A stretch of DNA of 64,000 nt. Origin: Laspinema olomoucense D3b (lineage in GTDB: Bacteria; Cyanobacteriota; Cyanobacteriia; Cyanobacteriales; Laspinemataceae). The notes beneath the pieces were generated by a model. It searched no databases, had not been told where the DNA came from, and saw only the letters and a list, made by a program, of their open reading frames with translations. The translations under genes were made by a program, and so were the position numbers. Location of the stretch: the NCBI RefSeq assembly GCF_025370785.1, contig NZ_JAMXFA010000001.1, positions 43,902 to 107,901 of the forward strand. The letters are read 5' to 3'. Positions 1 through 64,000 of the stretch are shown one piece after another. Every line of letters starts with the position of its first letter. Positions within the stretch are counted from its first letter, which is position 1.

Positions 1-1364
1 TCACTCGCTATGAGTTCTTCGACAGTAATGCCCAAGCAACCAGTGGTTATTTTACGGTTAATGGTGTCCGGCAGACCGCAGGTCAGAGCTTCTTTGTAGA
101 TGCCGATAAGCTCCACACTGTCAAGTTTGTTGGTGGTGGTGCTACTAATACTGATCCCATCTCAGTGCGGGCCACTGATGGGATCGATGGTTGGGGAGCA
201 TGGAGCTACGCAAACTTCACGACTCAAGCACCTGTTACTAATGACTGGTTTGATCTGAATATCAAGGACACAACAATTCGCGCTCTTGCACGCAAACATT
301 TTCAAGATGGAATATTTTCTCGCCAGGAGATGATTGAAATCTTTGACTCTGCTAAAGATGGTGGGGTGGTTGATGCGAATGAGTTGGCAGACCTGAAGCT
401 ACTCTCCAGTGATGTAACTTACATCAAGATGGCAGATCATGTCCGAGTCTTGAGCCAGAAGATCGCCCACGGCAACAAGGCTAATGAAAAGTATCTTGGT
501 CAATCCTCGGGTAATCTTTATGCGGGAAGCAGTCAGGCTCATCTTCAGAAGCTGATTGATGAACACTTCTTCGGCAAAGATTTGCCTCTTGCAAAGGGTG
601 AATATGCCTATGGAGAAGCGAATCAAGCCACCTATCAATATGTCCAGGGTCAACTATTCCAAAACGGTATCCAATATACCGATGTTCGTCAAGGAGCTTT
701 GGGTGATTGTTACTATCTTGCTGCATTAGCTGGTATTGCTCTAGCGGATCCCAACAAAATCAAGGAAATGTTCATCGACAATTATGATGGAACTTACACA
801 GTTCGCTTCTTCAACAATGGTCGAACAGACTATGTAACAGTCAATCGTTTACTGCCAACGAATCCTGGTGGGACATTATCTTTTGCTAAAGTAGGCAATT
901 CGTGGAATACTTACACTAACTCCAGCAATGAGCTTTGGGTCGCACTAGCCGAGAAAGCCTATGCTCAAATCAATGAGGCGGGTTGGATTGGTCAGGATGG
1001 TACAAACAGTTATAAAGGTATTGAAGGCGGTTGGATGCATCATCCAGTAACTCAAGTGTCAAATTGGTCAGGAGGTATTTACTACCTTCAAAGCGCTAGT
1101 CAGATTCTTCAGGACTTTAACAATGGAAAAGTAGTGACTTTTGGATCTTATGGCCAAGACTCTACAAAAGGTTCTCCTGTTGCTTCTAGCCATGCTTACA
1201 CAATGGTGGGTTACAATCAATCTACTGGAAAGTTCAAACTATTTAATCCTTGGGGATCTGAAGGCGGATACGAGTATGGCGACTCTGCTTTTAAACCGGG
1301 CATATTAGAAATGACTTGGAACGAGATTAAAACATACTTTAGCCGTTGGACAGTCAATGGCTAG
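1..1364 (+). CDS. calpain-like (peptidase C2) cysteine protease domain protein; 5'-partial at window edge
   Basis: The reading frame is open from nt 3 with no upstream stop. The segment QGALGDCYYLAALAG matches the calpain catalytic-Cys signature QGxLGDC(W/Y)LLAA. A His region (SSHAYTMVGY) and an Asn/Trp region (LFNPWGSEG) follow downstream. Confidence 0.6.
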   Translation, partial: TRYEFFDSNAQATSGYFTVNGVRQTAGQSFFVDADKLHTVKFVGGGATNTDPISVRATDGIDGWGAWSYANFTTQAPVTNDWFDLNIKDTTIRALARKHFQDGIFSRQEMIEIFDSAKDGGVVDANELADLKLLSSDVTYIKMADHVRVLSQKIAHGNKANEKYLGQSSGNLYAGSSQAHLQKLIDEHFFGKDLPLAKGEYAYGEANQATYQYVQGQLFQNGIQYTDVRQGALGDCYYLAALAGIALADPNKIKEMFIDNYDGTYTVRFFNNGRTDYVTVNRLLPTNPGGTLSFAKVGNSWNTYTNSSNELWVALAEKAYAQINEAGWIGQDGTNSYKGIEGGWMHHPVTQVSNWSGGIYYLQSASQILQDFNNGKVVTFGSYGQDSTKGSPVASSHAYTMVGYNQSTGKFKLFNPWGSEGGYEYGDSAFKPGILEMTWNEIKTYFSRWTVNG

Positions 1365-1480
1365 GGTAACTAGAACTACTTCTGACTTCTAGTGAGGTTG
1401 CAAGAGACAAGAAAATGTTTTTCCTGTCTCTTGCGGAGATCAATCCAAGCCGCTCCCCTATTTGTTTCTACCAAAAAATA

Positions 1481-2242
1481 ATGTATTTCATGAATAACTT
1501 TGACTTTTTGCGTATTGGCGATGATGTTCTATCCATCCAAGAGGTGATGACTTACCTCAAGGATTCGGGGAACTTTGGTCAGTTGATGTCCACTGTATTA
1601 CGAGAGTACCTCGTAGATCGAGAACTTCAATCCCGTGACTTTCAAGTGTCAGACTCTGAAATCGAGCAATTTATTCTTGATTTTCGCCTACAGAATAATG
1701 CTGTAGAGCGTCCGGCATTTGAGCAATGGCTTTCTGAGCATCAGTTAAGTTATGAGAGTTTCCGGGAGAAGGCAATCAAGGGGATTAAGTTTCAAAAACT
1801 GCGCGAACAGGTTGCTGGGGTTGAAGTAGACCAGTTTTTTGAAGCGAACCACAGTCTTTTTGACCGTCTTGCTCTTTCCCGGATAGTCGTTCAGGAGGCT
1901 GGTCTTGCCCAGAAAGTGAGTGAAACGCTACAGCAGGATCCTGGAGAATTTAATTACTTGGTGGCAGAGTATTCTATATCTGAAGACCGACATTTAGATG
2001 GCCGGATGGGTGTGTTTCCCCGTGAGGAAATGCCGCCACAATTGCAAGCAGGTTTTAACGACAAATCTCCCGGAAGTATTATTGGCCCTATTGTTGTCGA
2101 AGATCTTCACTGCTTTTTCCGGCTTGATCAGTTAATCGAAGCTAATCTAAATGATAGCCTCCGACGAACAATTGAAGATCGGCTTTTTGAGGAGTGGCTC
2201 AGAAGTAAAATGCAAGGGATAAATCTTCAGATTTTGGTTTAG
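1481..2242 (+). CDS. PpiC/parvulin-type peptidyl-prolyl isomerase domain protein (SurA-like)
   Basis: The C-terminal segment LSRIVVQEAGLAQ...FNYLVAEYSISEDRHLDGRMGVF...GSIIGPIVVEDLHCFFRL fits the parvulin rotamase pattern. The ORF-track start at 1415 lies inside an 11-bp-stem hairpin, so the in-frame ATGs at 1481 or 1490 are more plausible starts. Confidence 0.5.
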   Translation: MYFMNNFDFLRIGDDVLSIQEVMTYLKDSGNFGQLMSTVLREYLVDRELQSRDFQVSDSEIEQFILDFRLQNNAVERPAFEQWLSEHQLSYESFREKAIKGIKFQKLREQVAGVEVDQFFEANHSLFDRLALSRIVVQEAGLAQKVSETLQQDPGEFNYLVAEYSISEDRHLDGRMGVFPREEMPPQLQAGFNDKSPGSIIGPIVVEDLHCFFRLDQLIEANLNDSLRRTIEDRLFEEWLRSKMQGINLQILV

Positions 2243-2503
2243 GGCAATGTGCTAAAAATTTTAGTACAAGCTAATCAAGTTTAGTGTTATTAATAGGATA
2301 GTTTAGGCCGTCAGAATATTTTTGATTACCCGAAAAATTAAAATTTTCCGCCTAGATGTCCCCACCTTCCCAAAAACCACGCCAGTTTTGGTGCGTTACG
2401 CGGTCAACCTAATTCCTTCCAATGTGACGGAATTGAGTCCCCATCTAGCGCACCCTCCGATCGCCAAACTTTTCTTTTTCCTTAAACATACAGGAGCATC
2501 AAA

Positions 2504-3253
2504 ATGTTGAAATCTACTGAACTCGTAAAATCCCTAGGAATCATCGGTGCAACCGCAGGAATTGCCCTCACTTCAACCCTTCCGGCTCATGCTGCTTCCT
2601 TCACCCTGAGCAACATTACAGGTACTTGGGATAACGTCGAAGGAACTTCTGTATTCAATGGCACTGATACTAATCAAGTGCGTTGGGGAAGTCCCGCCAC
2701 CCTTGCGGGTCAAAGTGGTTTGAACTTTAACAGTTCTTCTTCGTTAGTTTCTGTTTCTAGTGGGAGCAACTTTGTCCTTGGACAATTGACTCATTTGAAC
2801 TTCCCGTTGTGGGCAGGAACGGCAGCATCAGGAGCTGATTTAGACCTCTCAATGGCAATCGATGGAGTCCTTCATTCATTTAACTACAGTTTTTTGATTA
2901 ATGAGACTTCAAATACTGCTGGAACCTGTCCGTTTTTTCAAGTTAGCAACACTCCCTGTGATGATAAGATTGACTTTACCAGTCCGTTTAGCAGCACGAC
3001 TTTCCAGAAAAATGGCTTTAACTATAGCTTAGAACTGTTAGGGTTTAGCCGCACTCTTGATGGACTCTCTCCCGTTTCCTCATTTATTACGGAGGAGCAT
3101 AAAGCTTCTTCTGCCTTCCTCGTAGCGCGGGTTGTAAAAGATGGCAATAATGATGTTTCGGTTCCTGAACCGGCATCAGCGTTGGCTGTTGTTTTAATCG
3201 GACTGGCAACCACTCGGATGCGACGGAGTAAAAACTATAAATTGGTAAGATAA
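2504..3253 (+). CDS. PEP-CTERM sorting-domain secreted protein
   Basis: An N-terminal signal peptide ends ...LPAHA|AS. The C-terminus VPEPASALAVVLIGLATTRMRRSK is the canonical PEP motif, TM helix and Arg cluster. The body is Ser/Thr/Asn-rich, consistent with a secreted protein. Confidence 0.7.
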   Translation: MLKSTELVKSLGIIGATAGIALTSTLPAHAASFTLSNITGTWDNVEGTSVFNGTDTNQVRWGSPATLAGQSGLNFNSSSSLVSVSSGSNFVLGQLTHLNFPLWAGTAASGADLDLSMAIDGVLHSFNYSFLINETSNTAGTCPFFQVSNTPCDDKIDFTSPFSSTTFQKNGFNYSLELLGFSRTLDGLSPVSSFITEEHKASSAFLVARVVKDGNNDVSVPEPASALAVVLIGLATTRMRRSKNYKLVR

Positions 3254-3331
3254 TTATCTCAGCAATTTGTAACAATTACTAAGGCATCTTTTTTAAAGCC
3301 TTTGTATCTCAGCAGATATTTTGGCTTTTAA

Positions 3332-3361
3332 CCCGGTTTCTAAGCTCCCAGGGGCGATCGC
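3332..3361 (+). repeat. direct repeat copy A flanking the TA cassette (CCGGTTTCTAAG...GGGCGATCGC)
   Basis: A second, roughly 75%-similar copy lies at 4097-4129. The two copies bracket the antitoxin/mazF-like cassette. Confidence 0.45.
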
Positions 3362-3487
3362 GCAGCGTCCCGGAGGGAATCGCTTTTTTGGAGGCGATCG
3401 CTGTTTAGATGGGCGATCGCTTTTTTTGGGGATGCGATATCCAAGCTATAATGTCCTCAGAGTAATCATCGAAAATTCATCTGAGCC

Positions 3488-3721
3488 ATGAAAGTTATTT
3501 CTTTATCAGCATATTTTGATGGTCAGTCTATTCAGCTAGACGAACCCTATCAGCTAGAACCCAACACCAAACTGATTGTGACAGTAATTCCCGAACAACC
3601 CTCCGAACGAGAAACGTGGTTATCCTGGTCAAGTCATCAACTGAACAGAGCTTACAATGCGGAAGATGAATACCCACTGGATAGCATCAAAGTAACGAAC
3701 CCTGATTATGAAAGAAGCTGA
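3488..3721 (+). CDS. putative type II antitoxin (small acidic protein upstream of MazF-like gene)
   Basis: This 77-aa ORF overlaps the downstream PemK/MazF-like ORF by 14 nt, the typical antitoxin-toxin coupling. No confident family assignment is possible from sequence alone. Confidence 0.35.
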   Translation: MKVISLSAYFDGQSIQLDEPYQLEPNTKLIVTVIPEQPSERETWLSWSSHQLNRAYNAEDEYPLDSIKVTNPDYERS

Positions 3722-4046
3722 TGTTGCTCTGACTCCCATTCCCCAAGCAGATGGGACACTAAAAAATCGTCCAGTGGTTCTGCTCAGGGAATTTCCCCCT
3801 TATCAAGACTTCTTAGTTTGTGGCATTAGTACCCAACTTCACCAAGAAGTGGTGGATTTTGATGATGTCATTTCTCCAGACGATTCAGACTTTATTGCTA
3901 GTGGGTTGAGAGTAAAATCTCTAATTTGATTGGGTTTTCTTGCTGTAGTTCCTCGTAATAGAGTGATTGGTTCTATCGGGTCAGTCTCATCAGCAAGACA
4001 TGAGCGTTTGCGCACTACCTTGAGTAATTATCTGGTCAGTAATTGA
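3708..4046 (+). pseudogene. mazF: PemK/MazF-family toxin gene interrupted by an in-frame TGA (codon 74 of about 112)
   Basis: The N-terminal part, ...TPIPQADGTLKNRPVVLL...LVCGISTQ...ASGLRVKSLI, ends in TGA at 3927-3929. Reading continues in the same frame as LGFLAVVPRNRVIGSIGSVSSARHERLRTTLSNYLVSN. This restores a typical full-length MazF, in which SLIRLGKL occupies the stop position. Confidence 0.55.
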
Positions 4047-4096
4047 TCGGCATCTAGAACATTGATCGTCGATCGCTTTTTACCCAAGCAAAGAAA

Positions 4097-4129
4097 CCGG
4101 GTTTCTAAGTCATCTGAGAGGGCGATCGC
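4097..4129 (+). repeat. direct repeat copy B flanking the TA cassette
   Basis: CCGGGTTTCTAAGtcatCTGAGAGGGCGATCGC here resembles CCGGTTTCTAAGctcCCAGGGGCGATCGC at 3332-3361. Confidence 0.45.
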
Positions 4130-4293
4130 TCTTTACCAGGACCCAAAAACTTGCCGATCGCCCCCTGTGTTTGTAAAGTTTTGCAACAAAATTGTTCAGG
4201 CTGCATAATTCAGGGGGATTACTCCTAATAAAGAAATAGAACCGTAACCCACTGGATGAACCCCTAGACCCTCTCACCCCTGATGCGATCGCT

Positions 4294-6036
4294 ATGAACC
4301 CTCAACCCCTTAACTCTCAAAACCACTATGATCACTGGATTTGTCCGAATCTCGGCACTTACTGGCAACTGGCTAAAGTCCGAGATTCGGATAGGGTGGT
4401 GCTAAAGTCGCGCCAAGGGGAGGGTCAATTTACGTTTTCCCCGATGGAAGGATTTGTTTTACAGCATTTCACCGGGAAGTTGCCGATCGCCCAAATTCAG
4501 CGGCGTTGTCACCAGCAATTTGGCGACTCCCTTTCTCCCTCTTTTGTTTGGGAACTCCTCCAAAAATTGATTGAATTGGGGATTTTAGCGGCTGAGGATG
4601 AGACGGCTATGGATTGGATTTGTCCAGATTTAACTCCTTACTGGACTCTATCTCCTCTCCCTGATTCTGACCAAATTCTGCTCAAAGCTATTGAAGGCAA
4701 TCTCCGGGTAATTTTTTCGGCGGTTGAAGGATATGCTTTAAACTATTTTACGGGTAAATATAGCGCTTTTGAGATTCAAACTCGCTGTGAACAGCAGTTT
4801 CCTGGGGAAATTTCTGCTGATTTTATCCCGGATTTGCTACAAAAGTTGATTGATTTACAGATTTTAGCACGGGATGATTCAGGGCAAGAGCAATCTGATG
4901 CCGAAAAACCTGCGGGCGATCGCCCTCCAAATTCTCCAGGTCTGAAAGCGTCTGTTCAGTGGATTAACCATCCCGATGGCTATTGGATTCTTCGCAATCC
5001 GGAGGATTTTACTTTTTTACAATTGAGTGATTCAGATAAAGTAATTATCGACCAACTGGGACGGCGATCGCCGTCCTCAATTATTGCAGAATTCTGTATT
5101 ACTCCCCAAGAGTTGAAAAATCTCCTGCGACTGTTGACGACATCCGCAATGTTAGAAGGAACGACGTTGCCAACTCCTCCTCGGGGTAAATTTAACCCGA
5201 TGCAGTTGCTTTATTTTCGGATTCCTTTATTCAATCCCGACCCTTGGCTGACTCGGCATATTGAGGGAATTCGCTGGATTTGGACGAAGCCATTTGCGGT
5301 GATTTTATTCCTGTGTTTATTTGCTGCTGCTGTCTTGGGAATTCGTCAGCGGGAAATTATTTTTTATACGGGACAGAAACTCATGGAAGCCAATGGTCCC
5401 GCTTTAATTATTCCTTTTGCTCTGCTGTCAATGCTGGTGGTTGCTTTTCATGAATTGGGTCATGCGTTTACGTTAAAAAACTTTGGGGGTGTGGTTCCAA
5501 ATATGGGATTGCTGCTGATGATGTTTATGCCTGCGGCTTATACGAATACGACGGATTCTTACTGTTTACCTCGATTTAAACGGGTGTTGGTTGTAGGGGC
5601 GGGTTTGTTGGTTCAATTTGCCATTTGGGCCGGTGCTTTGTGGTTTTGGAATTGGACTAATCCCGGTAGTTGGCTACATACGGCGAGTTATTTACTGATG
5701 GTGGCGGCTTTAGTCACGGTGGCGATTAATTTTAATCCAATGGCTAAGTTTGATGGCTATTATCTGGCAGTGGCATTGACGGGAATTAATAATCTCAGAA
5801 CGCGATCGTTTGCTTTATATGGTAATTTCCTGCGCGGGAAACCGTTACGAGAAAAAGCAGGGGATATTTTAATTTTAACCATTTATGCGCCTTTAAGTTT
5901 GGCATACATTTATTTTGTTTTCGGATTCTTGTTTGCAAAAATTGCCGATTGGAGTTTAACAAATATTCCAACAACGGCTATTTTACTTTTAATAGTGTGG
6001 TTGATTTACTTTTTATATCCAAATAATAGGCATTGA
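4294..6036 (+). CDS. membrane metalloprotease (peptidase M50/site-2-protease-like) with three tandem N-terminal PqqD/RRE-like repeats
   Basis: The HELGH zinc motif sits in a TM helix, with a downstream FDGYY (LDG-like) motif and multiple TM segments. The N-terminus carries three roughly 100-aa repeats (WICPNLGTYW..., WICPDLTPYW..., WINHPDGYW...). Each repeat ends in a hhLQxFTGKLxIxxIQ...LLQKLIELGIL pattern, reminiscent of PqqD/RiPP recognition elements. Confidence 0.6.
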   Translation: MNPQPLNSQNHYDHWICPNLGTYWQLAKVRDSDRVVLKSRQGEGQFTFSPMEGFVLQHFTGKLPIAQIQRRCHQQFGDSLSPSFVWELLQKLIELGILAAEDETAMDWICPDLTPYWTLSPLPDSDQILLKAIEGNLRVIFSAVEGYALNYFTGKYSAFEIQTRCEQQFPGEISADFIPDLLQKLIDLQILARDDSGQEQSDAEKPAGDRPPNSPGLKASVQWINHPDGYWILRNPEDFTFLQLSDSDKVIIDQLGRRSPSSIIAEFCITPQELKNLLRLLTTSAMLEGTTLPTPPRGKFNPMQLLYFRIPLFNPDPWLTRHIEGIRWIWTKPFAVILFLCLFAAAVLGIRQREIIFYTGQKLMEANGPALIIPFALLSMLVVAFHELGHAFTLKNFGGVVPNMGLLLMMFMPAAYTNTTDSYCLPRFKRVLVVGAGLLVQFAIWAGALWFWNWTNPGSWLHTASYLLMVAALVTVAINFNPMAKFDGYYLAVALTGINNLRTRSFALYGNFLRGKPLREKAGDILILTIYAPLSLAYIYFVFGFLFAKIADWSLTNIPTTAILLLIVWLIYFLYPNNRH

Positions 6037-6069
6037 TTTGTTAACTTTGTAGTCAGGGCATTTACTGTT

Positions 6070-7650
6070 ATGAGTTCTAATCCGAATCAGCCCCAAAAGT
6101 CTCCGCTGAAAGTGGTGCCGCCGAAATCGGTGGTTCAACCACCTATCCCACCTACGATGCCCGCTTCGCCGACTCCTGAAGTGGTTTCCCCGGCAAAAGC
6201 ACCGGCTGCCTCTCCCTTTTACAAGAAGGGGTTAATGCTGCTATTTTTATTGGGGTGTGGGGTGGCGATCGCCCGAATTCCCATCGCGAATCATGTCACA
6301 GGGGCAGGAAAAATTACCTCCCGCAGCTATGAACGTCACCATGTTACGACTTCAGTAGCCGGTACGGTTAATCTGAAAGTTAAGAGTAATGGATTGGTGA
6401 CAGAAGGGGATATTGTTGCGGAGGTTTATAGTGCCGAAATAGAACAGCAAATTGCTCAGGCACAACAGAGTTTGCAGCAAGCCAATTCAGCACTTGATGA
6501 TGCCAAAAGTCGGCTAAAAATGGGCGAGATGCAACTATTGAAGGCTAAACAGGATGTGGCGATCGCCCGCAGTCGTGCTGAAAAAGAACAAGGGGAGTTT
6601 GAAGCAATTATCGCCGGAAACAACTCACCGCAAATTCGGCAGCTAGAAAAAGAAATTAACAGTATTGAAAGTGAAATAGCTGGGGCTAAAAATAATCAGC
6701 TTGGCATTGAAGAGCAAATTACTGGAATTCAGTATGAAATTGCGGGTTTAGAAGGAGATACGACAAATTATCAGAAAAATTTACAAATTTTACAAGCGGA
6801 AATCGAACAATATCAAGCAGTTCTTCTGGAAGGGGCATTAGCCCAGAATGAGTTTAATAAATCTCAGAAGGAAGAAAATATCCTGAAAGCTCAGATTAAT
6901 CAACAAATGAGCCAAATAGATGTGAAGCGCCAGCAAATCCGCCAATATGAAAGCGAAATCCGTCAACGAGAAAATTTGATTGAGCAAAAACAGGGATTAA
7001 TTGCTGCTAAATATGAACAGATTGCAGAACTTAAAAATAAAGCAGAAGAGTTGCGCGATGAGCGAGCCAATGAGCTGGAGCAACAGTTAGCATTACAGCG
7101 TTCTGTGGAAACCGAAGTGGAAGGGGCAGTAATACAGATCCAGAATGAATCGGAAAGGGTGGCTAAGGCAGAAGCGGAACTCGCCCGATTGCGCGATCGC
7201 CAACAGGATCTGATTTTAAAGTCTAAAATCACCGGAACAGTCGTGACGGCTGATTTAGACTTAGTAGATCAAGCCCCGGTACAAATGGGTCAAGAACTGA
7301 TGGAAATTGTTAATTTATCCGAGCTTACTGCAACGGTAGAAGTCTCCCAGGAAGATGGAAATTTGGTCAAACGCAATCAACCCGTAATTTTTAAGGTTCG
7401 TGACCCTTATAGTCCGAGTTACCGGGCCACGGTTCAAGAGATTTTACCGAAGATTGCTTCGGATCAATCCGGGACTAATCCGATGTTGACTTTGACTATT
7501 TTAATTGAAAATCACGACCAGAGTTTACGCCCTGGAAGTGAAGGATTTGCCCATATTGCAACGGGACAGATGCGAATTTATCAAAAAGCTCAACATGAAT
7601 TAAATAAGTTGTTTAATTTGGATAAATATTTTGTGGGATTTGATAAATAA
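6070..7650 (+). CDS. HlyD-family secretion adaptor (membrane fusion) protein
   Basis: A Pro-rich N-terminus precedes a single TM segment (LMLLFLLGCGVAIA). A very long coiled-coil region of about 300 aa (Q/E/A/K-rich) follows. The C-terminal beta domain reads (VIFKVRDP...TLTILIENHDQSLRPGSEGFAHI). Confidence 0.65.
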   Translation: MSSNPNQPQKSPLKVVPPKSVVQPPIPPTMPASPTPEVVSPAKAPAASPFYKKGLMLLFLLGCGVAIARIPIANHVTGAGKITSRSYERHHVTTSVAGTVNLKVKSNGLVTEGDIVAEVYSAEIEQQIAQAQQSLQQANSALDDAKSRLKMGEMQLLKAKQDVAIARSRAEKEQGEFEAIIAGNNSPQIRQLEKEINSIESEIAGAKNNQLGIEEQITGIQYEIAGLEGDTTNYQKNLQILQAEIEQYQAVLLEGALAQNEFNKSQKEENILKAQINQQMSQIDVKRQQIRQYESEIRQRENLIEQKQGLIAAKYEQIAELKNKAEELRDERANELEQQLALQRSVETEVEGAVIQIQNESERVAKAEAELARLRDRQQDLILKSKITGTVVTADLDLVDQAPVQMGQELMEIVNLSELTATVEVSQEDGNLVKRNQPVIFKVRDPYSPSYRATVQEILPKIASDQSGTNPMLTLTILIENHDQSLRPGSEGFAHIATGQMRIYQKAQHELNKLFNLDKYFVGFDK

Positions 7651-7836
7651 ATAGGCGAAACTTTATGAGGGACTATAACAGTCCTGGCGTGCTTTTGTGT
7701 CGGGGTTCGACCTTTTTTACGCTTGAAAACCCAATTTACGGTGAAATAGGGGTCTATAGAAGAGAGGTTAGGGGCAATCCGATCGCGGGTGGTTGCCCCT
7801 AGGGTCTGAGGTTGACCTGAAAGGGTGGGTCCTAAA

Positions 7837-8658
7837 TCATCGCCGATCGCGGGTTGAGGTTTGCTCCGGCTCCAGAGTGAGGAAAGGGGCCTGAGCAACT
7901 TCTGAGAGGTTGACGGATTCTAGGAGCGCATTCCATTTTTGCCGTAACAGGGAGTCGTTGGGGTTTTCCTGGAGAAGCTGCGCCAGGGTACCGATCGCAT
8001 CAAACCACAGCAGTTCCCGCTCGTAGACAGCAATGCGATCGCGGGATGGTAGGGGTTCGAGTTCCTGAGTCAACGTCGGTGAGGGTTCGATCCGTTCTAT
8101 CCAACCTCCGATGGCTAAAATCGAGGGGTCTGATGCTTTCGGATTGCAAATCAGTGAGAAGTACCAACTATAAAATTGATTGACTTGCAACGGGGGGAGA
8201 TTCTCATCATCGGGTAGAGTGAGAGCAATGGTTCCCCCTCCTTTAGGTAAAGGCGCTCTATGGTGATAAATTTCTTGGGCGTTTTCGGGGTCCGATTCAT
8301 CCACCAGGATAAATTCCATCTCAATTTGCCCCGGATTGGCGTCATCAATTTTAGGGACGTAAAACAAAAAGGTAGGGGTATTCGAGAGGGTCAATCCCAG
8401 ATTATTCTCAGGGACTAGAGCAATCATGCCGGATGCACTCTTCGGACAGGTCCCCCGAGTTCCGCCGCCAATCCGTCGTCCAGGTGCACCTTCGGGGGTC
8501 TCAAATACGTTCCAATTTGTGGGCAACTCGTTTTGGGCGATCGCGCCAGAGACAGAAGCAGAGTTCGCGGGGTTGGTAAAAGCGGCACTCCCACCGAATG
8601 CCACCGCGAATGCCATCGATAGAGCAATTAAGGAGAAAGAAGACTTTCTTAAAATCAT
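7837..8658 (-). CDS. DUF928-like secreted protein
   Basis: The probable start is the Met of MILRKSSFSLIALSMAFAVAFG, a signal peptide, although the longest ORF extends to 8757. The RIGGGTRGTC motif is typical of cyanobacterial DUF928 proteins. Confidence 0.5.
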   Translation of the reverse strand: MILRKSSFSLIALSMAFAVAFGGSAAFTNPANSASVSGAIAQNELPTNWNVFETPEGAPGRRIGGGTRGTCPKSASGMIALVPENNLGLTLSNTPTFLFYVPKIDDANPGQIEMEFILVDESDPENAQEIYHHRAPLPKGGGTIALTLPDDENLPPLQVNQFYSWYFSLICNPKASDPSILAIGGWIERIEPSPTLTQELEPLPSRDRIAVYERELLWFDAIGTLAQLLQENPNDSLLRQKWNALLESVNLSEVAQAPFLTLEPEQTSTRDRR

Positions 8659-9097
8659 AATAGAGGGGCCTTGTGGTGAATTTAGATAGTAAGAGCACGC
8701 GGGATAAATCAAGATGGACCCGTCCTGCCGAGAGTGAAACGCTCTCTCTGAACACATTGAATCCCACTAAAATTGCTAAATTAGCAACCGTGCACCCCAA
8801 ACCATAGCGATCTCGGGGTTCTTTACCCCCACTCGTGCGGTTTGCCAAGGATTTGCACCCTTCAAGAGACATCACCCTGCTCTTAGATGGGATGGCGATC
8901 GCGGATTCACACCGATCACCAGTTTAAACCCTTTGATAAGTGTTTAAATCCATCATAACCGCTCTCCACCCAAGGACAAACTTTCCGTCTCTTGCGGGAG
9001 ACAAGTTAACGAAGACTTGAGAAAGCCACTGCCATGACTCTACCCCCAGTTATCCGTTGATCTCCTATCCCTTTTAGCACCCTTAGATTAGTTTTCT

Positions 9098-10792
9098 ATG
9101 AGCTTTGATTCACCTGTCCTCTCCCATCAAATTAACCCCTGGTTACGCACGATTAGACCTTATGGCGTCTATGAGCTGCACTCTATGGCCTTTGTTGACG
9201 ATGCACTGATTGCCATTGATTCCGCCCGGGGCTATCTCCTAGAAATTGACTGTACCAACGACAACACAAAAATTCTTAATCCCTATCATGCTTCTGAATT
9301 TGTCGATACCACTGGTCTTTGCTTCTGGGAAGATACCCTCTGGCTCACCCGGGAAAACAGTGTTTATTTTTGTGAAAATGCTCGCTCGGGTTTGGAAACC
9401 CAAGAACTCAATCCCCAACATTTCGTAACCTTGCCATATCCCGCCAATGGGGTAGCGGTTTGGGGTTCTACGGTTTATGTCAGTTCTCAAAAAACTGGCT
9501 ATATTTTGATTTTTAATCGCAAAACTGGGGAGGAAATTACCCGATTTTACGCCCCGGGAATTGGGGTAGAAAGTTTGACAGTCCAGGCGGAATATCTCTG
9601 GGTTTCCGATTCGGAGGAACAAACGGTTTACTGTCTCGATCGCGCCACGGGTACTCTAGTTTTTAGTGTGCTTACTCCCTTTGAACGTCCCTCCGGTTTG
9701 GCCTTCCATCGCCATCCAGAAACTGGGGAAGAAATTCTCTACGTTGCCTATGCTTCGGAAGAAATCTATATTCGGGATGACCCGAATTCCGCCGATCCGC
9801 ACCAATTGGCCTTTCGCGATCGCACGTTTATTCATCCGTTGCATTTTCATTACCATGAAGATGAATATTTTGCCTTATCCAACGGCTATCTCATGGAAAT
9901 TTCCTACGTTGAGGAACTCTCTCCCCTGGATGAATTGGATCTGGCTCATTTGGAATGGCGGATTGCCTTTCCCGCTGAAACTCCCCGGCAAAAATTGAAG
10001 AAAATTGAGGCGATCGGACTGCCCTTTGAGGAAGAAGTTCTGGATGGACAACGGATTGCCGTCTTTAAGTTCGACAGTCTCAAACCCCACGAGGCGCGGG
10101 TCTTTGGTTGGAAAGCGCTTTTAGAGGTCCGCAGTATCAAGTACCGTCTTTCCCCTCGGGATGTGGAAAATCTGCCGGAACTGCCGCCGGAATTTGCCGA
10201 TCGCTATTTAGTCGATAATGACAATCTGGCAATGGATACGGACATCGTTCAGAAAGCAGCCGTTGAGGCGATCGGGACTGAAACCAATCTCCTCCGAAAG
10301 GTCCTAAGTATTCGCGATTATGTTTATGAAAAGCTGGACTACGGCATCAAACCCCACATTGATACCCCAGATATCGTGCTCGAACGCGGTATCGGTTCCT
10401 GTGGCGAATATGTGGGTTTAATGCTGGCGCTATTGCGTTTAAATGGGATTGCCTGCCGCACCGTGGGACGTTACAAATGCCCACCCCACCCCGATCGCCA
10501 AGGGGTTCCCATGCAACCGGACTACAATCATGTCTGGTTGGAGTTCTACATTCCCGGATTAGGTTGGATCCCCATGGAATCCAATCCCGATGATAATCAA
10601 GATAGCGGCCCTAACCCGATGCGGTTTTTTATGGGATTAGCTTGGTATCATGTGGAATTGGGCAAAGGGATCCGGTTTGAAAGTCTCAAACTCAAGGGAG
10701 TACCCTTACATAAAAGCGAGATCCGTCTGGGGGATTTGGCAATCAATCACGTCCGATTCACGATTTTAGGTGAACTGCCACCACCTAGCTAA
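9098..10792 (+). CDS. transglutaminase-like domain protein
   Basis: The C-terminal core GIGSCGEYVGLMLALLRLNGIACRTVGRY...DYNHVWLEFYIPGLGWIPMESNPDD contains the Cys-His-Asp triad typical of transglutaminase-like cysteine proteases. The N-terminal region looks beta-rich. Confidence 0.65.
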   Translation: MSFDSPVLSHQINPWLRTIRPYGVYELHSMAFVDDALIAIDSARGYLLEIDCTNDNTKILNPYHASEFVDTTGLCFWEDTLWLTRENSVYFCENARSGLETQELNPQHFVTLPYPANGVAVWGSTVYVSSQKTGYILIFNRKTGEEITRFYAPGIGVESLTVQAEYLWVSDSEEQTVYCLDRATGTLVFSVLTPFERPSGLAFHRHPETGEEILYVAYASEEIYIRDDPNSADPHQLAFRDRTFIHPLHFHYHEDEYFALSNGYLMEISYVEELSPLDELDLAHLEWRIAFPAETPRQKLKKIEAIGLPFEEEVLDGQRIAVFKFDSLKPHEARVFGWKALLEVRSIKYRLSPRDVENLPELPPEFADRYLVDNDNLAMDTDIVQKAAVEAIGTETNLLRKVLSIRDYVYEKLDYGIKPHIDTPDIVLERGIGSCGEYVGLMLALLRLNGIACRTVGRYKCPPHPDRQGVPMQPDYNHVWLEFYIPGLGWIPMESNPDDNQDSGPNPMRFFMGLAWYHVELGKGIRFESLKLKGVPLHKSEIRLGDLAINHVRFTILGELPPPS

Positions 10793-10901
10793 AATAGCCC
10801 ACCCTCAGCGGTCCTCTGTTCAGGTGACTTCCTCCGAGTGGATGACTGCCGTCCCTTAAACTCTGACTCTGTGAACACTGATTTTTGATTGGGGAGGACT
10901 T

Positions 10902-11039
10902 GTGGAGACGACTATCTATACTGTTCTAGCAACTGGAACCCTAGGATTGATGGTCCTGGTAACGGGAGGAATTATCTATCTCACTGCAGCGGAATGGCGC
11001 GATCGCCGCCGTCAGGAAAAGGAAAAACGCTCTCGTTAA
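10902..11039 (+). CDS. small single-TM protein (45 aa) missed by the ORF track
   Basis: A GGAGG Shine-Dalgarno at 10893-10897 precedes a GTG start. The product is VETTIYTVLATGTLGLMVLVTGGIIYLTAAEWRDRRRQEKEKRSR, a hydrophobic helix followed by a basic tail. The listed ORF 10889..11074 is in another frame and looks spurious. Confidence 0.25.
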   Translation: METTIYTVLATGTLGLMVLVTGGIIYLTAAEWRDRRRQEKEKRSR

Positions 11040-11158
11040 GTTCTCAGGAACTAGGGCCTCGGTCCAGCATTTAGATATAAGGGGACTGTTACCGGGTTTT
11101 TGGCCCTTGGATCTCATCGGCTACCGATGTTCTAGGGATTCCTCCAGGAGTCATACCA

Positions 11159-11180
11159 AATCCGGTTGTCAAAAGTCGGT
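11159..11180 (+). repeat. short dispersed repeat AATCCGGTTGTCAAA(A/G)GTC (copy 1)
   Basis: A near-identical 21-mer sits at 45367-45387. Both copies are followed within about 60 nt by CCCACCCTTGAG. Confidence 0.4.
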
Positions 11181-11348
11181 TTTTCTTCAGCCCGCGCTTC
11201 TCGGGCTAATTCCGTGTAGACCCACCCTTGAGTCGCGCTTCTTTTTATAGACCTGGAGCCACCGAATTCGGTATCACCCTCTGATTCCGGACTTTAGAAG
11301 GAAGCGGGGAATTAAACCCCCCGCCTCCAACTGGAAGTCTCAATACGG

Positions 11349-12188
11349 TTGAATCTATACTACTTTATCCCTAAAGACTTGGCCGAAAAACTCGCTTTTT
11401 ATTTAGACGATACCCAAACCCGGGCTGGAAAATGGATTAACCTTATTTTGACCAGTCTGGTTTTATTATCTTCGGCAATATTTGTTATTGAAACCTATGA
11501 AATACCGATTCAGGTTGTCTTAATTTTAGATAAACTGAATACTTTGATTTTGCTGGTATTTTTCCTGGAATATGTTTTACGCTTCTGGGCTGCACCCCAT
11601 AAAATAACTTACTTTTTTAGCCTTTATTCGCTTATAGATTTAATCGTAATTCTCCCCTTATTTATCGGAAATTTCGGCATTAGCTACTTGCGCCTCTTGC
11701 GATGGTTTAGAATTTTGCGATTGCTGCGCTTTGTAGAAAGTCAAGTGTTTTTTGACAGTACCGAGGGTGAAGATCAATTAATTATTCGCCGGATTATCTT
11801 TACTCTGTTTACCATTGTTTTTGTTTATTCCGGGTTAATTTATCAAGTCGAACATCCCATAAATCCCCAGGCATTTCGCACCTTTATCGATGCGGTCTAT
11901 TTTTGCGTAGTTACCATGACAACCGTGGGATTTGGGGATGTGACGCCGTTATCTCAGGGCGGGCGATTACTGACAATTTTGATGATTATTTCAGGGATTG
12001 CGCTGATTCCAGGACAACTGGGGGCGTTAATTAAAGAATTGGTGAAAAATGCTAACCGGGTGGAAACCCCTTGTGAAGGATGTGGGTTGTCTCGTCACGA
12101 TCGCGATGCTCAGTTTTGCAAAGTTTGTGGCACTGCGTTAAATTCTTCCCCCTTGAATCCGGCGCGATCGCCAGATGCGGAAAGTTAA
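11349..12188 (+). CDS. voltage-gated K+ channel (six-TM, Kv-like) with C-terminal zinc-ribbon
   Basis: The S4 voltage sensor carries the RxxRxxRxxR pattern (YLRLLRWFRILRLLRF). The pore has the TVGFGD selectivity filter. The C-terminus reads CEGCG...CKVCG. Confidence 0.75.
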   Translation: MNLYYFIPKDLAEKLAFYLDDTQTRAGKWINLILTSLVLLSSAIFVIETYEIPIQVVLILDKLNTLILLVFFLEYVLRFWAAPHKITYFFSLYSLIDLIVILPLFIGNFGISYLRLLRWFRILRLLRFVESQVFFDSTEGEDQLIIRRIIFTLFTIVFVYSGLIYQVEHPINPQAFRTFIDAVYFCVVTMTTVGFGDVTPLSQGGRLLTILMIISGIALIPGQLGALIKELVKNANRVETPCEGCGLSRHDRDAQFCKVCGTALNSSPLNPARSPDAES

Positions 12189-12740
12189 AACGGTGGGTGG
12201 ATAGGTTACTCAGTTGCGGTGAAGAAATGGGGCAATTTTTAGGCACAGCAGGGAGGATTGATGGAACCCCTTTCCGGGCAATTTGCTACGCGAACGACAG
12301 CGGCGATCGCAGATAGACTTTATCGCTTCTGATGCCTCACTGATGAGAACATAGTTTGTCTTAATTGTCAAGTTTTTACAAAAGTTAAAATTTAGATGAA
12401 AATATGCTACAAATTGTTAAGGATTTTGGCTAAAATGCCAAAAAAATCACGTCGCCAGAAACTACCGCTGAACCAAAATAGACTAACAACTCATCAGGAA
12501 GGCTAGAAGGGAGTATCTCGATCTGGAGATCCGAGGGCCATGCTCTCGACTTGCATCTATATCTCAATTTTGAAGGGGTTCGGCGAATGGTCGGGGTTTG
12601 CATCACTCTTTCCAGGCGGCACTATCATTCGGATGCGTGGGATCCGAGGACCGCAGTCCAAATCGGTCTTCAGTGCGATCGCGATGCGGAACTTTTGAAC
12701 CTGGAAGAAGACCAGTCAAAAGCCGGAACTCGGCGATCGC

Positions 12741-15302
12741 ATGAGGGAACTCCACTCCACAACTCCGGAAACCCTATCTGCATTCCATACCAGGAGGATT
12801 CCCACCATGCAACAGATTTCCGTTAATCACTCCCTCAAGGTGCAACCCAACCCCAACCTCAATAGCAACAATCCCAAAACCACCCGATCCGCACCCGCAA
12901 AAATCCCCACCGCTTTCCAGCAAAGCGAAGGGGTGTTATCCCAATTTGTGGAATATGTTCCGGCAGCGGTGGCAATGGTTGATCGCCAGATGCGCTATTT
13001 GGCCTGGTCGCGACGTTGGTACAGTGAATATGGTTCCGGCGATCGAATCTGTGCCATTGGGCGATCGCATTATGAACTCTTTCCCCATCTGGGCGAATCC
13101 TGGCAACAGCGCTATCAACATTGTATAGAAACCGGAGAACCCTTGTGCCATGAGGATTGTCTCCTTAAACCCAATGGCAAACAGGAATGGGTTAAATGGG
13201 ATATTCAACCCTGGCTCGCCGCTGATGGCGAAATTGGTGGGTTGATCATGTCCGCCGAACTCGTCACCGAGTGCAAACAACTCGCCGACGCCTTACAACT
13301 CACCCAGTTTGCAATGGATAAAGCGGCAGATGCCGTCCTCTGGATGACCCCAGACGCCCGCTTTAGCTATGTCAATGAAGCCGCCTGTCAGTTACTCGGC
13401 TATACCCCAGAAGAGTTACGCACCCTCACGGTTTCTCAAATTGACCCCGCCTTTTCTCCCCCAATTTGGGCCGAACATTGGCGAGCGATCAAACAGTTTC
13501 AAACCTTTACCTTTGAATCCCATTTCCTCACCCAACAAAATCACGCCATTCCCGTGGAAGTCCGGGTCAATTATTTAACCTTTAATGGTCAAGAATATCA
13601 CTGTGCCTTCGTGCGGGATATTAGTGAACGCAAACAAGCAGAAGCTGACTTGCACAATGCCAATGAGCAACTCCAAGCCGTTTTGGATGCGGTTCCCGGT
13701 TTAGTATCTTGGGTCAGTTCCGATTTACGCTATTTGGGGGTAAATCGTCATTTAGCCGCCGCCTTCCAAATGCCTGCCGATAGCTTTGCCGATCGCCCAG
13801 TGGGGTTTTTGCAAACCAGTCCCAAATTCTCTGAGATGGTTCAGGACTTTTTTGCCCGTCCTGAACTCACCCAATCCACGGAAATTACCCTAGAATCCAA
13901 GGGGGGAACCCGCAGCTATTTAGTAGTTTCTCAGAAATATCAAAAAGGGACAAAAGCCGTTTTTATCGGCATTGATATTAGCGATCGCAAACAAATGGAG
14001 GTCGCTTTACGCCGGAGTGAAACCCTCTATCGTACCCTGGCAAAAAACTTTCCCAATGGGACAGTTTGCCTCTTCGATCCGGAACTACGTCATACCTTAG
14101 CCGAAGGAACCGAACTCCCCAAAGTCGGCTTATCTAAAGAATTAATCGAAGGTAAAACCCTAGCAGAAGCCTTTCCCTCAGACATTGCGGCCCTCTACGA
14201 ACCCCTCTACCGCGATGCCTTAGCGGGCCAGGAAAGCGTTACTGAAGTTCCCTTTGGAAGTCGTCTCTATCTCACCCATACCTTACCCCTGAAAAATGAA
14301 CAGGGAGAAGCCATTGCGGGAATGATTATGACCCAAAATATTACCGAACGCAAACAAGCCGAGGATGCCTTGCGCCGTTCGGAAGAACGATTTCGACAAA
14401 AAGCTGAAGAACTCAAACAAACCTTACAGGAATTAAAACAAACTCAAACCCAACTGATTCAAACGGAAAAAATGTCCAGTCTCGGTCAACTGGTTGCGGG
14501 AGTCGCTCACGAAATTAACAATCCCGTCAGCTTTATTTATGGAAATATCGCTCATGCTCGTCAATATGTTCGAGACCTTTTAGCGCTTCTGGAATTGTAT
14601 GGAGAAGAATATCCCGAACCCACTCCAAAGATTCAACAGCAGATTGAAGGAATTGGCCTGAATTTTTTAATGGAAGATTTTCCAAAACTGATGTCTTCCA
14701 TGCAAGTAGGCGCCGATCGCATTCGGGAAGTGGTGCTGTCTTTGCGAAACTTTTCCCGCCTGGATCAAGCTCAGAAAAAGTCGGTGAATATTCATGAAGG
14801 GATTGATAGCACCTTACTGATTTTACAAAATCGTCTCAAGGCAAAAGCCGGAATGTCCAGCATTGAGGTGATTAAAGAGTATGGGGAACTTCCTCCCATT
14901 GAATGTTATGCGGGACAACTGAATCAGGTGTTTATGAATTTACTGGGCAATGCGATCGATGTTTTAGAGGAAGAGGGGAAAGAACAAATCCAAAAGCGCG
15001 GAAAGGGACAGATCCTGAGTGGTAGTTCTACCGGAAACTTTACCCCCAGAATTTGCATTAGGACCGAACGGGTAGGGGACCGCGCAGTGATCCGAATTTC
15101 TGATAATGGTCGAGGAATGACAGCCGAGACTAAAAAACATATTTTTGAGCCGTTTTTTACCACCAAAAACCCGGGTAAAGGCACGGGATTAGGTTTATCG
15201 ATTAGCTATCAAATTGTTGTAGAAAAACACCGGGGCCAAATTGACTGTAAGTCCGGGCCGGGATTGGGAACGGAATTTATTATGACCTTACCCATTCCCT
15301 AA
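12741..15302 (+). CDS. multi-PAS sensor histidine kinase
   Basis: Several PAS-like blocks precede a HisKA H-box ([11 protein letters not shown]). The HATPase_c motifs are DNGRGM and GTGLGLSIS. The start may lie at the downstream Met of MQQISV. Confidence 0.8.
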
Positions 15303-15694
15303 GCTCGATGGAGAGATTGGATAGGGCGGCGAAATTGAATCAGTAAGGGACACTGGATTTCCGTGTCCCTACGGTTGACAAGGTATTCTGAGTTGAGTTA
15401 ATCAATGGAGAAAAGTTTGACAACTGGGGTTTAGCGGGAACAAAAAGGCTCTCCCTGTCACCTTAAGACTGGGGGTTTTTAAATTTCTTTAAATTTTATT
15501 AAAAAAAATTAAAGGGGGTCATTCTTCTGATATCTTTTAATCAAACGCTGGCAACAGCGATGATTGAAGGAGTTACAAATATTCACAATAACTCAGAACT
15601 ACCTCAACCAGAAGTTAGACGAATTTTCGGGAACTTTTGTGTCGGAGCAAACAACGGTTAATCGGAAAGAAGTCCTAAACTATAAACGTGATGG

Positions 15695-18600
15695 GTGGGG
15701 AATGGGGTAAAAATGAAGAGTCAGAGGGGGCAAAGAATGAGCAGGGCAGGAGTGGCCCTGGGATTAGTGGCGATCGCCGTGGCTGTGCTTGGACTGGAGC
15801 ACCCGGGGGGAGGATGGGCCTGGGAACGTCCACCGGCCCTGACCGGAGGGTCCGACGCAGTGGCGGCGATCGCAGCAACTCCTGCGGGCTTCTCCCCCGT
15901 TTCGAGTCATCCTGATTTTTTCCCCAGTCGTTCCAGGAGGGTGGCGGAACAAGCCTTAGAAAAAGTTAGGGATATCCCCTGCGGGGATATCCGGCCCCAT
16001 CCGGTTCACTTAATAAAAAATCGCTTATGCATCGACCTGGAATTTATCATAAATTTGAGCCAATTTATCCGGCTTCCCCGCTGCTATTTTGTTCCAGAAA
16101 ATGCCTCACTCCCGGGAAAAATCAGAGCGCCGATCGCCAACTCTAGCACCGCGTTAAAACCTCAGTCTTCTCAAGATGTTTCCAAATCATCCTTCCTGGT
16201 GGTACTCAACCCCTGGGAAACGGTCCAAAAGCCCTATCAAATTGCCCTGTTGATCTTCCTAAGTACCACCGGAACCTTCCTGATGCTGCATCATATTAGC
16301 CTGAGAATGCAAAACCAGTTCCAAGGGCATCTCACTGAGGAGGAGGAAGCACTGCCTGTCGCCTCAGACGGGTTGTTGAGTCTACTCGATACCAACCCAG
16401 CCTTTAACTGTGTCATCAAACCCAATGGCACAGTTTTCTTTATGAATCAAGCCATGTTGGAGCGCGTCGGTTATACTCGTCCGGAAGCAGTGGGGATGAA
16501 TTATATTCATACATTTATCCCCGAACCTGACCGGCCATTGGTCTGTGCAAGCTTTGAACAACTCACCCAGCACACTCAACCTCAACGAATTCAAAACCGC
16601 CTTCTCACAAAAAAGGGAGAAGAAATCTGGGTGGAGTGGTGTGTTCGGGCCGTGTTCAGGGGCGATCGCCAGACCTTAGACTATTGGATCGCGACCGGAA
16701 TCGAGATTGAAGACCCCAGTCGAGTCGATGCTCACATTCGTCTGTGGGAAAACATGACCCAGGCCGTGAGTGCAGCGCCCGATTTTGAATCTGCTTTAAA
16801 AATCGCACTTTGTAGCCTCGGAGAAACCCTGGGATATTCTGCAGGGGAAGTTTGGGTGGCCAACCCCGAGGGAACGGCTTTAGACTGTTCCTCGGTGGGG
16901 TACGCGGCACCGGGAACCGCTTACGCCGCCAGGAGCAGTGGCTGGCGGTTAGAACTCAATCAGGGGTTACCCGGACGAGTCCTGGCATCGGCAGAACCGG
17001 AATGGATTGAGGATCTCGCCGCCGAACCCGAGAAAGGGTTTTCTAGCCATCACAGGGCGATCGCCTGTGGACTCACCAGTGCCTTGGGGATTCCAATTCT
17101 GGCCGATCGCCGGGTCCTGGCGGTGTTGGTCTTTTTTCTGTCAACCCCCGGGAAACTGGATCGGCGAATGCTGCCGCGCATCTCCTCGATGGCGATCCAA
17201 GTGGGGTCAGTCTTACATCGGTTACAGACTTTAAAGGCACTCCAGCAAGCAGAAGCTAACTATCGCAGTATTGTGGAGAATGCGGTAGAAGGAATTTTTC
17301 AGACTACGCCGGATGGACGGTATATGAGCGCGAATCCAGCTTTGGCGGCGATCTATGGTTATGCTTCCTTGCCAGAATTGATGGCGGCATTGTGCGATCG
17401 CTCCCTTCAACTCTATGTTGATCCTCGCTGTCCACAGGAGTTTATTCGCCTGTTACAGGAACAAGATGTGGTTTCAGGATTTGAGGCTCAGGTTTATCGG
17501 GCTGATGGTAGTATGATTTGGATTTCTCAAAATGCTCGTGCGGTGCGTGATGTTAGTGATCAATTGATGTATTATGAAGGGTCTGTGGTGAATATTACCG
17601 ATCGAAAATGGACAGAGGCGCAACTCCGATACAATGCCTCTCACGATGCACTCACGGGGTTATGGAACCGAGGCTTTTTTATGGATCGGTTGGTCAAAGC
17701 AGTCTCCCGCGCTCAGAGTGAAGCGGATTATGAATTTGCGGTTTTGTTCATGGATTTGGATGAGTTCAAGTTGGTGAATGATAGTTTAGGTCATTCCGTG
17801 GGCGATCGCTTGTTGATGGCGATCGCCGGACGACTGGAACAATGTTTAGGTCCTAATGATACCCTAGCCCGTTTTGGCGGGGATGAATTTACCTTGTTGT
17901 TGGAAGATATTCCCCGGGTTGAGGATGCGATCGCCGTCGCGCACCAAGTCCACGAAACCTTGCGTCAGCCTTTTAATGTGGGAAATCACGAGGTGTTTGC
18001 CGGGATTAGCATTGGCATCGTTCATAGTACCGCAGGCGATCGGCGTCAGCCCGATTTTCTGCGGGATGCCGATATTGCCATGTATCGCGCCAAGGCTCGG
18101 GAAAAAGGCGGATACGTGGTCTTTGATACAACCATGCGTGAGGAAGCCATCCTGCGCTTGGAGTTAGAGACGGATCTGCGCTGGGCGGTCGAACGCGGCG
18201 AGTTTCAGATGTTTTATCAGCCCATTGTGAGACTGTCCACGGGAGAAATTAGTGGATTTGAAGCCTTGATCCGATGGTATCATCCCCGCAAAGGGTGGAT
18301 TTCTCCTAATGTATTTATCCCGGTGGCTGAGGAAACTGGCGCGATCGAACAAATCGGCGAATGGGCGCTGGTTCAATCCTGTAGTCAGTTAAGAAGCTGG
18401 AAAAAGCAATTTCCCACCTACCCTTCCCTGAAAATGAGTGTGAATCTTTCCGGGAAGCAATTGACTCAGAATTTGAGCGATCGCGTTGAGGAAATTCTCC
18501 AAGAAACCGGGGTTGATGGCTGGGATTTGAAATTAGAAATTACGGAAACGGCCCTAGTGGAAGACCCGGAAGGGGCGATCGCCATCCTGGATCGCCTCAA

Positions 18601-18946
18601 AGCCCTGGATATTCAGTTATGCATTGATGATTTTGGCACAGGTTACTCGTCTTTGAGTTATCTCCACCGCTTTCCCGTGGATGTATTAAAAATCGACCGC
18701 TCTTTTATTAGCCAAATGTCCGCGCTCAATGACGATTCAGAAATTGTAAGAACTATTGTGACCCTGGCGCATACCCTAGGATTGGATGTGATTGCAGAAG
18801 GCATTGAAACCCTAGATTCTATGCACGAACTCCAAATCCTCCGCTGTAAATATGGTCAGGGCTACTTCTTTTCCGCACCCGTTAACGGTGAAGCGGCTGC
18901 ACTCTTATTAAGACGGGGCCAGTTGAGTGACCTAGAGGTAAGTTAA
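15695..18946 (+). CDS. PAS/GAF-GGDEF-EAL signalling protein (c-di-GMP cyclase/phosphodiesterase)
   Basis: The GGDEF motif is RFGGDEFTLL and the EAL motif is EALIRW. Upstream PAS and GAF-like regions are present. The true start is uncertain. Confidence 0.8.
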   Translation: MGNGVKMKSQRGQRMSRAGVALGLVAIAVAVLGLEHPGGGWAWERPPALTGGSDAVAAIAATPAGFSPVSSHPDFFPSRSRRVAEQALEKVRDIPCGDIRPHPVHLIKNRLCIDLEFIINLSQFIRLPRCYFVPENASLPGKIRAPIANSSTALKPQSSQDVSKSSFLVVLNPWETVQKPYQIALLIFLSTTGTFLMLHHISLRMQNQFQGHLTEEEEALPVASDGLLSLLDTNPAFNCVIKPNGTVFFMNQAMLERVGYTRPEAVGMNYIHTFIPEPDRPLVCASFEQLTQHTQPQRIQNRLLTKKGEEIWVEWCVRAVFRGDRQTLDYWIATGIEIEDPSRVDAHIRLWENMTQAVSAAPDFESALKIALCSLGETLGYSAGEVWVANPEGTALDCSSVGYAAPGTAYAARSSGWRLELNQGLPGRVLASAEPEWIEDLAAEPEKGFSSHHRAIACGLTSALGIPILADRRVLAVLVFFLSTPGKLDRRMLPRISSMAIQVGSVLHRLQTLKALQQAEANYRSIVENAVEGIFQTTPDGRYMSANPALAAIYGYASLPELMAALCDRSLQLYVDPRCPQEFIRLLQEQDVVSGFEAQVYRADGSMIWISQNARAVRDVSDQLMYYEGSVVNITDRKWTEAQLRYNASHDALTGLWNRGFFMDRLVKAVSRAQSEADYEFAVLFMDLDEFKLVNDSLGHSVGDRLLMAIAGRLEQCLGPNDTLARFGGDEFTLLLEDIPRVEDAIAVAHQVHETLRQPFNVGNHEVFAGISIGIVHSTAGDRRQPDFLRDADIAMYRAKAREKGGYVVFDTTMREEAILRLELETDLRWAVERGEFQMFYQPIVRLSTGEISGFEALIRWYHPRKGWISPNVFIPVAEETGAIEQIGEWALVQSCSQLRSWKKQFPTYPSLKMSVNLSGKQLTQNLSDRVEEILQETGVDGWDLKLEITETALVEDPEGAIAILDRLKALDIQLCIDDFGTGYSSLSYLHRFPVDVLKIDRSFISQMSALNDDSEIVRTIVTLAHTLGLDVIAEGIETLDSMHELQILRCKYGQGYFFSAPVNGEAAALLLRRGQLSDLEVS

Positions 18947-19209
18947 ACACCAGGCGGGGGTTTGTACCCTCGCCGGATCTGGCTCCAAGTGCGTTCGCTG
19001 TAGCTTCAACCCGATCCCTATCTCTACTTCACAATTCAACTTTTTGCCCTTGAGCTTTTCAGAATTGCGACAAGTCGGAAGTTTTTTCGTTACAATAAAA
19101 ACCAGCCTTTAGGGGAAATCTACTCAAGCGCGATCGCGCTTTTACTGGGTGACATTCAATTTCATCACCGCCTCAAAAAAAAGCGAATTTAGCGAATAGT
19201 AACTTTTCC

Positions 19210-20670
19210 ATGAAATTAACATTTTTCAATTCCAGCTCAAAACTGCCTTTTTTCATTTCTAGCAAACACTTTTGGTATATTCTTCCTTTTTTATGTTCTT
19301 TGGGAATCGCCTTATTTCCCTCCCGGACTGCCGCTAGTGATGCTCCGTTTTCTGCGGTTCCCCCCGGCATATCCCTATCTCATCAAATTGCTCAATTACA
19401 GGACCGGAAACCTCAGAGCAGCCCAGGTATTGTTTCAGGTGATTTTGCCCCCGCTGTCACGGCAATTGAGGGACAATGGGAAACTGTATTTGAAGATTAT
19501 TTTGGCCGCAATTTATCGGAAGTTACCCTTCAGGGGGAAGAGATTGGCGAAGCGTTGGCCCTTGTTGAACAAAAAACGGGTCAAAAGTCGGCGGTGATTT
19601 ACATGATTCCCGGTGAGGACCAACTGGAACTGTTGTTAGTCACTGCTGATGGAGGAGTCACGGGTCGCACGATCGCGGAAACTAATCAGGAGATGCTGAA
19701 AGAAACGGCACAACAATTACGGCAGCGCATGACTAGCCCCAGCCGAAGAAGTACCCAATCCTATCTACCTCAAGCCCAACAGCTTTATACTTGGATGATC
19801 GCCCCCTTGCGCGATGAATTGCAGTCCCGGGGAATCGAAAATCTGTTGTTATGTGTCGGTCCAGGGTTGCGATCGGTCCCCTTTGCCGCCTTACATGATG
19901 GGGAAAAATTTCTGGTGGAAGAATACAGTCTAGCACTGATTCCCGCCTTTAACATGATTGATTTGAACCCCAGTGAACTGGCAAATACAGAAGTTTTAGC
20001 AATGGGGGCTTCCCTGTTTAAAACCCTCTCTCCCCTGCCTGCGGTCCCCGTGGAACTCTCTCAAATTGCCCGTTATTTGTGGCCGGGAGAGGTGTTTCTT
20101 AATCAAGATTTTACCCAGGAAAACTTGCAGTCGCAATTGCAAGAATCCCGCTATGGAATCGTTCACCTCGCCACTCACGCAGATTTTAAGGAGGGAAACC
20201 CGGCTCAATCTTATATTCAATTGTGGGATAGTCAACTCACTTTGGATAATATGCACCAGTTGAAACTCGATGAATCGGCGATCGGATTGTTGGTGTTGAG
20301 TGCTTGTAAGACAGCAGTCGGCAGCCAAGATGCAGAAAAGGGATTTGCCGGATTAGCGATTCAAAGCGGTGTTCCCTCTGCCTTAGCGAGTTTATGGTAT
20401 GTGAGCGACCTCGGGACTCTGGCGCTAATGTCTGAGTTTTACGATATGTTCAAAACCAACGACGACAACTCGCGATCGCTCCTCAAGGCGGAAGCACTGC
20501 GCGAGGCACAATTGGCTATGCTACGAGGAGAAGTGCGCCTAGAAGAAGGGAACCTAGTCAGCGATCGCGGGGTAGTTCCTCTCCCGGAAGAATTAGGGGA
20601 ATTGACTGGGGAAAATTTAGCTCACCCTTACTTTTGGGCAGGGTTTACCCTAATCGGCAGTCCCTGGTAA
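19210..20670 (+). CDS. CHAT-domain (caspase-like) protein
   Basis: An N-terminal signal/TM precedes the His-Cys dyad context VHLATHADF ... LLVLSACKTAVG, typical of CHAT peptidases. Confidence 0.7.
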   Translation: MKLTFFNSSSKLPFFISSKHFWYILPFLCSLGIALFPSRTAASDAPFSAVPPGISLSHQIAQLQDRKPQSSPGIVSGDFAPAVTAIEGQWETVFEDYFGRNLSEVTLQGEEIGEALALVEQKTGQKSAVIYMIPGEDQLELLLVTADGGVTGRTIAETNQEMLKETAQQLRQRMTSPSRRSTQSYLPQAQQLYTWMIAPLRDELQSRGIENLLLCVGPGLRSVPFAALHDGEKFLVEEYSLALIPAFNMIDLNPSELANTEVLAMGASLFKTLSPLPAVPVELSQIARYLWPGEVFLNQDFTQENLQSQLQESRYGIVHLATHADFKEGNPAQSYIQLWDSQLTLDNMHQLKLDESAIGLLVLSACKTAVGSQDAEKGFAGLAIQSGVPSALASLWYVSDLGTLALMSEFYDMFKTNDDNSRSLLKAEALREAQLAMLRGEVRLEEGNLVSDRGVVPLPEELGELTGENLAHPYFWAGFTLIGSPW

Positions 20671-21175
20671 GAAGTTGTTGCCGCGATCGCTTTTCTGGGT
20701 CAGGGTAAAACTCAAGAAAGGCGATCGCTGCATAAGGTTATCTCACTTTTCCGGCAGTAGGTTCCCGAGTTGGCTCACTTACTGTAAAAATTTCTAATAG
20801 AACCTATCCAGTTTTATAGCATTGTTTCCGAGTTGTTATTTTAGCAAACCCCCACCCCAGAAATACGGTACAAGTGTTAGAGCGATCGTCAGCTATTTTA
20901 AAGGTGGACCGATGGAATTGCTCACTCTAACCCTTGTAAAGTTCCCCTCTCCTATCAGCGATCGTCGTGATTTTATGTGATTACCATAACGCAATCAATC
21001 GGCGTTAATGGTATGCTTAGACTGATCCATTGAAAATCATTCACCGGCCCTGACTTAAGTGCGGTTTATTCCATCAGGGTCCGTCCGTTTTCCCGAACCC
21101 TATTCCAACATCCTACAATTATCCCAGTGCCGGGGATTTTTATAAATCGGGTTTTCCACCCCATCCCAAAAATCG

Positions 21176-22252
21176 ATGAAAATGTTTGTTCCAGGTCGTC
21201 TTTGTTTATTTGGAGAACACAGTGATTGGTCCGGGGGATACCGAAGTATCAATCCTGCTCTCCACAAAGGATACACCCTCAGCGTCGGTACTAATCAAGG
21301 GATTTATGCTGAAGTCAAACCCCATCCGACCCACCTGATTCTTCACTCTTGTCTCACCGATGGTACTCGTAAAGAATTGTTACAAATTCCGATGGAACGA
21401 GAGGTATTACTGGCCGAAGCAAAAAAGGGTGGTTTTTTTAGTTATGCCGCCGGAGTCGCCTATCAAGCATTGACTCTTTATCACGTCCAAGGGATAGAAA
21501 TTGATAACTATAAAACTGATTTACCCATTCAGAAAGGGTTAGCCTCCAGTGCAGCTATCTCCGTTCTCGTCGCCCGTGCATTCAATCAGTTGTACGAGTT
21601 AAAATTAACCCTTCGTGGTGAAATGGAATTAGCTTATTCCGGTGAAATCACCACTCCATCTCGCTGTGGCCGCCTCGACCAAAGTTGTGCTTACGGCAAC
21701 CGCCCGGTGATGATGGTGTTTGATGGACAGCATATTAATATTATAGAACTCCACAGTCTAAAAAATTTATTTTTTGTAATTGTTGATTTAGCCGCTTCTA
21801 AAAACACCCATGAAATTCTCAGCATTCTCAATCAATGCTATCCCTTTGCCACCAATGAAATTAAGCAAAACGTTCATAAATATTTAGGAGAAATTAGCGC
21901 CCGAATTACCCAGGAAGCTGCCACTGCCCTAGAACAGGGGAACGCCGAATCCCTCGGGGCCTTAATGAAGCAAGCCCAAACCGAATTTGACCGCCATTTA
22001 ATTCGGGCCTGCCCCTCCCAATTAACTGCCCCCGTCCTGCACTCGCTTCTCAAACATCCGCCGCTGCAAAGCTTAATTTTGGGCGGAAAAGGCGTCGGTT
22101 CTCAAGGAGACGGTACAGCACAGTTCCTCGTGAAAAATCAGGAGAATCAACAGCGCGTGATTGAACTGATTAAACGAGATTTCCCGCAAATGCAGTGTTT
22201 GAAGCTGGTGATTTCCGCCTCTGCGGCTGAAGTCACACCAGAAGAAATCTGA
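21176..22252 (+). CDS. GHMP-family sugar kinase
   Basis: Motif 1 is PGRLCLFGEHSDW, the galactokinase-like PGRVNLIGEH pattern. Motif 2 is LPIQKGLASSAAISV, the GHMP ATP-binding loop. Confidence 0.7.
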   Translation: MKMFVPGRLCLFGEHSDWSGGYRSINPALHKGYTLSVGTNQGIYAEVKPHPTHLILHSCLTDGTRKELLQIPMEREVLLAEAKKGGFFSYAAGVAYQALTLYHVQGIEIDNYKTDLPIQKGLASSAAISVLVARAFNQLYELKLTLRGEMELAYSGEITTPSRCGRLDQSCAYGNRPVMMVFDGQHINIIELHSLKNLFFVIVDLAASKNTHEILSILNQCYPFATNEIKQNVHKYLGEISARITQEAATALEQGNAESLGALMKQAQTEFDRHLIRACPSQLTAPVLHSLLKHPPLQSLILGGKGVGSQGDGTAQFLVKNQENQQRVIELIKRDFPQMQCLKLVISASAAEVTPEEI

Positions 22253-22277
22253 TGGCCTTTTTTTTTACATTTTTAAT

Positions 22278-23171
22278 ATGAAAAAATCAACTTATCCAAT
22301 TCGCAAAGCAATTATTCCCGCCGCCGGATTTGGCACGCGCTTGTTTCCCGCCACGAAAGCTGTAAAGAAAGAATTATTACCGATTATTGACGGCCAGGGT
22401 CGAGTGAAACCCACGATTTTAGCTATTGTGGAAGAGGCCATCAGTGCCGGAATCGAAGAGGTGGCAATTATCGTCCAACCCAGTGACTGTCACCTGTTTG
22501 AAAGTTTCTTAAAAGCCCCGCTAAACCCTCATCATTATAACAAACTTTCCCCGGAAAATAAAGCTTATAGCGAGTATTTACAAGAATTAGGGGAAAAAAT
22601 TACCCTGTTAATTCAGGAGGTTCAGGAGGGGTATGGTCATGCGGTGTTTTGTGCGAAAGACTGGGTAAGTGATGAACCGTTCCTGCTGTTTTTAGGGGAT
22701 CATGTTTATTTGTCAGATACGGAACTCTCTTGTGCCAGCCAACTGGTGGAGGTTTATAACCGGGTGGGAAAAAGTACCGTTGCCCTCACGGTAACCCCTG
22801 GGGAGGAAATTTATCACTGTGGTTGCGTGACGGGGAATTGGCAAGATAACGACAAAATTTTATCCCTCACCCAAGTCTGCGAAAAGCCGGATTTAGACTA
22901 TGCCCGAAAACACTTAAAAGTGGAAGGATTAAGGGGCGATCGCTTCTTAACCGTCTTTGGAATTTACGCCCTGACTCCCACAATATTTGACTTTCTCGAA
23001 GCCAATATCCGCAATAATCTCCGAGAGAAAGGAGAATTTCAGCTCACCACTTCCCTAGAACAAGTCCGGCAAGCTGAAGGGATGTATGGCTATCAAATCA
23101 AAGGACGGTGTTTCGATACAGGAATGCCCGATGCCTATTATCAGACCTTCATCGAGTTTCGCCAGGGGTGA
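22278..23171 (+). CDS. UTP-sugar-1-phosphate uridylyltransferase (GalU/UGPase-like nucleotidyltransferase)
   Basis: The N-terminal block AIIPAAGFGTRLFPATKAVKKELLPI matches the UDP-glucose pyrophosphorylase signature. Confidence 0.7.
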   Translation: MKKSTYPIRKAIIPAAGFGTRLFPATKAVKKELLPIIDGQGRVKPTILAIVEEAISAGIEEVAIIVQPSDCHLFESFLKAPLNPHHYNKLSPENKAYSEYLQELGEKITLLIQEVQEGYGHAVFCAKDWVSDEPFLLFLGDHVYLSDTELSCASQLVEVYNRVGKSTVALTVTPGEEIYHCGCVTGNWQDNDKILSLTQVCEKPDLDYARKHLKVEGLRGDRFLTVFGIYALTPTIFDFLEANIRNNLREKGEFQLTTSLEQVRQAEGMYGYQIKGRCFDTGMPDAYYQTFIEFRQG

Positions 23172-23250
23172 AAATTGGGCTGGCTCCAACTCAGCCGGAT
23201 TGACATTTGATACCATAGATTAGAAACTTAGCAAAATTGACAAAACTCCG

Positions 23251-23928
23251 ATGAGAAAACTTGGCTTTGGATTGATATGGATTGGACTAATCATTTATGC
23301 TTTTGGATTTGCACCCCCGGATAACCCCACCGCCACCTTTAACTTAATTAAAAACCTAGTAACTGGAGAATGGGAGGGAATCAACCCCCTGATTATTGCC
23401 CTGTTTAATATCATGGGAGTATGGCCGTTAATCTATAGCGGAGTCCTATTTTTAGATGGAAAAGGTCAAAAAGTTCCGGCATGGCCGTTTGTCACCCTGT
23501 CCTTTGGAGTCGGTGCATTTGCCTTGTTACCCTATCTCGCTCTGCGCCAGCCTAATCCCAACTTTTCGGGGGAGAAAAATTGGTTTTTAAAAGCAGTAGA
23601 CTCGCGAATTTTCGGTGCGATCGCCGCCTTATCAGCCCTCATTTTAGTGGGATATGGCATTACCCAAGGAAATTGGACGGATTACTTCTACCAGTGGCAA
23701 ACCAGCCGATTTATTCACGTCATGACGTTAGACTTTTGCCTGCTTTGCCTCCTCTTTCCCACCATCCTCGGGGATGACATGGCACGACGCGGGTTAAACA
23801 GTCCCGGGATATTTTGGCTAGTCGCCTTAATTCCCCTATTAGGACCGGCATTTTATTTAGCCTTACGTCCCCCCGTCCAAGTTAGCGAGGAAGCAATACA
23901 GATGAAAACTGCTGTCACTCAGGAATAG
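23251..23928 (+). CDS. hypothetical integral membrane protein
   Basis: Five to six hydrophobic helices are evident. No family is recognisable. Confidence 0.4.
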   Translation: MRKLGFGLIWIGLIIYAFGFAPPDNPTATFNLIKNLVTGEWEGINPLIIALFNIMGVWPLIYSGVLFLDGKGQKVPAWPFVTLSFGVGAFALLPYLALRQPNPNFSGEKNWFLKAVDSRIFGAIAALSALILVGYGITQGNWTDYFYQWQTSRFIHVMTLDFCLLCLLFPTILGDDMARRGLNSPGIFWLVALIPLLGPAFYLALRPPVQVSEEAIQMKTAVTQE

Positions 23929-23949
23929 TACAGTAGCGGCAGAAGAAGG

Positions 23950-23985
23950 GCAAACCCATCATCTGCTGGGTTTGCTCTTTATTTT
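23950..23985 (+). terminator. rho-independent terminator after the membrane-protein gene
   Basis: The hairpin GCAAACCCA-tcatctgc-TGGGTTTGC is followed by TCTTTATTTTC. Confidence 0.5.
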
Positions 23986-24000
23986 CAGAAAACTCAGTTT

Positions 24001-24020
24001 TTGTCAAAATCCTTTGACAA
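24001..24020 (+). promoter_or_regulatory. perfect inverted repeat TTGTCAAA-atcc-TTTGACAA; putative operator, followed by TATAAT at 24029-24034
   Basis: The palindrome overlaps a TTGACA hexamer about 75 nt upstream of the XRE/ImmA regulator gene. HTH dimers typically bind such sites. Confidence 0.35.
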
Positions 24021-24044
24021 GTTTTCCCTATAATAGCGATAGAT

Positions 24045-24058
24045 TAAAAAATCAACTT
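24045..24058 (+). repeat. TAAAAAATCAACTT motif copy (shared with 26828-26854 and 22281-22293)
   Basis: The 13-mer AAAAAATCAACTT matches exactly at all three sites. Confidence 0.45.
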
Positions 24059-24095
24059 TTACAAAAGCTGACCCCCAACCCTGGAGAATCAAACC

Positions 24096-25196
24096 ATGAA
24101 GGAGACGATCGCAGGCAACCTAACCCGCTACCGCAAAGCTATAGACTTATCTCAAGAACAACTCGCCAACCTCGTCAGCGTCACTCGCCAAAGCATCAAT
24201 AACTACGAAAACGCCAAAACCTTACCCGATAGCAAAACCCTCTCAGCCCTTGCCCGCACCTTGGGCGTCACCCTGGATGACTTGCTGCGCCCAGAATCTA
24301 GACCAGTCACCCCCTTTCGATTTCGCGCCCATGCGGGCATTGACAAACAACCGCAATTTGCCACGCAAGTGCGACGGATGCTGGAGATTTATCAAGCCTT
24401 AGAAGCCGCCGCAGGCATCCCCGCTTATGCCCCAGAAACCCATTCCTGTCACCAATTACCCGGCAACGAAGCACTTATTCAGGCAACAGCCGCCCGGTTT
24501 CGCCGGACCTTGGGATTAGGGGAAACGCCCATTCTCAATTTATTTGCCGCAGTAGAGGAATTGGGGTTAAAAGTCCTCCGCCAACCCATTGCAACTAAAG
24601 GCTTTTTTGGGTTAAGTGCCTGTAGCTTTGCTCAAGGTGCTTTTGTTTTAATTAATACCCATAATATTTCTATTGAACAGCAAATTTTTACTCTAGCTCA
24701 GGAAATTGGTCATTTAATTTTCCATCGAGACGACTATCAAGATAACCTAATAAAACTGGAGAATCAAGGGGAAGAAGGAGCCCGGGAAGCCGTTGCCAAT
24801 TATTTTGCCCAACATTTACTGGTTCCCCAAACCGAATTTGAGCGGTTTTATCAAATTAGCCCGAACTTGATTCAACTCAAACAGCATTTTAGAGTCAGCT
24901 ATCAAGTGATTTTAAAGCGGTTATCGGATATGGGTCGCATCGACTATGGGCGTGAAATCGCAAAGATTCGCAAGATTTATAAACAGCGAAATGGCTTATC
25001 TTTGAGCAACTGCATCGAGTTACCTCCCACCTTAAAGGCAGAAGATTTTCCAGAAAACGAACGGTATCAACAACTCATCTGGCAAGCCTTAAATCGGGGG
25101 AATATCTCAGAACTGAAAGCAGCCGAACTGCTGAATATCACCCTGGAAGAACTGGGGGTTCGTCGTCGAGAGGCGGAGGTCTATGCTATCCCGTAA
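24096..25196 (+). CDS. XRE-family HTH regulator fused to ImmA/IrrE (COG2856) metallopeptidase domain
   Basis: The N-terminal HTH is LSQEQLANLVSVTRQSINNYENAKTLPDSKTLSALARTLGVTLDDLL. An HExxH motif sits in LAQEIGHLIFH. Confidence 0.7.
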   Translation: MKETIAGNLTRYRKAIDLSQEQLANLVSVTRQSINNYENAKTLPDSKTLSALARTLGVTLDDLLRPESRPVTPFRFRAHAGIDKQPQFATQVRRMLEIYQALEAAAGIPAYAPETHSCHQLPGNEALIQATAARFRRTLGLGETPILNLFAAVEELGLKVLRQPIATKGFFGLSACSFAQGAFVLINTHNISIEQQIFTLAQEIGHLIFHRDDYQDNLIKLENQGEEGAREAVANYFAQHLLVPQTEFERFYQISPNLIQLKQHFRVSYQVILKRLSDMGRIDYGREIAKIRKIYKQRNGLSLSNCIELPPTLKAEDFPENERYQQLIWQALNRGNISELKAAELLNITLEELGVRRREAEVYAIP

Positions 25197-25686
25197 CGGC
25201 ACGATTCTCGATGCCACTGCCTTGATTGACTTTCGCTATCTTGACGAGTGGGAGTGGCTGCAACGACACTATCAGCCCTTGTACATTGCCCAAGAAGTTT
25301 TAGACTCAGATCATCTCGAACAGAGTACGCGAGAGACTGCGAAAAAATACTTAATTCCGCTTCCGTTAGAGACTGAAGAAATGTTTGCTAGTTTTCTGGA
25401 GCTTGGCAATAAAGCGCCGCTGCTGAGTGAAGCCGATCGCTCAACTCTAGTTCTTGCTCGTCATCAATTATTATTATGTGCCAGTGATGATAATTTAGTG
25501 GTGAAAATCTGCAAAGAATATGGAATCGCTTACATCAGAACTCTGCGTCTCCTGACAGAGATGGTGCAGACGGGACATAAAAGTAAGATTGAAGTCAAGA
25601 GGATGGCCGAGTTGTTAATTCAAGAGAGAGGTAAACATATTCGGTCATCCATTTTAACCAATTGGTATAATGAGTTGGGGAAGTAG
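25183..25686 (+). CDS. PIN-like protein translationally coupled to the ImmA/IrrE regulator (possibly DUF4411-type)
   Basis: Its start overlaps the upstream stop by 14 nt. The acidic start ILDATALIDF...YIAQEVLDSD resembles PIN-like nuclease beginnings. The family assignment is tentative. Confidence 0.35.
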   Translation: MLSRNGTILDATALIDFRYLDEWEWLQRHYQPLYIAQEVLDSDHLEQSTRETAKKYLIPLPLETEEMFASFLELGNKAPLLSEADRSTLVLARHQLLLCASDDNLVVKICKEYGIAYIRTLRLLTEMVQTGHKSKIEVKRMAELLIQERGKHIRSSILTNWYNELGK

Positions 25687-25794
25687 GACGAATTAAGCAA
25701 TCTATTTTTCCAGGTTGTAAGATTAATTCCTTTGAGGTCAAATTTCAGGCGATCGCCCCTGGTTTTTGGCGAGAGGCGATCGCTTTGAGGGCTG

Positions 25795-26781
25795 TTAATC
25801 AAATAGGGTAGGTTGAATAAATACAGGCGATGGAGTTACAGGCTTTTTCTGCTTTTTCCCCCCCTCCTTAGTCGCCAAATCAACGCCGCGTAGGGTTTGT
25901 GGTCTCCAGAGTACAGTATCTTCAAGATCGTGGTCTTGCGATCGCTTTAAAGCGGTATCACGCCTATTCGTGGCATAGCAATAGGTACAGCCAAACATAC
26001 AGGTTTCATAAGCCCCGATATCCACAGCTTCTACACAGCCACAATCTTGCCGGGTAGGGGCGGCTTTGAGTCCCAAATCAGAATCAGATCTGAGCATTTT
26101 AATAATATCCATATCGATACAGTGAGCTTTCTCCACCCCCATACCGAGTAAAGCATCTTCGCAGCAGGAATACAACTTAATCCCTCGGGGTTCAGCAATA
26201 TCATGCAGTTGCTGAAGCAGTCTACTTTTTTCCTCTAAAGAAGGGCGCTGAAACTTGATGCCATGAGTTTGGGAAACTTTACCCAGGTTACGTTCAGTTT
26301 TGCCGTAAAAATCCACAAAGGAAAAATAACAGCGTCTGGTATAGCCTTCTAGTTGGCGAGTTAGCAAGTCAAACCGTTCCAAATGATAGGAAGCAGGGGT
26401 CACATCACTGAGTACAATGGGGTCATACCGCCACTGCACGAGATCGGGAGAAAGACGCCGTGACAGTTTTTGGAAGGTTTCGATAGATACTTCAATCGGA
26501 GGATTATGGCTTTCTATCGCTTTCGGATAACCGATAATTGTAAAGTGAAAATAAAAGTAGTAACCCTGCTGTTCCAGGAAATCCAGATGCGGCAGTAGTG
26601 GCTTCGGGTTGCGAGTCCAAAAGGCGATCGCCAAGCAGTCCTCTGGTAAAAGCGAGACCCGGTACACCTTGCTGCTGATGGGGTTAAGCCAGTGACAGAA
26701 CCCAGCCTGGATTCGGTTGAGAAACCACTTGGAATAGAACCCCGGAATATCCGTCCGACGACTGGCGCTAATAATCTTCAT
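25795..26781 (-). CDS. DUF1848-like protein with C-terminal Cys cluster
   Basis: The N-terminus MKIISASRRTDIPGFYSKWF is characteristic of DUF1848. The C-terminal cluster CGC...CMFGCTYCY suggests a metal or Fe-S site. Confidence 0.5.
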   Translation of the reverse strand: MKIISASRRTDIPGFYSKWFLNRIQAGFCHWLNPISSKVYRVSLLPEDCLAIAFWTRNPKPLLPHLDFLEQQGYYFYFHFTIIGYPKAIESHNPPIEVSIETFQKLSRRLSPDLVQWRYDPIVLSDVTPASYHLERFDLLTRQLEGYTRRCYFSFVDFYGKTERNLGKVSQTHGIKFQRPSLEEKSRLLQQLHDIAEPRGIKLYSCCEDALLGMGVEKAHCIDMDIIKMLRSDSDLGLKAAPTRQDCGCVEAVDIGAYETCMFGCTYCYATNRRDTALKRSQDHDLEDTVLWRPQTLRGVDLATKEGGKKQKKPVTPSPVFIQPTLFD

Positions 26782-26827
26782 AAAGCTGACGGAGTTGAGA
26801 CATACTGGTATTCTATCAAAAATTGAC

Positions 26828-26854
26828 TAAAAAATCAACTTAAAAATCAACTTT
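26828..26854 (+). repeat. tandem TAAAAAATCAACTT / AAAAATCAACTTT motif in the DUF1848-RT divergent intergenic region
   Basis: Two tandem copies lie at the left edge of the AT-rich, HIP1-free insert. The same 13-mer recurs at 24045 and 22281. Confidence 0.45.
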
Positions 26855-27026
26855 AATCCATAACTGCTGTTTTCTTCCATACTCCTTGTAGTATCCTAAG
26901 AATGTGGCAAATTGAGTGCATAAATTTTTCTCTATATGCCCCTGCTGTTCTGGCTGATGGACTTTCTCAACCAGCTATGCTGTTGATCGGGTTACATCAA
27001 CCGCGTCCTACAACTCGGGGAGCCTG

Positions 27027-28655
27027 ATGACAAACAATTCTCCATTGAACCTTTACTCTTTTCATCCTCACACGGCAGAAGTCTATACGGCTGTCCATAA
27101 ATGGCTGGCTACCCAAAAAGATGCCGAAAAATACAAGAGTGTTCGTTATCCTGGGGGAGATCAACGTAAACAACAAATGGAGGATTTGCTAAATGAACCT
27201 ACCCTTAAAATGGCGGCAGCCCAATACAATATTTTCTTTCCTACCCATTATTTTAAGGTGCTTTACACTTTAGAAAATATCGTAACCTTAGAAAAAATTT
27301 GTAATTGGTTTACGTGCAATCCTCACCTATATTTTATCGATATTGGATGTGGTGCCGGAGCAGCATCTGCTGCATTTTTGCAAACCACTCTAAGTCTTGT
27401 TGAAAATCAAGATATTTGCTTAATTCATCCTTTGTATATTTCCTGCGTGGGGATAGATGTTAATAAAGGTGCATTACCCCTTTATAACCAATTGATGCTT
27501 GAATTTCAAAAAAAATTAATCCCTTGGAACATTAATTTAGAATTTACTCTGGGACTAGGAGGAATTAGAGAAAATATTTTAACAATAAGAAACCATTTAA
27601 TTAAAAAGCGCGAAAAATGGAATCAGCCTTGCTTGTCAAATATTTTAATGTTCCAATCAAACGTAATTGATATGTTGGAACAGGAGCATAGTAAACGGCG
27701 ACAGGAAGATAAAAGTTTAATAGGATATAACGTCAACTCCAACGTTATTTTAAGCGACGATAAATGGTTTGCCGATGATTATGCAATGGTTTATAAGCAG
27801 TTATTTGAAGAAATTCCTGGTGACCTAATGCATACGATTACGATAGGAACTTCAAACAGTGACAATCATCGGGTAAAACAAATGGGCGCTGCAATTGATA
27901 GAATTTTTGGAAGCAGTCGTCATCAGTTTGAATCTGTGGGAAAAGGGACAAAATCATTAACTTTTAAAAACCCTCAAAACTCTTACTGGGAGAATAACCC
28001 AAAAGATACGCATATCTATTTTCATGTTGATGTTAGTAAAATTACTAGCGTTAAGTTAGAAGAAGACCAAGACTGGCATAATGTAACTAGCAGAGACAAT
28101 TTAGAAGTAGCCTGGGTACGTGCAAGAAAACACCTTTTGAAGGAGTCTCTTTGTGATGAAGTAGAAATCCGGCTATTTGAGAAAAATCTTGAAAGAAACC
28201 TAAATCGGCTGCAAGTGTTTTTAGTAGCTTATGTTAAAGAAGTCGATCATGAAGAGGACTATATTTCCTACCCTTTTCCAAAAAAAATCTCCCAAGCTCG
28301 TTGGAGAGGCTTATCTGGCTTAGAAGAAGAAATATTATCCGTGGCAATTATTCAAAAATTAGGCAATAAAGTGGCCGAATTACGAGGCAGCAGCTATGCG
28401 TATCGAATGACCCGGGAACCCGGAAATAAAACTACAGAATATTTATATTCCTCTTGGTTTGGGGCCTATAAAAATTTTGTTAAAGATGCTTGTTTGGCCG
28501 CAGAAAAATTTCAAGCTTGTTTAATTATTCGCGCTGATATTAAATCTTTTTATACCCATATAATTCAGGATAAATTAATAAGTTTAGTTTCTCAAGAATT
28601 AATTGAAAGTAAACGCATCCGCTGGTTGCTGAGATTATTACTTTCAAAAAATTGA
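27027..28655 (+). CDS. reverse transcriptase, N-terminal part (Rossmann/SAM-MTase-like motif plus RT motifs 0-3); ends at a frameshift
   Basis: The N-terminal domain carries a glycine-rich LYFIDIGCGAGAAS block and a CVGIDVNKGAL block, matching MTase motifs I and II. The RT fingers/palm follow in three blocks. Motif 1 is YPFPKKISQARWRGLS, motif 2 is EEEILSVAIIQKLG, and motif A is LIIRADIKSFYTHI. The ORF ends TGA inside the tca-aaa-aat-tga stretch. Confidence 0.7.
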   Translation: MTNNSPLNLYSFHPHTAEVYTAVHKWLATQKDAEKYKSVRYPGGDQRKQQMEDLLNEPTLKMAAAQYNIFFPTHYFKVLYTLENIVTLEKICNWFTCNPHLYFIDIGCGAGAASAAFLQTTLSLVENQDICLIHPLYISCVGIDVNKGALPLYNQLMLEFQKKLIPWNINLEFTLGLGGIRENILTIRNHLIKKREKWNQPCLSNILMFQSNVIDMLEQEHSKRRQEDKSLIGYNVNSNVILSDDKWFADDYAMVYKQLFEEIPGDLMHTITIGTSNSDNHRVKQMGAAIDRIFGSSRHQFESVGKGTKSLTFKNPQNSYWENNPKDTHIYFHVDVSKITSVKLEEDQDWHNVTSRDNLEVAWVRARKHLLKESLCDEVEIRLFEKNLERNLNRLQVFLVAYVKEVDHEEDYISYPFPKKISQARWRGLSGLEEEILSVAIIQKLGNKVAELRGSSYAYRMTREPGNKTTEYLYSSWFGAYKNFVKDACLAAEKFQACLIIRADIKSFYTHIIQDKLISLVSQELIESKRIRWLLRLLLSKN

Positions 28656-30055
28656 ACGAACATGATTTGGGTTCGGGGGTTACTCAAGGACACATTGGTT
28701 CAGGTTTTTATGCCAATGTTTATCTAACTTCCATAGATATGAGATTCGGCTCTAATAATGAGTGGGGTCTTAAATTCTTCCGGTATGTTGATGATATGAT
28801 TATCGTTATTCCAGATCCAGAAGATGAAAAAGATGTTTTAGAACAGCTTAAGAAAGAACTACAAGAAATTGGACTGGAACTAAATGAGGATAAAACAGAA
28901 ATTTTTCACTCAGTATCCGATTTTTTAGAAATATGTAGTGAAGATGAAGATTTAACGAATTTGGGCAATGAATTTCAAGGTATTATTAATCTTTTGTGGA
29001 TAATGAACTCGGATTATCGAACTGCATTTAAATCAGCCTACCGAAAAGAAGATGATAAACTGTGGTGGCACTTAGTAGAACAATATCAATATTACCTTCA
29101 ATCACTAAAAATTTACATTCACACACCGGATCTTAGCCGTCGAATACATTCTTATATTTTTAACAGTAAAAAACGCCTGAAAGATTTAAAGGAAAAACAA
29201 GAGTTAAATTTGCCCAGCCTACCTGATGAGCATCAAGATATAATAAATTGGAAAGAAAATTTTGAAAATGCCAATCTAAATTGGAAAAACTCCAAAGACA
29301 GCTTAAGAGCCAAACTTGTAAGTATGTTTTGCGAAAGCTGGGAAAACTTACAAGCACTTGCTCCAAATGATGTAAAGACAGCTAGAAACCTCCAAACACG
29401 GATTCGTTTTGCCTTGAACAAGCTCTCTTTATTGGGTATAACAGAGATTTCTAAATATTTGGCAGATATTTTGTGTCAAAGCCCCTGGACGGTCCGCGAG
29501 CCTTTACAAGCTGTAGAAAGTTTGGCACGCCAAGGATGTTTATCTGAAGTCATTGGGATACTTGCCTACTATCAACATACCTCATATCCCATGAGTGAAT
29601 ATATGAGATCTGTTACTTTAAGAGCCCTCAGATTTTTACCTGAAATGGAGGTATTTATCTGGGAAAAAATTGTAGAATTTGCAACTATTGGGACTCTGGT
29701 AGAACGACTCATGGCAACTGAAACCTGGATAGCTTTGGGGTATATATCGGAGCAGTTCGTAGAGCCACATCATATTGATGCTGTATTAGTTGCTTTACAT
29801 GGCGAACCCAAGCCCACACCCAGACTCAAGAAAAATTATCTGCTTATTTTGGGACTGCATGATAGCCAACTTATTAAGAACGAGCCTATAAACACTCAAG
29901 ATTATTTGTTAGATGAAGCCCGTAATCTTGTATTAGAAGAAAGTGTTGGTGATTTATTTAGCTACCAGGAGCCTCAAATAATTCGAGAAAAATACTATAG
30001 TGGAAAGGGTCAATCCGAGATAGGCGATGAAGTCGATTATCCCGTCCTGAGATAA
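28652..30055 (+). CDS. reverse transcriptase, C-terminal part (RT motifs B-D/thumb plus alpha-helical repeat domain)
   Basis: Motif B is GVTQGHIGSGFYANVYLTSID and motif C is FRYVDDMIIV, the YxDD box. Motif D is LELNEDKTEIF. A roughly 330-aa helical, HEAT-like tail follows. The part starts at TTG in the -1 frame, overlapping the upstream stop at the A6 run. Confidence 0.7.
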   Translation: MNEHDLGSGVTQGHIGSGFYANVYLTSIDMRFGSNNEWGLKFFRYVDDMIIVIPDPEDEKDVLEQLKKELQEIGLELNEDKTEIFHSVSDFLEICSEDEDLTNLGNEFQGIINLLWIMNSDYRTAFKSAYRKEDDKLWWHLVEQYQYYLQSLKIYIHTPDLSRRIHSYIFNSKKRLKDLKEKQELNLPSLPDEHQDIINWKENFENANLNWKNSKDSLRAKLVSMFCESWENLQALAPNDVKTARNLQTRIRFALNKLSLLGITEISKYLADILCQSPWTVREPLQAVESLARQGCLSEVIGILAYYQHTSYPMSEYMRSVTLRALRFLPEMEVFIWEKIVEFATIGTLVERLMATETWIALGYISEQFVEPHHIDAVLVALHGEPKPTPRLKKNYLLILGLHDSQLIKNEPINTQDYLLDEARNLVLEESVGDLFSYQEPQIIREKYYSGKGQSEIGDEVDYPVLR

Positions 30056-30164
30056 ACAAGGAAACTGATTATGACGCTTCAATTTATTAACTTTTAAGAA
30101 AGGTTGGCTTCAGCTTGCTAACTGGAAGTTGTGCCGATCGCCCCCTAAACGTCCTCAAACCTCC

Positions 30165-30195
30165 GAAAAAAACACAAAAGGCGCGATCGCCGCGC
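30165..30195 (-). terminator. rho-independent terminator of the minus-strand gene 30215-30670 (GGCGCG-atcgc-CGCGCC plus U-tract on minus strand)
   Basis: On the plus strand an A-rich run aaaaaaacacaaaa precedes the GC hairpin. The site lies between convergent genes. Confidence 0.5.
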
Positions 30196-30214
30196 CTCCT
30201 GTTACTTATCCAAA

Positions 30215-30670
30215 TTACGACTCCCAGTCGGGACAGTCGCCATCGGCTTCCCAGCCATAGGGATGCATCCCACAAACCAGTAAATTGCCCCCGTAAACCT
30301 GTCCGTGATAGTTTTTACAACCGATACAGGCTGAATATTTTTCCGCTGTGGGTTCCACAGATGACACAAACCCATCCATGTCCGTCGGGAATTCATCTAG
30401 TCCTAAATACAGGTCAAAAAAGGGATCAACTAACTCTTCAAAATATTGGTCGAGTTCGGTAAAAATTGTGGTTTGCAATTCTTCCGTGAATTCTTCAGAC
30501 AGTTCCATGATATCTGAAGAAAACCTTCCCAAAATATCAACGAATTCCTCGACCTCTTCCGTCACTTCTTGAACAAAGCGATCCACTTCTTGTCCCGCTG
30601 TTTCTAACATCTTGAAAAATTCTTTCGGCCAATCTTCCATAACCCTTTGCCTAATGATTTCCGGAAGCAA
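30215..30670 (-). CDS. hypothetical acidic protein with C-terminal Cys/His cluster
   Basis: The C-terminus is CIGCKNYHG...LVCGMHPYGW...DCPDW. No family is recognisable. Confidence 0.35.
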   Translation of the reverse strand: MLPEIIRQRVMEDWPKEFFKMLETAGQEVDRFVQEVTEEVEEFVDILGRFSSDIMELSEEFTEELQTTIFTELDQYFEELVDPFFDLYLGLDEFPTDMDGFVSSVEPTAEKYSACIGCKNYHGQVYGGNLLVCGMHPYGWEADGDCPDWES

Positions 30671-30673
30671 TCT

Positions 30674-31045
30674 TTATTCGTTCTGGAGTCGCCGTAGTTC
30701 ATCCTGTAACGATTGTACCTGATCGCGCAGGTTATTCACCTCCGGAGGTTTCTCCGGGGCGGGTTCTTCATCGTCTTCTAAGATTTCAATGCGACGGGGC
30801 TCTCGTGGCGTTGTGGGTTCAGATGGGGGCTGCTTGATCTGCTGCTGGCCCTGTTTCATCATGTCTTCCACGAAGCGACGCGCTTCTTCGGTGCTCATTT
30901 CGCCCCGTTCGACCATTTCATCGGCAAGTTTTTGGGCTTGGTCCCGCACTTCGGCTAATTTTCCGGTTGCTTTTTCGCCCGCGTAAGACGCGATTCCCAC
31001 TCCCAGATAGAAGGCCTTTTGTACCATATCACCGAAACCAGGCAT
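30674..31045 (-). CDS. hypothetical phasin-like small protein
   Basis: MVQKAFYLGVGIASYAGEKA...EEARRFVEDMM resembles the phasin / granule-associated helical protein family. The assignment is tentative. Confidence 0.35.
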   Translation of the reverse strand: MPGFGDMVQKAFYLGVGIASYAGEKATGKLAEVRDQAQKLADEMVERGEMSTEEARRFVEDMMKQGQQQIKQPPSEPTTPREPRRIEILEDDEEPAPEKPPEVNNLRDQVQSLQDELRRLQNE

Positions 31046-31311
31046 AGGCAGTATTGCTCCTTAGTCGCTGAGGTTACTGCTTCTAGGATAAGGCCAATAG
31101 AGGCGGAGTGACCACCAAAAAGCGGCAGTAAAAAAAAGTGACCCGGATACCACGCCTGTCACAAGCATCCCGTATTGCTGCTACCTTCCGGTCCTGACAA
31201 GATTTGGGCGTTATGACCGCATGGGTCCAGGTCATTTACAACTATATCATTGTTGTCCGACTCTTGTCTAGGGGGTTGCGGAATATTTTTTAAAGTTGTG
31301 ATTTCAGCCCG

Positions 31312-31590
31312 TTATTCAACGACGATACACCACTCATAGAGGTCGTAGTTGACGCAGCCATGCTTGACGAGAGGGTCCTCAGCGACGATCTGCTGGGCTT
31401 CTTCCATTGACTCCGCCTCAAATAGCAGCATTCCGCCTCCGCGTCGTTGCCAATAGCCAGTTTTGGCGTTATGTCCTTTGGCAATTAAATCTTCAACGTA
31501 GGCTTTATGGGCAGGAACGTGGCGATCGAAGGTAGGTTTATCGACGATTCCTTTTTCTATCTTGACAAACCAGGGCATTTGAGGGTGCAC
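31312..31590 (-). CDS. YciI-like family protein
   Basis: This 92-aa protein shows a YciI-like pattern in WFVKIEKG...AHKAYVEDLIAKGH...GGGMLLFEAESMEEAQQIVAEDPL. Confidence 0.55.
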   Translation of the reverse strand: MHPQMPWFVKIEKGIVDKPTFDRHVPAHKAYVEDLIAKGHNAKTGYWQRRGGGMLLFEAESMEEAQQIVAEDPLVKHGCVNYDLYEWCIVVE

Positions 31591-31687
31591 TCAGGGGGTA
31601 GGGGTTAAAGAGGATTGGCCTGGGACTCGCAAGAGTGCAGGTCATCGCAAATTTTAGCATCAAATGCGCTAAGGGTTGGGGTTGCCC

Positions 31688-34444
31688 TTAAAAACAGGCT
31701 TTGAGGCGGGTGGGGGGGATGGAATGGGGGATGGACCGATCGCCCAATAACTGGCAACCCTGACGCACTAAATCATCCAGTTCCAGGTTCCAAACGATCG
31801 CCGTTCCATCGTCACTGGTGGAGGCTAATTCTCCCCCTTCTGGAGACCAGGATACATGAGTGATGGCTTGTTGATGTCCGCGTAAGGGAGTGAGGAAACT
31901 GCCGTCTCGGTTCCAGAGGTTAACGGTCCCCTCAGCAGTTCCGGTGGCAAGGATTTGGGAATCGGGGTGGAAATTGAGGCTAGTGACGGGGCTAGAATGT
32001 GGGAGAATACTTAATAATTTACCATCGGTTTCTCGCCAGAGTCGGACGGTGCCATCATCACTGGCGGAGGCTAATAATTGACCATCGGGACTGAAGCGAA
32101 TGGCAACGACGCGATCGCCATGTCCTTCGAGGAGATGAATCAATTTACCATCGCTGGTTCTGCGAAGGAATATCCGGCGATCGCTACTGGCAGAAGCGAG
32201 GGTTTTGCCGTTGGGTGAAAACCTCACGGATAAGACTTGATCCTGATGTTCTGTCCAGGTTTGCAGCAATTTTCCATCTTTGATCCGCCAAATTTTCACG
32301 GTTTTTTCTTCTGCGGTGGCGATCGCCTCTGTTTTGGGACTAAAACTCACATCGGTGATGGGACTTGAATGAGGGATTGTCAGGGGTAATTTTTTTCCGG
32401 TGGTTGTCCAGAATTGCAGGGGATGATCCGGGGTTGCGACTGCGAGGATTTGGCGGTTAAAACTGATAGCAATGCGGTGGATTGGACTGGGAATATTGTC
32501 TAAATTCTGGGCAACGGTGCGATCGCCATTCCACAGGGTAACAGTATGAGGGGTAGCCGTGACGATTCCCTGACCGTTGGGGGTAAATTCCAGGGCGATC
32601 GCTGGGTGAGGATGGAGGAGGCGATCGGGTTCGATGAAACCATAGATCGCCTGATGTAACCCTAGGGCCACGCGGAACTGAGTGGCGGAGTTGACCCCAA
32701 TAAATGCCTTGAGTTCTTGGGCGGCTTCCAGGCTTTCTATCAGGGCCAGTTCTGCTTTATTTTCCGCAATTAAAACTTGAGAAAGCAAGGCAATGGCATT
32801 AAGTTTTGTATGGGTTCTATCAATGGATTTATTAACCCAAAATACGCCAATTAGGAATGACAAAATAGCAATAATTGCACCGCTTAAGGCGATTATACGT
32901 TGGGAGAGATGGTCCCGATATTCTTGAAGTTTGGCGTCGCTGATTTCCCGGAGATTTTGTTCCTGAGTGAGTTTTTCTAATAATTCTTTTTCTCGATAAA
33001 GTTGCTGAATTTTGAACTCAGTTTGTTCCGCATCTTTGCGAAATTCGCTTAATTCGGCTTCTTGACTGGCGGCTAAAAATTGATAATCGCGATCGCTCAA
33101 ATTTTTCCCTTTGGCCCATTCACCGGCATCTTGTAAGGCTTTTCCTCTCAGTAAGCGGGAAGTATCCTGGCAGTTGGATTGCAACCAGGCTGCTAATGCT
33201 TCGGCATAAGGACGCAAATCAAATAAGGATTTTTCCACCCATTTGGGGTTAAAAATTGCAGCATAAATGGGATTGCTAAGGGTTAAGTTTACGTCTACAA
33301 CTCGGACTAAACCAGATAGGCGTAATTCGGTTTGTTCCGGACTATCATCGGCGGGGATTGCTTTAAATTGTAAGATTTTTTGATAGCATCCTAGTAAACG
33401 TCCCGCCCGTTGTGGGTTTCTCAAGAGGCGATCGCGAACAGTTCGCAGATGTGCCGGTTCGTCCCGAGATTCCCAATTGTCAATGATTTGGGTTTTAATG
33501 AATCCTTCGACCCATTCTGCTTCATTGCCGGATTGGGGTAAAAATTCGGGGCTAACTTTTCCCGTTTCAAGAACCAATTGACATAATTTTTGGGTTAAAA
33601 AAGGTTGTCCCCCAGTCCAATGGAGAATCTGGTGGATGACTTCTTGGGGATTAGCCACGATAGCAGCTAATCCAGCGACTAGCGGTTGGACTTCATTGAG
33701 TTGAAAGCCCGATAAATCAATCGCATGGCCGATATTAAAGGGGGTACGAGTGCGATCGCTAATTAAATCCGAGGGGGTGGCAACTCCCAAGAGGGCAAAA
33801 GTCAGGCGATCGTAATGGGAATTTTGCGATCGCTTATTGTAGCAAGACCGAATTAAGGCAAAAAAGTCTTCCAAAGATTCATTCACGCTTAACACGCTAT
33901 CAATTTCATCAATAAAAATCACAATTCGCTGAAAAACCTGTTGCAACAACACCGTTTCAATCAGTTCCCCCAAACGATGAACTGGAGAAATTGACTCCCG
34001 GTCCTGCCACCAGTTCATAAACTCCAAAGCATCTAATAAATTAAAATTGCTGGTGAGTTTATAGGCAACGCCTCCATACCATTGTTCGAGAGAAATTTGT
34101 TTACTACCAATATCAGAAATATCAATCGTAGCACAGGCAACTCCCTCAGCAGTTAGACGCTGCACTGTTCGCACCAGCAAGCTAGATTTTCCCATCTGCC
34201 GAGAATTAAGAATGTAACAAAACTCGCCAATTTTTAACTTTTCATAGAAATTAGAATCAGCTTTTCGCATCACATAGGTAGGAGAAGTTTCCGGCAAACT
34301 TCCTCCCGCTTGATAATAAGTTCCTTTTTGCATAGTGAGGGCTAAATTAAAAACAAAATATCTCAATTTAGATAGACCTGAGATTTTGCACCCGTTGCAA
34401 CAACCGGCGGAGGTTAAAACGAGTGGCGGCCTCATAGCTTGCAT
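31688..34444 (-). CDS. AAA-like (STAND-type) NTPase with coiled coil and C-terminal WD40 repeats
   Basis: The block YVMRKADSNFYEKLKIGEFCYILNSRQMGKSSLLVRTV resembles the cyanobacterial AAA-like domain with a Walker A-like GKSSL. The C-terminus carries WD40 repeats (GHQQAITHVSWSPEGGELASTSDDGTAIVWNLE). The more likely start is the Met at 34333, at MQKGTYY. Confidence 0.7.
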   Translation of the reverse strand: MQAMRPPLVLTSAGCCNGCKISGLSKLRYFVFNLALTMQKGTYYQAGGSLPETSPTYVMRKADSNFYEKLKIGEFCYILNSRQMGKSSLLVRTVQRLTAEGVACATIDISDIGSKQISLEQWYGGVAYKLTSNFNLLDALEFMNWWQDRESISPVHRLGELIETVLLQQVFQRIVIFIDEIDSVLSVNESLEDFFALIRSCYNKRSQNSHYDRLTFALLGVATPSDLISDRTRTPFNIGHAIDLSGFQLNEVQPLVAGLAAIVANPQEVIHQILHWTGGQPFLTQKLCQLVLETGKVSPEFLPQSGNEAEWVEGFIKTQIIDNWESRDEPAHLRTVRDRLLRNPQRAGRLLGCYQKILQFKAIPADDSPEQTELRLSGLVRVVDVNLTLSNPIYAAIFNPKWVEKSLFDLRPYAEALAAWLQSNCQDTSRLLRGKALQDAGEWAKGKNLSDRDYQFLAASQEAELSEFRKDAEQTEFKIQQLYREKELLEKLTQEQNLREISDAKLQEYRDHLSQRIIALSGAIIAILSFLIGVFWVNKSIDRTHTKLNAIALLSQVLIAENKAELALIESLEAAQELKAFIGVNSATQFRVALGLHQAIYGFIEPDRLLHPHPAIALEFTPNGQGIVTATPHTVTLWNGDRTVAQNLDNIPSPIHRIAISFNRQILAVATPDHPLQFWTTTGKKLPLTIPHSSPITDVSFSPKTEAIATAEEKTVKIWRIKDGKLLQTWTEHQDQVLSVRFSPNGKTLASASSDRRIFLRRTSDGKLIHLLEGHGDRVVAIRFSPDGQLLASASDDGTVRLWRETDGKLLSILPHSSPVTSLNFHPDSQILATGTAEGTVNLWNRDGSFLTPLRGHQQAITHVSWSPEGGELASTSDDGTAIVWNLELDDLVRQGCQLLGDRSIPHSIPPTRLKACF

Positions 34445-34579
34445 TCGGTTAAAAACCGACTAAAAACAACATACTATAAGACGTTTAGTCGGTTGAAACT
34501 GACTTGATTCTGGTAAGCCGCCAATTGTTTTATCCCCTGCCAGGTATTGTCACTAATTCTAACCCAGGGTTTAAAGAGG

Positions 34580-35515
34580 TCAAGACAACTGCTTGACTTT
34601 GCCATTATTCTGCTGAGAAACGAGCGATCGCACGCCGTCTAAGGTAGCTGGGATCTGACGTGGATCGGGGATAGTTCCTTTTCCCTCTCCACCCATTTTT
34701 AGGGATATATCCAGATAAGTTTGAGCCAATAAAAATTGCATCGCTTCCGTAGCGTAGGGGTCAGATTCTAGGGTTTTGGCGAGGGTGGAAACGGCTTCGG
34801 CTGTGCCTTTAGCATTCAGCACTTGTTGCTGTTGTTGCGCTTCAGCTTGCAAAAGTGCCGCTTGCTGCCTTGCTTTCGCTTGTAAAATCCGGGCCTCTGC
34901 TTCCCCTTTCGCATTATTAATCGCGGCTTCTCGTTGTCCTTCTGAAGTGAGAATTGCGGCTTGTTTTTTCCGTTCCGATGACATTTGCAATTCCATCGCT
35001 TCTCGGACAAATAGAGACGGAATAATATCTCGTAATTCGACTCGGGTTACTTTAATTCCCCAAGGTTCGGTCGCGATATCGAGTTGCTGTAAGAGTAATT
35101 CATTCACATCACTACGGGCCATGAAAGTTTGTTCTAGTTTTAATTTGCTCATTTCTGAGCGAATTAAGGTGGTTACCAAAGTGACCATTGCAGACTGAAG
35201 GTTTTTAACTTTATAATAAGCTTTTTCAATGTTTAAAATCCGCCAATAAACAACGGCATCCACGCTAATCGAAACGTTATCCCGGGTCATGCAGGTTTGA
35301 GGAGGAATATCGAGAAATTGCTCGCGAGTGGTTTCTTGATAGGCGACTTGTTCCAGGAAAGGAATCATAAAATTGAGTCCGGGTTGGAGTTTCTTGCCGT
35401 CATATTTGCCGAGGGTTTCCACTAAAGCTTCATCCCCTTGTTTGATGATTTTGACGCTACCGGCGAGGGAGGTTCCAGTTACGGCGAGAAAGATTAAAAA
35501 TAAGGATTCGTACAT
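34580..35515 (-). CDS. SPFH/band-7 (stomatin/HflK-C-like) protein
   Basis: An N-terminal TM ([14 protein letters not shown]) precedes an SPFH core and a coiled-coil E/A/Q-rich tail. The longest ORF reaches 35761, but the start at 35515 leaves a sensible gap to the NfeD gene. Confidence 0.65.
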
Positions 35516-35570
35516 GATAAAACTCCTGATGGGGTGGGTGAACTGAATGGAGTAATGGAATGTATAGGGC

Positions 35571-36143
35571 CTAAGAATGAAAAAGCTGTTGAGGAATGAC
35601 AATGAGGGTGTTGCCTTCGCAGCGTAAGACGTACACTTTTTGGTTAGCGGCGATCGCCAAGTCACGAACATCACATTGTGCGAGCCAGGAACTGCCTTCA
35701 TAGAGGACTCGCCCGACTTCCCCGGGTAAGATCGAGGATAGGGTTTTAGCTTCGGTTGCATCCGGGACGGCGATCGCCCTTTTGCTTTGGATAAACATTG
35801 GACGTAACCAAATCACCGAAACCGTAGACAATCCCATCCAATAGAGAACTTGCCACTTAAACCGAACCACCATCAGTACCCAGGAGAACCCGAGGACCAT
35901 AATCAGGGCTGTAATTCCCATACTTAAGGCGATCGCCTTATATTTATGACCGAAATATTTTCGGACCACTAACTCAATCGCACAAAAGCTCACACCCGTT
36001 AGCCCCCAGAATAGGGGCCTTAACCAGCTAGGCGGACTTACAGGCATCGGCAACAAAGCATATACACTCATCGTTGCACTTTGTATCGGCATGGTTAGTA
36101 GGGCGATCGCAGAAAAATCAGTTACCATTGGAACTTCCTCCAA
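35571..36143 (-). CDS. NfeD-family membrane protein (partner of SPFH)
   Basis: TM helices precede a C-terminal OB-fold-like segment ([15 protein letters not shown]...[14 protein letters not shown]). It sits in the classic NfeD-SPFH operon order. Confidence 0.6.
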
Positions 36144-36237
36144 ACTCGATTCGCTGTTTTTCTCATTACATCCTGGGACTGACTGAGATCCACACTGAGT
36201 TCTTTGAGTTCCCTTCGAGTTTCTATCGATTTGAGTT

Positions 36238-37248
36238 TTAGCGTAAACTCACAAATCCCGCTTTCCGAATTAATTCTTGCCCCTGTTCAGTTAACAAAAA
36301 TTTGGCATAAGTCTCCCCCGCTTGTTGGTCAAGTTGCCCATTTTCTTTAACAACCACCACCAATCGCCGACTCCAAGGATATTCTCCGCTTCTAAACACA
36401 TCTAAATTCACTTCATTGCGCCGCTGAGGACATTCCGACAGCGGAACAAAGGGCAATTTATAAGGCGGGACAAAGTTATTAGAAGTCCGTCCCACAGCTA
36501 AGGGTTTTACCATGCATTGAGACACCAGCAAGGGTGCAGAAGCCCAATAAATTCCCCCGAGATTTGAAGCCACTCCCCTTAAGGCTTCGGTGGTTGTGGA
36601 GGTTAAAATAACACTCGGGTTAGAATCTCGGTCAATTTTGCCATAGGGTTGAATTTTTAAATCCGGTCCGCCCACTTGATTCCAATTGGTAATTTCTCCC
36701 GCATAAATTGCATCAAATTGCTCTATCGTGATCCGGGAAATGGGTAAAGAGGGATGGACCACGATCGCAATCCCATCAATGGCAACGGGAATTTCTTTCA
36801 GCGTAAACCCTCTATCCCTCGCTTTTTGATATTCCGCATCGGAAATTGGTCTAGCCGACATCGCAAAGGTGAGTTGATTATCTAATAACATTTGAATGCC
36901 CGTTCCTGAACTCGGTGCACCTCTGACTGGATCAGTATAACGGAGTTGAAACTGCGGCCAAACTGTTTGAATGGCGGGGTCTACGGCGACCCGTATTGAC
37001 ACCCAAGTGCTACTCCCCCCGTGACTAAATAATCCTCTAGGAACGTTCTGCACCTCGGCTAAAGTTTCCGGGTAAGTTTCTCCCCCGGGATTAACGATTT
37101 CTTCGGACGGGGTGGGATTTTCTGAGTCCGTCAATAATCGTCGTCCCCAGTCTAATTCTTTCGTCAGCCACCAGACTGAGGCACCCATCAACCCTAGGGC
37201 GATTACTAGGGCTATAATTAGCGTAGTTGTTTCTTTTTTGGCAGACAT
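36238..37248 (-). CDS. PstS-family phosphate-binding protein (orphan; SphX-like)
   Basis: An N-terminal TM/signal precedes a periplasmic binding-protein fold with GGSSTW and IAIVVHPS blocks. No pstCAB genes lie downstream. Confidence 0.65.
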   Translation of the reverse strand: MSAKKETTTLIIALVIALGLMGASVWWLTKELDWGRRLLTDSENPTPSEEIVNPGGETYPETLAEVQNVPRGLFSHGGSSTWVSIRVAVDPAIQTVWPQFQLRYTDPVRGAPSSGTGIQMLLDNQLTFAMSARPISDAEYQKARDRGFTLKEIPVAIDGIAIVVHPSLPISRITIEQFDAIYAGEITNWNQVGGPDLKIQPYGKIDRDSNPSVILTSTTTEALRGVASNLGGIYWASAPLLVSQCMVKPLAVGRTSNNFVPPYKLPFVPLSECPQRRNEVNLDVFRSGEYPWSRRLVVVVKENGQLDQQAGETYAKFLLTEQGQELIRKAGFVSLR

Positions 37249-37301
37249 AGATTCCTCATCTATCCAGTTTTTTGGGTTTATTATATCAGAACATCCAGGC
37301 T

Positions 37302-37340
37302 TTAATTATTTCTGGATATTTAACTTTCATTAAGCTACTA
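37302..37340 (-). promoter_or_regulatory. putative Pho-box-like TTAA repeats (11-nt phasing) upstream of the PstS-like gene, followed by a TATAAT -10
   Basis: The minus-strand sequence is CTTAATGAAAGTTAAATATCCAGAAATAATTAAAG...GATATAAT. Two TTAA cores sit 11 nt apart, and a third is degenerate. Confidence 0.25.
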
Positions 37341-37426
37341 GGCGACGAGGGAGGAATCGCTATCAAGCATCAAACCGGATTTCGACTAAAGTTAGGACGT
37401 TGAATACCGGATCACCCCCGATGTTT

Positions 37427-37951
37427 TTATCCCTTGAATAAATTGGGCTGGGGTAAACCTATAAAAGCGCGAATGATATTGGCGGTTTCTTGATGAGTTT
37501 GCCAACTGGAACTCACCCCCTCTAAAGGGATAAATCCTCCATTCTTTAAAAATAAAACAATCTGAAAGTCTTGGGGAATATCTCCCTCCCAAGTACGAGA
37601 TTCTATTAAAATCTCTCGGATTTCGGCGAGGGAATATTCAATCCGTTTAGAAGCGATCGCCCGATCATACTTCAAAATCAGGCGATCGCACTGTTTATCC
37701 AGGGTACAAGTTACCACAGGGCCCCAGCAAACTAAGGTAAAATTTCCCATCCCAAGGGTCAACAATAACAGTAAAGGTATCCACCACAGATGAACAATCC
37801 AGGTTAAAAAAGAACCGACTGCCAGCAACAAAAACGGCAGTCCCAGAACCAAACCCCCAGAAATCAGCCAGACGAAATAAGGGCGATGTCGGAGTTGGAG
37901 TTGCGTCGGGGTTTTTTTAATAACAATCATCTCATGTACCTGTTCTTTCAT
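37427..37951 (-). CDS. hypothetical membrane protein
   Basis: Two N-terminal TM helices are followed by a soluble domain. No family is recognisable. Confidence 0.3.
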   Translation of the reverse strand: MKEQVHEMIVIKKTPTQLQLRHRPYFVWLISGGLVLGLPFLLLAVGSFLTWIVHLWWIPLLLLLTLGMGNFTLVCWGPVVTCTLDKQCDRLILKYDRAIASKRIEYSLAEIREILIESRTWEGDIPQDFQIVLFLKNGGFIPLEGVSSSWQTHQETANIIRAFIGLPQPNLFKG

Positions 37952-38059
37952 CTCACAGAGGACAACCCTCCTCCCGGGGTTTACATTCTTCCATCCTAGA
38001 GATTCCCCCGGCGAGTACCCCCCTGAGTTATTTTAAACTTCATCGACTTCTCATCGACT

Positions 38060-39907
38060 TTGGGAACGCTGCCGTTTAAAATCAGGGTGGTGTCTTCCGG
38101 TTTCGCCATTATGCCCCGATCCCTAAAGGTGCGTCCTTCCTGTATTTCTACCCTCAAATCCTCATTATTACGTCATGGGTTTCCCAGTCAAAAAATCCTT
38201 GCGGAAGAGTTGGGTTTTGCCCAATCTACGGTGAGTAATTTCCTGAATGGTAAACCTGTAGATTTTGCCAATTTTATCGAACTCTGTCGAGTTTTGGCGC
38301 GAGAATGGCGGGATATTGCAGATTTTGAGGATAATTCTTTACCTCTCCCCGAATCTCCCCACTCTTGGAAAATTTTAATTAGCGATCGCGCGCCTTCTTC
38401 CCTCTCGCTGCAATTTTACCAGGGGTTAAGTACAGCGGGGCATGAGGTAATTTTACCCCAAGCAACCCTGAACAAAACTTCATCCCTACAAGACTATACC
38501 CTTGCCCTAGAATCGTTTGATTATCTACTCTTACTCTTATCTCCTAACAGCTTAGAAAGCGAATTAGTGTGGGAACAAGTCCGACAAGGGCGAGAGTTGC
38601 AGAGAATGAATCCGCAAAAACTGGCGATATTACCGATTTATCAAAACCTAGGACAGCCCCCAGGGATTCCTTTTGAATTACAGCATTTATTAGAAGGAAT
38701 TCAACCCTGGCAATGGCGGCATGACGGGGATACAAATGCGATGATTTCTGACTTAATTAGCCTCTTAGGCGAAGGACGTATTGCGTTAGGTTCGGGTTAT
38801 CCTTGGGCAGTTCAAGGCTTACCTCGGACTCTGAATCATTCATCCGGGGCAATTGCCGAAGTTCCCCTTCCCCTTGCCCCTCCAGAATTGCCCGAGGGAC
38901 AGGTAGAAATTGCTTCTACCTTTTATATCAATCGCCCTCCGATTGAATCCCGCTGTTATGAAACTATCACCCAACCGGGGGCATTAATCCGCATTAAAGC
39001 CCCGCGACAGATGGGCAAAACGTCATTAATGGCGCGAATTCTCCATCATGCCGAACAAGAGGGTTCGCAAACCGTGGCGGTGAGTTTGCAACTGGCCGAT
39101 CGCCGGGTATTTAGCAGTTTAAATACCTTTTTACAGTGGTTTTATGCCAGCGTTAGCTTGGAGTTGGACCGATTAGATTTAGAACGATTGGCGAAGTATT
39201 CCCAATTAGCAGAGGCGATCGGCAGTAACCAAAGTTGCAAAGCCTATTTTGAGCAATATTTACTCCCGGAACTCAACGGTCCGTTGACCCTAGGATTAGA
39301 TGAAGTCGATCGCCTGTTTGAATTTCCTGAGATTGCCGATGATTTTTTTGGCTTATTGCGATCGCTACATGAAGAAGCGAAACGGCGAGATATTTGGAAA
39401 CAGTTCCGCTTGATTGTCGTGTATTCCAGCGAAGTTTACATCCCCTTAGATGTCAACAAATCCCCCTTTAATGTGGGATTGCCCATAGAATTACCTGAAT
39501 TTACTCCCGCCCAAGTCACGGAATTAGCCCAACGGCATGATCTCCAGTGGCATAGCAATCAGGTGGAAACATTAATGGAATTAGTCGGGGGACATCCCTA
39601 TTTAGTGCGATTAGCCCTCTATCATATTGCCCGAAAAGATGTAACTCTCACTCAATTGGTGCAAGAATCACCGACAGAAACAGGATTATATGGGGATCAC
39701 TTGCGTCGGCATTTGTGGAATTTAGAAAAATATCCCCCTCTAACTCAAGCCATGAAAGCGGTAGTTGCCCAGGTAGATCCAGTCCGCTTGCCTGGGGAAC
39801 AAGGGTTTAAATTGCAGAGTATGGGATTAGTCAAAATGAGGGGCAATGATTGCACTCCCAGATGTCGGTTATATGCCGAGTATTTTGGCGATCGCCTTAA
39901 AGATTAG
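38060..39907 (+). CDS. HTH plus TIR-like N-terminal module fused to AAA-like (STAND-type) NTPase
   Basis: The HTH is SQKILAEELGFAQSTVSNFLNG. A TIR-like beta-alpha pattern follows (KILISDRAPSS...HEVIL...DYLLLLLSPNSLESELVWEQV). The AAA-like core FYINRPPIESRCYETITQPGALIRIKAPRQMGKTSL is paralogous to the one in 31688-34444. Confidence 0.55.
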   Translation: MGTLPFKIRVVSSGFAIMPRSLKVRPSCISTLKSSLLRHGFPSQKILAEELGFAQSTVSNFLNGKPVDFANFIELCRVLAREWRDIADFEDNSLPLPESPHSWKILISDRAPSSLSLQFYQGLSTAGHEVILPQATLNKTSSLQDYTLALESFDYLLLLLSPNSLESELVWEQVRQGRELQRMNPQKLAILPIYQNLGQPPGIPFELQHLLEGIQPWQWRHDGDTNAMISDLISLLGEGRIALGSGYPWAVQGLPRTLNHSSGAIAEVPLPLAPPELPEGQVEIASTFYINRPPIESRCYETITQPGALIRIKAPRQMGKTSLMARILHHAEQEGSQTVAVSLQLADRRVFSSLNTFLQWFYASVSLELDRLDLERLAKYSQLAEAIGSNQSCKAYFEQYLLPELNGPLTLGLDEVDRLFEFPEIADDFFGLLRSLHEEAKRRDIWKQFRLIVVYSSEVYIPLDVNKSPFNVGLPIELPEFTPAQVTELAQRHDLQWHSNQVETLMELVGGHPYLVRLALYHIARKDVTLTQLVQESPTETGLYGDHLRRHLWNLEKYPPLTQAMKAVVAQVDPVRLPGEQGFKLQSMGLVKMRGNDCTPRCRLYAEYFGDRLKD

Positions 39908-39913
39908 AATCCC

Positions 39914-40399
39914 TTGGGGATGGGGGAAAACGGGGACGGCGATCGGCTATTCTGGATGCCAATGCGTTCCGTAAAACCGCCCATGTCCTTTTCTTACTCT
40001 CGCACAATTCGCTTTGCAGATACTGATGCTGCTGGGGTCGTCTATTTTGCCAATCTTCTCTCCATCTGCCATGAAGCATACGAGGCATCCCTGATGGCAA
40101 CGGGGATAGAGTTGCGAACTTTTTTTAATAACCCCAAGGCTGCCATTCCGATTGTTCATGCCGATATTGACTTTTTTCAGCCCCTGTTTTGTGGGGACGA
40201 AGTGGCGATCGCCCTGACCCCTCACGCCCTTACTGGCGATCGCTTTGAAATTACCTACGTGATCCAGGCTGCCTCAAAGCCTAAAGAACGCCCCCTGGCA
40301 AAAGGGCGAACTGAACACGTTTCCATTGATCCCCAACTGCGAACCCGCCAACCCCTGCCTCGGGCAATGATTCACTGGATCGAGAGTTGGTCCGAGTGA
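39914..40399 (+). CDS. hotdog-fold acyl-CoA thioesterase (4HBT family; candidate DHNA-CoA thioesterase of phylloquinone pathway)
   Basis: RTIRFADTDAAGVVYFANLLSICHEAYEASL matches the 4HBT pattern. It lies adjacent to the men genes. Confidence 0.55.
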   Translation: MGMGENGDGDRLFWMPMRSVKPPMSFSYSRTIRFADTDAAGVVYFANLLSICHEAYEASLMATGIELRTFFNNPKAAIPIVHADIDFFQPLFCGDEVAIALTPHALTGDRFEITYVIQAASKPKERPLAKGRTEHVSIDPQLRTRQPLPRAMIHWIESWSE

Positions 40400-40544
40400 G
40401 GGTAAAATTTTAAAAAATTCACAAAAATTTGTAAATCTTAATACGGTTTTAATCAAAGTTTAATATTATAACTATATCTCAATAAGAACACCGTGGACTC
40501 GACAGAGCGCCCACGATACTTTCCTTGTAGAACACTTAGCAATA

Positions 40545-40883
40545 ATGAAAATCGAACAAGAACTTTACGAACAGATTCGGCAATTAGGCTATTGGGACCG
40601 GACCGATCGGATTAATGAGAGTAACGAGAGTCAGCCCTTAGCAAGGGCCTGGTCAAATCCAAATACCACTGCTGCCCCAGAAACCATGTTTCAAATTGTC
40701 TGGTTACTCAGTTCGAGTAAAAGACGGCAACGACTCAACCCGATTGATGTACGAATTTTAGATCGGGCGGCGGCGGATTTGGCCTACGATCGCCGAATTG
40801 TGCCGTCTAATCAGTCCTATGTAAAATATCTTTGGGAACAGGTTTATCACATGGAATTTCCCCATGTGATGCGGGAAAATTAA
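40545..40883 (+). CDS. hypothetical protein
   Basis: A 112-aa ORF with a plausible start context. No family is recognisable. Confidence 0.25.
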   Translation: MKIEQELYEQIRQLGYWDRTDRINESNESQPLARAWSNPNTTAAPETMFQIVWLLSSSKRRQRLNPIDVRILDRAAADLAYDRRIVPSNQSYVKYLWEQVYHMEFPHVMREN

Positions 40884-40958
40884 GACCATTCCATTACTTA
40901 AAGTGACCCTTTAATCTCCTTTTGAAACCCGAATATTGCCTTTCAAATGGGTTTTTGT

Positions 40959-42398
40959 TTACGGTGTCACCTGATGGGAGAGTTGAATTAAAACCATTTC
41001 TTGAACGAAACTTCTGGATATTTTCCCCCGATTATTCCGAGGCAAACTGTCTATTTGTACCCAATATTTAGGACGCTTAAAGGGTGATAAGGTAGCGGTG
41101 AGTAACGAGGCGATCGCCTCCGACTCCACTACGCCCTTGGGAACATAAACCGCTGTCACCACTTGGCCCCAATCGCGATCCGGTACAGCGATCGCACAGA
41201 CATCTTCAACCAAACCAGTCCCCAGAATCGCCGCCTCCACTTCTGCCGGGTAAATATTTTCACCCCCACTAATAATTTTATCGCTGTGGCGTCCCACCAC
41301 AGTTAAATACCCCGCTTCATCCATAAACCCCAAATCATCGGATTGAAACGAATTCAAATCCGAGGAAAATGAGGCTAAATTTTCCCTAGGATAATACCCC
41401 TTTGCTAGAGAATCAGCTTGGATGGTAATCATCCCCGTTTTACCCACTTCTAACGCTTCCCCTTCAAGATTCGTAATCGTAATTTTGGCATGAGGCAACA
41501 ATCGCCCACAACTCGGATTTCCTGCCAGAAACTCCGCCGGTTTGAGGGTAACAATTTGGGAAGCAGTTTCCGTCATGCCGTAGGTGGGAGAAAGGGAAAT
41601 ATTGTACTGTCTCGCCCGTTCCATTAATTCCGGCCATGCCGGTGCACCTCCTAACAAAACTGTCTGAAATCGTGACAAATAATTGATAGATTCGGGAGTA
41701 TTTAAAAGTCTATTTAATTGAGTCGGAACTAGGGAAATAAAAAACTCTTCCGGATTGATTTTAGAAGCCGTTTGCTCTACAATGCTTTTATAATCAAAAA
41801 TATTTATAAACCTTCCTCCGGTGGTGAAAGACCGGAGAAATTGCATCAAACCGCTGACATGAAATAGGGGTAAAACACAGCAGGAATTAACCTCAGTGAG
41901 TTGGAAATACTGGGTAAATCCAGCCACCGATGCCATCAAAGTGTCCCAAGTATGAATCGCAAAGCGCAATTGACCCGAAGAACCCCCGGTGGGAATCATA
42001 ATTCCCGAGGGGACAGTATCCGGGGGATTTTGACAAGCCTTTCCGGGAAAGTCCTGCCCCTGATGCCATATTCGGTCCGGTTGAATCTGTTGGATAGCCG
42101 ACTGCCATTCCTGATCAACCCAGTTAGGATTGCCTAAAAACAGGGGACACTCAGCGGCAACCGCTGCAATAAAACCCGCTAAAAATCTGACTGGATCTCG
42201 TTCTGCTAGTAACAGAGTCTGGGGAATTTTACCCTGGGTTAATTGGGAAAAGAACTCCCAGGCAGTCGTCCCTAAAGGTCCTGGTTCTTCCTCCATCCAG
42301 GGGATTAAATCTGATTTTGACCAACCCAGCCCCCCTGCCTGAGTTGGGATAGCACCTGGTTTAATTGTGGGGAAGGTTCCCCAGAAAAACTCTACCAT
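40959..42398 (-). CDS. menE: o-succinylbenzoate-CoA ligase (AMP-binding enzyme)
   Basis: It has the adenylate-forming enzyme architecture with the SGG...GE motif region (ISGGENIYPAEVE) and a C-terminal K. It is translationally coupled to menC. Confidence 0.7.
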   Translation of the reverse strand: MVEFFWGTFPTIKPGAIPTQAGGLGWSKSDLIPWMEEEPGPLGTTAWEFFSQLTQGKIPQTLLLAERDPVRFLAGFIAAVAAECPLFLGNPNWVDQEWQSAIQQIQPDRIWHQGQDFPGKACQNPPDTVPSGIMIPTGGSSGQLRFAIHTWDTLMASVAGFTQYFQLTEVNSCCVLPLFHVSGLMQFLRSFTTGGRFINIFDYKSIVEQTASKINPEEFFISLVPTQLNRLLNTPESINYLSRFQTVLLGGAPAWPELMERARQYNISLSPTYGMTETASQIVTLKPAEFLAGNPSCGRLLPHAKITITNLEGEALEVGKTGMITIQADSLAKGYYPRENLASFSSDLNSFQSDDLGFMDEAGYLTVVGRHSDKIISGGENIYPAEVEAAILGTGLVEDVCAIAVPDRDWGQVVTAVYVPKGVVESEAIASLLTATLSPFKRPKYWVQIDSLPRNNRGKISRSFVQEMVLIQLSHQVTP

Positions 42399-43378
42399 AA
42401 GTCTTCTAAAAATTTCTCCGATTCCAATAAATGATCCACCCCGAACCCGAGGGCCCGTTGGCTAGAATGTTGAATTTCTCCCGCTAATTTCAAAGCTACT
42501 TTTCTGCCAACTTCTGTCTCAAATACCGAAGAGAAAACCGCATCAATTTTGTTTAAATGGCAAAACTGCCGCAATTCCGAGGGAGAACCGGCGATACAGG
42601 GTTTAATCACATAAATTCCCCGCCAACCTTGGCGATAGACGGATTGCATTTGGGGCAAAGTAGCGATGGATTCATCTAAAGCGATCGGCGTTGAAAACCG
42701 ATCAAGCAACCCCACCATCGCCTCCAACTCCGTCACCGGCAGAGGTTGTTCCAAATATTCCAGGATTCCGCCGAGTTGATCGCAGATTTGCAGCCATGCT
42801 TCAGCCTCCGCCAAACTGAGTCCCCCATTGGCATCGAGGCGGAGGGAAACCGGGTGATCGCCAGTGGCTTGCTGCAAGGCGATCGCCAGTTCCTGCAAAA
42901 TGCGTACTTCTCGCTGAAATGGCAAGACACCAATTTTCCATTTAAAAGTGCGATATCCTTGCATCCAGAGGATTTGACGCCCGAGTAAAGCCCCTTCTCC
43001 CCCGGGTAATAATCCGCTATAGTTTGATCGGGAGGAGGGAGTTTGGTCTTCCGAAAAAGCCGATTTGAAGTCAGTTTTTAAGGTAGCAGATTCCCAGGCT
43101 GATTCTAAGCCAAATTGACAAGCGGGTAAGTTTGGGGGAAGGGAAAAAATAGTGCGATCGCTAATCACATCCGGCAGGTTACGACAATAGTCTAAAGCTT
43201 CTAAGAACGTTTCCGAACCAAACCAGCCAATGGGTGCAATTTCACCCAAACCGATCTTCCCGTTATCAGCAGTTAGGCGCAGAATAATTCCCTCCCGAAT
43301 TTCCCAAGTCCCATGACTGGTTTGTAGAGGGCGTTTAAACTTGCGTTGATAGGGACGAAACTCGAATTTATAATTCAT
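42392..43378 (-). CDS. menC: o-succinylbenzoate synthase (enolase superfamily)
   Basis: The KWKIG...LRLDANGG metal-ligand blocks are present. Its stop overlaps the menE start. Confidence 0.7.
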   Translation of the reverse strand: MNYKFEFRPYQRKFKRPLQTSHGTWEIREGIILRLTADNGKIGLGEIAPIGWFGSETFLEALDYCRNLPDVISDRTIFSLPPNLPACQFGLESAWESATLKTDFKSAFSEDQTPSSRSNYSGLLPGGEGALLGRQILWMQGYRTFKWKIGVLPFQREVRILQELAIALQQATGDHPVSLRLDANGGLSLAEAEAWLQICDQLGGILEYLEQPLPVTELEAMVGLLDRFSTPIALDESIATLPQMQSVYRQGWRGIYVIKPCIAGSPSELRQFCHLNKIDAVFSSVFETEVGRKVALKLAGEIQHSSQRALGFGVDHLLESEKFLEDLW

Positions 43379-43481
43379 AATATGATGCGGTTGCCATGAA
43401 AGAGGGAGGAAAGTATCAGCCAGTGGGGGACAGCTATCCCATCCGTTTCACCGAACCCCTCCTCATGAAGGGGTGATCACC

Positions 43482-44318
43482 CTAACCTGAAAAGAATTTT
43501 ATCACTGATTTGAGATAGGCAGAGGGATTTTCCAAATGGATAGTATGCCCGCTATCGGGGATAATTTCCATTTGGGCAAGGGAACAGACTTGGGTAATTT
43601 TATGATTAATTTCTTGAAATTTCTTATCCCATTCTCCCACAAGTAACAGCAGGGGAACGGGTTCAGACGCCAGCATTTCCCAGAGGGAGGGTTGCCTGCC
43701 GCTTCCCATCTGTCGCAGCGAAATTGCTAAGGTTTTGGGCTGATTTTGCAACCGATTCTGGAAGAGGCGATCGAAGGAAGGGTGATGGCGAAGTGACTCA
43801 AACAAGGGTTGCTGATACCACTGACTTAAAAATGAGTAAAAATCGCCCGTTTCCAGTTGGTGGGCGAGAATTTCATCCCGATGACGACGTTGCGATCGCC
43901 CCTCGGCAGACTGCAAACCTGGTGAAGCGGATTCTAAAATCACTTTTTCAAAGCGTTCCGGGAAATGTAGGGTTAAATACAATGCCAATCGCCCTCCCAT
44001 TGAATATCCCAGTAAATAACACCGTCCAATTCCTAACTCATCTAATAACTCAATTAACCCTTGGGCTGTCTGAGACATTTGATAACATTCATCTCCGCCA
44101 AAAATTCGAGTTTTCCCATGCCCAGGCAAATCTACGGTCACACAGCAAAATTTATCGGATAGATGCTGAATTACTTCAAAAAAATTATCACCCTTACCCA
44201 TAAAGCCATGCAAAAATAAAATTAAAGGGTTTTGGGTGTTTCCGAAAATTTCATAATTAAACTGATACAAACTGGGCATTTTTATCAACATGAGGGGGAC
44301 AGAAAAACCGTCCCCCAC
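43482..44318 (-). CDS. menH: alpha/beta hydrolase, probable SHCHC synthase
   Basis: HGFMG precedes the GYSMGG nucleophile elbow. It sits between menC and menA. Confidence 0.55.
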   Translation of the reverse strand: MGDGFSVPLMLIKMPSLYQFNYEIFGNTQNPLILFLHGFMGKGDNFFEVIQHLSDKFCCVTVDLPGHGKTRIFGGDECYQMSQTAQGLIELLDELGIGRCYLLGYSMGGRLALYLTLHFPERFEKVILESASPGLQSAEGRSQRRHRDEILAHQLETGDFYSFLSQWYQQPLFESLRHHPSFDRLFQNRLQNQPKTLAISLRQMGSGRQPSLWEMLASEPVPLLLLVGEWDKKFQEINHKITQVCSLAQMEIIPDSGHTIHLENPSAYLKSVIKFFSG

Positions 44319-44352
44319 CCCTATTTTAAAATTTGATGACCGGCAAATATCC

Positions 44353-45249
44353 TTACAGAATAAATCCCAGACCTAACAATAACCCACTCCAAAAATGAAC
44401 GGCGATCGCAATAAATTTGCAGTTACTCACTTGGTCAGGACTGTCATGATAAGTAGCAACATGACGGCAAAGTTTCAGACTCGAAGGCAACCCCGCAAAA
44501 CAGAGTAATGTCCAAACTGGGAAGCTACCCATCGTCACCAAAACCCCTGTAATCGCGAAAATACTCCCACAAAACCAGGGCAAGAGTTGAGCACCTCGCA
44601 GAGTCCCCATGCGAACCAAAGGCGATCGCTTCCCGGCGGCTAAATCATCCTCCACCTGGTGAAAATGGGAACAGAATAACACCAAAGTGGTCGCAATTCC
44701 CACCACAAGGGAAGCCAATATACTCAGGCTGGACCAACTTTGGACTTGACTATAATAAGCCGCCGAAACCCCCAGAGGACCAAAGGCAAAAAAACAGAGA
44801 AATTCCCCCAATCCTTGATACCCCAATCGAAACGGGGGACCCTGATACATATAGCCCAAGACACAACAAAGCAGAATTAACCCCAGGACTGTTAAATCTT
44901 GTTGCCACCAACAAATTGCGCCAATTCCTAAAATACCCAGGGCTAAGCACAAGTTTCCGGCCCAAAAAATCAAAGATTTATTTCCCGTTAAATTAACTAA
45001 AGAGTGCTGCTTTTTTTTGTCAATTCCCGTGTCGGAATCAAATACATCATTGCTAATATTTTCCCAAGCCAAAATTAAAATGGCCGAACTAATAAAGGTG
45101 GAAAATATCGACCAGTTCAGGGAATGATGCTCATACCAAGCCACCGCAGTTCCCACCCAAATTGGCATAATTGCCACACTATACATGGGAGGTTTAATAG
45201 CAGCTAACCATAATTTGTAATTCGAGGGCTGAATGGTCTGAGTTGTCAT
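44353..45249 (-). CDS. menA: 1,4-dihydroxy-2-naphthoate phytyltransferase (UbiA family)
   Basis: Multi-TM UbiA fold with Asp-rich motifs (NDVFDSDTGIDK). Confidence 0.7.
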   Translation of the reverse strand: MTTQTIQPSNYKLWLAAIKPPMYSVAIMPIWVGTAVAWYEHHSLNWSIFSTFISSAILILAWENISNDVFDSDTGIDKKKQHSLVNLTGNKSLIFWAGNLCLALGILGIGAICWWQQDLTVLGLILLCCVLGYMYQGPPFRLGYQGLGEFLCFFAFGPLGVSAAYYSQVQSWSSLSILASLVVGIATTLVLFCSHFHQVEDDLAAGKRSPLVRMGTLRGAQLLPWFCGSIFAITGVLVTMGSFPVWTLLCFAGLPSSLKLCRHVATYHDSPDQVSNCKFIAIAVHFWSGLLLGLGFIL

Positions 45250-45366
45250 TGATTATTCCTATTATTCTTCCAACCAGCCCCATCATTTTACGATGGAGGA
45301 TAGAAAAGTCTGAGAGGATGAAATAAAAATTAAGAATTAATACGCAATCCGGTGGTCTCCTACGGA

Positions 45367-45387
45367 ATCCGGTTGTCAAAGGTCTGT
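45367..45387 (+). repeat. short dispersed repeat AATCCGGTTGTCAAAGGTCTG (copy 2; tandem partial copy AATCCGGTGGTC just upstream)
   Basis: It matches 11159-11180. The shared CCCACCCTTGAG block lies downstream of both copies. Confidence 0.4.
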
Positions 45388-45419
45388 AAAAACCCCCACC
45401 CTTGAGGGTGTGGGTTTTT
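45388..45419 (-). terminator. bidirectional-looking terminator hairpin downstream of the P450 gene (AAAAACCCCCACCC-ttga-GGGTGTGGGTTTTT)
   Basis: A 9-bp GC stem is flanked by A- and T-runs. It lies between the P450 stop and the menA start. Confidence 0.5.
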
Positions 45420-45441
45420 ACGATAACTACCGGATGGGACC

Positions 45442-46842
45442 CTATCCCATCGCTGCGGACAAAACAGCCGATCGCCGCTGTGTCACCACCAATTGAAAAT
45501 TAGCCGAGGGGACAAAGGTAATCCCCCGACGGTGAGGGCGAATCGGACCTTTATCGCACAGGGCCAATTCATAGCGAGAGAGGACCGTTGCCAGGACCAA
45601 CTTCATCTCATACATCGCTAGGGCCATACCGATACAACTGCGACTCCCACCGCCAAAAGGAAAATATTGATAGGGTGAAAACTTGCGATCGCAAAACCGC
45701 TGAGGCTTAAATGCCAACGGTTCCGGATAGACATCCGGACGCCGATGGGCTAAATAAATGCAAGGAACCAACACCGTCCCCGGGGCAAATTCATACCCCT
45801 GGATTTCCACCGATTCCTTTACCACCCGAGGTTGAGAAATTAAGGCGATGGGATACAGACGGAGGGCCTCTTGACAAACCGCTTGCAGAAAGGGCAATTG
45901 CGCCACTGCCATCGGGTTGGGGTGACTTCCCAGACTATCCAGTTCCGCCACCAACTGCGATCGCACCTCGGAATCCTGATGAATCCAATAAAACGCCCAA
46001 GTCAGGGCCGATGCTGTCGTATCATGACCCAACAACAGCAGGGTAATCAACTGATCGCGTAATTCCGCCTCCCCCATTCCCTCTCCCGCCTGATCTTGCG
46101 CCGACATCAGCATGGAAAGGACATCACTGCCATCAGTTTGACCCCGGCGATCGCGGATTTCTGCATAAATTAACTCATCAATTTGCTGCTGTTGGCGCAG
46201 AAATTTCCCCCAAGGACTCCAGGGACCCAAATCTTGCTGTAACGGATTCCAAAAAAATTGCACCGAGTTGAGGGTAGAGTTCACCGACTCTAAAAACGGT
46301 TCAATCAGGAGTTCGAGTTGGTGGGCACGTTCCCCTGGGTTCATGCCAAACACCACCCGCAAAATCGTTTTGAGAGAAATCGACGACAGGGCCTGACGCA
46401 GATTCAGATTAGAACCCGGTTGCCAATGGGCGATCGCCTCCGCTGTAATATCACAAATCTGGTTGCCATAACTTTGCAACCGTTCCCCATGTAAAGGCGG
46501 CATCAAAAGCTGGCGCGTTCCTTGATGCTTGGCCCCATCCTGCATAATCAGGGATTGAGACCCAGTGAGGGGGCGAAAGGGGTCGGTGATTTTGCCTAAC
46601 TCAAACGCCCCTGCCGCCGAGGTAAAAATCTGTTGAATCCCCTCTGGATGACTCAAAAACACCACCGGAGGAGAGTTTCCCCCCAATAAATGCAGGGTGA
46701 AAGGGTCACCATAGCGACTGGCATTCCGTTCCAGATAAGCCACTGGATTGGCAATCATTTGTAGCGCTTGCAGAAAAAACGGTATCCTAGGGCCTGCTGG
46801 CAACTTCATTGAACCCCCTGTAAATCCCTCAGTGACATACAA
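45442..46842 (-). CDS. cytochrome P450
   Basis: The heme-binding loop FGGGSRSCIGMALA matches FxxGxRxCxG. An EXXR motif (EALR) and the AGxDTT I-helix (LGHDTTAS) are also present. Confidence 0.8.
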   Translation of the reverse strand: MYVTEGFTGGSMKLPAGPRIPFFLQALQMIANPVAYLERNASRYGDPFTLHLLGGNSPPVVFLSHPEGIQQIFTSAAGAFELGKITDPFRPLTGSQSLIMQDGAKHQGTRQLLMPPLHGERLQSYGNQICDITAEAIAHWQPGSNLNLRQALSSISLKTILRVVFGMNPGERAHQLELLIEPFLESVNSTLNSVQFFWNPLQQDLGPWSPWGKFLRQQQQIDELIYAEIRDRRGQTDGSDVLSMLMSAQDQAGEGMGEAELRDQLITLLLLGHDTTASALTWAFYWIHQDSEVRSQLVAELDSLGSHPNPMAVAQLPFLQAVCQEALRLYPIALISQPRVVKESVEIQGYEFAPGTVLVPCIYLAHRRPDVYPEPLAFKPQRFCDRKFSPYQYFPFGGGSRSCIGMALAMYEMKLVLATVLSRYELALCDKGPIRPHRRGITFVPSANFQLVVTQRRSAVLSAAMG

Positions 46843-47006
46843 TGCTGAGAATGCGGGATCTATTTTACCGGGTAGATGTCCCCATCAAGTGCGCGTGTAC
46901 GATTCAACCGTGCGATGGTTAGATAGATAGGAGGTACTTTTGAGGGTACCCTCCGCAAACCGGGGGCTATTTCCCCCAACCAGCCCAAGAAGCCATCCTT
47001 TTCTCC

Positions 47007-48431
47007 ATGCTAGTTGTACCGTCTGATACCAACATGAAGCCAGACCGCAAGGATCTTTATCAGTTCCTTGTCGCTTGTCAGCAGGTATCCGTTGAGAAAG
47101 AATGCCCCCAGATTGCCACCCTATCCCTGGAACTTCCCCCTCTGGACCCCCTAGCGGTATGCCAAGCGATCGCCCAACCGGAGGACCCACATTTTTATTT
47201 TGAAAATGGCAATAAAGGGGAAGCGATCGCGGCGATCGGGGCGGCGATCACCTTTCATGTCCCCTCGGGTTCCTCGCGATTTGTTAAAGCGCAAACCTTT
47301 ATCCAATCCTGTCTGGCCAATACCATTACCACCGGGGCCACCGACCTCCCGTTTGCCGGACCCCACTTTTTTTGTAACTTTACCTTTTTTGACGACCTGC
47401 GCCCCCCAGAATCAGCCTTTCCTTGCGCCACGGTGTTATTACCCCGTTGGCAAGTCGCCCGATGTCACAACCGTTCTGTGTTCGTCGCCAACTTTTCCCT
47501 ATCGGCCCGAGATAATATTAAAGCCTTACATCAAGATTTATGTAATAAACTCACCCAAATTCGGTGGGCCAATTCTCGCTGGCTAGATCCGGTAAATTTT
47601 CCCAACCAATCTTTACAGAAACACGATTTTAAACCCACGGACAATTTTAGAAAATCTGTTTATTCCGCCCTAAACCGGATTAACAACAAAACTTTAAATA
47701 AAATCGTTTTAGCCGATGCCATTGATTTAAACTTTCCCCTTCCCATCAATTTGGTTAAATCTCTCAATAATTTACGCCGACTTTACCCCGATTGCTACAC
47801 CTTTGCCACGGGAAACGGTGGCGGCACCAATTTTATCGGGGCCAGTCCAGAACGCCTACTTGCCATTTATAATCACCAATTAATCACCGATGCCTTAGCC
47901 GGTTCTGCCCCGCGAGGTAAAACATCCGGAGAAGATGCAGAATTAGCCAAACTGCTGTTATCCAGCAAGAAAGAAATTCATGAACATCGAGTGGTGATTG
48001 ATTTTATCTGCGATCGCCTAACCCATTTAGGGCTAACTCCCAACATCCCCCCACAATTGTTGTTATTACAACTGTCCAATATTCAACATTTATGGACACC
48101 CATCCAAGCCACCTTACCCCCCGGCATTCATCCCTTAGACATTTTAGCTGACCTCCATCCCACTCCCGCCGTTGCTGGCGTTCCTCGGGATACCGCTTGT
48201 CAAGAAATTCGCCGGTATGAAGCCTTCGATCGCGGCTTATATGCCGCCCCATTAGGCTGGATTGATGGCTATGGTAACTGTGAATTTATTGTCGGCATTC
48301 GGTCGGCTTTAATTGAAGGCGATCGCGCCCGATTATATGCCGGGGCCGGAATTGTTGCCGGGTCGGACCCAGACAAAGAATTAGCCGAAGTGCAACTGAA
48401 GCTCAAAACTCTGTTAAAAGCCTTAGTTTAA
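47007..48431 (+). CDS. menF: isochorismate synthase
   Basis: The chorismate-binding C-terminal core is TFATGNGGGTNFIGASPERL...PTPAVAGVPR...GLYAAPLGWIDGYGNCEFIVGIRSALI. Confidence 0.7.
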   Translation: MLVVPSDTNMKPDRKDLYQFLVACQQVSVEKECPQIATLSLELPPLDPLAVCQAIAQPEDPHFYFENGNKGEAIAAIGAAITFHVPSGSSRFVKAQTFIQSCLANTITTGATDLPFAGPHFFCNFTFFDDLRPPESAFPCATVLLPRWQVARCHNRSVFVANFSLSARDNIKALHQDLCNKLTQIRWANSRWLDPVNFPNQSLQKHDFKPTDNFRKSVYSALNRINNKTLNKIVLADAIDLNFPLPINLVKSLNNLRRLYPDCYTFATGNGGGTNFIGASPERLLAIYNHQLITDALAGSAPRGKTSGEDAELAKLLLSSKKEIHEHRVVIDFICDRLTHLGLTPNIPPQLLLLQLSNIQHLWTPIQATLPPGIHPLDILADLHPTPAVAGVPRDTACQEIRRYEAFDRGLYAAPLGWIDGYGNCEFIVGIRSALIEGDRARLYAGAGIVAGSDPDKELAEVQLKLKTLLKALV

Positions 48432-48473
48432 CCTTAATCACCGGGACCATCAGGATTCCTTTTCCCCTTAAGA

Positions 48474-50234
48474 ATGCCAATAGATTTCCGCAATACTAAC
48501 ACCGTTTGGGCTTCTATTTTAGCCGAAACATTCCAACGCCTCGGATTAACTACCGCTATCGTCTGTCCCGGTTCCCGTTCCACCCCTTTAACCGTAGCCT
48601 TTGCCACTCATCCGCACATTGAAGCCATCCCCATTTTAGATGAGCGATCGGCCAGTTTTTTGGCATTAGGACAAGCCAAACAAACCGGCAAACCCGTTGT
48701 CCTAGTTTGCACCTCCGGAACCGCTGGAGCAAATTTTTATCCTGCAATTATAGAAGCAAAAGAAAGCCGCGTTCCCTTATTAATTTTAACCGCAGACCGG
48801 CCCCCAGAACTGCGCGATTGCCATTCCGGTCAAACCATTGACCAAATTAAACTGTATGGACATTATCCCAACTGGCAAACGGAATTAGCCACGCCCTCTT
48901 TAGAACTAAAACAACTGCGCTATCTCCGCCAAACCCTAATTCATGCTTGGGAAAAAACCTTATTTCCCGTTCCCGGTCCCGTCCATTTGAATCTCCCGTT
49001 TCGCGATCCATTAGCCCCTTTCCCGGAACCCCAAGCCGCCGATTTAGCAGCAACCTTCCAACCCGAAGAATTCTTTACCCATCTCCCCCCATCTCCCCCA
49101 TCCCCCCTATCTCCCCCATCCCCCCCATCCCCTCTCCAACAATGGCAAAACTGCCAACGGGGAATCATCATTGCTGGCATCGCCCAACCCCAAAATCCTA
49201 GAGACTATTGTCAGGCGATCGCCCATCTTTCTAAAACCTTAAATTGGCCGGTACTTGCCGAAGGATTATCCCCCCTCCGCAATTATGCCGACCTCAACCC
49301 CTATTTAATTTCTACTTATGATTTTATCCTCAGAAATCCCATAATTGCCGAAAAACTCACCCCAGAAATGGCGATTCAAATTGGTGAATTACCCACCAGC
49401 AAAACCCTTCGCAGTTGGCTAGAAACCACTCAACCTTTAACCTTTTTAGTCACCGAGAGCGATCGCAACCTTGACCCCCTACATGGCCACACGATTCCCT
49501 TACGAATGGCGATCGACTCCCTTGCCGCCAGCTTAAATCCCATCCCCCCAAATCCTTCCCCCACCCTCTATCTACAACAATGGTGTAATTCAGAACGCCA
49601 AACCCGAGAGAAAATCGATACCACCCTATCATCCATTCCCCACCTAATTGAACCCAAAGTCGCATGGCTGATTTCTCAACATTTACCCCCAGAAACTCCC
49701 CTGTTTATTGCCAATAGTATGCCCGTCCGAGATATCGAATATTTCTGGAAACCGGGTAACCGCCATATCCGACCCTTTGTCAACCGAGGCGCAAACGGCA
49801 TTGACGGAACATTATCTACCGCCTTAGGCATCGCCCATCGCCATCAAAGTAGCGTCATGTTAACGGGAGATTTAGCCCTTTTACATGACACCAATGGATT
49901 TTTAATCCGTCAGTATTTTCAAGGACATTTAACAATAATTTTAATAAATAATAACGGCGGTGGCATTTTTGGAATGTTACCTATTGCTAAATTTGACCCC
50001 CCCTTCACCGAATTTTTTGCCACCCCCCAAAACATCAATTTTGGCCGGTTATGTGCCTGCTATGATATTGAATATCAGAGGATTGAGTCTTGGCAGCAAT
50101 TACAATCCCTGTTAAATCCTTTACCAAGTTCGGGTATTCGAGTCCTAGAGGTAAAAAGCGATCGCAACCTCGATGTTAAATGGCGACAAGACCAATTTCA
50201 ACGCTTTGCAGAAGCGATTTCATCACCCTTATAG
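48474..50234 (+). CDS. menD: SEPHCHC synthase (ThDP enzyme)
   Basis: The N-terminus has the ThDP-enzyme pyrimidine domain (VCPGSRSTPL). The C-terminus has the TPP-binding GDLALLHDTNG...NNNGGGIF. A Pro/Ser-rich insert PSPPSPLSPPSPPSP is present. Confidence 0.8.
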   Translation: MPIDFRNTNTVWASILAETFQRLGLTTAIVCPGSRSTPLTVAFATHPHIEAIPILDERSASFLALGQAKQTGKPVVLVCTSGTAGANFYPAIIEAKESRVPLLILTADRPPELRDCHSGQTIDQIKLYGHYPNWQTELATPSLELKQLRYLRQTLIHAWEKTLFPVPGPVHLNLPFRDPLAPFPEPQAADLAATFQPEEFFTHLPPSPPSPLSPPSPPSPLQQWQNCQRGIIIAGIAQPQNPRDYCQAIAHLSKTLNWPVLAEGLSPLRNYADLNPYLISTYDFILRNPIIAEKLTPEMAIQIGELPTSKTLRSWLETTQPLTFLVTESDRNLDPLHGHTIPLRMAIDSLAASLNPIPPNPSPTLYLQQWCNSERQTREKIDTTLSSIPHLIEPKVAWLISQHLPPETPLFIANSMPVRDIEYFWKPGNRHIRPFVNRGANGIDGTLSTALGIAHRHQSSVMLTGDLALLHDTNGFLIRQYFQGHLTIILINNNGGGIFGMLPIAKFDPPFTEFFATPQNINFGRLCACYDIEYQRIESWQQLQSLLNPLPSSGIRVLEVKSDRNLDVKWRQDQFQRFAEAISSPL

Positions 50235-50249
50235 AAGCTGTAGGTTGAA

Positions 50250-51437
50250 TCACCCTAGCACCTGCTCCAACACTGCCGCCAACTGTTGATATTGCTCAAA
50301 AATATTATAAATCTGAGCTGAAATTCGTATGACTCGTTGGGGCGATTTCGGCCAAGGCATCACCTGTAATTCAATCTGATGGCGATCGAACAGTTGATCA
50401 TGTAATTCGTCGGCGGATCCATCAGGAATTGGAATACAAGCCATCGATCCAATTAAGTCTGAGGGGGCCGGTATTTCGACTCCCAGAGTTTCGCAAAGCA
50501 TCTGCCTTGCGGACAAAACGAGCTGATGGTTTCTTAACATTAATTCGGCCCACCCCCCAGGCAGGAGGGACCCCATAAACTGAATAGCCGCAGGAACGGC
50601 TAAATAAGCCGAGGGGTCCCCAGTTCCGGTCCAATCAAATTCCAGTTGGAAGCGAGATTTATCAGTCCGGGGGGAATTGGCCCCATGACTGATGGTAAGG
50701 GGTCGAATTTGCTGCTGGCGATCGCCCCGAACGTACAAAAAGGCTGCCCCTTTTGGTGCAGACAACCATTTATGACAGTTGCCGCTATAGTAGGTCGCCC
50801 CAATTTCTGATAAGTTCAGAGGTAGCATCCCGGGTGCGTGTGCGCCATCAATCAGAGTATCAATCCCATATTGAGAAAGCTGCTGAATGAGTTCCTCAAT
50901 GGGAAAAATTAATCCAGTTTGGCTACTAATATGGTCTAAGAGAACGAGTTTGGTTTTTTCGGTGACCCGTCCCATGACCGCATCGACAATCTCCTGCTGG
51001 TCCGCGAGGGGGAAGGGAACTGGGGCCACCACAATTCGGGCATCAGCGCGATCGGCAACAAATTCTAAGGCGTTGCGACTGGCGTTGTACTCATGGTCCG
51101 TAGTCAGTAACTCGTCTCCGGGGTTAAACTGGAGCGATCGCAGCACAGAATTCACACCCGTTGTTGCATTGGGCACAAAAACCAAGTCCCGCCCATCTAC
51201 CCCGACAAATTGGGCTAACTGTTCCCGCGCTTGATCCAGAAGTGGCTCAAATTCGCGCACGAAAAACCTTACAGGTTCCCGTTCTAGCTGCTGCCGCACC
51301 TGTTCCTGGGCTTCTAACACCGGAAAGGGACAGGCCCCAAAAGAACCGTGATTCAAAAAAGTGATCTGCGGGTCTAGGGACCAATACGCCGAAAATTCGG
51401 TGGGTCTCGGCCCTTCTAAATTCGTGTTTTCCAACAT
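50250..51437 (-). CDS. class V aminotransferase-fold PLP enzyme (isopenicillin-N-epimerase/cysteine-desulfurase-like)
   Basis: Fold-type I blocks are present. The likely PLP lysine sits in SGNCHKWL. Confidence 0.65.
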   Translation of the reverse strand: MLENTNLEGPRPTEFSAYWSLDPQITFLNHGSFGACPFPVLEAQEQVRQQLEREPVRFFVREFEPLLDQAREQLAQFVGVDGRDLVFVPNATTGVNSVLRSLQFNPGDELLTTDHEYNASRNALEFVADRADARIVVAPVPFPLADQQEIVDAVMGRVTEKTKLVLLDHISSQTGLIFPIEELIQQLSQYGIDTLIDGAHAPGMLPLNLSEIGATYYSGNCHKWLSAPKGAAFLYVRGDRQQQIRPLTISHGANSPRTDKSRFQLEFDWTGTGDPSAYLAVPAAIQFMGSLLPGGWAELMLRNHQLVLSARQMLCETLGVEIPAPSDLIGSMACIPIPDGSADELHDQLFDRHQIELQVMPWPKSPQRVIRISAQIYNIFEQYQQLAAVLEQVLG

Positions 51438-51525
51438 AATCTTCTATATTTTTAAACCTTGAATCTGAAGAGATTAGATTGGAATTCAATCTAATCTCTT
51501 CAGTCCAAAGTCTAAAATTAATAAA

Positions 51526-51597
51526 CTCCCCGGGTAGGATTCGAACCTACGACCAATCGGTTAACAGCCGACCGCTCTACCACTGAGCTACCGAGGA
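51526..51597 (-). tRNA. tRNA-Asn: tRNA-Asn (anticodon GUU), 72 nt, no encoded CCA
   Basis: The sequence UCCUCGG-UA-GCUC-AGUGGUA-GAGC-G-GUCGG-CUGUUAA-CCGAU-UGGUC-GUAGG-UUCGAAU-CCUAC-CCGGGGA-G folds as a cloverleaf. The acceptor stem has 7 bp with one G-U pair. The T-loop is UUCGAAU and the discriminator base is G. Confidence 0.85.
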
Positions 51598-51766
51598 ACG
51601 TTTCGGTTTGCTTGGCTCACCGTTATTAATAATACACATACCTTTCGGATTTTGGCAACCCCTTTTCCAAAAATTTTTGATTTTTTTTTGAACGTGGGGA
51701 TTTATTCTGATTGGGTATAGGTGGCGATCGCCTCTCAAGTCAACGGGCCATAGAGTTTTGACCCCC

Positions 51767-52312
51767 CTACAAACCCCGTCGCAACTGAGCGAGTCGCTGT
51801 TGGGCTTCCGCATCCAGTCCCGAGACCAGAAACCGGCTAGAGGGTTGGTTGCGGGTTTTCTGTTTACTCCGGCAACGGCGTTCCGTCGCTTCTATCGATT
51901 GGGCGAACTGAAGCGCTGACATCCATTCGGCCCCATATCCTAAAACCGTTTGCTGTTGAGCCCGATCAGAGGTCGCCACAATTAACCGGCGATGGAGGTT
52001 TCCCAAATTTCGCCGAAAGGTGGCACAGGTTTTTTCAATATAGGTATCTGCGGTTTGCCCAAAGTCGGTGTAGCAGACGGATAAACTTTTCGATATGACT
52101 TCGGTATAGCTTGGCTCATGCCGAGAATGAGCATCAAAAACCACCAGAGTATCTAATCCTTCAAAGGCGCTGTAGTTGATCAGCGACTCGATTAGTTCTC
52201 GGCGGGATGCTTCTAACCCGTCCAAGTCTCGCTTGGTTTTGAGCTTCGACCATAGTCCTATGATGTTGTATCCATCCACGAGCAATAAAGGTCGCGCTGA
52301 GGAGCGTGGCAT
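51767..52312 (-). CDS. NYN/YacP-like nuclease-domain protein
   Basis: LLLVDGYNIIG is the YacP/NYN PIN-like start, and an LVVFD acidic residue follows. Confidence 0.55.
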   Translation of the reverse strand: MPRSSARPLLLVDGYNIIGLWSKLKTKRDLDGLEASRRELIESLINYSAFEGLDTLVVFDAHSRHEPSYTEVISKSLSVCYTDFGQTADTYIEKTCATFRRNLGNLHRRLIVATSDRAQQQTVLGYGAEWMSALQFAQSIEATERRCRSKQKTRNQPSSRFLVSGLDAEAQQRLAQLRRGL

Positions 52313-52503
52313 GGCGTTATCTTTACATTTGTTTACTATTTACTCAGAATCAGACTAGGTGCTTCGCATTTTATCATTTTTTGTCCTAATCCAAACTTAA
52401 ATTTAGTTTAAAATTTTAAAACTAAACTAACGCCAAGCATAACAATATCTTTCCAAGGGGAAAGGACCGCGACTCCTAAAAGTAGCAGTCACGGCCCTCG
52501 GTA

Positions 52504-53202
52504 TCACTCTAAGTCCTCAGATTCCATCAACCGTTGGATCAGAGGCTGTGGATTTCCCTGCGCGACCATCCGACCCCGCTCCAGCAGGAAAGCCCCATCG
52601 CAATAGGCTAATTCCTCAAAACGATGGGTGACCCACAGCGCCGTTAAACCTCGGCTTTTGACCAACCGTTGGACTTGAGCCACCAGGTCTAACTGACTGT
52701 CTGGGTCTAGTAAAGCGGTTGGCTCATCTAACAGCAGAACCTCGCAATGGCGGGCGATCGCCCCAGCAATAGCCACCCGCTGCTTTTGACCTCCACTCAG
52801 AGCATAGATCGGACGTCGTTGCAGAGCGAGTAAGTTGACCGCTGTGAGGGCTTCTTCCACGCGATGGCGAGTTTGAGCCAGGGTGAGATTTTCCTCCACC
52901 AACCCAAAGGCGACATCGGCTCCGACTGTGGGCATCACTAACTGATGATCCGGGTTTTGGAACACGAACCCCACCGGACGAGAAATGGAAATTTGACCAT
53001 CCCGAGGGGTGAGCAAACCAGCCAGTAACCGGAGTAACGTGGATTTTCCACTGCCATTGGTCCCCAAGAGCATCCAAAATTCGCCCTGGGGAACTGCCAA
53101 GGAGCAGGATTTTAAAACCTCTGTTCCAGAGGGCCAGTTAAAGCAGAGGTCCTGCACAACGATCGCCCCAGGGCGATCGTCACTGGGAGACTGGGGGTTC
53201 AT
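52504..53202 (-). CDS. ABC transporter ATP-binding protein (ECF/CbiO-like)
   Basis: Walker A is GTNGSGKST. The ABC signature is LSGGQKQRVAIA. Walker B is LLLDEPT. Confidence 0.7.
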   Translation of the reverse strand: MNPQSPSDDRPGAIVVQDLCFNWPSGTEVLKSCSLAVPQGEFWMLLGTNGSGKSTLLRLLAGLLTPRDGQISISRPVGFVFQNPDHQLVMPTVGADVAFGLVEENLTLAQTRHRVEEALTAVNLLALQRRPIYALSGGQKQRVAIAGAIARHCEVLLLDEPTALLDPDSQLDLVAQVQRLVKSRGLTALWVTHRFEELAYCDGAFLLERGRMVAQGNPQPLIQRLMESEDLE

Positions 53203-53489
53203 TGACTCAGGGATTCCACCAACGCTGCAAATCCAGGCGCTTTGCCTGCCGCCGCCGCACCAGACTTTTCAGAGATTTGCACCGCTGTGAGCTGATTAAT
53301 AAAGACGGCGATTTTTTTCTCGGGCATTTTCTCGCAGGTGAGTTCCAAAATCTCAGAACTCCCTGAGCGCATCGCTCCGACCACCTGCTGGTAGAGGGTC
53401 TCGGCATCTTCGATAGTCTTCCGTTGCACCGATAGAGGTAAAGGGGTGTGTTTCAGGGTTAAGTCAATCGTAAACATGATTTGTGGCAA
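53199..53489 (-). CDS. hypothetical small protein, translationally coupled to the ABC ATPase
   Basis: A 96-aa ORF whose stop overlaps the downstream start. No family is recognisable. Confidence 0.3.
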   Translation of the reverse strand: MPQIMFTIDLTLKHTPLPLSVQRKTIEDAETLYQQVVGAMRSGSSEILELTCEKMPEKKIAVFINQLTAVQISEKSGAAAAGKAPGFAALVESLSQ

Positions 53490-53911
53490 AGTTCATTGGA
53501 CCGCACCTTTCTAGTATCCCAAAATCTCAGCATTCCGGGGATGTCTGGAAATGAACGACCCAAATTAACTGGCGATCGCCCCCCTATCCCTGCCCGGTTT
53601 CTGCTCACTGTGGCCCTCCCCAAGGCCAAACCCAGGGAATCAAGTGGGCTGCTGGCATCACCCGTTCTAGAGAAAAGTCCCCTCCGTGAGCCCCACCCCC
53701 ACCTCCAAACCCATAGCGTCACTCTTCATAAAATTTTTAGATGAAAGGGTTTAAAAATTTTCAGGTTTCCCCCTATAATGAGAAACATAGTAAAGAAACG
53801 TAAACTCTTGAACCGCGATCGCCCATTTTCTGCTATGGCTGGCAGAAACCCAGGACGAAAACGCTCATAAAGAGTTAAGCGTAGTCATATTTAATTTGGA
53901 GATTTTGCGTT

Positions 53912-54970
53912 ATGACGATTGCAGTCGGACGCGCACAGGCAGAGCGGGGATGGTTTGACGTCCTCGACGACTGGCTAAAACGCGATCGCTTCGTCTTTAT
54001 CGGTTGGTCTGGCCTATTACTCTTCCCCTGCGCCTACCTCGCAGTGGGAGGCTGGCTGACCGGCACCACCTTCGTCACCTCTTGGTACACCCACGGATTG
54101 GCCTCCTCCTACTTAGAAGGTTGCAACTTCCTCACCGTGGCTGTTTCTACTCCCCCCAACAGTCTGGGACATTCCCTACTGTTCCTCTGGGGTCCTGAAG
54201 CTCAAGGGGACTTCACCCGGTGGTGTCAACTTGGCGGTCTGTGGACCTTCGTCGCCCTACATGGGGCCTTTGGTCTGATTGGCTTCTGCCTGCGTCAGTT
54301 GGAAATTGCCCGCTTGCTCGGGATCCGTCCCTACAACGGACTCGCCTTTACCGGACCCATTGCGGTGTTCGTCAGCGTGTTCTTGATTTACCCCTTGGGT
54401 CAATCTGGCTGGTTCTTTGCTCCGAGCTTTGGCGTCGCGGCTATCTTCCGCTTCCTGTTGTTTTTCCAAGGGTTCCATAACTGGACCCTCAACCCCTTCC
54501 ACATGATGGGAGTGGCTGGTATCCTCGGTGGTGCACTGCTGTGCGCCATTCACGGAGCCACCGTGGAAAACACCCTGTTTGAAGATGGCGAAGGTTCTAA
54601 CACCTTCCGCGCCTTTGAACCGACTCAGGCGGAAGAAACCTACTCGATGGTTACCGCTAACCGTTTTTGGTCCCAAATTTTTGGGGTCGCTTTCTCCAAC
54701 AAGCGCTGGTTACACTTCTTTATGTTGTTCGTCCCAGTCACCGGCTTGTGGATGAGCGCGATCGGGGTCGTTGGCTTAGGTTTAAACCTACGTGCCTATG
54801 ACTTTGTTTCTCAAGAACTGCGGGCTGCTGAAGACCCGGAATTTGAAACCTTCTACACCAAGAATATTCTTCTGAATGAAGGGATTCGGGCTTGGATGGC
54901 TCCCGTGGACCAGCCTCACGAAAACTTCGAGTTCCCTGAAGAAGTTCTACCTCGCGGTAACGCTCTGTAG
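53912..54970 (+). CDS. psbD: photosystem II D2 protein
   Basis: This is a full-length D2 sequence, [42 protein letters not shown]...[10 protein letters not shown]. Confidence 0.95.
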
Positions 54971-55081
54971 AAAATTTAATTGCAGATTTTTGATTTTGGA
55001 TTGGATTTAATTCCCCTCTAAAACCTAAAATCTAAACAAGCGATATCATCTGTTGTCGATCGCAAAAAGAGGTTCTCATCC

Positions 55082-56467
55082 GTGCAAACATCTTTCAATA
55101 GTTCGATGGTCATGGGCGGACGTGACCAAGAAACCTCCGGGTTTGCCTGGTGGTCTGGAAACGCCCGTCTGATCAACTTATCCGGGAAACTGCTGGGCGC
55201 TCACGTTGCTCACGCTGGATTGATTGTCTTCTGGGCTGGAGCGATGACTTTATTTGAAGTCGGTCACTTCATTCCTGAAAAGCCCATGTATGAGCAAGGC
55301 TTAATCCTTCTGCCTCACCTGGGTACCCTGGGCTGGGGTGTAGGTCCGGGCGGAGAAGTCATCGATACTTTCCCCTACTTTGTTATTGGTGTTCTGCACC
55401 TGATTTCTTCTGCCGTTCTCGGTCTCGGTGGTATCTACCACGCCGTTCGCGGACCGGAAACCCTGGAAGAATACTCTTCTTTCTTCGGGTATGACTGGCG
55501 CGACAAGAACAAGATGACCACCATCTTGGGCTTCCACCTGATCGTTCTGGGATTGGGTGCCCTGTTGCTAGTGCTCAAAGCCATGTTCTTTGGTGGGGTG
55601 TATGACACCTGGGCACCCGGTGGCGGTGACGTGCGGGTGATTACGAACCCAACTCTGAACCCCGCTGTGATCTTCGGTTATCTAGCCCGGTCTCCCTTCG
55701 GTGGCGAAGGCTGGCTGATCGGTGTCGATAACATGGAAGACATCATCGGCGGTCATATTTGGGTTGGCTTTACGTGCATTATTGGCGGTGTTTGGCACAT
55801 CCTCACCAAGCCTTTTGGTTGGGTGCGTCGCGCCTTCATCTGGTCTGGAGAAGCTTATCTGTCCTACAGCTTAGGTGCTCTGTCCTTAATGGGCTTTGTA
55901 GCTGCTTCCTTCGTTTGGTTTAACAACACTGCTTATCCCAGCGAATTTTACGGCCCCACCAACGCTGAATCTTCTCAGGCTCAAGCCTTCACTTTCTTGG
56001 TTCGTGACCAACGCTTAGGTGCCAACATCGGTACTGCTCAAGGCCCCACGGGTCTGGGTAAATACCTGATGCGCTCTCCTACTGGGGAAATCATCTTCGG
56101 TGGTGAAACCATGCGCTTCTGGGATTTCCGTGGCCCCTGGTTGGAACCCCTCCGTGGACCGAATGGCTTGGATCTGCGTAAGCTGAAAAATGACATTCAA
56201 CCCTGGCAAATCCGTCGGGCTGCTGAGTATATGACTCACGCTCCTAACGGTTCCATCAACTCTGTGGGTGGGATTATCACTGAAGCTAACGGCTTCAACT
56301 ATGTGAATCCCCGCGCTTGGTTGGCTGGTTCTCACTTCATCTTGGCCTTCTTCTTCTTAGTGGGTCACCTGTGGCACGCTGGACGCGCTCGCGCCGCTGC
56401 TGCTGGATTTGAACGCGGTATCGACCGTGAAGATGAGCCAGTGTTGGCCATGACTGAACTCGATTAA
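55082..56467 (+). CDS. psbC: photosystem II CP43 protein (GTG start)
   Basis: [48 protein letters not shown]... is canonical CP43. A GTG start codon is classical for psbC. Confidence 0.95.
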
Positions 56468-56516
56468 TTTCTTCTGAATTGAAGGAATGAATTTCGAGTA
56501 ATCAGTTCATCATTAA

Positions 56517-56546
56517 AGGCTCCTGCATAAAGCAGGAGCTTTTTTG
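56517..56546 (+). terminator. rho-independent terminator of psbDC
   Basis: The hairpin AGGCTCCTGC-ataa-GCAGGAGCTT is followed by TTTTTTG. Confidence 0.7.
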
Positions 56547-56666
56547 TTAGGAAGATAGTTTTAAAGTGTTAGAGAAGTGGGATTTGCTATTACAATAAAA
56601 TAAATGGCACTGCTGTAGATTTACAGATTGCCATTTAAAAATTTAACATTTAACCGGATATTATTT

Positions 56667-56852
56667 ATGTCTAATTCTGATTTATTTGATGACCTGGAAT
56701 GGACGGAAGAAGCGAAAGTTAAGCTCAAGAATATTCCCTATTTCGTGCGATCGCAGGCAAGACAGCGAATCATCCAGTTGGCGCGAGAAGCCGAACTGGA
56801 TGTCGTGACGCCGGAGATTGTGGAAAAGGCGCGGGTGGAATTTGGTCAATGA
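56667..56852 (+). CDS. small PCP_red-domain protein (ChlB C-terminal-like domain)
   Basis: [48 protein letters not shown] matches the roughly 45-aa domain found at the C-terminus of protochlorophyllide reductase ChlB and in standalone cyanobacterial proteins. The ORF track begins at 56628. Confidence 0.45.
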
Positions 56853-59800
56853 AGGATGGTGTTAGGGTTTTTCCATCCGGACTCGATATCCACCATTGCT
56901 GGTTTGGTTTGACGCATTAATCGTTTCCCAAATTGGGCATAAAGCGCCGGAATTACTAACAGCGTTAAGGCGGTAGAGGTGAATAAGCCCCCTAAAACCA
57001 CAATGGCTAAGGGTTGTAAAATTTCATTCCCTGCGCCGGTGGCGATCGCCAAGGGAAACATTCCCAAGGCAGAGGTTAAAGCGGTCATCAAAATGGCATT
57101 CACTCGGTCGAGGGAACCGTTGATAATCACCTCTTTCAAAGGCATTCCCTCAGCAAATTTTGTGTTGTAATTATCCACCAGTAACAACCCATTGCGGACT
57201 GCTACTCCAAATAGGGTAATAAATCCAATCAGGGAGGCAATGGAAATTACGCCGCCGGTTAAGGCAATGGAGATGATTCCCCCGACTAAGGCTAAGGGTA
57301 AATTCAGCATAATTGCGATGGTTGCCGGGAGCGATTTAACGGAGAAAAACATCAGGATAGCAATCGCGACTGCTGCTAAAAGGCTAAACCACAATAAGCT
57401 ATTACTCGCCCGTTGTTCTGATTCAAATTGTCCGCCATATTGGATAAAATATCCCTGGGGTAAGGTCACTTTTTCCCGAATTTGCTCTTGAATATCGCCG
57501 ACGACACTGCCTAAATCTCGATTTGCCACATTCGCCGAAACTACAATTAGCCGAGAGACATTTTCCCGATTGACTACATTTGCTCCCATGCCATAACTTA
57601 AACGGGCAACATTTCGGAGGGGAATTGTCTCTCCCGTTGGGGTAGAAATGGGAATTGCGCCCATTGCATCTAAGCTGTTGCGCCCCGTCTCAGTCAGGGT
57701 GATAAAAATATCAATCAGTTGTTGATTTTCTGGCACTTGAGAAACAACTCGACCATTGAGGGCAGTTTCCACAACTTCTGACAATTGTTCCATTGTTAAA
57801 CCATAAGTTGCGGCAGCTTGCCGGTTGTATTCAATTTGGACTTGGCGAATGGGAAGTTGCGGTTCTAGTTGCAAATCAACTACCCCAGAAATCGGGGCGA
57901 TCGCATCTCGAACTTGTTCACCAATGCGGCGCAGTTCCTTTAAATCTGGACCAAAAATTTTGACGGCGATCGCACTTCTGACTCCCGAGAGGACTTCATC
58001 CATGCGGTGAGAAATAAATCCGCCAATATTAGGCGCAACACCCGGTAATTTTAAAAAACTTTCGCGCAGTTGTTGAACACTGGTTTCTCGGTCTTTTAAC
58101 GCTAAATCACTGAGTTCTACATCGACATGAGCCATGCTTACCCCCGCGCCATCGGCATCCCCGGGAGTCCGTCCGGCGCGAACTTGTACCCAGTCATAAA
58201 GGGGATTGTTTTGCAGGGATTTGGATAGGGCGATACCGGCGCGATGGGTCATATCTAGGGAAACTCCGGGATATAAAACCATTGAGTTAACCATTGATTT
58301 TTCCCGAAATTCCGGTAGGAAAACTTGTCCCAAGGAGGGGACAATCGCCAGGGTTGCTACTAAACTCGCGAGGGCGATCGCTAGAATAATTTGGGGGGCG
58401 CGTAAGGATAGATTCAGCAACGGGCGATACAATCTTTCCGCTAATCGGGAAACAAAAGTCCCTTCCTGGGGAAGGGTTTGATTCGCTAACAGAATGGCGC
58501 AAAGGGCCGGGGAAAGGGTCATGGCGACCAGGGTTGAGGCGGCGATCGAGAGTAAATAAGCCAACCCCATTGGCACAAAAATCCGTCCTTCCACCCCCGT
58601 TAAACTAAAAATAGGCGCAAAGACAACAATGATAATCACTGTGGAGAAAACCACCGCCAGTCGGACTTCAACGGAGGTATCATAAACCACTTGAAAGGGA
58701 TGTTTCGGATTACCTTGCGCTTGATTCGTGCGGAGTCCCCGATAGCAGTTTTCCATATCAACAATGGAATCATCTACGACGGAACCAATGGCAACGACTA
58801 ATCCTCCCAACGTCATGGTATTAATGCCCAAGCCCAAGGCTTTCATGAACAATAAGCCAATGACTAATGAGAGGGGAATGGCACTTAAGGTAATCACTGC
58901 CGTGCGCCAATTCATCAAAAATAGCAGCATAATCACGGAGACAATGATAATGCCTTGAATCAGAGAACCGCTAACATTACTAATCGCGGAATCAATAAAA
59001 TTCGATTGGCGAAAAGTGCGGGCAATTTGGATATCGGCGGGAAAGGTTTCCTGGAGCGATCGCATCCGGGATTCTACTGCTTTGGTGACCGTGGGAGTAT
59101 CGACATTAGGCTGTTTATTAATCATCATCACCACAGCCGATTCTCCGTTAAAACTAGCATCGCCCCGTTTTAGGGCTGCTCCAGTTTTCACCTCTGCCAC
59201 ATCTTTAAGTAAAATCGGGGAGCCTTCTTGGACTTTGACTACCGATTGCTGTAAGTCTTCGATGGATTTAATCTGACCGATTCCTCGGACTAATAATTCT
59301 TGACCTCCACCAATCAAAAACCCACCCGGGGCATTGGAATTAGCGCCTCTAGCCGCTTGAGCAACTTCCGTTAAAGACACATTCAGCGATCGCAATTTTG
59401 CCGGATCAACGAGCACTTGTTCCTGCCGTTCGTCACCGCCATACACCGTAATTTGGGTTACCCCGGGAACCGATAAAAGTTGCTGGGTGAGGGTAGTATC
59501 CACGAAATGCCGGAGGTCCATTAAGGAAGTTTCCCCTCCTTCCGTGACGGTAAATGCATATTGCAAAATCGTCGCTAAGGGGGAAGCTAGGGGGGAAATT
59601 TCAGGGGGATGTGCCCCTGCCGGAAGTTGATTGGTAATCTGTTGAATTCGTTCAGTAACCGCTTGCCTTGCCTTATAAATATCGGCTTGGGAGTCAAATA
59701 CCACTTGAACCATTGAGAGTCCAACTTTGGAGGACGATCGCACCGTGGTGACTCCCGGTAAACCATTAACCGCGCTTTCAATGGGAACCGTAATTTGCGA

Positions 59801-59998
59801 TTCCACCTCCTCTGGTGCCAATCCCGCTGCTTGAGTTTGAATATCAACTTGAGGCGGTGCAAATTCGGGAAAAACATCCAAAGGCATTTGGGTAATGCTG
59901 AAGATTCCCCAAATGGTAATACAGATAGCACTAACAACGATTAACCACCGTTGAGCAATGGAGTTTTTGAGGGTAAGATTGAGAAGTGAATTTAACAT
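56846..59998 (-). CDS. RND efflux permease (CusA/CzcA heavy-metal-efflux-like)
   Basis: A roughly 1,050-aa protein with 12 TM helices and two large periplasmic loops in the RND architecture. Its neighbour is a CopRS/CusRS-like two-component system. Confidence 0.8.
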
Positions 59999-60006
59999 CT
60001 GCCTAC

Positions 60007-60666
60007 TTAACGATCTCCTTGGTTATCGGAAAGGCTGCTGTTTTTTTTGCGGGAACTGACTAAGGCGATCGGGGTTGCCACGAGAAGGATAGCGATCGCA
60101 ATGCCGACGAACCAACCCATCGGAAATGTGCTTTCGGTTGGGGTAGTTTCTAGGGGTTGTTGGGCGATTTCCAGGGGTTGGGGTGTCGAATCCTCAATCA
60201 GGGATGTACTCTGGGTGGCGACGGGTTGTGGAGTGGCGGCAGTCTCCGGGGATTGGGTTTTGCGAGATTCAGCATAAAGAGACAAACTGCCTTGGGTGAC
60301 GAGATTTTCCCCTACGGATAACCCCTCCATGACTTCAATCAGTTCCCCTTGGGTTGCGCCGGTGGTAACGGGAACAGGTTCATAGAAGTTTTCATATTGG
60401 ACAAAAACGAGTTGCTGATCGTCAGCATTGACTAAGGCGGTGATGGGGATTAAGGTGCTGGCACTACCATCTGCCGCTGGGGCGATCGGGGTAACCACAA
60501 TACCTAACATTTGGTCGGTTTCCGGGTTCACTGCTACCCGTTCAATCCCGCCACTGGATTGGAATTCATCCCCATGTCCCACATGAGATAAAGCTGGTTT
60601 GGGGAAGGAGAAAAGAACCGTTGTGATTAAAACAGCGCGAATTAGATATTGATGTGAGTAACCCAT
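60007..60666 (-). CDS. short periplasmic-adaptor-like protein (C-terminal MFP beta-barrel/MP segment only, His-rich N-terminus, C-terminal TM anchor)
   Basis: A signal peptide is followed by HVGHGDEF. The segment VFVQYENFYEPVPVTTGATQGELIEVMEGLSVGENLVTQG resembles the distal domain of RND adaptors. A Pro/Thr/Gln linker and a TM helix come next. The hairpin and lipoyl domains are absent. Confidence 0.4.
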   Translation of the reverse strand: MGYSHQYLIRAVLITTVLFSFPKPALSHVGHGDEFQSSGGIERVAVNPETDQMLGIVVTPIAPAADGSASTLIPITALVNADDQQLVFVQYENFYEPVPVTTGATQGELIEVMEGLSVGENLVTQGSLSLYAESRKTQSPETAATPQPVATQSTSLIEDSTPQPLEIAQQPLETTPTESTFPMGWFVGIAIAILLVATPIALVSSRKKNSSLSDNQGDR

Positions 60667-60783
60667 GATTCACTCCTGTAGGGGATAACAATCTTCCATA
60701 GTTTGGCAAAGGGTAGATGAAATTGAGATGAAATGGAACTACCTTGGCTAAAATCAAGCCTGTAGTGACTTTCCTAAACACAG

Positions 60784-61485
60784 ATGAGAATTTTGCTGGT
60801 GGAAGATGAGGCGGATTTAGGACAGGCAATTAAGCAGGTGTTAGTGAATGAAAAGTATGTGGTAGATTGGGTTCAAGATGGGTTACAGGCTTGGGATTGT
60901 CTGGAAAGTCAGTGGACGGATTATACAGTGGCGATCGTGGATTGGTTGCTACCGAAGTTATCTGGGGTCGGGTTATGTCAGCGATTGAGATCGCATCAAA
61001 ATCCGTTACCTGTGTTGATGTTAACAGCGTTGGGACAGCCGGAAAATCGGGTGGCGGGACTGGATGCTGGGGCGGATGATTATTTGGTGAAACCGTTTGT
61101 GATGGAAGAATTATTGGCGCGTTTGCGTGCATTACAGCGGCGATCGCCTCAACTTCAACCCCAAACTCTGACGGTGGGTGGATTTACTTTGGATTATGGG
61201 AATAATGCCTTATATTTCGCCTTGACTCAACCGCCTCAACTGATTCCGTTAACGGTGAAAGAATTTCAACTGTTTGCCTATTTGATGCAAAATTGCGATC
61301 GCATTATTTCCGGGAGTAAGATTCGCTATCAACTCTGGGATTTGGATGAAGAACCGATTAGCAATGTAGTAGCGGCACAAATGCGATTATTGCGGCGCAA
61401 GTTATCGACTTATGGTTGTCCTTGTCCCATTGAAACCATTCCAGGTCAAGGATATCGCTTTAATAGTTCTCTTGCAAAATTCTAA
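60784..61485 (+). CDS. OmpR-family response regulator (CopR/CusR-like)
   Basis: A REC domain (MRILLVEDE...D) is followed by a winged-helix domain. Confidence 0.85.
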   Translation: MRILLVEDEADLGQAIKQVLVNEKYVVDWVQDGLQAWDCLESQWTDYTVAIVDWLLPKLSGVGLCQRLRSHQNPLPVLMLTALGQPENRVAGLDAGADDYLVKPFVMEELLARLRALQRRSPQLQPQTLTVGGFTLDYGNNALYFALTQPPQLIPLTVKEFQLFAYLMQNCDRIISGSKIRYQLWDLDEEPISNVVAAQMRLLRRKLSTYGCPCPIETIPGQGYRFNSSLAKF

Positions 61486-61488
61486 AAA

Positions 61489-61523
61489 GCCCCCCTTAAA
61501 ACCGCCAATCGGTTGGGGGGATC
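61489..61523 (+). repeat. partial copy of the TIR/end sequence of the MITE-like element at 63002-63176
   Basis: GCCCCCCTTAAAACCGCCAATCGGTTGGGGGGATC here is close to the reverse complement of 63139-63176, AGCCGATTGGCGTTCTTAAGGGGGGTTGGGGGGATC. Confidence 0.4.
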
Positions 61524-61574
61524 AATCCTTTTTTTTGCAAGAGGTATAATACATCTGTGTAAATCTCTTCGACC

Positions 61575-62984
61575 ATGAATAGTCATCAATTATTTCGCCG
61601 CAGTCGCATCCGTCTTGCTTTTTGGTATGCCGGGGTAATGGCGGTGATTTTGAGTTTGTCCGGTGTGAGTTTGTATCGATCGCTGATTCAGTCAAATTGG
61701 GAAGCAATGGAACGGGAAATGGAGTCAATCGCCGGGACGTTGCATGATAGTTTGGAACCGATGTTACCGCCTTCCGGAGAAGCGACAACGGTTTTAAAGC
61801 GGATTTTGCCGGAACTCTGTGTAGCGGGAGAATCTTGTAATATCAGTCCGACATTAATTGAACGTCATACCATCGGAATTAGCGATCGCAATACTTACTA
61901 TATTCGCCTATTTAATCAGCAAGGAAAACTTCTCGCTTTTTCTCCTAGTCAACCCCTAGGCATTTCCCGAACATTCCATCCTGAACCCTGGCAAACGTTT
62001 CAGAGTCTCCAGGGGATTCGCTATCACCAATTTACGATTATTTTACACAATCACCATCCCAGTGAATCTTCCTCTTTCCATCATTCTCATCCTTCTTGGG
62101 GATACTTACAAATTGGCCGAACGTTAGAAGCCTTTGACGGAGAAGTGCAGCGAATGCAATGGATTTTAGGGATGGGGTTTTCCATTGCATTAGGGTTGGT
62201 GATGATTTCCAGTTGGTGGCTATCAGGATTAGCCATGCAGCCGATTTATCAGTCCTATCAGCAACAGCAACAGTTTACGGCAAATGCTGCCCATGAATTG
62301 CGATCGCCTCTAGCCAGTCTGTTAGCAACAGTAGAGGCTATGTTACGATTACCCCCCGCCCATCAGTCGGAAATTCCCATCATGCTGCAAACGGTGGAAA
62401 GGCAGGGACGGCGGTTGAGTCATTTAATTTCTGATTTACTCTTGTTAACCAGTTTGGAGCAAAATTCATCCCCAATCCCCTTTAAACCTTGCTGTTTAAA
62501 TGATATAATCAATGATTTAACAGAGGAATTTTTAGAGTTAGCCATCGGGGGCGAACTGCATCTCATTAGTCATGTTACCGATGCTCAAATTTATGTTTTA
62601 GGATATGAATCCCAGTTGTATCGATTGGTATCTAATTTAATTGCTAATGCGATTCACTATACACCGATTGGGGGTCAAGTTGTGCTTGAGTTAACGCGAC
62701 GCGATCGCCTTGCCGTAATTACCGTGAAAGATACCGGAATTGGCATTGCATTGGAAGAACAAACCCGAATTTTTGAACGGTTCTATCGTGTGGATAGCGA
62801 TCGCAGCCGTCAAACTGGGGGGACGGGATTGGGTTTAGCCATTGTCCAGGCGATCGCCCAGAAACATCAAGCTAATCTTTCCGTGGAAAGTCAGTTAGGA
62901 TATGGTAGCATTTTTAGGGTGGAATTAGCAATTTCTTCGGTTATAAATGAAGGGGAAAAAGCCGATATCCTAACTCTATTATAG
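61575..62984 (+). CDS. sensor histidine kinase (CusS/CopS-like, periplasmic sensor domain)
   Basis: Two TM helices flank a roughly 170-aa periplasmic domain. The H-box is AAHELRSPLASL. HATPase_c is present (GGTGLGLAIV). Confidence 0.85.
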   Translation: MNSHQLFRRSRIRLAFWYAGVMAVILSLSGVSLYRSLIQSNWEAMEREMESIAGTLHDSLEPMLPPSGEATTVLKRILPELCVAGESCNISPTLIERHTIGISDRNTYYIRLFNQQGKLLAFSPSQPLGISRTFHPEPWQTFQSLQGIRYHQFTIILHNHHPSESSSFHHSHPSWGYLQIGRTLEAFDGEVQRMQWILGMGFSIALGLVMISSWWLSGLAMQPIYQSYQQQQQFTANAAHELRSPLASLLATVEAMLRLPPAHQSEIPIMLQTVERQGRRLSHLISDLLLLTSLEQNSSPIPFKPCCLNDIINDLTEEFLELAIGGELHLISHVTDAQIYVLGYESQLYRLVSNLIANAIHYTPIGGQVVLELTRRDRLAVITVKDTGIGIALEEQTRIFERFYRVDSDRSRQTGGTGLGLAIVQAIAQKHQANLSVESQLGYGSIFRVELAISSVINEGEKADILTLL

Positions 62985-63001
62985 TTGCAAAATCCCGGAG
63001 A

Positions 63002-63176
63002 GATCCCCCCAACCCCCCTTAAGAAGGGGGGCTTTTTAGAACAACCCTGCACCCCCAAGGGTGAGGCTATACGGACACAGCCAGCGGGCGCGGGCTAAAA
63101 CAGAAACCCAACTTTTTCCAACCAGATTTAATCTAAAAAAAGCCGATTGGCGTTCTTAAGGGGGGTTGGGGGGATC
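63002..63176. mobile_element. MITE-like element: perfect 24-bp terminal inverted repeats (GATCCCCCCAACCCCCCTTAAGAA) flanking 127 bp
   Basis: The left repeat is at 63002-63025. The right repeat at 63153-63176 is its exact reverse complement. No ORF lies inside. The left end also forms a local terminator-like hairpin with a U-tract at 63013-63037. Confidence 0.45.
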
Positions 63177-63202
63177 CTCCGGAATAAAAGCAACAATTCT
63201 AT

Positions 63203-64000
63203 TCATCCATCGCGACTTAATGCTGATAAAATTGCCTGCTGACTCACAGTTTGATAAATGCTTGTTAATGACTGCATCACCGCTTGTCCCGTTGCTGCCG
63301 GTTTAATGGGAATTGGTCCTAAAACATCTAACACGGTTTCACTACTGGGCGCAGGGGCAATTACCACTAATCCCGATTCTAACTGGTCATCATACTGCCA
63401 AAATTTTTCGACTTTTAGAGGAGATTTATGCAGTTTTGATTTATGTTCTTTGACTTTAGATTCCCCTAGTTCGACATTCGTATCCGTACCCCGAATCTGT
63501 CGGAGTGAAGCAAGAATTTGGGCTTGAGTGCGTCCCCGTAATTGAAATAATACAAACGGGTCATCACTAAAGCGATCGCCTAACAAGTAATACACTGCTG
63601 CAATATGTTTACAGGGATTAGCTTTATCCGGACAGCTACAGCGGGAATTGACTTGTTCTAGGGTAAATGGAAACAATCTCACCCCATTGGCAGCAAACAC
63701 TTCTTCGATATTTTGTGGCATTTCCCCCGCTAGAAGTTTAGCGGAAAAAATTGCCCGTTCTGCCATCGTTTGAATGACATAGGTCCAATCTTCATCGGTT
63801 AATGGATCTAACCAGAGAGAAACTTTGTAGGGTTCTGGGTCCGTTCCTTGGACTTGTGCTAATACCTTTTGTCCTTCAAAATCGATACTTAAAACATTTC
63901 CCTCTCTCGCATAAACTCTAGCCCGTTCTAACCGCTTTTTAAAGCGATAGGAATTAAGTAAGTCTAGCCATTGTTGTGTCCACCATTCTTTGTCTTGGGT
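63203..64000 (-). CDS. SWIM zinc-finger protein; 5'-partial, continuing past the window end
   Basis: CSCPDKANPCKHIAAVYYLL matches CxCxnCxH. The minus-strand frame stays open from 63766 to nt 64000. Confidence 0.55.
   Translation of the reverse strand, partial: TQDKEWWTQQWLDLLNSYRFKKRLERARVYAREGNVLSIDFEGQKVLAQVQGTDPEPYKVSLWLDPLTDEDWTYVIQTMAERAIFSAKLLAGEMPQNIEEVFAANGVRLFPFTLEQVNSRCSCPDKANPCKHIAAVYYLLGDRFSDDPFVLFQLRGRTQAQILASLRQIRGTDTNVELGESKVKEHKSKLHKSPLKVEKFWQYDDQLESGLVVIAPAPSSETVLDVLGPIPIKPAATGQAVMQSLTSIYQTVSQQAILSALSRDG

Follow-up and report, generated by a model that had tools for sequence, protein, structure and literature searches.

Regulators of the CapH/CapP type control neighbouring defence genes. 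Among the UG/Abi reverse transcriptases (RTs), the counterparts closest to the RT considered here are the UG25 and UG35 groups, in which DUF1848 is paired with UG25 and UvrD with UG35 (Mestre et al. 2022, PMC9226505). These methyltransferase-RT systems are uncharacterised and their defence role is unproven; neither a promoter element nor an ncRNA has been described for them, and several UG/Abi RTs depend on a neighbouring ncRNA (PMC9226505). Here we analyse a 13-mer, AAAAAATCAACTT, that recurs in a 64-kb stretch of the Laspinema olomoucense D3b genome (the window). Of its three sites, only two are conserved, each in the promoter region of one of two adjacent anti-phage gene modules. At these two sites the 13-mer is part of a 16-bp symmetric element; it is an ordinary regulatory feature and not a recombination site.

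Gene content and insertion junctions

The genes of the two modules are as follows.

24096–25686, plus strand: RosmerTA-like module, comprising the XRE-ImmA (RmrA-like) gene at 24096–25196 and the PIN-like DUF3368 gene at 25183–25686
25795–26781, minus strand: DUF1848 gene (PADLOC RTasDUF1848; Pfam E=1.9e-91, PADLOC E=2.5e-55)
27027–30055, plus strand: methyltransferase-RT-alphaRep gene (PADLOC RT_UG35), present here as two ORFs, 27027–28655 and 28652–30055

The XRE-ImmA protein carries the Pfam domains HTH_3 and Peptidase_M78 and matches PADLOC RmrA with E=2.5e-33, and its gene is overlapped by the 167-aa PIN-like/DUF3368 ORF, for which DUF3368 is recorded at the identical gene in strain L254. 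On genes alone, the pairing of an RmrA-type HTH and M78 peptidase protein with a following small toxin-like gene is that of a RosmerTA-like module. An exact look-up of the XRE-ImmA protein of the window gave no record, and a scan of viral sequences for XRE-ImmA relatives returned only two distant matches.

The RT gene is split by a -1 frameshift within an A-run and is intact in L254 (1009 aa). Its two parts match the RT_UG35 profile with E=2.7e-170 (profile positions 3–503) and E=1.2e-154 (505–932), and the protein contains the SAM-methyltransferase motif DIGCGAG and the RT motif YVDD, as befits the UG35 family. The partner here is DUF1848 and not the UvrD-like helicase of UG35, which is the partner in the related UG35 loci L136 and L137; a plasmid search with DUF1848 yielded no helpful RT-linked cyanobacterial relative. 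The RT has no HTH domain at relaxed Pfam thresholds and was rejected on this ground as its own regulator, and no candidate binding protein is consistently encoded beside DUF1848-RT modules.

Comparison with empty (L002, L004) and partly filled (L006, L007) sites places the insertion junctions at about 23945, 25783/25784 and 30134/30135. DUF1848 and the RT form one inserted module (about 25784–30134), whose two ends are flanked by CGATCGC. The third 13-mer site, which the first-pass annotation had set at the compositional boundary of the insert, is in fact internal to this module. The drop in GC content and the break in identity against L001 begin at about 27104–27200, inside the RT ORF.

A 13-mer repeated at three sites

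The copies of the motif lie at these positions.

22281–22293, plus strand: site 1, exact 13-mer in codons 2–5 of a galU-like gene; strain-specific, without the left arm of the dyad described below
24046–24058, plus strand: site 2, exact 13-mer, 11 nt after TATAAT
26829–26841, plus strand: site 3, exact 13-mer from the exact-match scan, first tandem unit
26842–26853, plus strand: 12-nt tandem copy AAAAATCAACTT at site 3, a lineage-specific duplication without the left dyad arm

The three exact copies are all on the plus strand, and every copy of the motif is on the sense strand of the gene downstream. Such a triple had been judged unlikely to arise by chance, and dinucleotide shuffles bear this out, with 0.01 exact copies expected and none of 100 shuffles reaching three. 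The repeat is therefore real, as first described, but its sites are not equivalent. The coordinates initially given for site 1 stand, and those for the other two (a start at 24045 and a span of 26828–26854) were off by one. Similarly, the tandem pair reported at site 3 consists of the 13-mer followed directly by a unit that is exact over 12 nt only; read as a 13-mer, this unit is TAAAAATCAACTT, with one mismatch to AAAAAATCAACTT.

Allowing up to two mismatches gave no excess over chance in the rest of the 64 kb, and hardly any copy of the 9-mer core lies outside the 13-mer sites. The scans covered this 64-kb stretch and about 180 kb from close relatives; they found four copies in the window and none in related loci outside orthologous positions. 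Local alignments between the 60-nt flanks of the sites score no better than shuffles, which argues that the 13–17 nt shared by sites 2 and 3 constitute a discrete element rather than the remnant of a duplicated segment. A dispersed genomic repeat (MITE, REP or HIP-like) was likewise rejected, given the four copies with unrelated flanks and their restriction to orthologous positions in related loci.

Site 1 overlaps the start of the UGPase-like (galU-like) ORF, as had been noted; it lies within the ORF and lacks the sigma-70 promoter geometry of site 3. Conspecific strains (98–99% identity) have ATGAACAAATTAACTG in place of the 13-mer, and the sister species match it at 10–11 of 13 positions. 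Since the 13-mer is absent from conspecific strains, we read site 1 as a strain-specific coincidence in a variable coding N-terminus.

The dyad between the DUF1848 and RT genes

Site 3 lies between the divergent DUF1848 and RT genes and contains the following elements.

26823–26838, symmetric: 16-bp dyad TTGACT-AAAA-AATCAA, predicted core of the DUF1848/RT divergent promoter; nowhere else in the window is the dyad pattern matched exactly
26833–26838, minus strand: predicted -35 hexamer TTGATT of the DUF1848 promoter, from the promoter scan; reverse complement of the AATCAA inside the motif
26810–26815, minus strand: predicted TG-extended -10 hexamer TAGAAT of the DUF1848 promoter, from the promoter scan; 28 nt before the DUF1848 ATG

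The conserved unit is not the 13-mer but the 16-bp dyad TTGAYT-W4-MATCAA, of which the A-run of the 13-mer forms the variable spacer. The 13-mer comprises this AT spacer, the right arm and CTT, and on its own has no dyad symmetry. On the minus strand from 26838 to 26810, the promoter scan predicts TTGATT-17-TAGAAT with a TG extension, which conforms to sigma-70-type spacing (16–18 nt, TAnnnT) at a sensible distance from the gene.

This geometry recurs across the five DUF1848-RT lineages compared (L134; L082/L083; L135/L261; L094/L097; and the group of the window). In L134, L082, L083, L135, L261, L094 and L097, whose RTs are about 40–66% identical, TTGAT[T/G] (TTAATG in L094) is followed after 17–18 nt by TAnnnT, and the -10 box lies 26–28 nt from the DUF1848 ATG, or 35–38 nt in one lineage. 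The layout is thus conserved in all five lineages while the surrounding sequence diverges. TTGAC and AT(C/T)AAC are the most conserved blocks of the multi-lineage alignment, and the four-base spacer of the dyad is variable (AAAA, TTAT, TTAA, TAAA). The left arm, TTGACW, is kept in all DUF1848-RT lineages despite its position in the promoter spacer. A perfect dyad, TTGATTAAAAAATCAA, is present in L254 and L001, and the 12-nt tandem copy is absent from L134, L082, L083, L135, L261, L094 and L097. In the compact lineages, only about 60 nt separate the DUF1848 and RT genes and ATCAAC stands 1–2 nt before the RT ATG, without a Shine-Dalgarno sequence.

In about 2 Mb of non-viral cyanobacterial loci that were fetched, TTGAYWAAAAAATCAAC occurs only in DUF1848-RT intergenic regions. 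Weak dyad matches in the window at 7210, 41782 and 62497 all lie inside ORFs and were taken as chance. A viral scan with TWGAYTAAAAAATCAAC gave 116 scattered matches, by rough estimate about the chance number for an AT-rich 17-mer and therefore uninformative, and in the full-text literature the motif strings turned up only in unrelated primers and sequences. The consensus sequences of IHF, the Pho box (11-nt period), HLR1, NtcA and LexA do not appear to fit the motif in sequence or spacing.

The copy upstream of the XRE-ImmA gene

Site 2 lies between a TATAAT box and the XRE-ImmA gene, as the first-pass annotation had it, in the following context.

24001–24020, symmetric: perfect palindrome TTGTCAAA-ATCC-TTTGACAA (O1), the likely XRE-ImmA operator; unique in the window
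24029–24034, plus strand: TATAAT -10 box of the XRE-ImmA promoter, assigned from sequence and conserved in homologous promoters
24040–24055, symmetric: dyad-like copy TAGATT-AAAA-AATCAA with one mismatch to the dyad, at about +1 to +16 of the predicted rmrA-like transcript

The site is conserved in L003, L254, L255 and L256. In L007 it reads TAGATT-TTAA-AATCAA, a match to the 13-mer at 11 of 13 positions in which the arms are kept and only spacer bases are changed. In L001 and L006 the XRE-ImmA gene has other sequence upstream, and this lacks the element, which is thus dispensable for the XRE-ImmA module. Read on the minus strand, the site has either a 14-nt spacer to TATTAT or a -10 box of TATAGG, and there is no divergent gene. 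With no usable minus-strand promoter, the function of site 3 does not carry over to site 2.

The nearby palindrome is distinct from the dyad. Its arms are conserved and its spacer varies in L003 and L007, and plasmid homologues from Dolichospermum, Nostoc and Pseudanabaena have a palindrome of the same type, TGT(C/A)AA-N-TT(G/T)ACA, which makes it the likely XRE operator.

The histories of the two promoters are mirrored. In XRE-ImmA promoters CAAC-TTTGACA is ancestral and AAAAAAT is new in Laspinema, and in DUF1848-RT promoters AAAAAATCAAC is ancestral and the TT after it arose in the Laspinema lineage. At site 2, seven derived bases match the ancestral ones of site 3, and two at site 3 match those of site 2, which is evidence for selection; convergence is made more likely by the AT-richness of the motif and its make-up from -35-like hexamers.

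Proposed function of the dyad and alternative explanations

On balance, we think that a dyad promoter element, TTGAYT-W4-MATCAA, is present in two copies, at sites 2 and 3, and that at site 3 it forms the core of a divergent promoter and is likely an operator. The earlier suggestion of an island-wide promoter element is in this way retained for two of the three sites, which lie in the promoter regions of two adjacent defence modules, and dropped for site 1. Every promoter element, and with it each transcription start, is predicted here from consensus and conservation. At site 3, the dyad would form the core of a compact, overlapping divergent promoter for DUF1848 and the methyltransferase-RT gene. 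Its right arm would serve on the minus strand as the -35 hexamer (TTGATT) of the DUF1848 promoter, and the same bases would be the start, or the whole, of the short RT mRNA leader. Because the left arm is equally conserved in the promoter spacer, where RNA polymerase constrains little, the dyad is most likely also an operator, through which one dimeric protein could shut off both divergent genes. In Laspinema, the near-copy just downstream of the -10 of the XRE-ImmA/PIN module may place both modules under the same factor. More tentatively, we propose that the dyad is the operator of a putative repressor, recruited into the leader of the RosmerTA-like module in Laspinema, such that one factor might switch the two modules together.

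A contrasting explanation, which we consider unlikely, is that only site 3 functions, as an ordinary -35 with its flanks, and that the identity of sites 1 and 2 with it reflects chance convergence or short-patch conversion. In both ancestral sequences (A/T)-rich DNA did precede TCAAC, site 1 is an instance of an exact but unconserved 13-mer arising from a 10–11/13 ancestor, the flanks are unrelated, and L001 and L006 manage without site 2. However, the match of derived bases just described, seven at one site and two at the other, is improbable without selection or conversion, and conversion would have had only 4–6 nt of microhomology between the sites to act on, too short for ordinary homologous conversion by RecA-dependent recombination. 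L007, where only the dyad spacer is altered, and the conservation of TTGACW within a promoter spacer also speak against this explanation.

There is a slim chance that the element acts as RNA, whether as a 5' end or leader, as an A-rich translation enhancer for the RT gene lacking a Shine-Dalgarno sequence, or as a sequence that the RT recognises or copies. The sense-strand orientation of all copies would suit this, as would the ATCAAC directly before the RT ATG in compact lineages and the need of several UG/Abi RTs for a neighbouring ncRNA, although none is reported for UG25 or UG35 (PMC9226505). Against it, the leader at 26821–27035 folds no better than shuffles (z = -0.33), the possible UUGA/UCAA stem has only 4 bp, the compact intergenic regions offer only about 60 nt, and the distance to the start codon varies widely (1–2 nt, 38 nt, about 175 nt). 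The leader has no Rfam match, the scan of 21000–31500 giving only the SRP RNA at 31137–31233 and one sub-threshold match, and a structured RT-associated ncRNA of the kind found in DRT2, DRT3, DRT9 and retrons is thus not seen.

The prospects are similarly poor for the 13-mer as an operator of the adjacent XRE-ImmA (RmrA-like) protein, autoregulating at site 2 and controlling DUF1848/RT at site 3, a function that the first-pass annotation had proposed. The 13–17 nt identity of sites 2 and 3 is indeed found only in the Laspinema lineage, where the modules adjoin. Homologous XRE-ImmA promoters have a promoter-proximal operator, O2, whose position site 2 overlaps at an identical distance of 18 nt from TATAAT. 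The XRE-ImmA protein also has weak PADLOC capH and capP matches, and in the UvrD-type UG35 operon L137 the promoter of a small XRE gene contains ATCAAGT twice with a 12-nt period. Yet the 13-mer is absent from the promoters of the homologous regulators (L257, L258, L259, pNLP4 and the L001/L006 variant); what L257, pNLP4, L259 and L258 have in common is the palindrome. The dyad symmetry does not match this other operator (TTGAYT-W4-MATCAA versus TTGTCAAA-N4-TTTGACAA), its half-sites being oppositely arranged and its width 16 bp instead of 20 bp. Nor does the element co-occur with the regulator: the dyad core is kept in DUF1848-RT loci without an XRE-ImmA neighbour (L082, L083, L134, L135, L261), and L001 retains the tandem motif despite a disrupted XRE-ImmA with a different sequence upstream.

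Finally, we give almost no credence to the 13-mer as an attachment or recombination site, or a mobile-cassette end, marking the island's insertion junctions: although the copies are direct repeats bracketing gene groups (22281/24046 and 24046/26829) in a variable hotspot, none of the junctions mapped in relatives coincides with the motif, which lies at least 100 nt inside the modules, at site 3 sits within the DUF1848-RT module in all lineages and has no copy at the right border, and no integrase or recombinase is found among the ORFs between 21176 and 34444, so that the junction reading is refuted.

Implications and comparison with known systems

Through the dyad promoter element, the DUF1848-RT pair can be recognised as a single transcriptional unit whose predicted divergent promoters overlap, and as a conserved promoter and candidate operator the element offers a handle on when UG25/UG35-type methyltransferase-RT systems are expressed and how they are controlled. 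If the element truly couples the toxin-antitoxin-like module, it would represent co-regulation of separate defence systems in one hotspot, with the toxin-antitoxin-type module and the methyltransferase-RT/DUF1848 pair induced jointly, for example when a phage infects or DNA is damaged; if not, the element is an ordinary promoter feature.

The RT resembles the UG25/UG35 systems (PMC9226505) in that a single protein of ~1000 aa holds an N-terminal SAM-methyltransferase, an RT and a long C-terminal part, and departs from them in that a UG35-scoring RT has a DUF1848 partner. The XRE-ImmA module shares with RosmerTA and CapH/CapP an XRE HTH joined to an ImmA/M78 peptidase in one protein, a small toxin-like gene that follows with an overlap and a palindromic operator (predicted here) that overlaps its own promoter. 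The 13-mer, however, is not this palindrome, and the XRE-ImmA protein might at most possibly control the RT module; the comparison with CapH/CapP draws on the weak PADLOC matches and on general knowledge of that system. The AATCAA after an A-tract recalls the IHF consensus WATCAANNNNTTR, but the TTR is off the required spacing (ATCAA-C-TT), leaving a resemblance only; to our knowledge, cyanobacteria encode HU and not classical IHF. The closest parallel to site 3 is with overlapping divergent sigma-70-type promoters that share an operator: the genes stand back to back at a distance of 60–245 nt, with -10 regions that overlap on opposite strands and a -35-like hexamer 17–18 nt away, and the dyad overlaps both the -35 and the leader of the other gene. 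It differs from these in being specific to cyanobacterial DUF1848/methyltransferase-RT pairs, with a regulator that is putative.

Copies of the 13-mer and their gene setting

Across the 64 kb of the window, the 13-mer AAAAAATCAACTT has three exact matches, each on the plus strand, against 0.01 predicted from dinucleotide shuffles; when up to two mismatches are allowed, the remaining matches elsewhere in the 64 kb occur only at chance level, and the 9-mer core is nearly confined to the same sites in a window scan. The repeat is therefore real, as the first-pass annotation had claimed in calling the recurrence above chance, although its coordinates were correct for site 1 and one base off for sites 2 and 3. 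A 12-nt copy, AAAAATCAACTT, abuts site 3 at 26842-26853. The three copies nevertheless differ in standing. The motif is not an att site, within the window and the related loci scanned it is not a dispersed repeat, and it is unlikely to be the main XRE operator. The genes and copies are arranged as follows.

21176-22252, plus strand, GHMP kinase
22278-23171, plus strand, galU-like nucleotidyltransferase
22281-22293, plus strand, site 1, exact AAAAAATCAACTT
23251-23928, plus strand, membrane protein
24046-24058, plus strand, site 2, exact AAAAAATCAACTT
24096-25196, plus strand, XRE HTH fused to ImmA/M78 peptidase (PADLOC RmrA, E=2.5e-33)
25183-25686, plus strand, PIN-like DUF3368 gene, overlapping the XRE-ImmA gene
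25795-26781, minus strand, DUF1848 (PADLOC RTasDUF1848)
26829-26841, plus strand, site 3, exact AAAAAATCAACTT
27027-30055, plus strand, reverse transcriptase (RT; PADLOC RT_UG35 match across the whole profile)

The window belongs to a cyanobacterium of Laspinema/Oscillatoria type: its XRE-ImmA protein shares 99% identity with proteins of Laspinema olomoucense, and three L. olomoucense assemblies share 98-99% nucleotide identity with the window.

Site 3 within a predicted divergent promoter

A consensus scan predicts a minus-strand promoter composed of TTGATT (26838-26833), a 17-nt spacer and TAGAAT (26815-26810) preceded by TG, with 28 nt between the end of the -10 box and the DUF1848 ATG. The predicted -35 box is the reverse complement of AATCAA within the 13-mer. 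Among DUF1848-linked methyltransferase-RT loci with RTs 40-66% identical to that of the window or of the sister-species locus L001, the same -35/-10 arrangement is found in every lineage compared.

Predicted DUF1848 promoters in diverged loci (locus, -35 box, spacer, -10 box)
L134, TTGATT, 17 nt, TAAAAT
L082, TTGATT, 18 nt, TATAAT
L083, TTGATT, 17 nt, TATACT
L135, TTGATG, 17 nt, TATAGT
L261, TTGATT, 17 nt, TATAGT
L094, TTAATG, 18 nt, TATAAT
L097, TTGATG, 18 nt, TATAAT

The whole intergenic region is just ~60-80 nt in the L082/L083, L135/L261 and L094/L097 lineages, where ATCAAC lies 1-2 nt upstream of the RT ATG. The TAnnnT boxes on the two strands overlap each other. The DUF1848/RT intergenic region is thus predicted to be a compact, overlapping divergent promoter with site 3 at its core, and we assign site 3 as the predicted DUF1848 -35 box with high confidence. 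The second tandem copy is restricted to the Laspinema lineage (window, L001, L081 and the conspecific strains L254 and L255); L134, whose RT is closest to that of the window, has a single copy.

When multiple lineages are aligned, TTGAC(T/A) and A(T/C)CAAC stand out as two blocks of conservation; the bases between them vary, yet each is invariably A or T. A 6+4+6 reading gives TTGAYT-W4-MATCAA, a dyad with mutually reverse-complementary arms (AATCAA to TTGATT) that is perfect in L254 and L001 (TTGATT-AAAA-AATCAA) and takes the form TTGACT-AAAA-AATCAA in the window (26823-26838), TTGACT-TTAT-CATCAA in L135, TTGACT-TTAA-AATCAA in L261 and TTGACT-TAAA-CATCAA in L097. Because W4 varies between conserved arms, the A-run of the 13-mer is the variable spacer of the dyad. 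Within ~2 Mb of non-viral cyanobacterial loci searched, TTGAYWAAAAAATCAAC is restricted to DUF1848-RT intergenic regions. The right arm is accounted for by the predicted -35 box; the left arm is conserved within the promoter spacer, where RNA polymerase constrains sequence little, and a second function is therefore indicated. The simplest such function would be that of an operator whose sequence overlaps both the RT leader and the -35 box. We propose, with moderate confidence, that site 3 is an operator-like dyad.

Alternatively, the motif may act in the RNA, as an A-rich, Shine-Dalgarno-less leader that aids RT translation. Such a role would leave site 2 unexplained, since site 2 has its own GGAG. 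A structured RNA would have no room in the compact lineages, the possible UUGA/UCAA stem comprises 4 bp only, the predicted fold of the 215-nt RT leader is no more stable than those of shuffled sequences (z = -0.33), and this region has no Rfam match. The long RT leader also contains a small upstream ORF, MPLLFWLMDFLNQLCC (26936-26986), whose homologue in L134 (VPLLFWLMHHLN...) carries a synonymous difference; from these two diverged lineages, the ORF may encode a leader peptide.

Site 2, site 1 and the probable XRE-ImmA operator

Site 2 reads TAGATT-AAAA-AATCAA (24040-24055), one mismatch from the dyad. This dyad-like copy begins 5 nt after the TATAAT box (24029-24034) and, counted from the predicted transcription start, would lie at approximately +1 to +16. 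Site 2 is kept in sister-species locus L003 and three conspecific strains, and is altered only in the spacer in L007 (TAGATT-TTAA-AATCAA), but is absent from L001 and L006, where the segment upstream of XRE-ImmA differs. Identity between site 2 and the L254 version of site 3 reaches 17 nt (GATTAAAAAATCAACTT), whereas similarity between the 60-nt flanks of sites 2 and 3 does not exceed that of shuffled sequence. We describe site 2 as a near-copy, of uncertain function, within the leader of the adjoining RosmerTA-like module (the XRE-ImmA and PIN-like DUF3368 genes).

The first-pass annotation had also proposed the 13-mer as a possible operator for the XRE regulator, which is disfavoured by a better candidate: homologous XRE-ImmA promoters lack the 13-mer, and the regulator has a different palindrome of its own. 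This perfect 8+4+8 palindrome, TTGTCAAA-ATCC-TTTGACAA (24001-24020), lies upstream of TATAAT and is unique in the window. Its arms are kept and its 4-nt spacer is variable in L003 and L007, and the same palindrome type occupies the same place in XRE-ImmA homologues (58-66% identical) carried on plasmids of Dolichospermum, Nostoc and Pseudanabaena; it is probably the autoregulatory XRE-ImmA operator. The 13-mer is absent from all promoters of plasmid XRE-ImmA homologues compared. XRE-ImmA is likewise a poor candidate for binding the dyad, because its own palindrome is of another width and half-site order, and because the dyad core is kept in DUF1848-RT loci without an XRE-ImmA neighbour.

Downstream of the -10 box, Nostocales XRE-ImmA promoters carry a second palindrome, T(G/A)TCAA-CAAC-TTTGACA. 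In a MAFFT alignment, AAAATCAACTTTTACAA of the window aligns with this second operator at an equal 18-nt distance from TATAAT; CAAC-TTT(G/T)ACA is therefore the ancestral sequence of XRE-ImmA promoters, and AAAAAAT arose newly in Laspinema in place of the left arm. In DUF1848-RT promoters, AAAAAATCAAC is ancestral (window group, L134 and L082/L083) and the TT that follows is new in the Laspinema lineage. The derived bases of site 2 are the ancestral bases of site 3, and vice versa, a reciprocity that favours short conversion, or selection for one shared sequence, over chance alone. A candidate operator shared by, and coupling, the two defence modules would be the more interesting possibility, although we consider it rather unlikely.

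Site 1 comprises codons 2-5 of the galU-like gene (ATG AAA AAA TCA ACT T), whose N-terminus is variable and lysine-rich, and the left dyad arm is not present there. Sister species have ATGAAAAAyTCAAAT... and similar sequences (10-11/13 matching) and the conspecific strains ATGAACAAATTAACTG (10/13); in the conspecific strains the rest of this region is 98.8% identical. Two or three substitutions separate the exact match from its relatives, and it is not conserved; by this comparison site 1 is a coincidence. Thus, the earlier suggestion of an island-wide promoter element holds for site 3, with its predicted -35 box kept across lineages, and is consistent with the near-copy at site 2, but fails at site 1. 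Differences from the conspecific strains within 22255-22300 cluster at the galU-like start and the 25 nt upstream; five substitutions fall within the initial 21 nt of the ORF. The pattern resembles a short patch that has recombined or is hypervariable.

A variable hotspot with junctions elsewhere

Comparison of seven sister-species loci shows that the locus is a variable hotspot: a phasin-like gene directly follows the membrane gene in L002 and L004, XRE-ImmA and PIN alone are found in L006 and L007, and DUF1848 and RT are present in addition in L001 and the window. Homology to the empty sites stops at ~23945, 100 nt before site 2, and the DUF1848-RT module spans ~25784-30134. Site 3 sits inside this module, between its two divergent genes, and no 13-mer motif is found at the right border. 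These positions therefore refute an attachment or recombination junction. Nor does site 3 mark the compositional boundary of the insert, as had been stated, since the GC drop and the identity break relative to L001 (95% to 70%) begin near 27104, inside the RT ORF.

The 4.35-kb module is flanked by CGATCGC (7 nt, the HIP1 core) at 25777-25783 and 30135-30141, the exact points where homology to module-free L007 ends and restarts, which suggests insertion or deletion via HIP1-type sequences. Identity with L001 is 95-97% from DUF1848 through the intergenic region and into the RT ORF for ~78 nt (window 26782-27104, L001 14644-14966), and falls to ~70% over the remainder of the RT (45-57% between the proteins). 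Recombination appears to have swapped the RT body, with partner and promoter retained. In L001 (11835-13058), a ~120-nt insertion breaks XRE-ImmA into ORFs of 88 and 275 aa, and the gene's upstream region is an alternative one, yet the DUF1848-RT tandem motif is intact. The DUF3368 PIN-like toxin gene adjoins the DUF1848 3' end both in the window (25183-25686) and in L134 (179-903), with XRE-ImmA as antitoxin partner in the former, UPF0175 in the latter, and a different orientation. A bacterial small SRP RNA (31137-31233, minus strand, Rfam RF00169, 62.6 bits) lies immediately to the right of the hotspot.

Relation to known methyltransferase-RT systems

The window RT contains the SAM-methyltransferase motif DIGCGAG and YVDD. 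At 28640-28655 a -1 frameshift splits its gene: the poly-A run there is A6 in both the window and L255 but A7 in L254, whose ORF is intact (1009 aa). A homopolymer sequencing error could account for this, as could phase-variation-like slippage or a genuine inactivation. For UG25 and UG35, both methyltransferase-RT fusions, no ncRNA was reported, the defence prediction was graded inconclusive, and the partner genes are DUF1848 with UG25 and UvrD with UG35 (Mestre et al. 2022, PMC9226505). As a regulatory feature the motif is a modest one, belonging to an RT system that is uncharacterised. In one example of a UvrD-type UG35 operon (L137 200-255, Nostoc sp. KVJ20), a small XRE HTH gene precedes the operon, and the promoter region of this small gene carries ATCAAGT twice with a 12-nt period, equal to that of the window tandem, and with a similar core.

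What the first reader, a model, noticed from the sequence alone, without database searches (positions are those of the whole stretch)
27027..30055. Frameshift-split reverse transcriptase of about 1,000 aa with N-terminal methyltransferase-like motif and C-terminal alpha-repeat domain, in an AT-rich HIP1-free insert
Seen directly in the sequence:
- RT motifs 1, 2 and A sit in the C-terminus of ORF 27027-28655. Motifs B and C (FRYVDDMIIV) and motif D sit in the N-terminus of ORF 28652-30055. The two ORFs therefore form one gene broken at tca-aaa-aat-tga by a -1 shift in an A6 run.
- About 400 aa upstream of the RT fingers carry IDIGCGAGAAS...CVGIDVN. This matches Rossmann-fold SAM-methyltransferase motifs I and II.
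- About 330 aa downstream are helical repeats. These recall the alpha-repeat tail of class 1 UG/Abi defence RTs (DRT-type), but I know of no described RT with a methyltransferase-like N-domain.
- The whole 26.85-30.06 kb stretch is conspicuously AT-rich and contains no GCGATCGC. The flanking DNA is full of HIP1 sites, so recent horizontal acquisition is likely.

This is a candidate novel standalone defence RT. The A6 break could be programmed slippage or a homopolymer error.
Basis: partly seen in the sequence, partly recalled or inferred. Interest (0 to 1): 0.9.

Follow-up and report, generated by a model that had tools for sequence, protein, structure and literature searches.

The report
Frameshifted UG35 methylase-fused defence reverse transcriptase
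The two ORFs are one roughly 1,009-residue reverse-transcriptase gene of the already catalogued but uncharacterised UG35 family (methylase-like domain, RT, helical repeats), and in this cyanobacterial strain it is broken by a real one-base deletion.

Summary
ORFs 27027-28655 and 28652-30055 are one RT gene split at an A6 run, and the stretch is the most AT-rich and longest HIP1-free part of the window.

The novelty claim does not hold. The repaired protein matches PADLOC RT_UG35 end to end (E=0, 1096 bits). Mestre et al. 2022 described UG35 and UG25 as Class 1 UG/Abi RTs with an N-terminal methylase and a C-terminal alpha-repeat domain.

The gene is not standalone. The divergent neighbour at 25795-26781 is a DUF1848 protein (PADLOC RTasDUF1848), and 11 related loci keep it beside the RT. 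A sister clade carries a UvrD-exonuclease helicase instead.

The break is a real A7-to-A6 deletion:
- Laspinema olomoucense has the intact 1009-aa allele, 1000/1009 identical.
- A second strain shares the A6 and has a further A-tract frameshift.
- More than 100 homologs are single ORFs.

Low GC and HIP1 depletion are traits of the whole family (61 loci), so they do not show recent insertion. Even so, the RT allele was swapped relative to a syntenic Oscillatoria genome (dS 1.2 versus 0.07-0.26 in the flanks).

The parts
25795..26781 (-). DUF1848 gene (328 aa), the conserved divergent partner of the RT. The CX3CX2C motif (C261, C265, C268) and further cysteines are invariant.
   Evidence: Pfam PF08902, 1.9e-91. 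PADLOC RTasDUF1848, 2.5e-55. Found divergently upstream of the RT in 11 of 61 related loci and in L063. Cysteines are invariant in 20 diverse homologs. Its GC and HIP1 content are host-like, unlike the RT.
26782..27026 (.). Divergent intergenic region. It holds the DUF1848 promoter-like site (minus strand, 26838-26810, TTGATT-17-TAGAAT with TG) and a roughly 170-nt RT leader.
   Evidence: Promoter scan. The TTGA..ATCAAC block is conserved at a fixed distance from the DUF1848 start in all loci of the DUF1848 clade, whose spacers are mostly only 59-71 nt. The leader fold is not exceptional, z = -1.08. No Rfam hit.
27027..28061 (+). N-terminal Rsm22/METTL17-like class I SAM-methyltransferase-fold domain (aa 1-345). 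Motif I DIGCGAGAAS is at 27339-27368, with motif II at D144.
28062..28655 (+). First half of the RT domain (fingers, motifs 1-2 and A, D504), ending at the premature TGA at 28653-28655.
28646..28651 (+). A6 run: the site of the one-base deletion (A7 in the intact allele) that splits the gene.
   Evidence: Three-way alignment with L064 (intact, A7, reading ...LLLSKKLNEHD...) and L062 (A6). Junction codons in 55 homologs. No stimulatory structure downstream, z = -0.9.
28652..28945 (+). Second half of the RT domain: motif B (TQGHIGSGFYAN), motif C YVDD (28784-28795), motif D (K623), and the thumb.
28946..30055 (+). C-terminal all-helical (alpha-repeat-like) domain, aa 641-990. It ends in the invariant EPxIIRxxYYSG motif (YYSG at 29993-30004), followed by a disordered acidic tail.
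   Evidence: Full-length model, pLDDT 87.6, about 18 helices. Foldseek alignments of 585-697 columns to AbiA, AbiK, UG15, DRT4 and DRT6. Only the PADLOC UG35 model matches it. Y991 and G993 are invariant.
30174..30202 (.). GC-rich hairpin containing a HIP1 site between the convergent RT and downstream gene. It is terminator-like, with a clear T-tail on the minus strand.
   Evidence: Homology to the syntenic genome L001 resumes at 30133.

Best explanation
SHOWN. The locus is a two-gene module of a known kind. It consists of a UG35-type Class 1 UG/Abi reverse transcriptase and, divergently transcribed, a DUF1848 protein with an invariant radical-SAM-like CX3CX2C motif. The RT has an Rsm22/METTL17-like SAM-methyltransferase-fold domain, an RT domain and an alpha-helical repeat domain, about 1009 aa in all. 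In this strain the RT gene carries a genuine one-base deletion (A7 to A6 at 28646-28651). That deletion truncates translation after motif A, so the copy is inactive or nearly so. An intact allele persists in Laspinema olomoucense, and a third strain has gained a second A-tract frameshift. Low GC and HIP1 depletion are properties of the whole RT family. The RT allele at this conserved locus has been exchanged by recombination relative to a close Oscillatoria relative.

INFERRED (mechanism of the intact system, roughly 35% confidence). Like the characterised Class 1 enzymes (AbiK, Abi-P2, DRT4, DRT7, Drt3b), the RT probably makes DNA without a nucleic-acid template. Synthesis is possibly primed on a protein tyrosine; the invariant Y991 in the flexible C-terminal YYSG motif is a candidate. 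The SAM-binding N-domain would bind or methylate a structured RNA or the DNA product. DUF1848, or the UvrD-DEDDh helicase in the sister clade, would process that nucleic acid or the invader's. The outcome would be anti-phage defence of the abortive-infection type.
For: Family identity:
- PADLOC RT_UG35, E=0, 1095.6 bits, covering residues 9-998.
- The N- and C-terminal parts each hit only the UG35 model.
- Members of all three clades hit UG35 at 972-1387 bits; RT_UG25 (157-186 bits) appeared for only four of the six homologs scanned and was absent from the window protein's top 25 hits.
- The architecture is described in PMC9226505.

Folds.

Partner gene.

A real deletion:
- L064 (GCA_025370725.1) has an intact 1009-aa ORF with A7, 1000/1009 identical to the repaired window protein.
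- L062 (GCA_025370715.1, 98.7% identical over 10.9 kb) has the same A6 plus an extra A at 29657-29663.
- Two A8 runs in ORF1, and other 7-9-mers in intact ORFs, are in frame.
- All 11 other genes shared with L001 are collinear.
- More than 100 homologs are single ORFs of ~1000-1020 aa.
- Frameshifts in other loci lie at different positions.

Composition as a family trait.

Allele swap:
- Flanks are 87-95% identical to L001, but the RT is only 51% identical at the protein level.
- Breakpoints lie at 27104 and at about 30040-30133.
- dS is 1.19 in the RT against 0.07-0.26 in the flanks.
- The window RT is closer (65%) to that of a more distant genome, L063, whose DUF1848 is only 86% identical.

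Catalytic competence of the family: RT motifs A-D and the SAM motifs are invariant, and dN/dS is about 0.29.

Class 1 means untemplated synthesis: abstracts and review.
Against: - No member of UG35 has been tested. Mestre et al. found the defence-island association of UG35 and UG25 'inconclusive'.
- The paper links UG35 to a UvrD-like helicase and DUF1848 to UG25. The pairing seen here therefore departs from the published description.
- DUF1848 is a widespread, slowly evolving family (more than 1000 homologs, 50-65% identity across phyla). Elsewhere it sits next to DEAD-box helicases or restriction genes rather than RTs. Its tie to the RT could be looser than an obligate partnership. Consistent with that, the RT allele was swapped while DUF1848 stayed put.
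- Motif IV of the methyltransferase domain is not strictly conserved. Rsm22/METTL17 themselves act largely as RNA-binding assembly factors (my own knowledge, not checked here). Catalytic methyl transfer is therefore unproven.
- Reads were not available, so an assembly artefact cannot be fully excluded.
Confidence: 0.75

Rival explanations
1. Programmed -1 ribosomal frameshifting on A_AAA_AAU, or transcriptional slippage on the A run, restores the full-length protein. On this view the split is a regulatory feature rather than a defect.
For: In the ORF1 frame the site reads tcA AAA AAU UGA. That is a formal X_XXY_YYZ heptamer followed immediately by a stop codon. The same A6 is kept in two diverged strains. 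The rest of both ORFs is undamaged in the window.
Against: The sister strain encodes the same protein as one ORF with A7. None of more than 100 homologs is split here, including loci that read TCA AAA AAT TTG in frame. There is no stable downstream structure, z = -0.9. A6 is short for transcriptional slippage, and AAU is a poor slippery codon in bacteria (general knowledge, not tested here). L062 has a second, uncompensated frameshift.
Confidence: 0.06
2. The A6 is a homopolymer sequencing or assembly error, and the gene is intact in the organism.
For: Both frame disruptions seen in the Laspinema strains (28646-28651 and 29657-29663) lie in A runs. The gene is otherwise perfectly conserved.
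Against: The same A6 occurs in a separate public assembly whose RT differs at 18 sites. A further deposited assembly with an adjacent accession number resolves A7 at this site. A8 runs at 27508 and 28280 in the same ORF, and 7-9-mers in other ORFs, are in frame. No other gene shared with L001 is broken.
Confidence: 0.12
3. The A-tract indels are a reversible on/off (phase-variation-like) switch for a costly or autotoxic defence gene, rather than one-way decay.
For: Three closely related strains show three states: intact, one A-tract frameshift, and two A-tract frameshifts. The gene is AT-rich with many A and T runs. There is no other damage, and the dN/dS values between strains are not those of a long-dead gene.
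Against: Tracts of 6-7 nt slip rarely compared with classical contingency loci, which have 8 or more (general knowledge). The tract is not conserved in homologs. Two hits in one strain look more like decay.
Confidence: 0.1
4. The intact system is not an anti-phage defence. It would instead be a cellular nucleic-acid modification or repair module, for example an RNA-methylating, cDNA-making enzyme working with a DNA-repair-type DUF1848.
For: The defence association of UG35 and UG25 was inconclusive. The N-domain's closest folds are ribosome-assembly methyltransferases. Some sources name DUF1848 'DNA repair photolyase'. DUF1848 is highly conserved and often sits with helicases.
Against: - Distribution is patchy, with many clusters seen only once.
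- The gene is repeatedly pseudogenised.
- The allele is hypervariable at a fixed locus, with saturated dS.
- Composition is foreign in every host.
- Neighbours are toxin-antitoxin-like genes.
- All characterised relatives with this RT plus alpha-repeat fold are defence enzymes.
Confidence: 0.12

Closest known systems
UG35 (Class 1 UG/Abi reverse transcriptases; Mestre et al. 2022, NAR 50:6084)
   Same: End-to-end HMM match. N-terminal methylase-like domain, RT and C-terminal alpha-repeat domain, about 1000 aa. No experimental characterisation.
   Different: The published partner is a UvrD-like helicase. Here, and in 11 related loci, the partner is DUF1848. The UvrD-DEDDh helicase marks a sister cyanobacterial clade, and the clades outside cyanobacteria have neither. 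This copy is frameshifted.
UG25 (Class 1 UG/Abi, methylase-fused, DUF1848-associated)
   Same: Same three-domain layout, and the same reported partner family, DUF1848.
   Different: Only distant by sequence. RT_UG25 is not among the top 25 PADLOC hits for this protein. It scores 157-186 bits on family members against 972-1387 bits for UG35. The N-domain alone does not hit the UG25 model.
AbiK / Abi-P2 / AbiA, DRT4 (UG15), DRT6, DRT7 (UG10): characterised Class 1 UG/Abi enzymes
   Same: RT core plus C-terminal helical repeat domain superpose over 585-697 columns. They are single large polypeptides that sometimes carry a second fused transferase, as with the primase in DRT7.
   Different: None has a methyltransferase-fold domain or a DUF1848 partner. 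Their untemplated or protein-primed synthesis is only inferred for UG35.
Rsm22 / METTL17 mitochondrial small-subunit assembly methyltransferases
   Different: 8-11% sequence identity. No Pfam match for ORF1 at E of 0.1 or below. Fused to a polymerase. The substrate is unknown.
Retron, DGR and group II intron RTs
   Same: The RT palm and fingers match at E of about 1e-11.
   Different: All NCBIfam scores are far below the family cut-offs (group II 79.5 against 300; retron St85 41 against 235). There is no maturase or endonuclease domain, no msr/msd or template repeat, and no Rfam RNA nearby.

Membership tests
UG35 (Class 1 UG/Abi RT) | Full-length match to the family profile | tested here: met
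   PADLOC RT_UG35, E=0, 1095.6 bits, protein 9-998 against profile 4-932 of 938. The N-part scores 6.5e-87 and the C-part 2e-109, each hitting only UG35.
UG35 (Class 1 UG/Abi RT) | N-terminal methyltransferase domain fused to the RT | tested here: met
UG35 (Class 1 UG/Abi RT) | C-terminal alpha-repeat domain | tested here: met
   Residues 641-990 are all-helical at high confidence. Foldseek alignments to AbiK, AbiA, UG15, DRT4 and DRT6 extend well beyond the RT core.
UG35 (Class 1 UG/Abi RT) | Association with a UvrD-like helicase (cluster 22 of Mestre et al.) | tested here: not met
   There is no helicase next to the window's RT. A UvrD + RNase_T helicase sits immediately upstream in about 26 loci of the sister clade only. 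This is an accessory-gene feature, not part of the RT profile.
UG35 (Class 1 UG/Abi RT) | Anti-phage function | not testable with these tools
   It was never tested experimentally, and the defence-island score was inconclusive in the source paper.
UG25 | Match to the family profile | tested here: not met
   RT_UG25 is absent from the top 25 hits for the window protein. It scores only 157-186 bits on relatives.
UG25 | Adjacent DUF1848 gene (cluster 579) | tested here: met
   DUF1848 lies at 25795-26781 on the minus strand and hits PADLOC RTasDUF1848 at 2.5e-55.
Programmed -1 frameshift site | Slippery heptamer X_XXY_YYZ in the upstream frame | tested here: met
   A_AAA_AAU followed by UGA.
Programmed -1 frameshift site | Downstream stimulatory structure | tested here: not met
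   Fold of 28640-28740: -19 kcal/mol, z = -0.9.
Programmed -1 frameshift site | Conservation of the split in homologs | tested here: not met
   Homologs are single ORFs. An intact A7 allele exists in a sister strain. Frameshifts elsewhere occur at other positions.
Rsm22/METTL17 methyltransferase family | Fold similarity | tested here: met
Rsm22/METTL17 methyltransferase family | Sequence-profile membership (Pfam Rsm22) | tested here: not met
   No Pfam family at E of 0.1 or below for ORF1. Sequence identity to the structural hits is only 8-11%.
Radical SAM-like enzyme (for the DUF1848 partner) | CX3CX2C cluster-binding motif and radical SAM fold | tested here: inconclusive
   C261-x3-C265-x2-C268 is invariant in 20 diverse homologs. 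There is a weak hit of residues 258-276 to the start of the PADLOC pVip (viperin) profile. No PDB sequence match was found, and no structure model was made.
Group II intron / retron / DGR RT | Family-specific score and partner RNA | tested here: not met
   NCBIfam scores are far below the cut-offs. There is no Rfam RNA in 25500-31200 apart from an unrelated SRP RNA.

The most novel reading that the evidence does not exclude
The DUF1848-linked branch of UG35 could be a distinct two-gene immune system. In it, a polymerase that writes DNA without a template would be coupled to two SAM-using modules: an Rsm22-like methyltransferase domain and a radical-SAM-like DUF1848 enzyme. Together they would produce or recognise a chemically modified nucleic acid. 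The RT gene would be kept as a pool of ancient, AT-rich alleles that are swapped at a fixed locus and switched off by A-tract indels.
Probability: 0.15. Interest if true: 0.7.

Novelty: new member of a known kind. Interest (0 to 1): 0.33.

Why it matters
As a discovery, this matters little. The methylase-RT-alpha-repeat architecture was published in 2022 and has a PADLOC model, and this particular copy is broken.

As a lead, it has moderate value, because UG35 remains one of the uncharacterised DRT-like families. This analysis adds five usable facts:
- An intact natural allele exists to clone (Laspinema olomoucense, L064).
- UG35 divides into a DUF1848-linked clade, a UvrD-exonuclease-linked clade and clades with neither partner.
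- The N-domain is Rsm22/METTL17-like, which points to a structured-RNA substrate.
- An invariant C-terminal YYSG tyrosine is a candidate priming residue.
- The RT gene behaves as a hypervariable, compositionally foreign cassette at a conserved locus.

Tried and rejected
ncRNA partner:
- Rfam at a permissive threshold found nothing in 25500-31200 except an SRP RNA outside the module.
- The 191-nt stretch 26850-27040 (the RT leader and first 14 nt of the ORF) and the region after the slip site fold no better than shuffles.
- The only conserved block in the spacer is the DUF1848 promoter, and most relatives have only a 59-71-nt spacer.
- No conserved element lies downstream in the window's clade.

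Other checks:
- Programmed frameshifting and assembly error were rejected for the reasons given under the rival explanations.
- Group II intron, retron, DGR and the named Drt2-4 families were rejected. They score only on the RT core and fall below the cut-offs.
- An exact-sequence look-up of ORF1 found no record. The locus was traced through the DUF1848 protein instead.
- PDB sequence searches gave only RT cores for the RT and nothing for DUF1848.
- Supplementary tables of the UG/Abi paper were not available.
- RNAalifold on the element conserved downstream in the UvrD clade gave no convincing consensus.
- I considered treating the AT-rich block as an inserted island with target-site repeats. 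I dropped this once L001, L062, L064 and L063 showed the same gene at the same position.
Full report
1. WHAT IS IN THE SEQUENCE

The two ORFs are exactly as described: 27027-28655 (542 aa) and 28652-30055 (467 aa, in the -1 frame). The junction is tca-aaa-aat-tga, with the A6 run at 28646-28651. Inserting one A gives a 1009-aa protein.

- Pfam RVT_1 then spans the junction (residues 488-632, E 1.4e-17). ORF2 alone matches only the second half of the model.
- Motif A (D504) is in ORF1. Motif B, YVDD (28784-28795) and motif D are in ORF2.
- The stretch is the GC minimum of the window, 0.362 against 0.464, and holds the longest HIP1-free gap, 26624-30183.

2. WHAT FAMILY IT IS

The repaired protein matches the PADLOC model RT_UG35 from end to end (E=0, 1095.6 bits, residues 9-998 on profile positions 4-932 of 938). 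The N-terminal 347 aa and the C-terminal 381 aa each hit that model and nothing else.

Mestre et al. 2022 (PMC9226505) defined UG35 and UG25 as Class 1 UG/Abi RTs.

No later paper in the searchable library mentions UG35. The 2026 overview of DRT mechanisms covers only DRT1-9. The family is catalogued but uncharacterised.

3. STRUCTURE

The N-terminal 350 aa model at pLDDT 90.1 and pTM 0.89, with the seven-strand class I methyltransferase topology.

- Foldseek returns only class I methyltransferases and MTase-fold proteins: Dot1L, Trm5a, SABATH enzymes, the plant GRAS domain.
- SAM motifs I and II are invariant across 41 sequences, but the motif IV region is not. SAM binding is therefore likely, while catalysis remains open.
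- A phmmer scan of 1.84 billion representative proteins finds only 131 relatives of this domain. Most are ~1000-aa proteins of RT-fusion length and the rest are shorter sequences. The domain appears largely confined to this RT family.

The full-length model (pLDDT 87.6, pTM 0.87) has an all-helical C-terminal region, residues 641-990. Together with the RT it aligns over 585-697 columns with AbiA, AbiK, UG15, DRT4 and DRT6.

The family ends in an invariant YYSG motif just before a disordered tail. I flag Y991 as a candidate priming tyrosine. This is inference only.

4. GENE CONTEXT

The divergent neighbour at 25795-26781 is a DUF1848 protein (Pfam 1.9e-91; PADLOC 'RTasDUF1848' 2.5e-55). Sixty-one related genomic loci fall into three groups:

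| Clade | Loci | Partner gene |
|---|---|---|
| Cyanobacterial clade containing the window | 11 | DUF1848, divergent, 59-245 nt away |
| Sister cyanobacterial clade | about 26 | 817-aa UvrD helicase with an inserted RNase_T exonuclease, immediately upstream on the same strand |
| Basal clades of Chloroflexota, Acidobacteriota and Bacteroidota | remainder | neither |

These groupings rest.

All three clades hit the UG35 model at 972-1387 bits, while RT_UG25 (157-186 bits) appeared for only four of the six homologs scanned. The DUF1848 partnership, which the paper assigns to UG25, therefore also occurs inside UG35. This is a modest extension of the published picture.

DUF1848 has an invariant CX3CX2C motif plus further cysteines. 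It is widespread (more than 1000 homologs). Elsewhere it sits in operons with large DEAD-box helicases or among restriction genes.

5. THE FRAMESHIFT

More than 100 homologs are single ORFs of about 1000-1020 aa. They align through the junction without gaps.

The DUF1848 protein led to two deposited assemblies that are about 98.7% identical to the window over 10.9 kb:

- GCA_025370725.1 (the source's name for the 99%-identical DUF1848 protein on this contig is Laspinema olomoucense) has an intact 1009-aa ORF with A7. It reads ...LLLSKKLNEHD... and is 1000/1009 identical to my repaired protein.
- GCA_025370715.1 has the same A6 as the window. It also has an extra A in the run at 29657-29663 and differs at 18 further sites.

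Two A8 runs in ORF1 and other 7-9-mers in intact ORFs are in frame. Every other gene shared with the syntenic genome L001 is collinear. No stimulatory structure follows the site. Frameshifts in other loci lie elsewhere.

The simplest reading is a genuine inherited A7-to-A6 deletion, that is, recent inactivation. The alternatives are programmed recoding (about 6%), assembly error (about 12%) and reversible A-tract switching (about 10%).

6. COMPOSITION AND HORIZONTAL TRANSFER

In nearly all 61 loci the RT gene is 4-22 GC points below its flanks. In HIP1-bearing genomes it is depleted 11-fold in HIP1 (8 sites per 112 kb against 299 per 380 kb). The adjacent DUF1848 has host-like GC and the UvrD gene is only slightly below its flanks. 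The signature therefore belongs to the gene family and does not date this copy.

The locus itself is shared with Oscillatoria sp. S11.Bin022 (L001).

- The flanks are 87-95% identical.
- Identity collapses between 27104, which is 78 nt into the ORF, and about 30040-30133.
- Across that interval the RT is 51% identical at the protein level, with dS 1.19 and dN/dS about 0.29. The flanking genes have dS 0.07-0.26.
- The window's RT is closer (65%) to that of a more distant genome, L063, whose DUF1848 is only 86% identical.

This is allele replacement by recombination at a conserved locus, not insertion of an island.

7. ncRNA

Nothing was found. There is no Rfam hit. The leader folds unexceptionally. 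The conserved spacer motif is the DUF1848 promoter, and most relatives have only about 60 nt between the genes.

8. HOW IT PROBABLY WORKS (inference)

Characterised Class 1 UG/Abi enzymes synthesise DNA without a nucleic-acid template, often primed on the protein. The product is toxic or acts as a decoy during infection. The shared RT plus alpha-repeat fold, the invariant catalytic motifs and the absence of a partner RNA all favour the same mode here.

The SAM-binding Rsm22-like domain would engage a structured RNA or modify the product. DUF1848, or the UvrD-exonuclease in the sister clade, would process nucleic acid. I put about 35% on this outline. About 12% goes to a role outside defence.

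9. VERDICT

This is a real feature, correctly observed. It is a frameshift-inactivated new member of a known, uncharacterised family. Interest is moderate to low (0.33). Its main value is as a pointer to an intact allele and as a sharper set of hypotheses for UG35.

Noticed in passing
L008 13043-13200; also L043, L011, L013/L041, L047, L015, L060, L050 (directly after the RT stop codon): UvrD-clade UG35 loci from several genera share a conserved non-coding element of about 90-150 nt, with invariant blocks GCTAAC...CCGCCGC...CGTTA. It has no Rfam hit and no convincing consensus fold. Single folds are significant in some loci (z -2.3 to -3.9) but not in others. It is absent from the window. It could be a partner RNA, a terminator or attenuator, or a repeat.
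   Followed up: partly
window 24096-25686 (+): An overlapping gene pair. The first gene is an XRE-HTH + Peptidase_M78 (ImmA/IrrE-like) protein that hits PADLOC RmrA and the NCBIfam spr1629 repressor/antitoxin family. The second is a DUF3368 PIN-like protein that weakly hits PADLOC PDC-S70. The pair looks like a toxin-antitoxin or defence module next to the RT module. In L063 a UPF0175-DUF3368 pair occupies the same position.
   Followed up: partly
window ~31136-31235 (-): Bacterial small SRP RNA (Rfam RF00169, 35.5 bits, E 7e-5). The match was cut off by the search range I chose.
   Followed up: no
window 31688-34444 (-): A 918-aa protein with an AAA_35 ATPase and a WD40 beta-propeller, STAND-like, two genes downstream of the RT. 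It is conserved in L001, L062 and L064.
   Followed up: no
window 11153-11277, 45358-45398, 61469-61548, 62985-63129; L001 6801-7318: Short dispersed repeats in the window match a roughly 120-nt segment that is inserted into the HTH-M78 gene region of L001. This looks like a small mobile or repetitive element family.
   Followed up: no
L066 5001-11023, L067, L068, L070 (DUF1848 loci in other phyla); L065: Outside cyanobacteria, DUF1848 is repeatedly the first gene of an operon with a large DEAD/Helicase_C protein (706-1966 aa). In one Thermoleophilia contig it lies among Mrr, GmrSD and type I R-M genes. This suggests a nucleic-acid-processing role of its own.
   Followed up: partly
L021 and L024 (RT residue ~850); L031 (~275); L042 (~455, ~1.5-kb insertion); L050, L052, L053: Several other UG35 genes are interrupted at different places. 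L021 and L024 share the same break before the last ~155 aa, which could be an inherited split of the alpha-repeat tail rather than decay.
   Followed up: no
window 27578-30015 versus L062 and L064: The SNP pattern among the three Laspinema strains is mosaic. The window matches L062 across 27578-28603 and matches L064 across 28888-30015. A 5-SNP cluster lies at 27848-27872. This indicates recombination within the RT gene inside the population.
   Followed up: partly
window 53982-56747 and 1-3354: These are the other long HIP1-free stretches. One (53982-56747) holds two long membrane-protein ORFs (361 and 481 aa) that I read by eye as psbD/psbC-like photosystem II genes, with no family search run (GC 0.51). 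The other covers secreted or PEP-CTERM-like proteins (GC 0.435). HIP1 gaps of about 3 kb are therefore not unique to the RT.
   Followed up: partly
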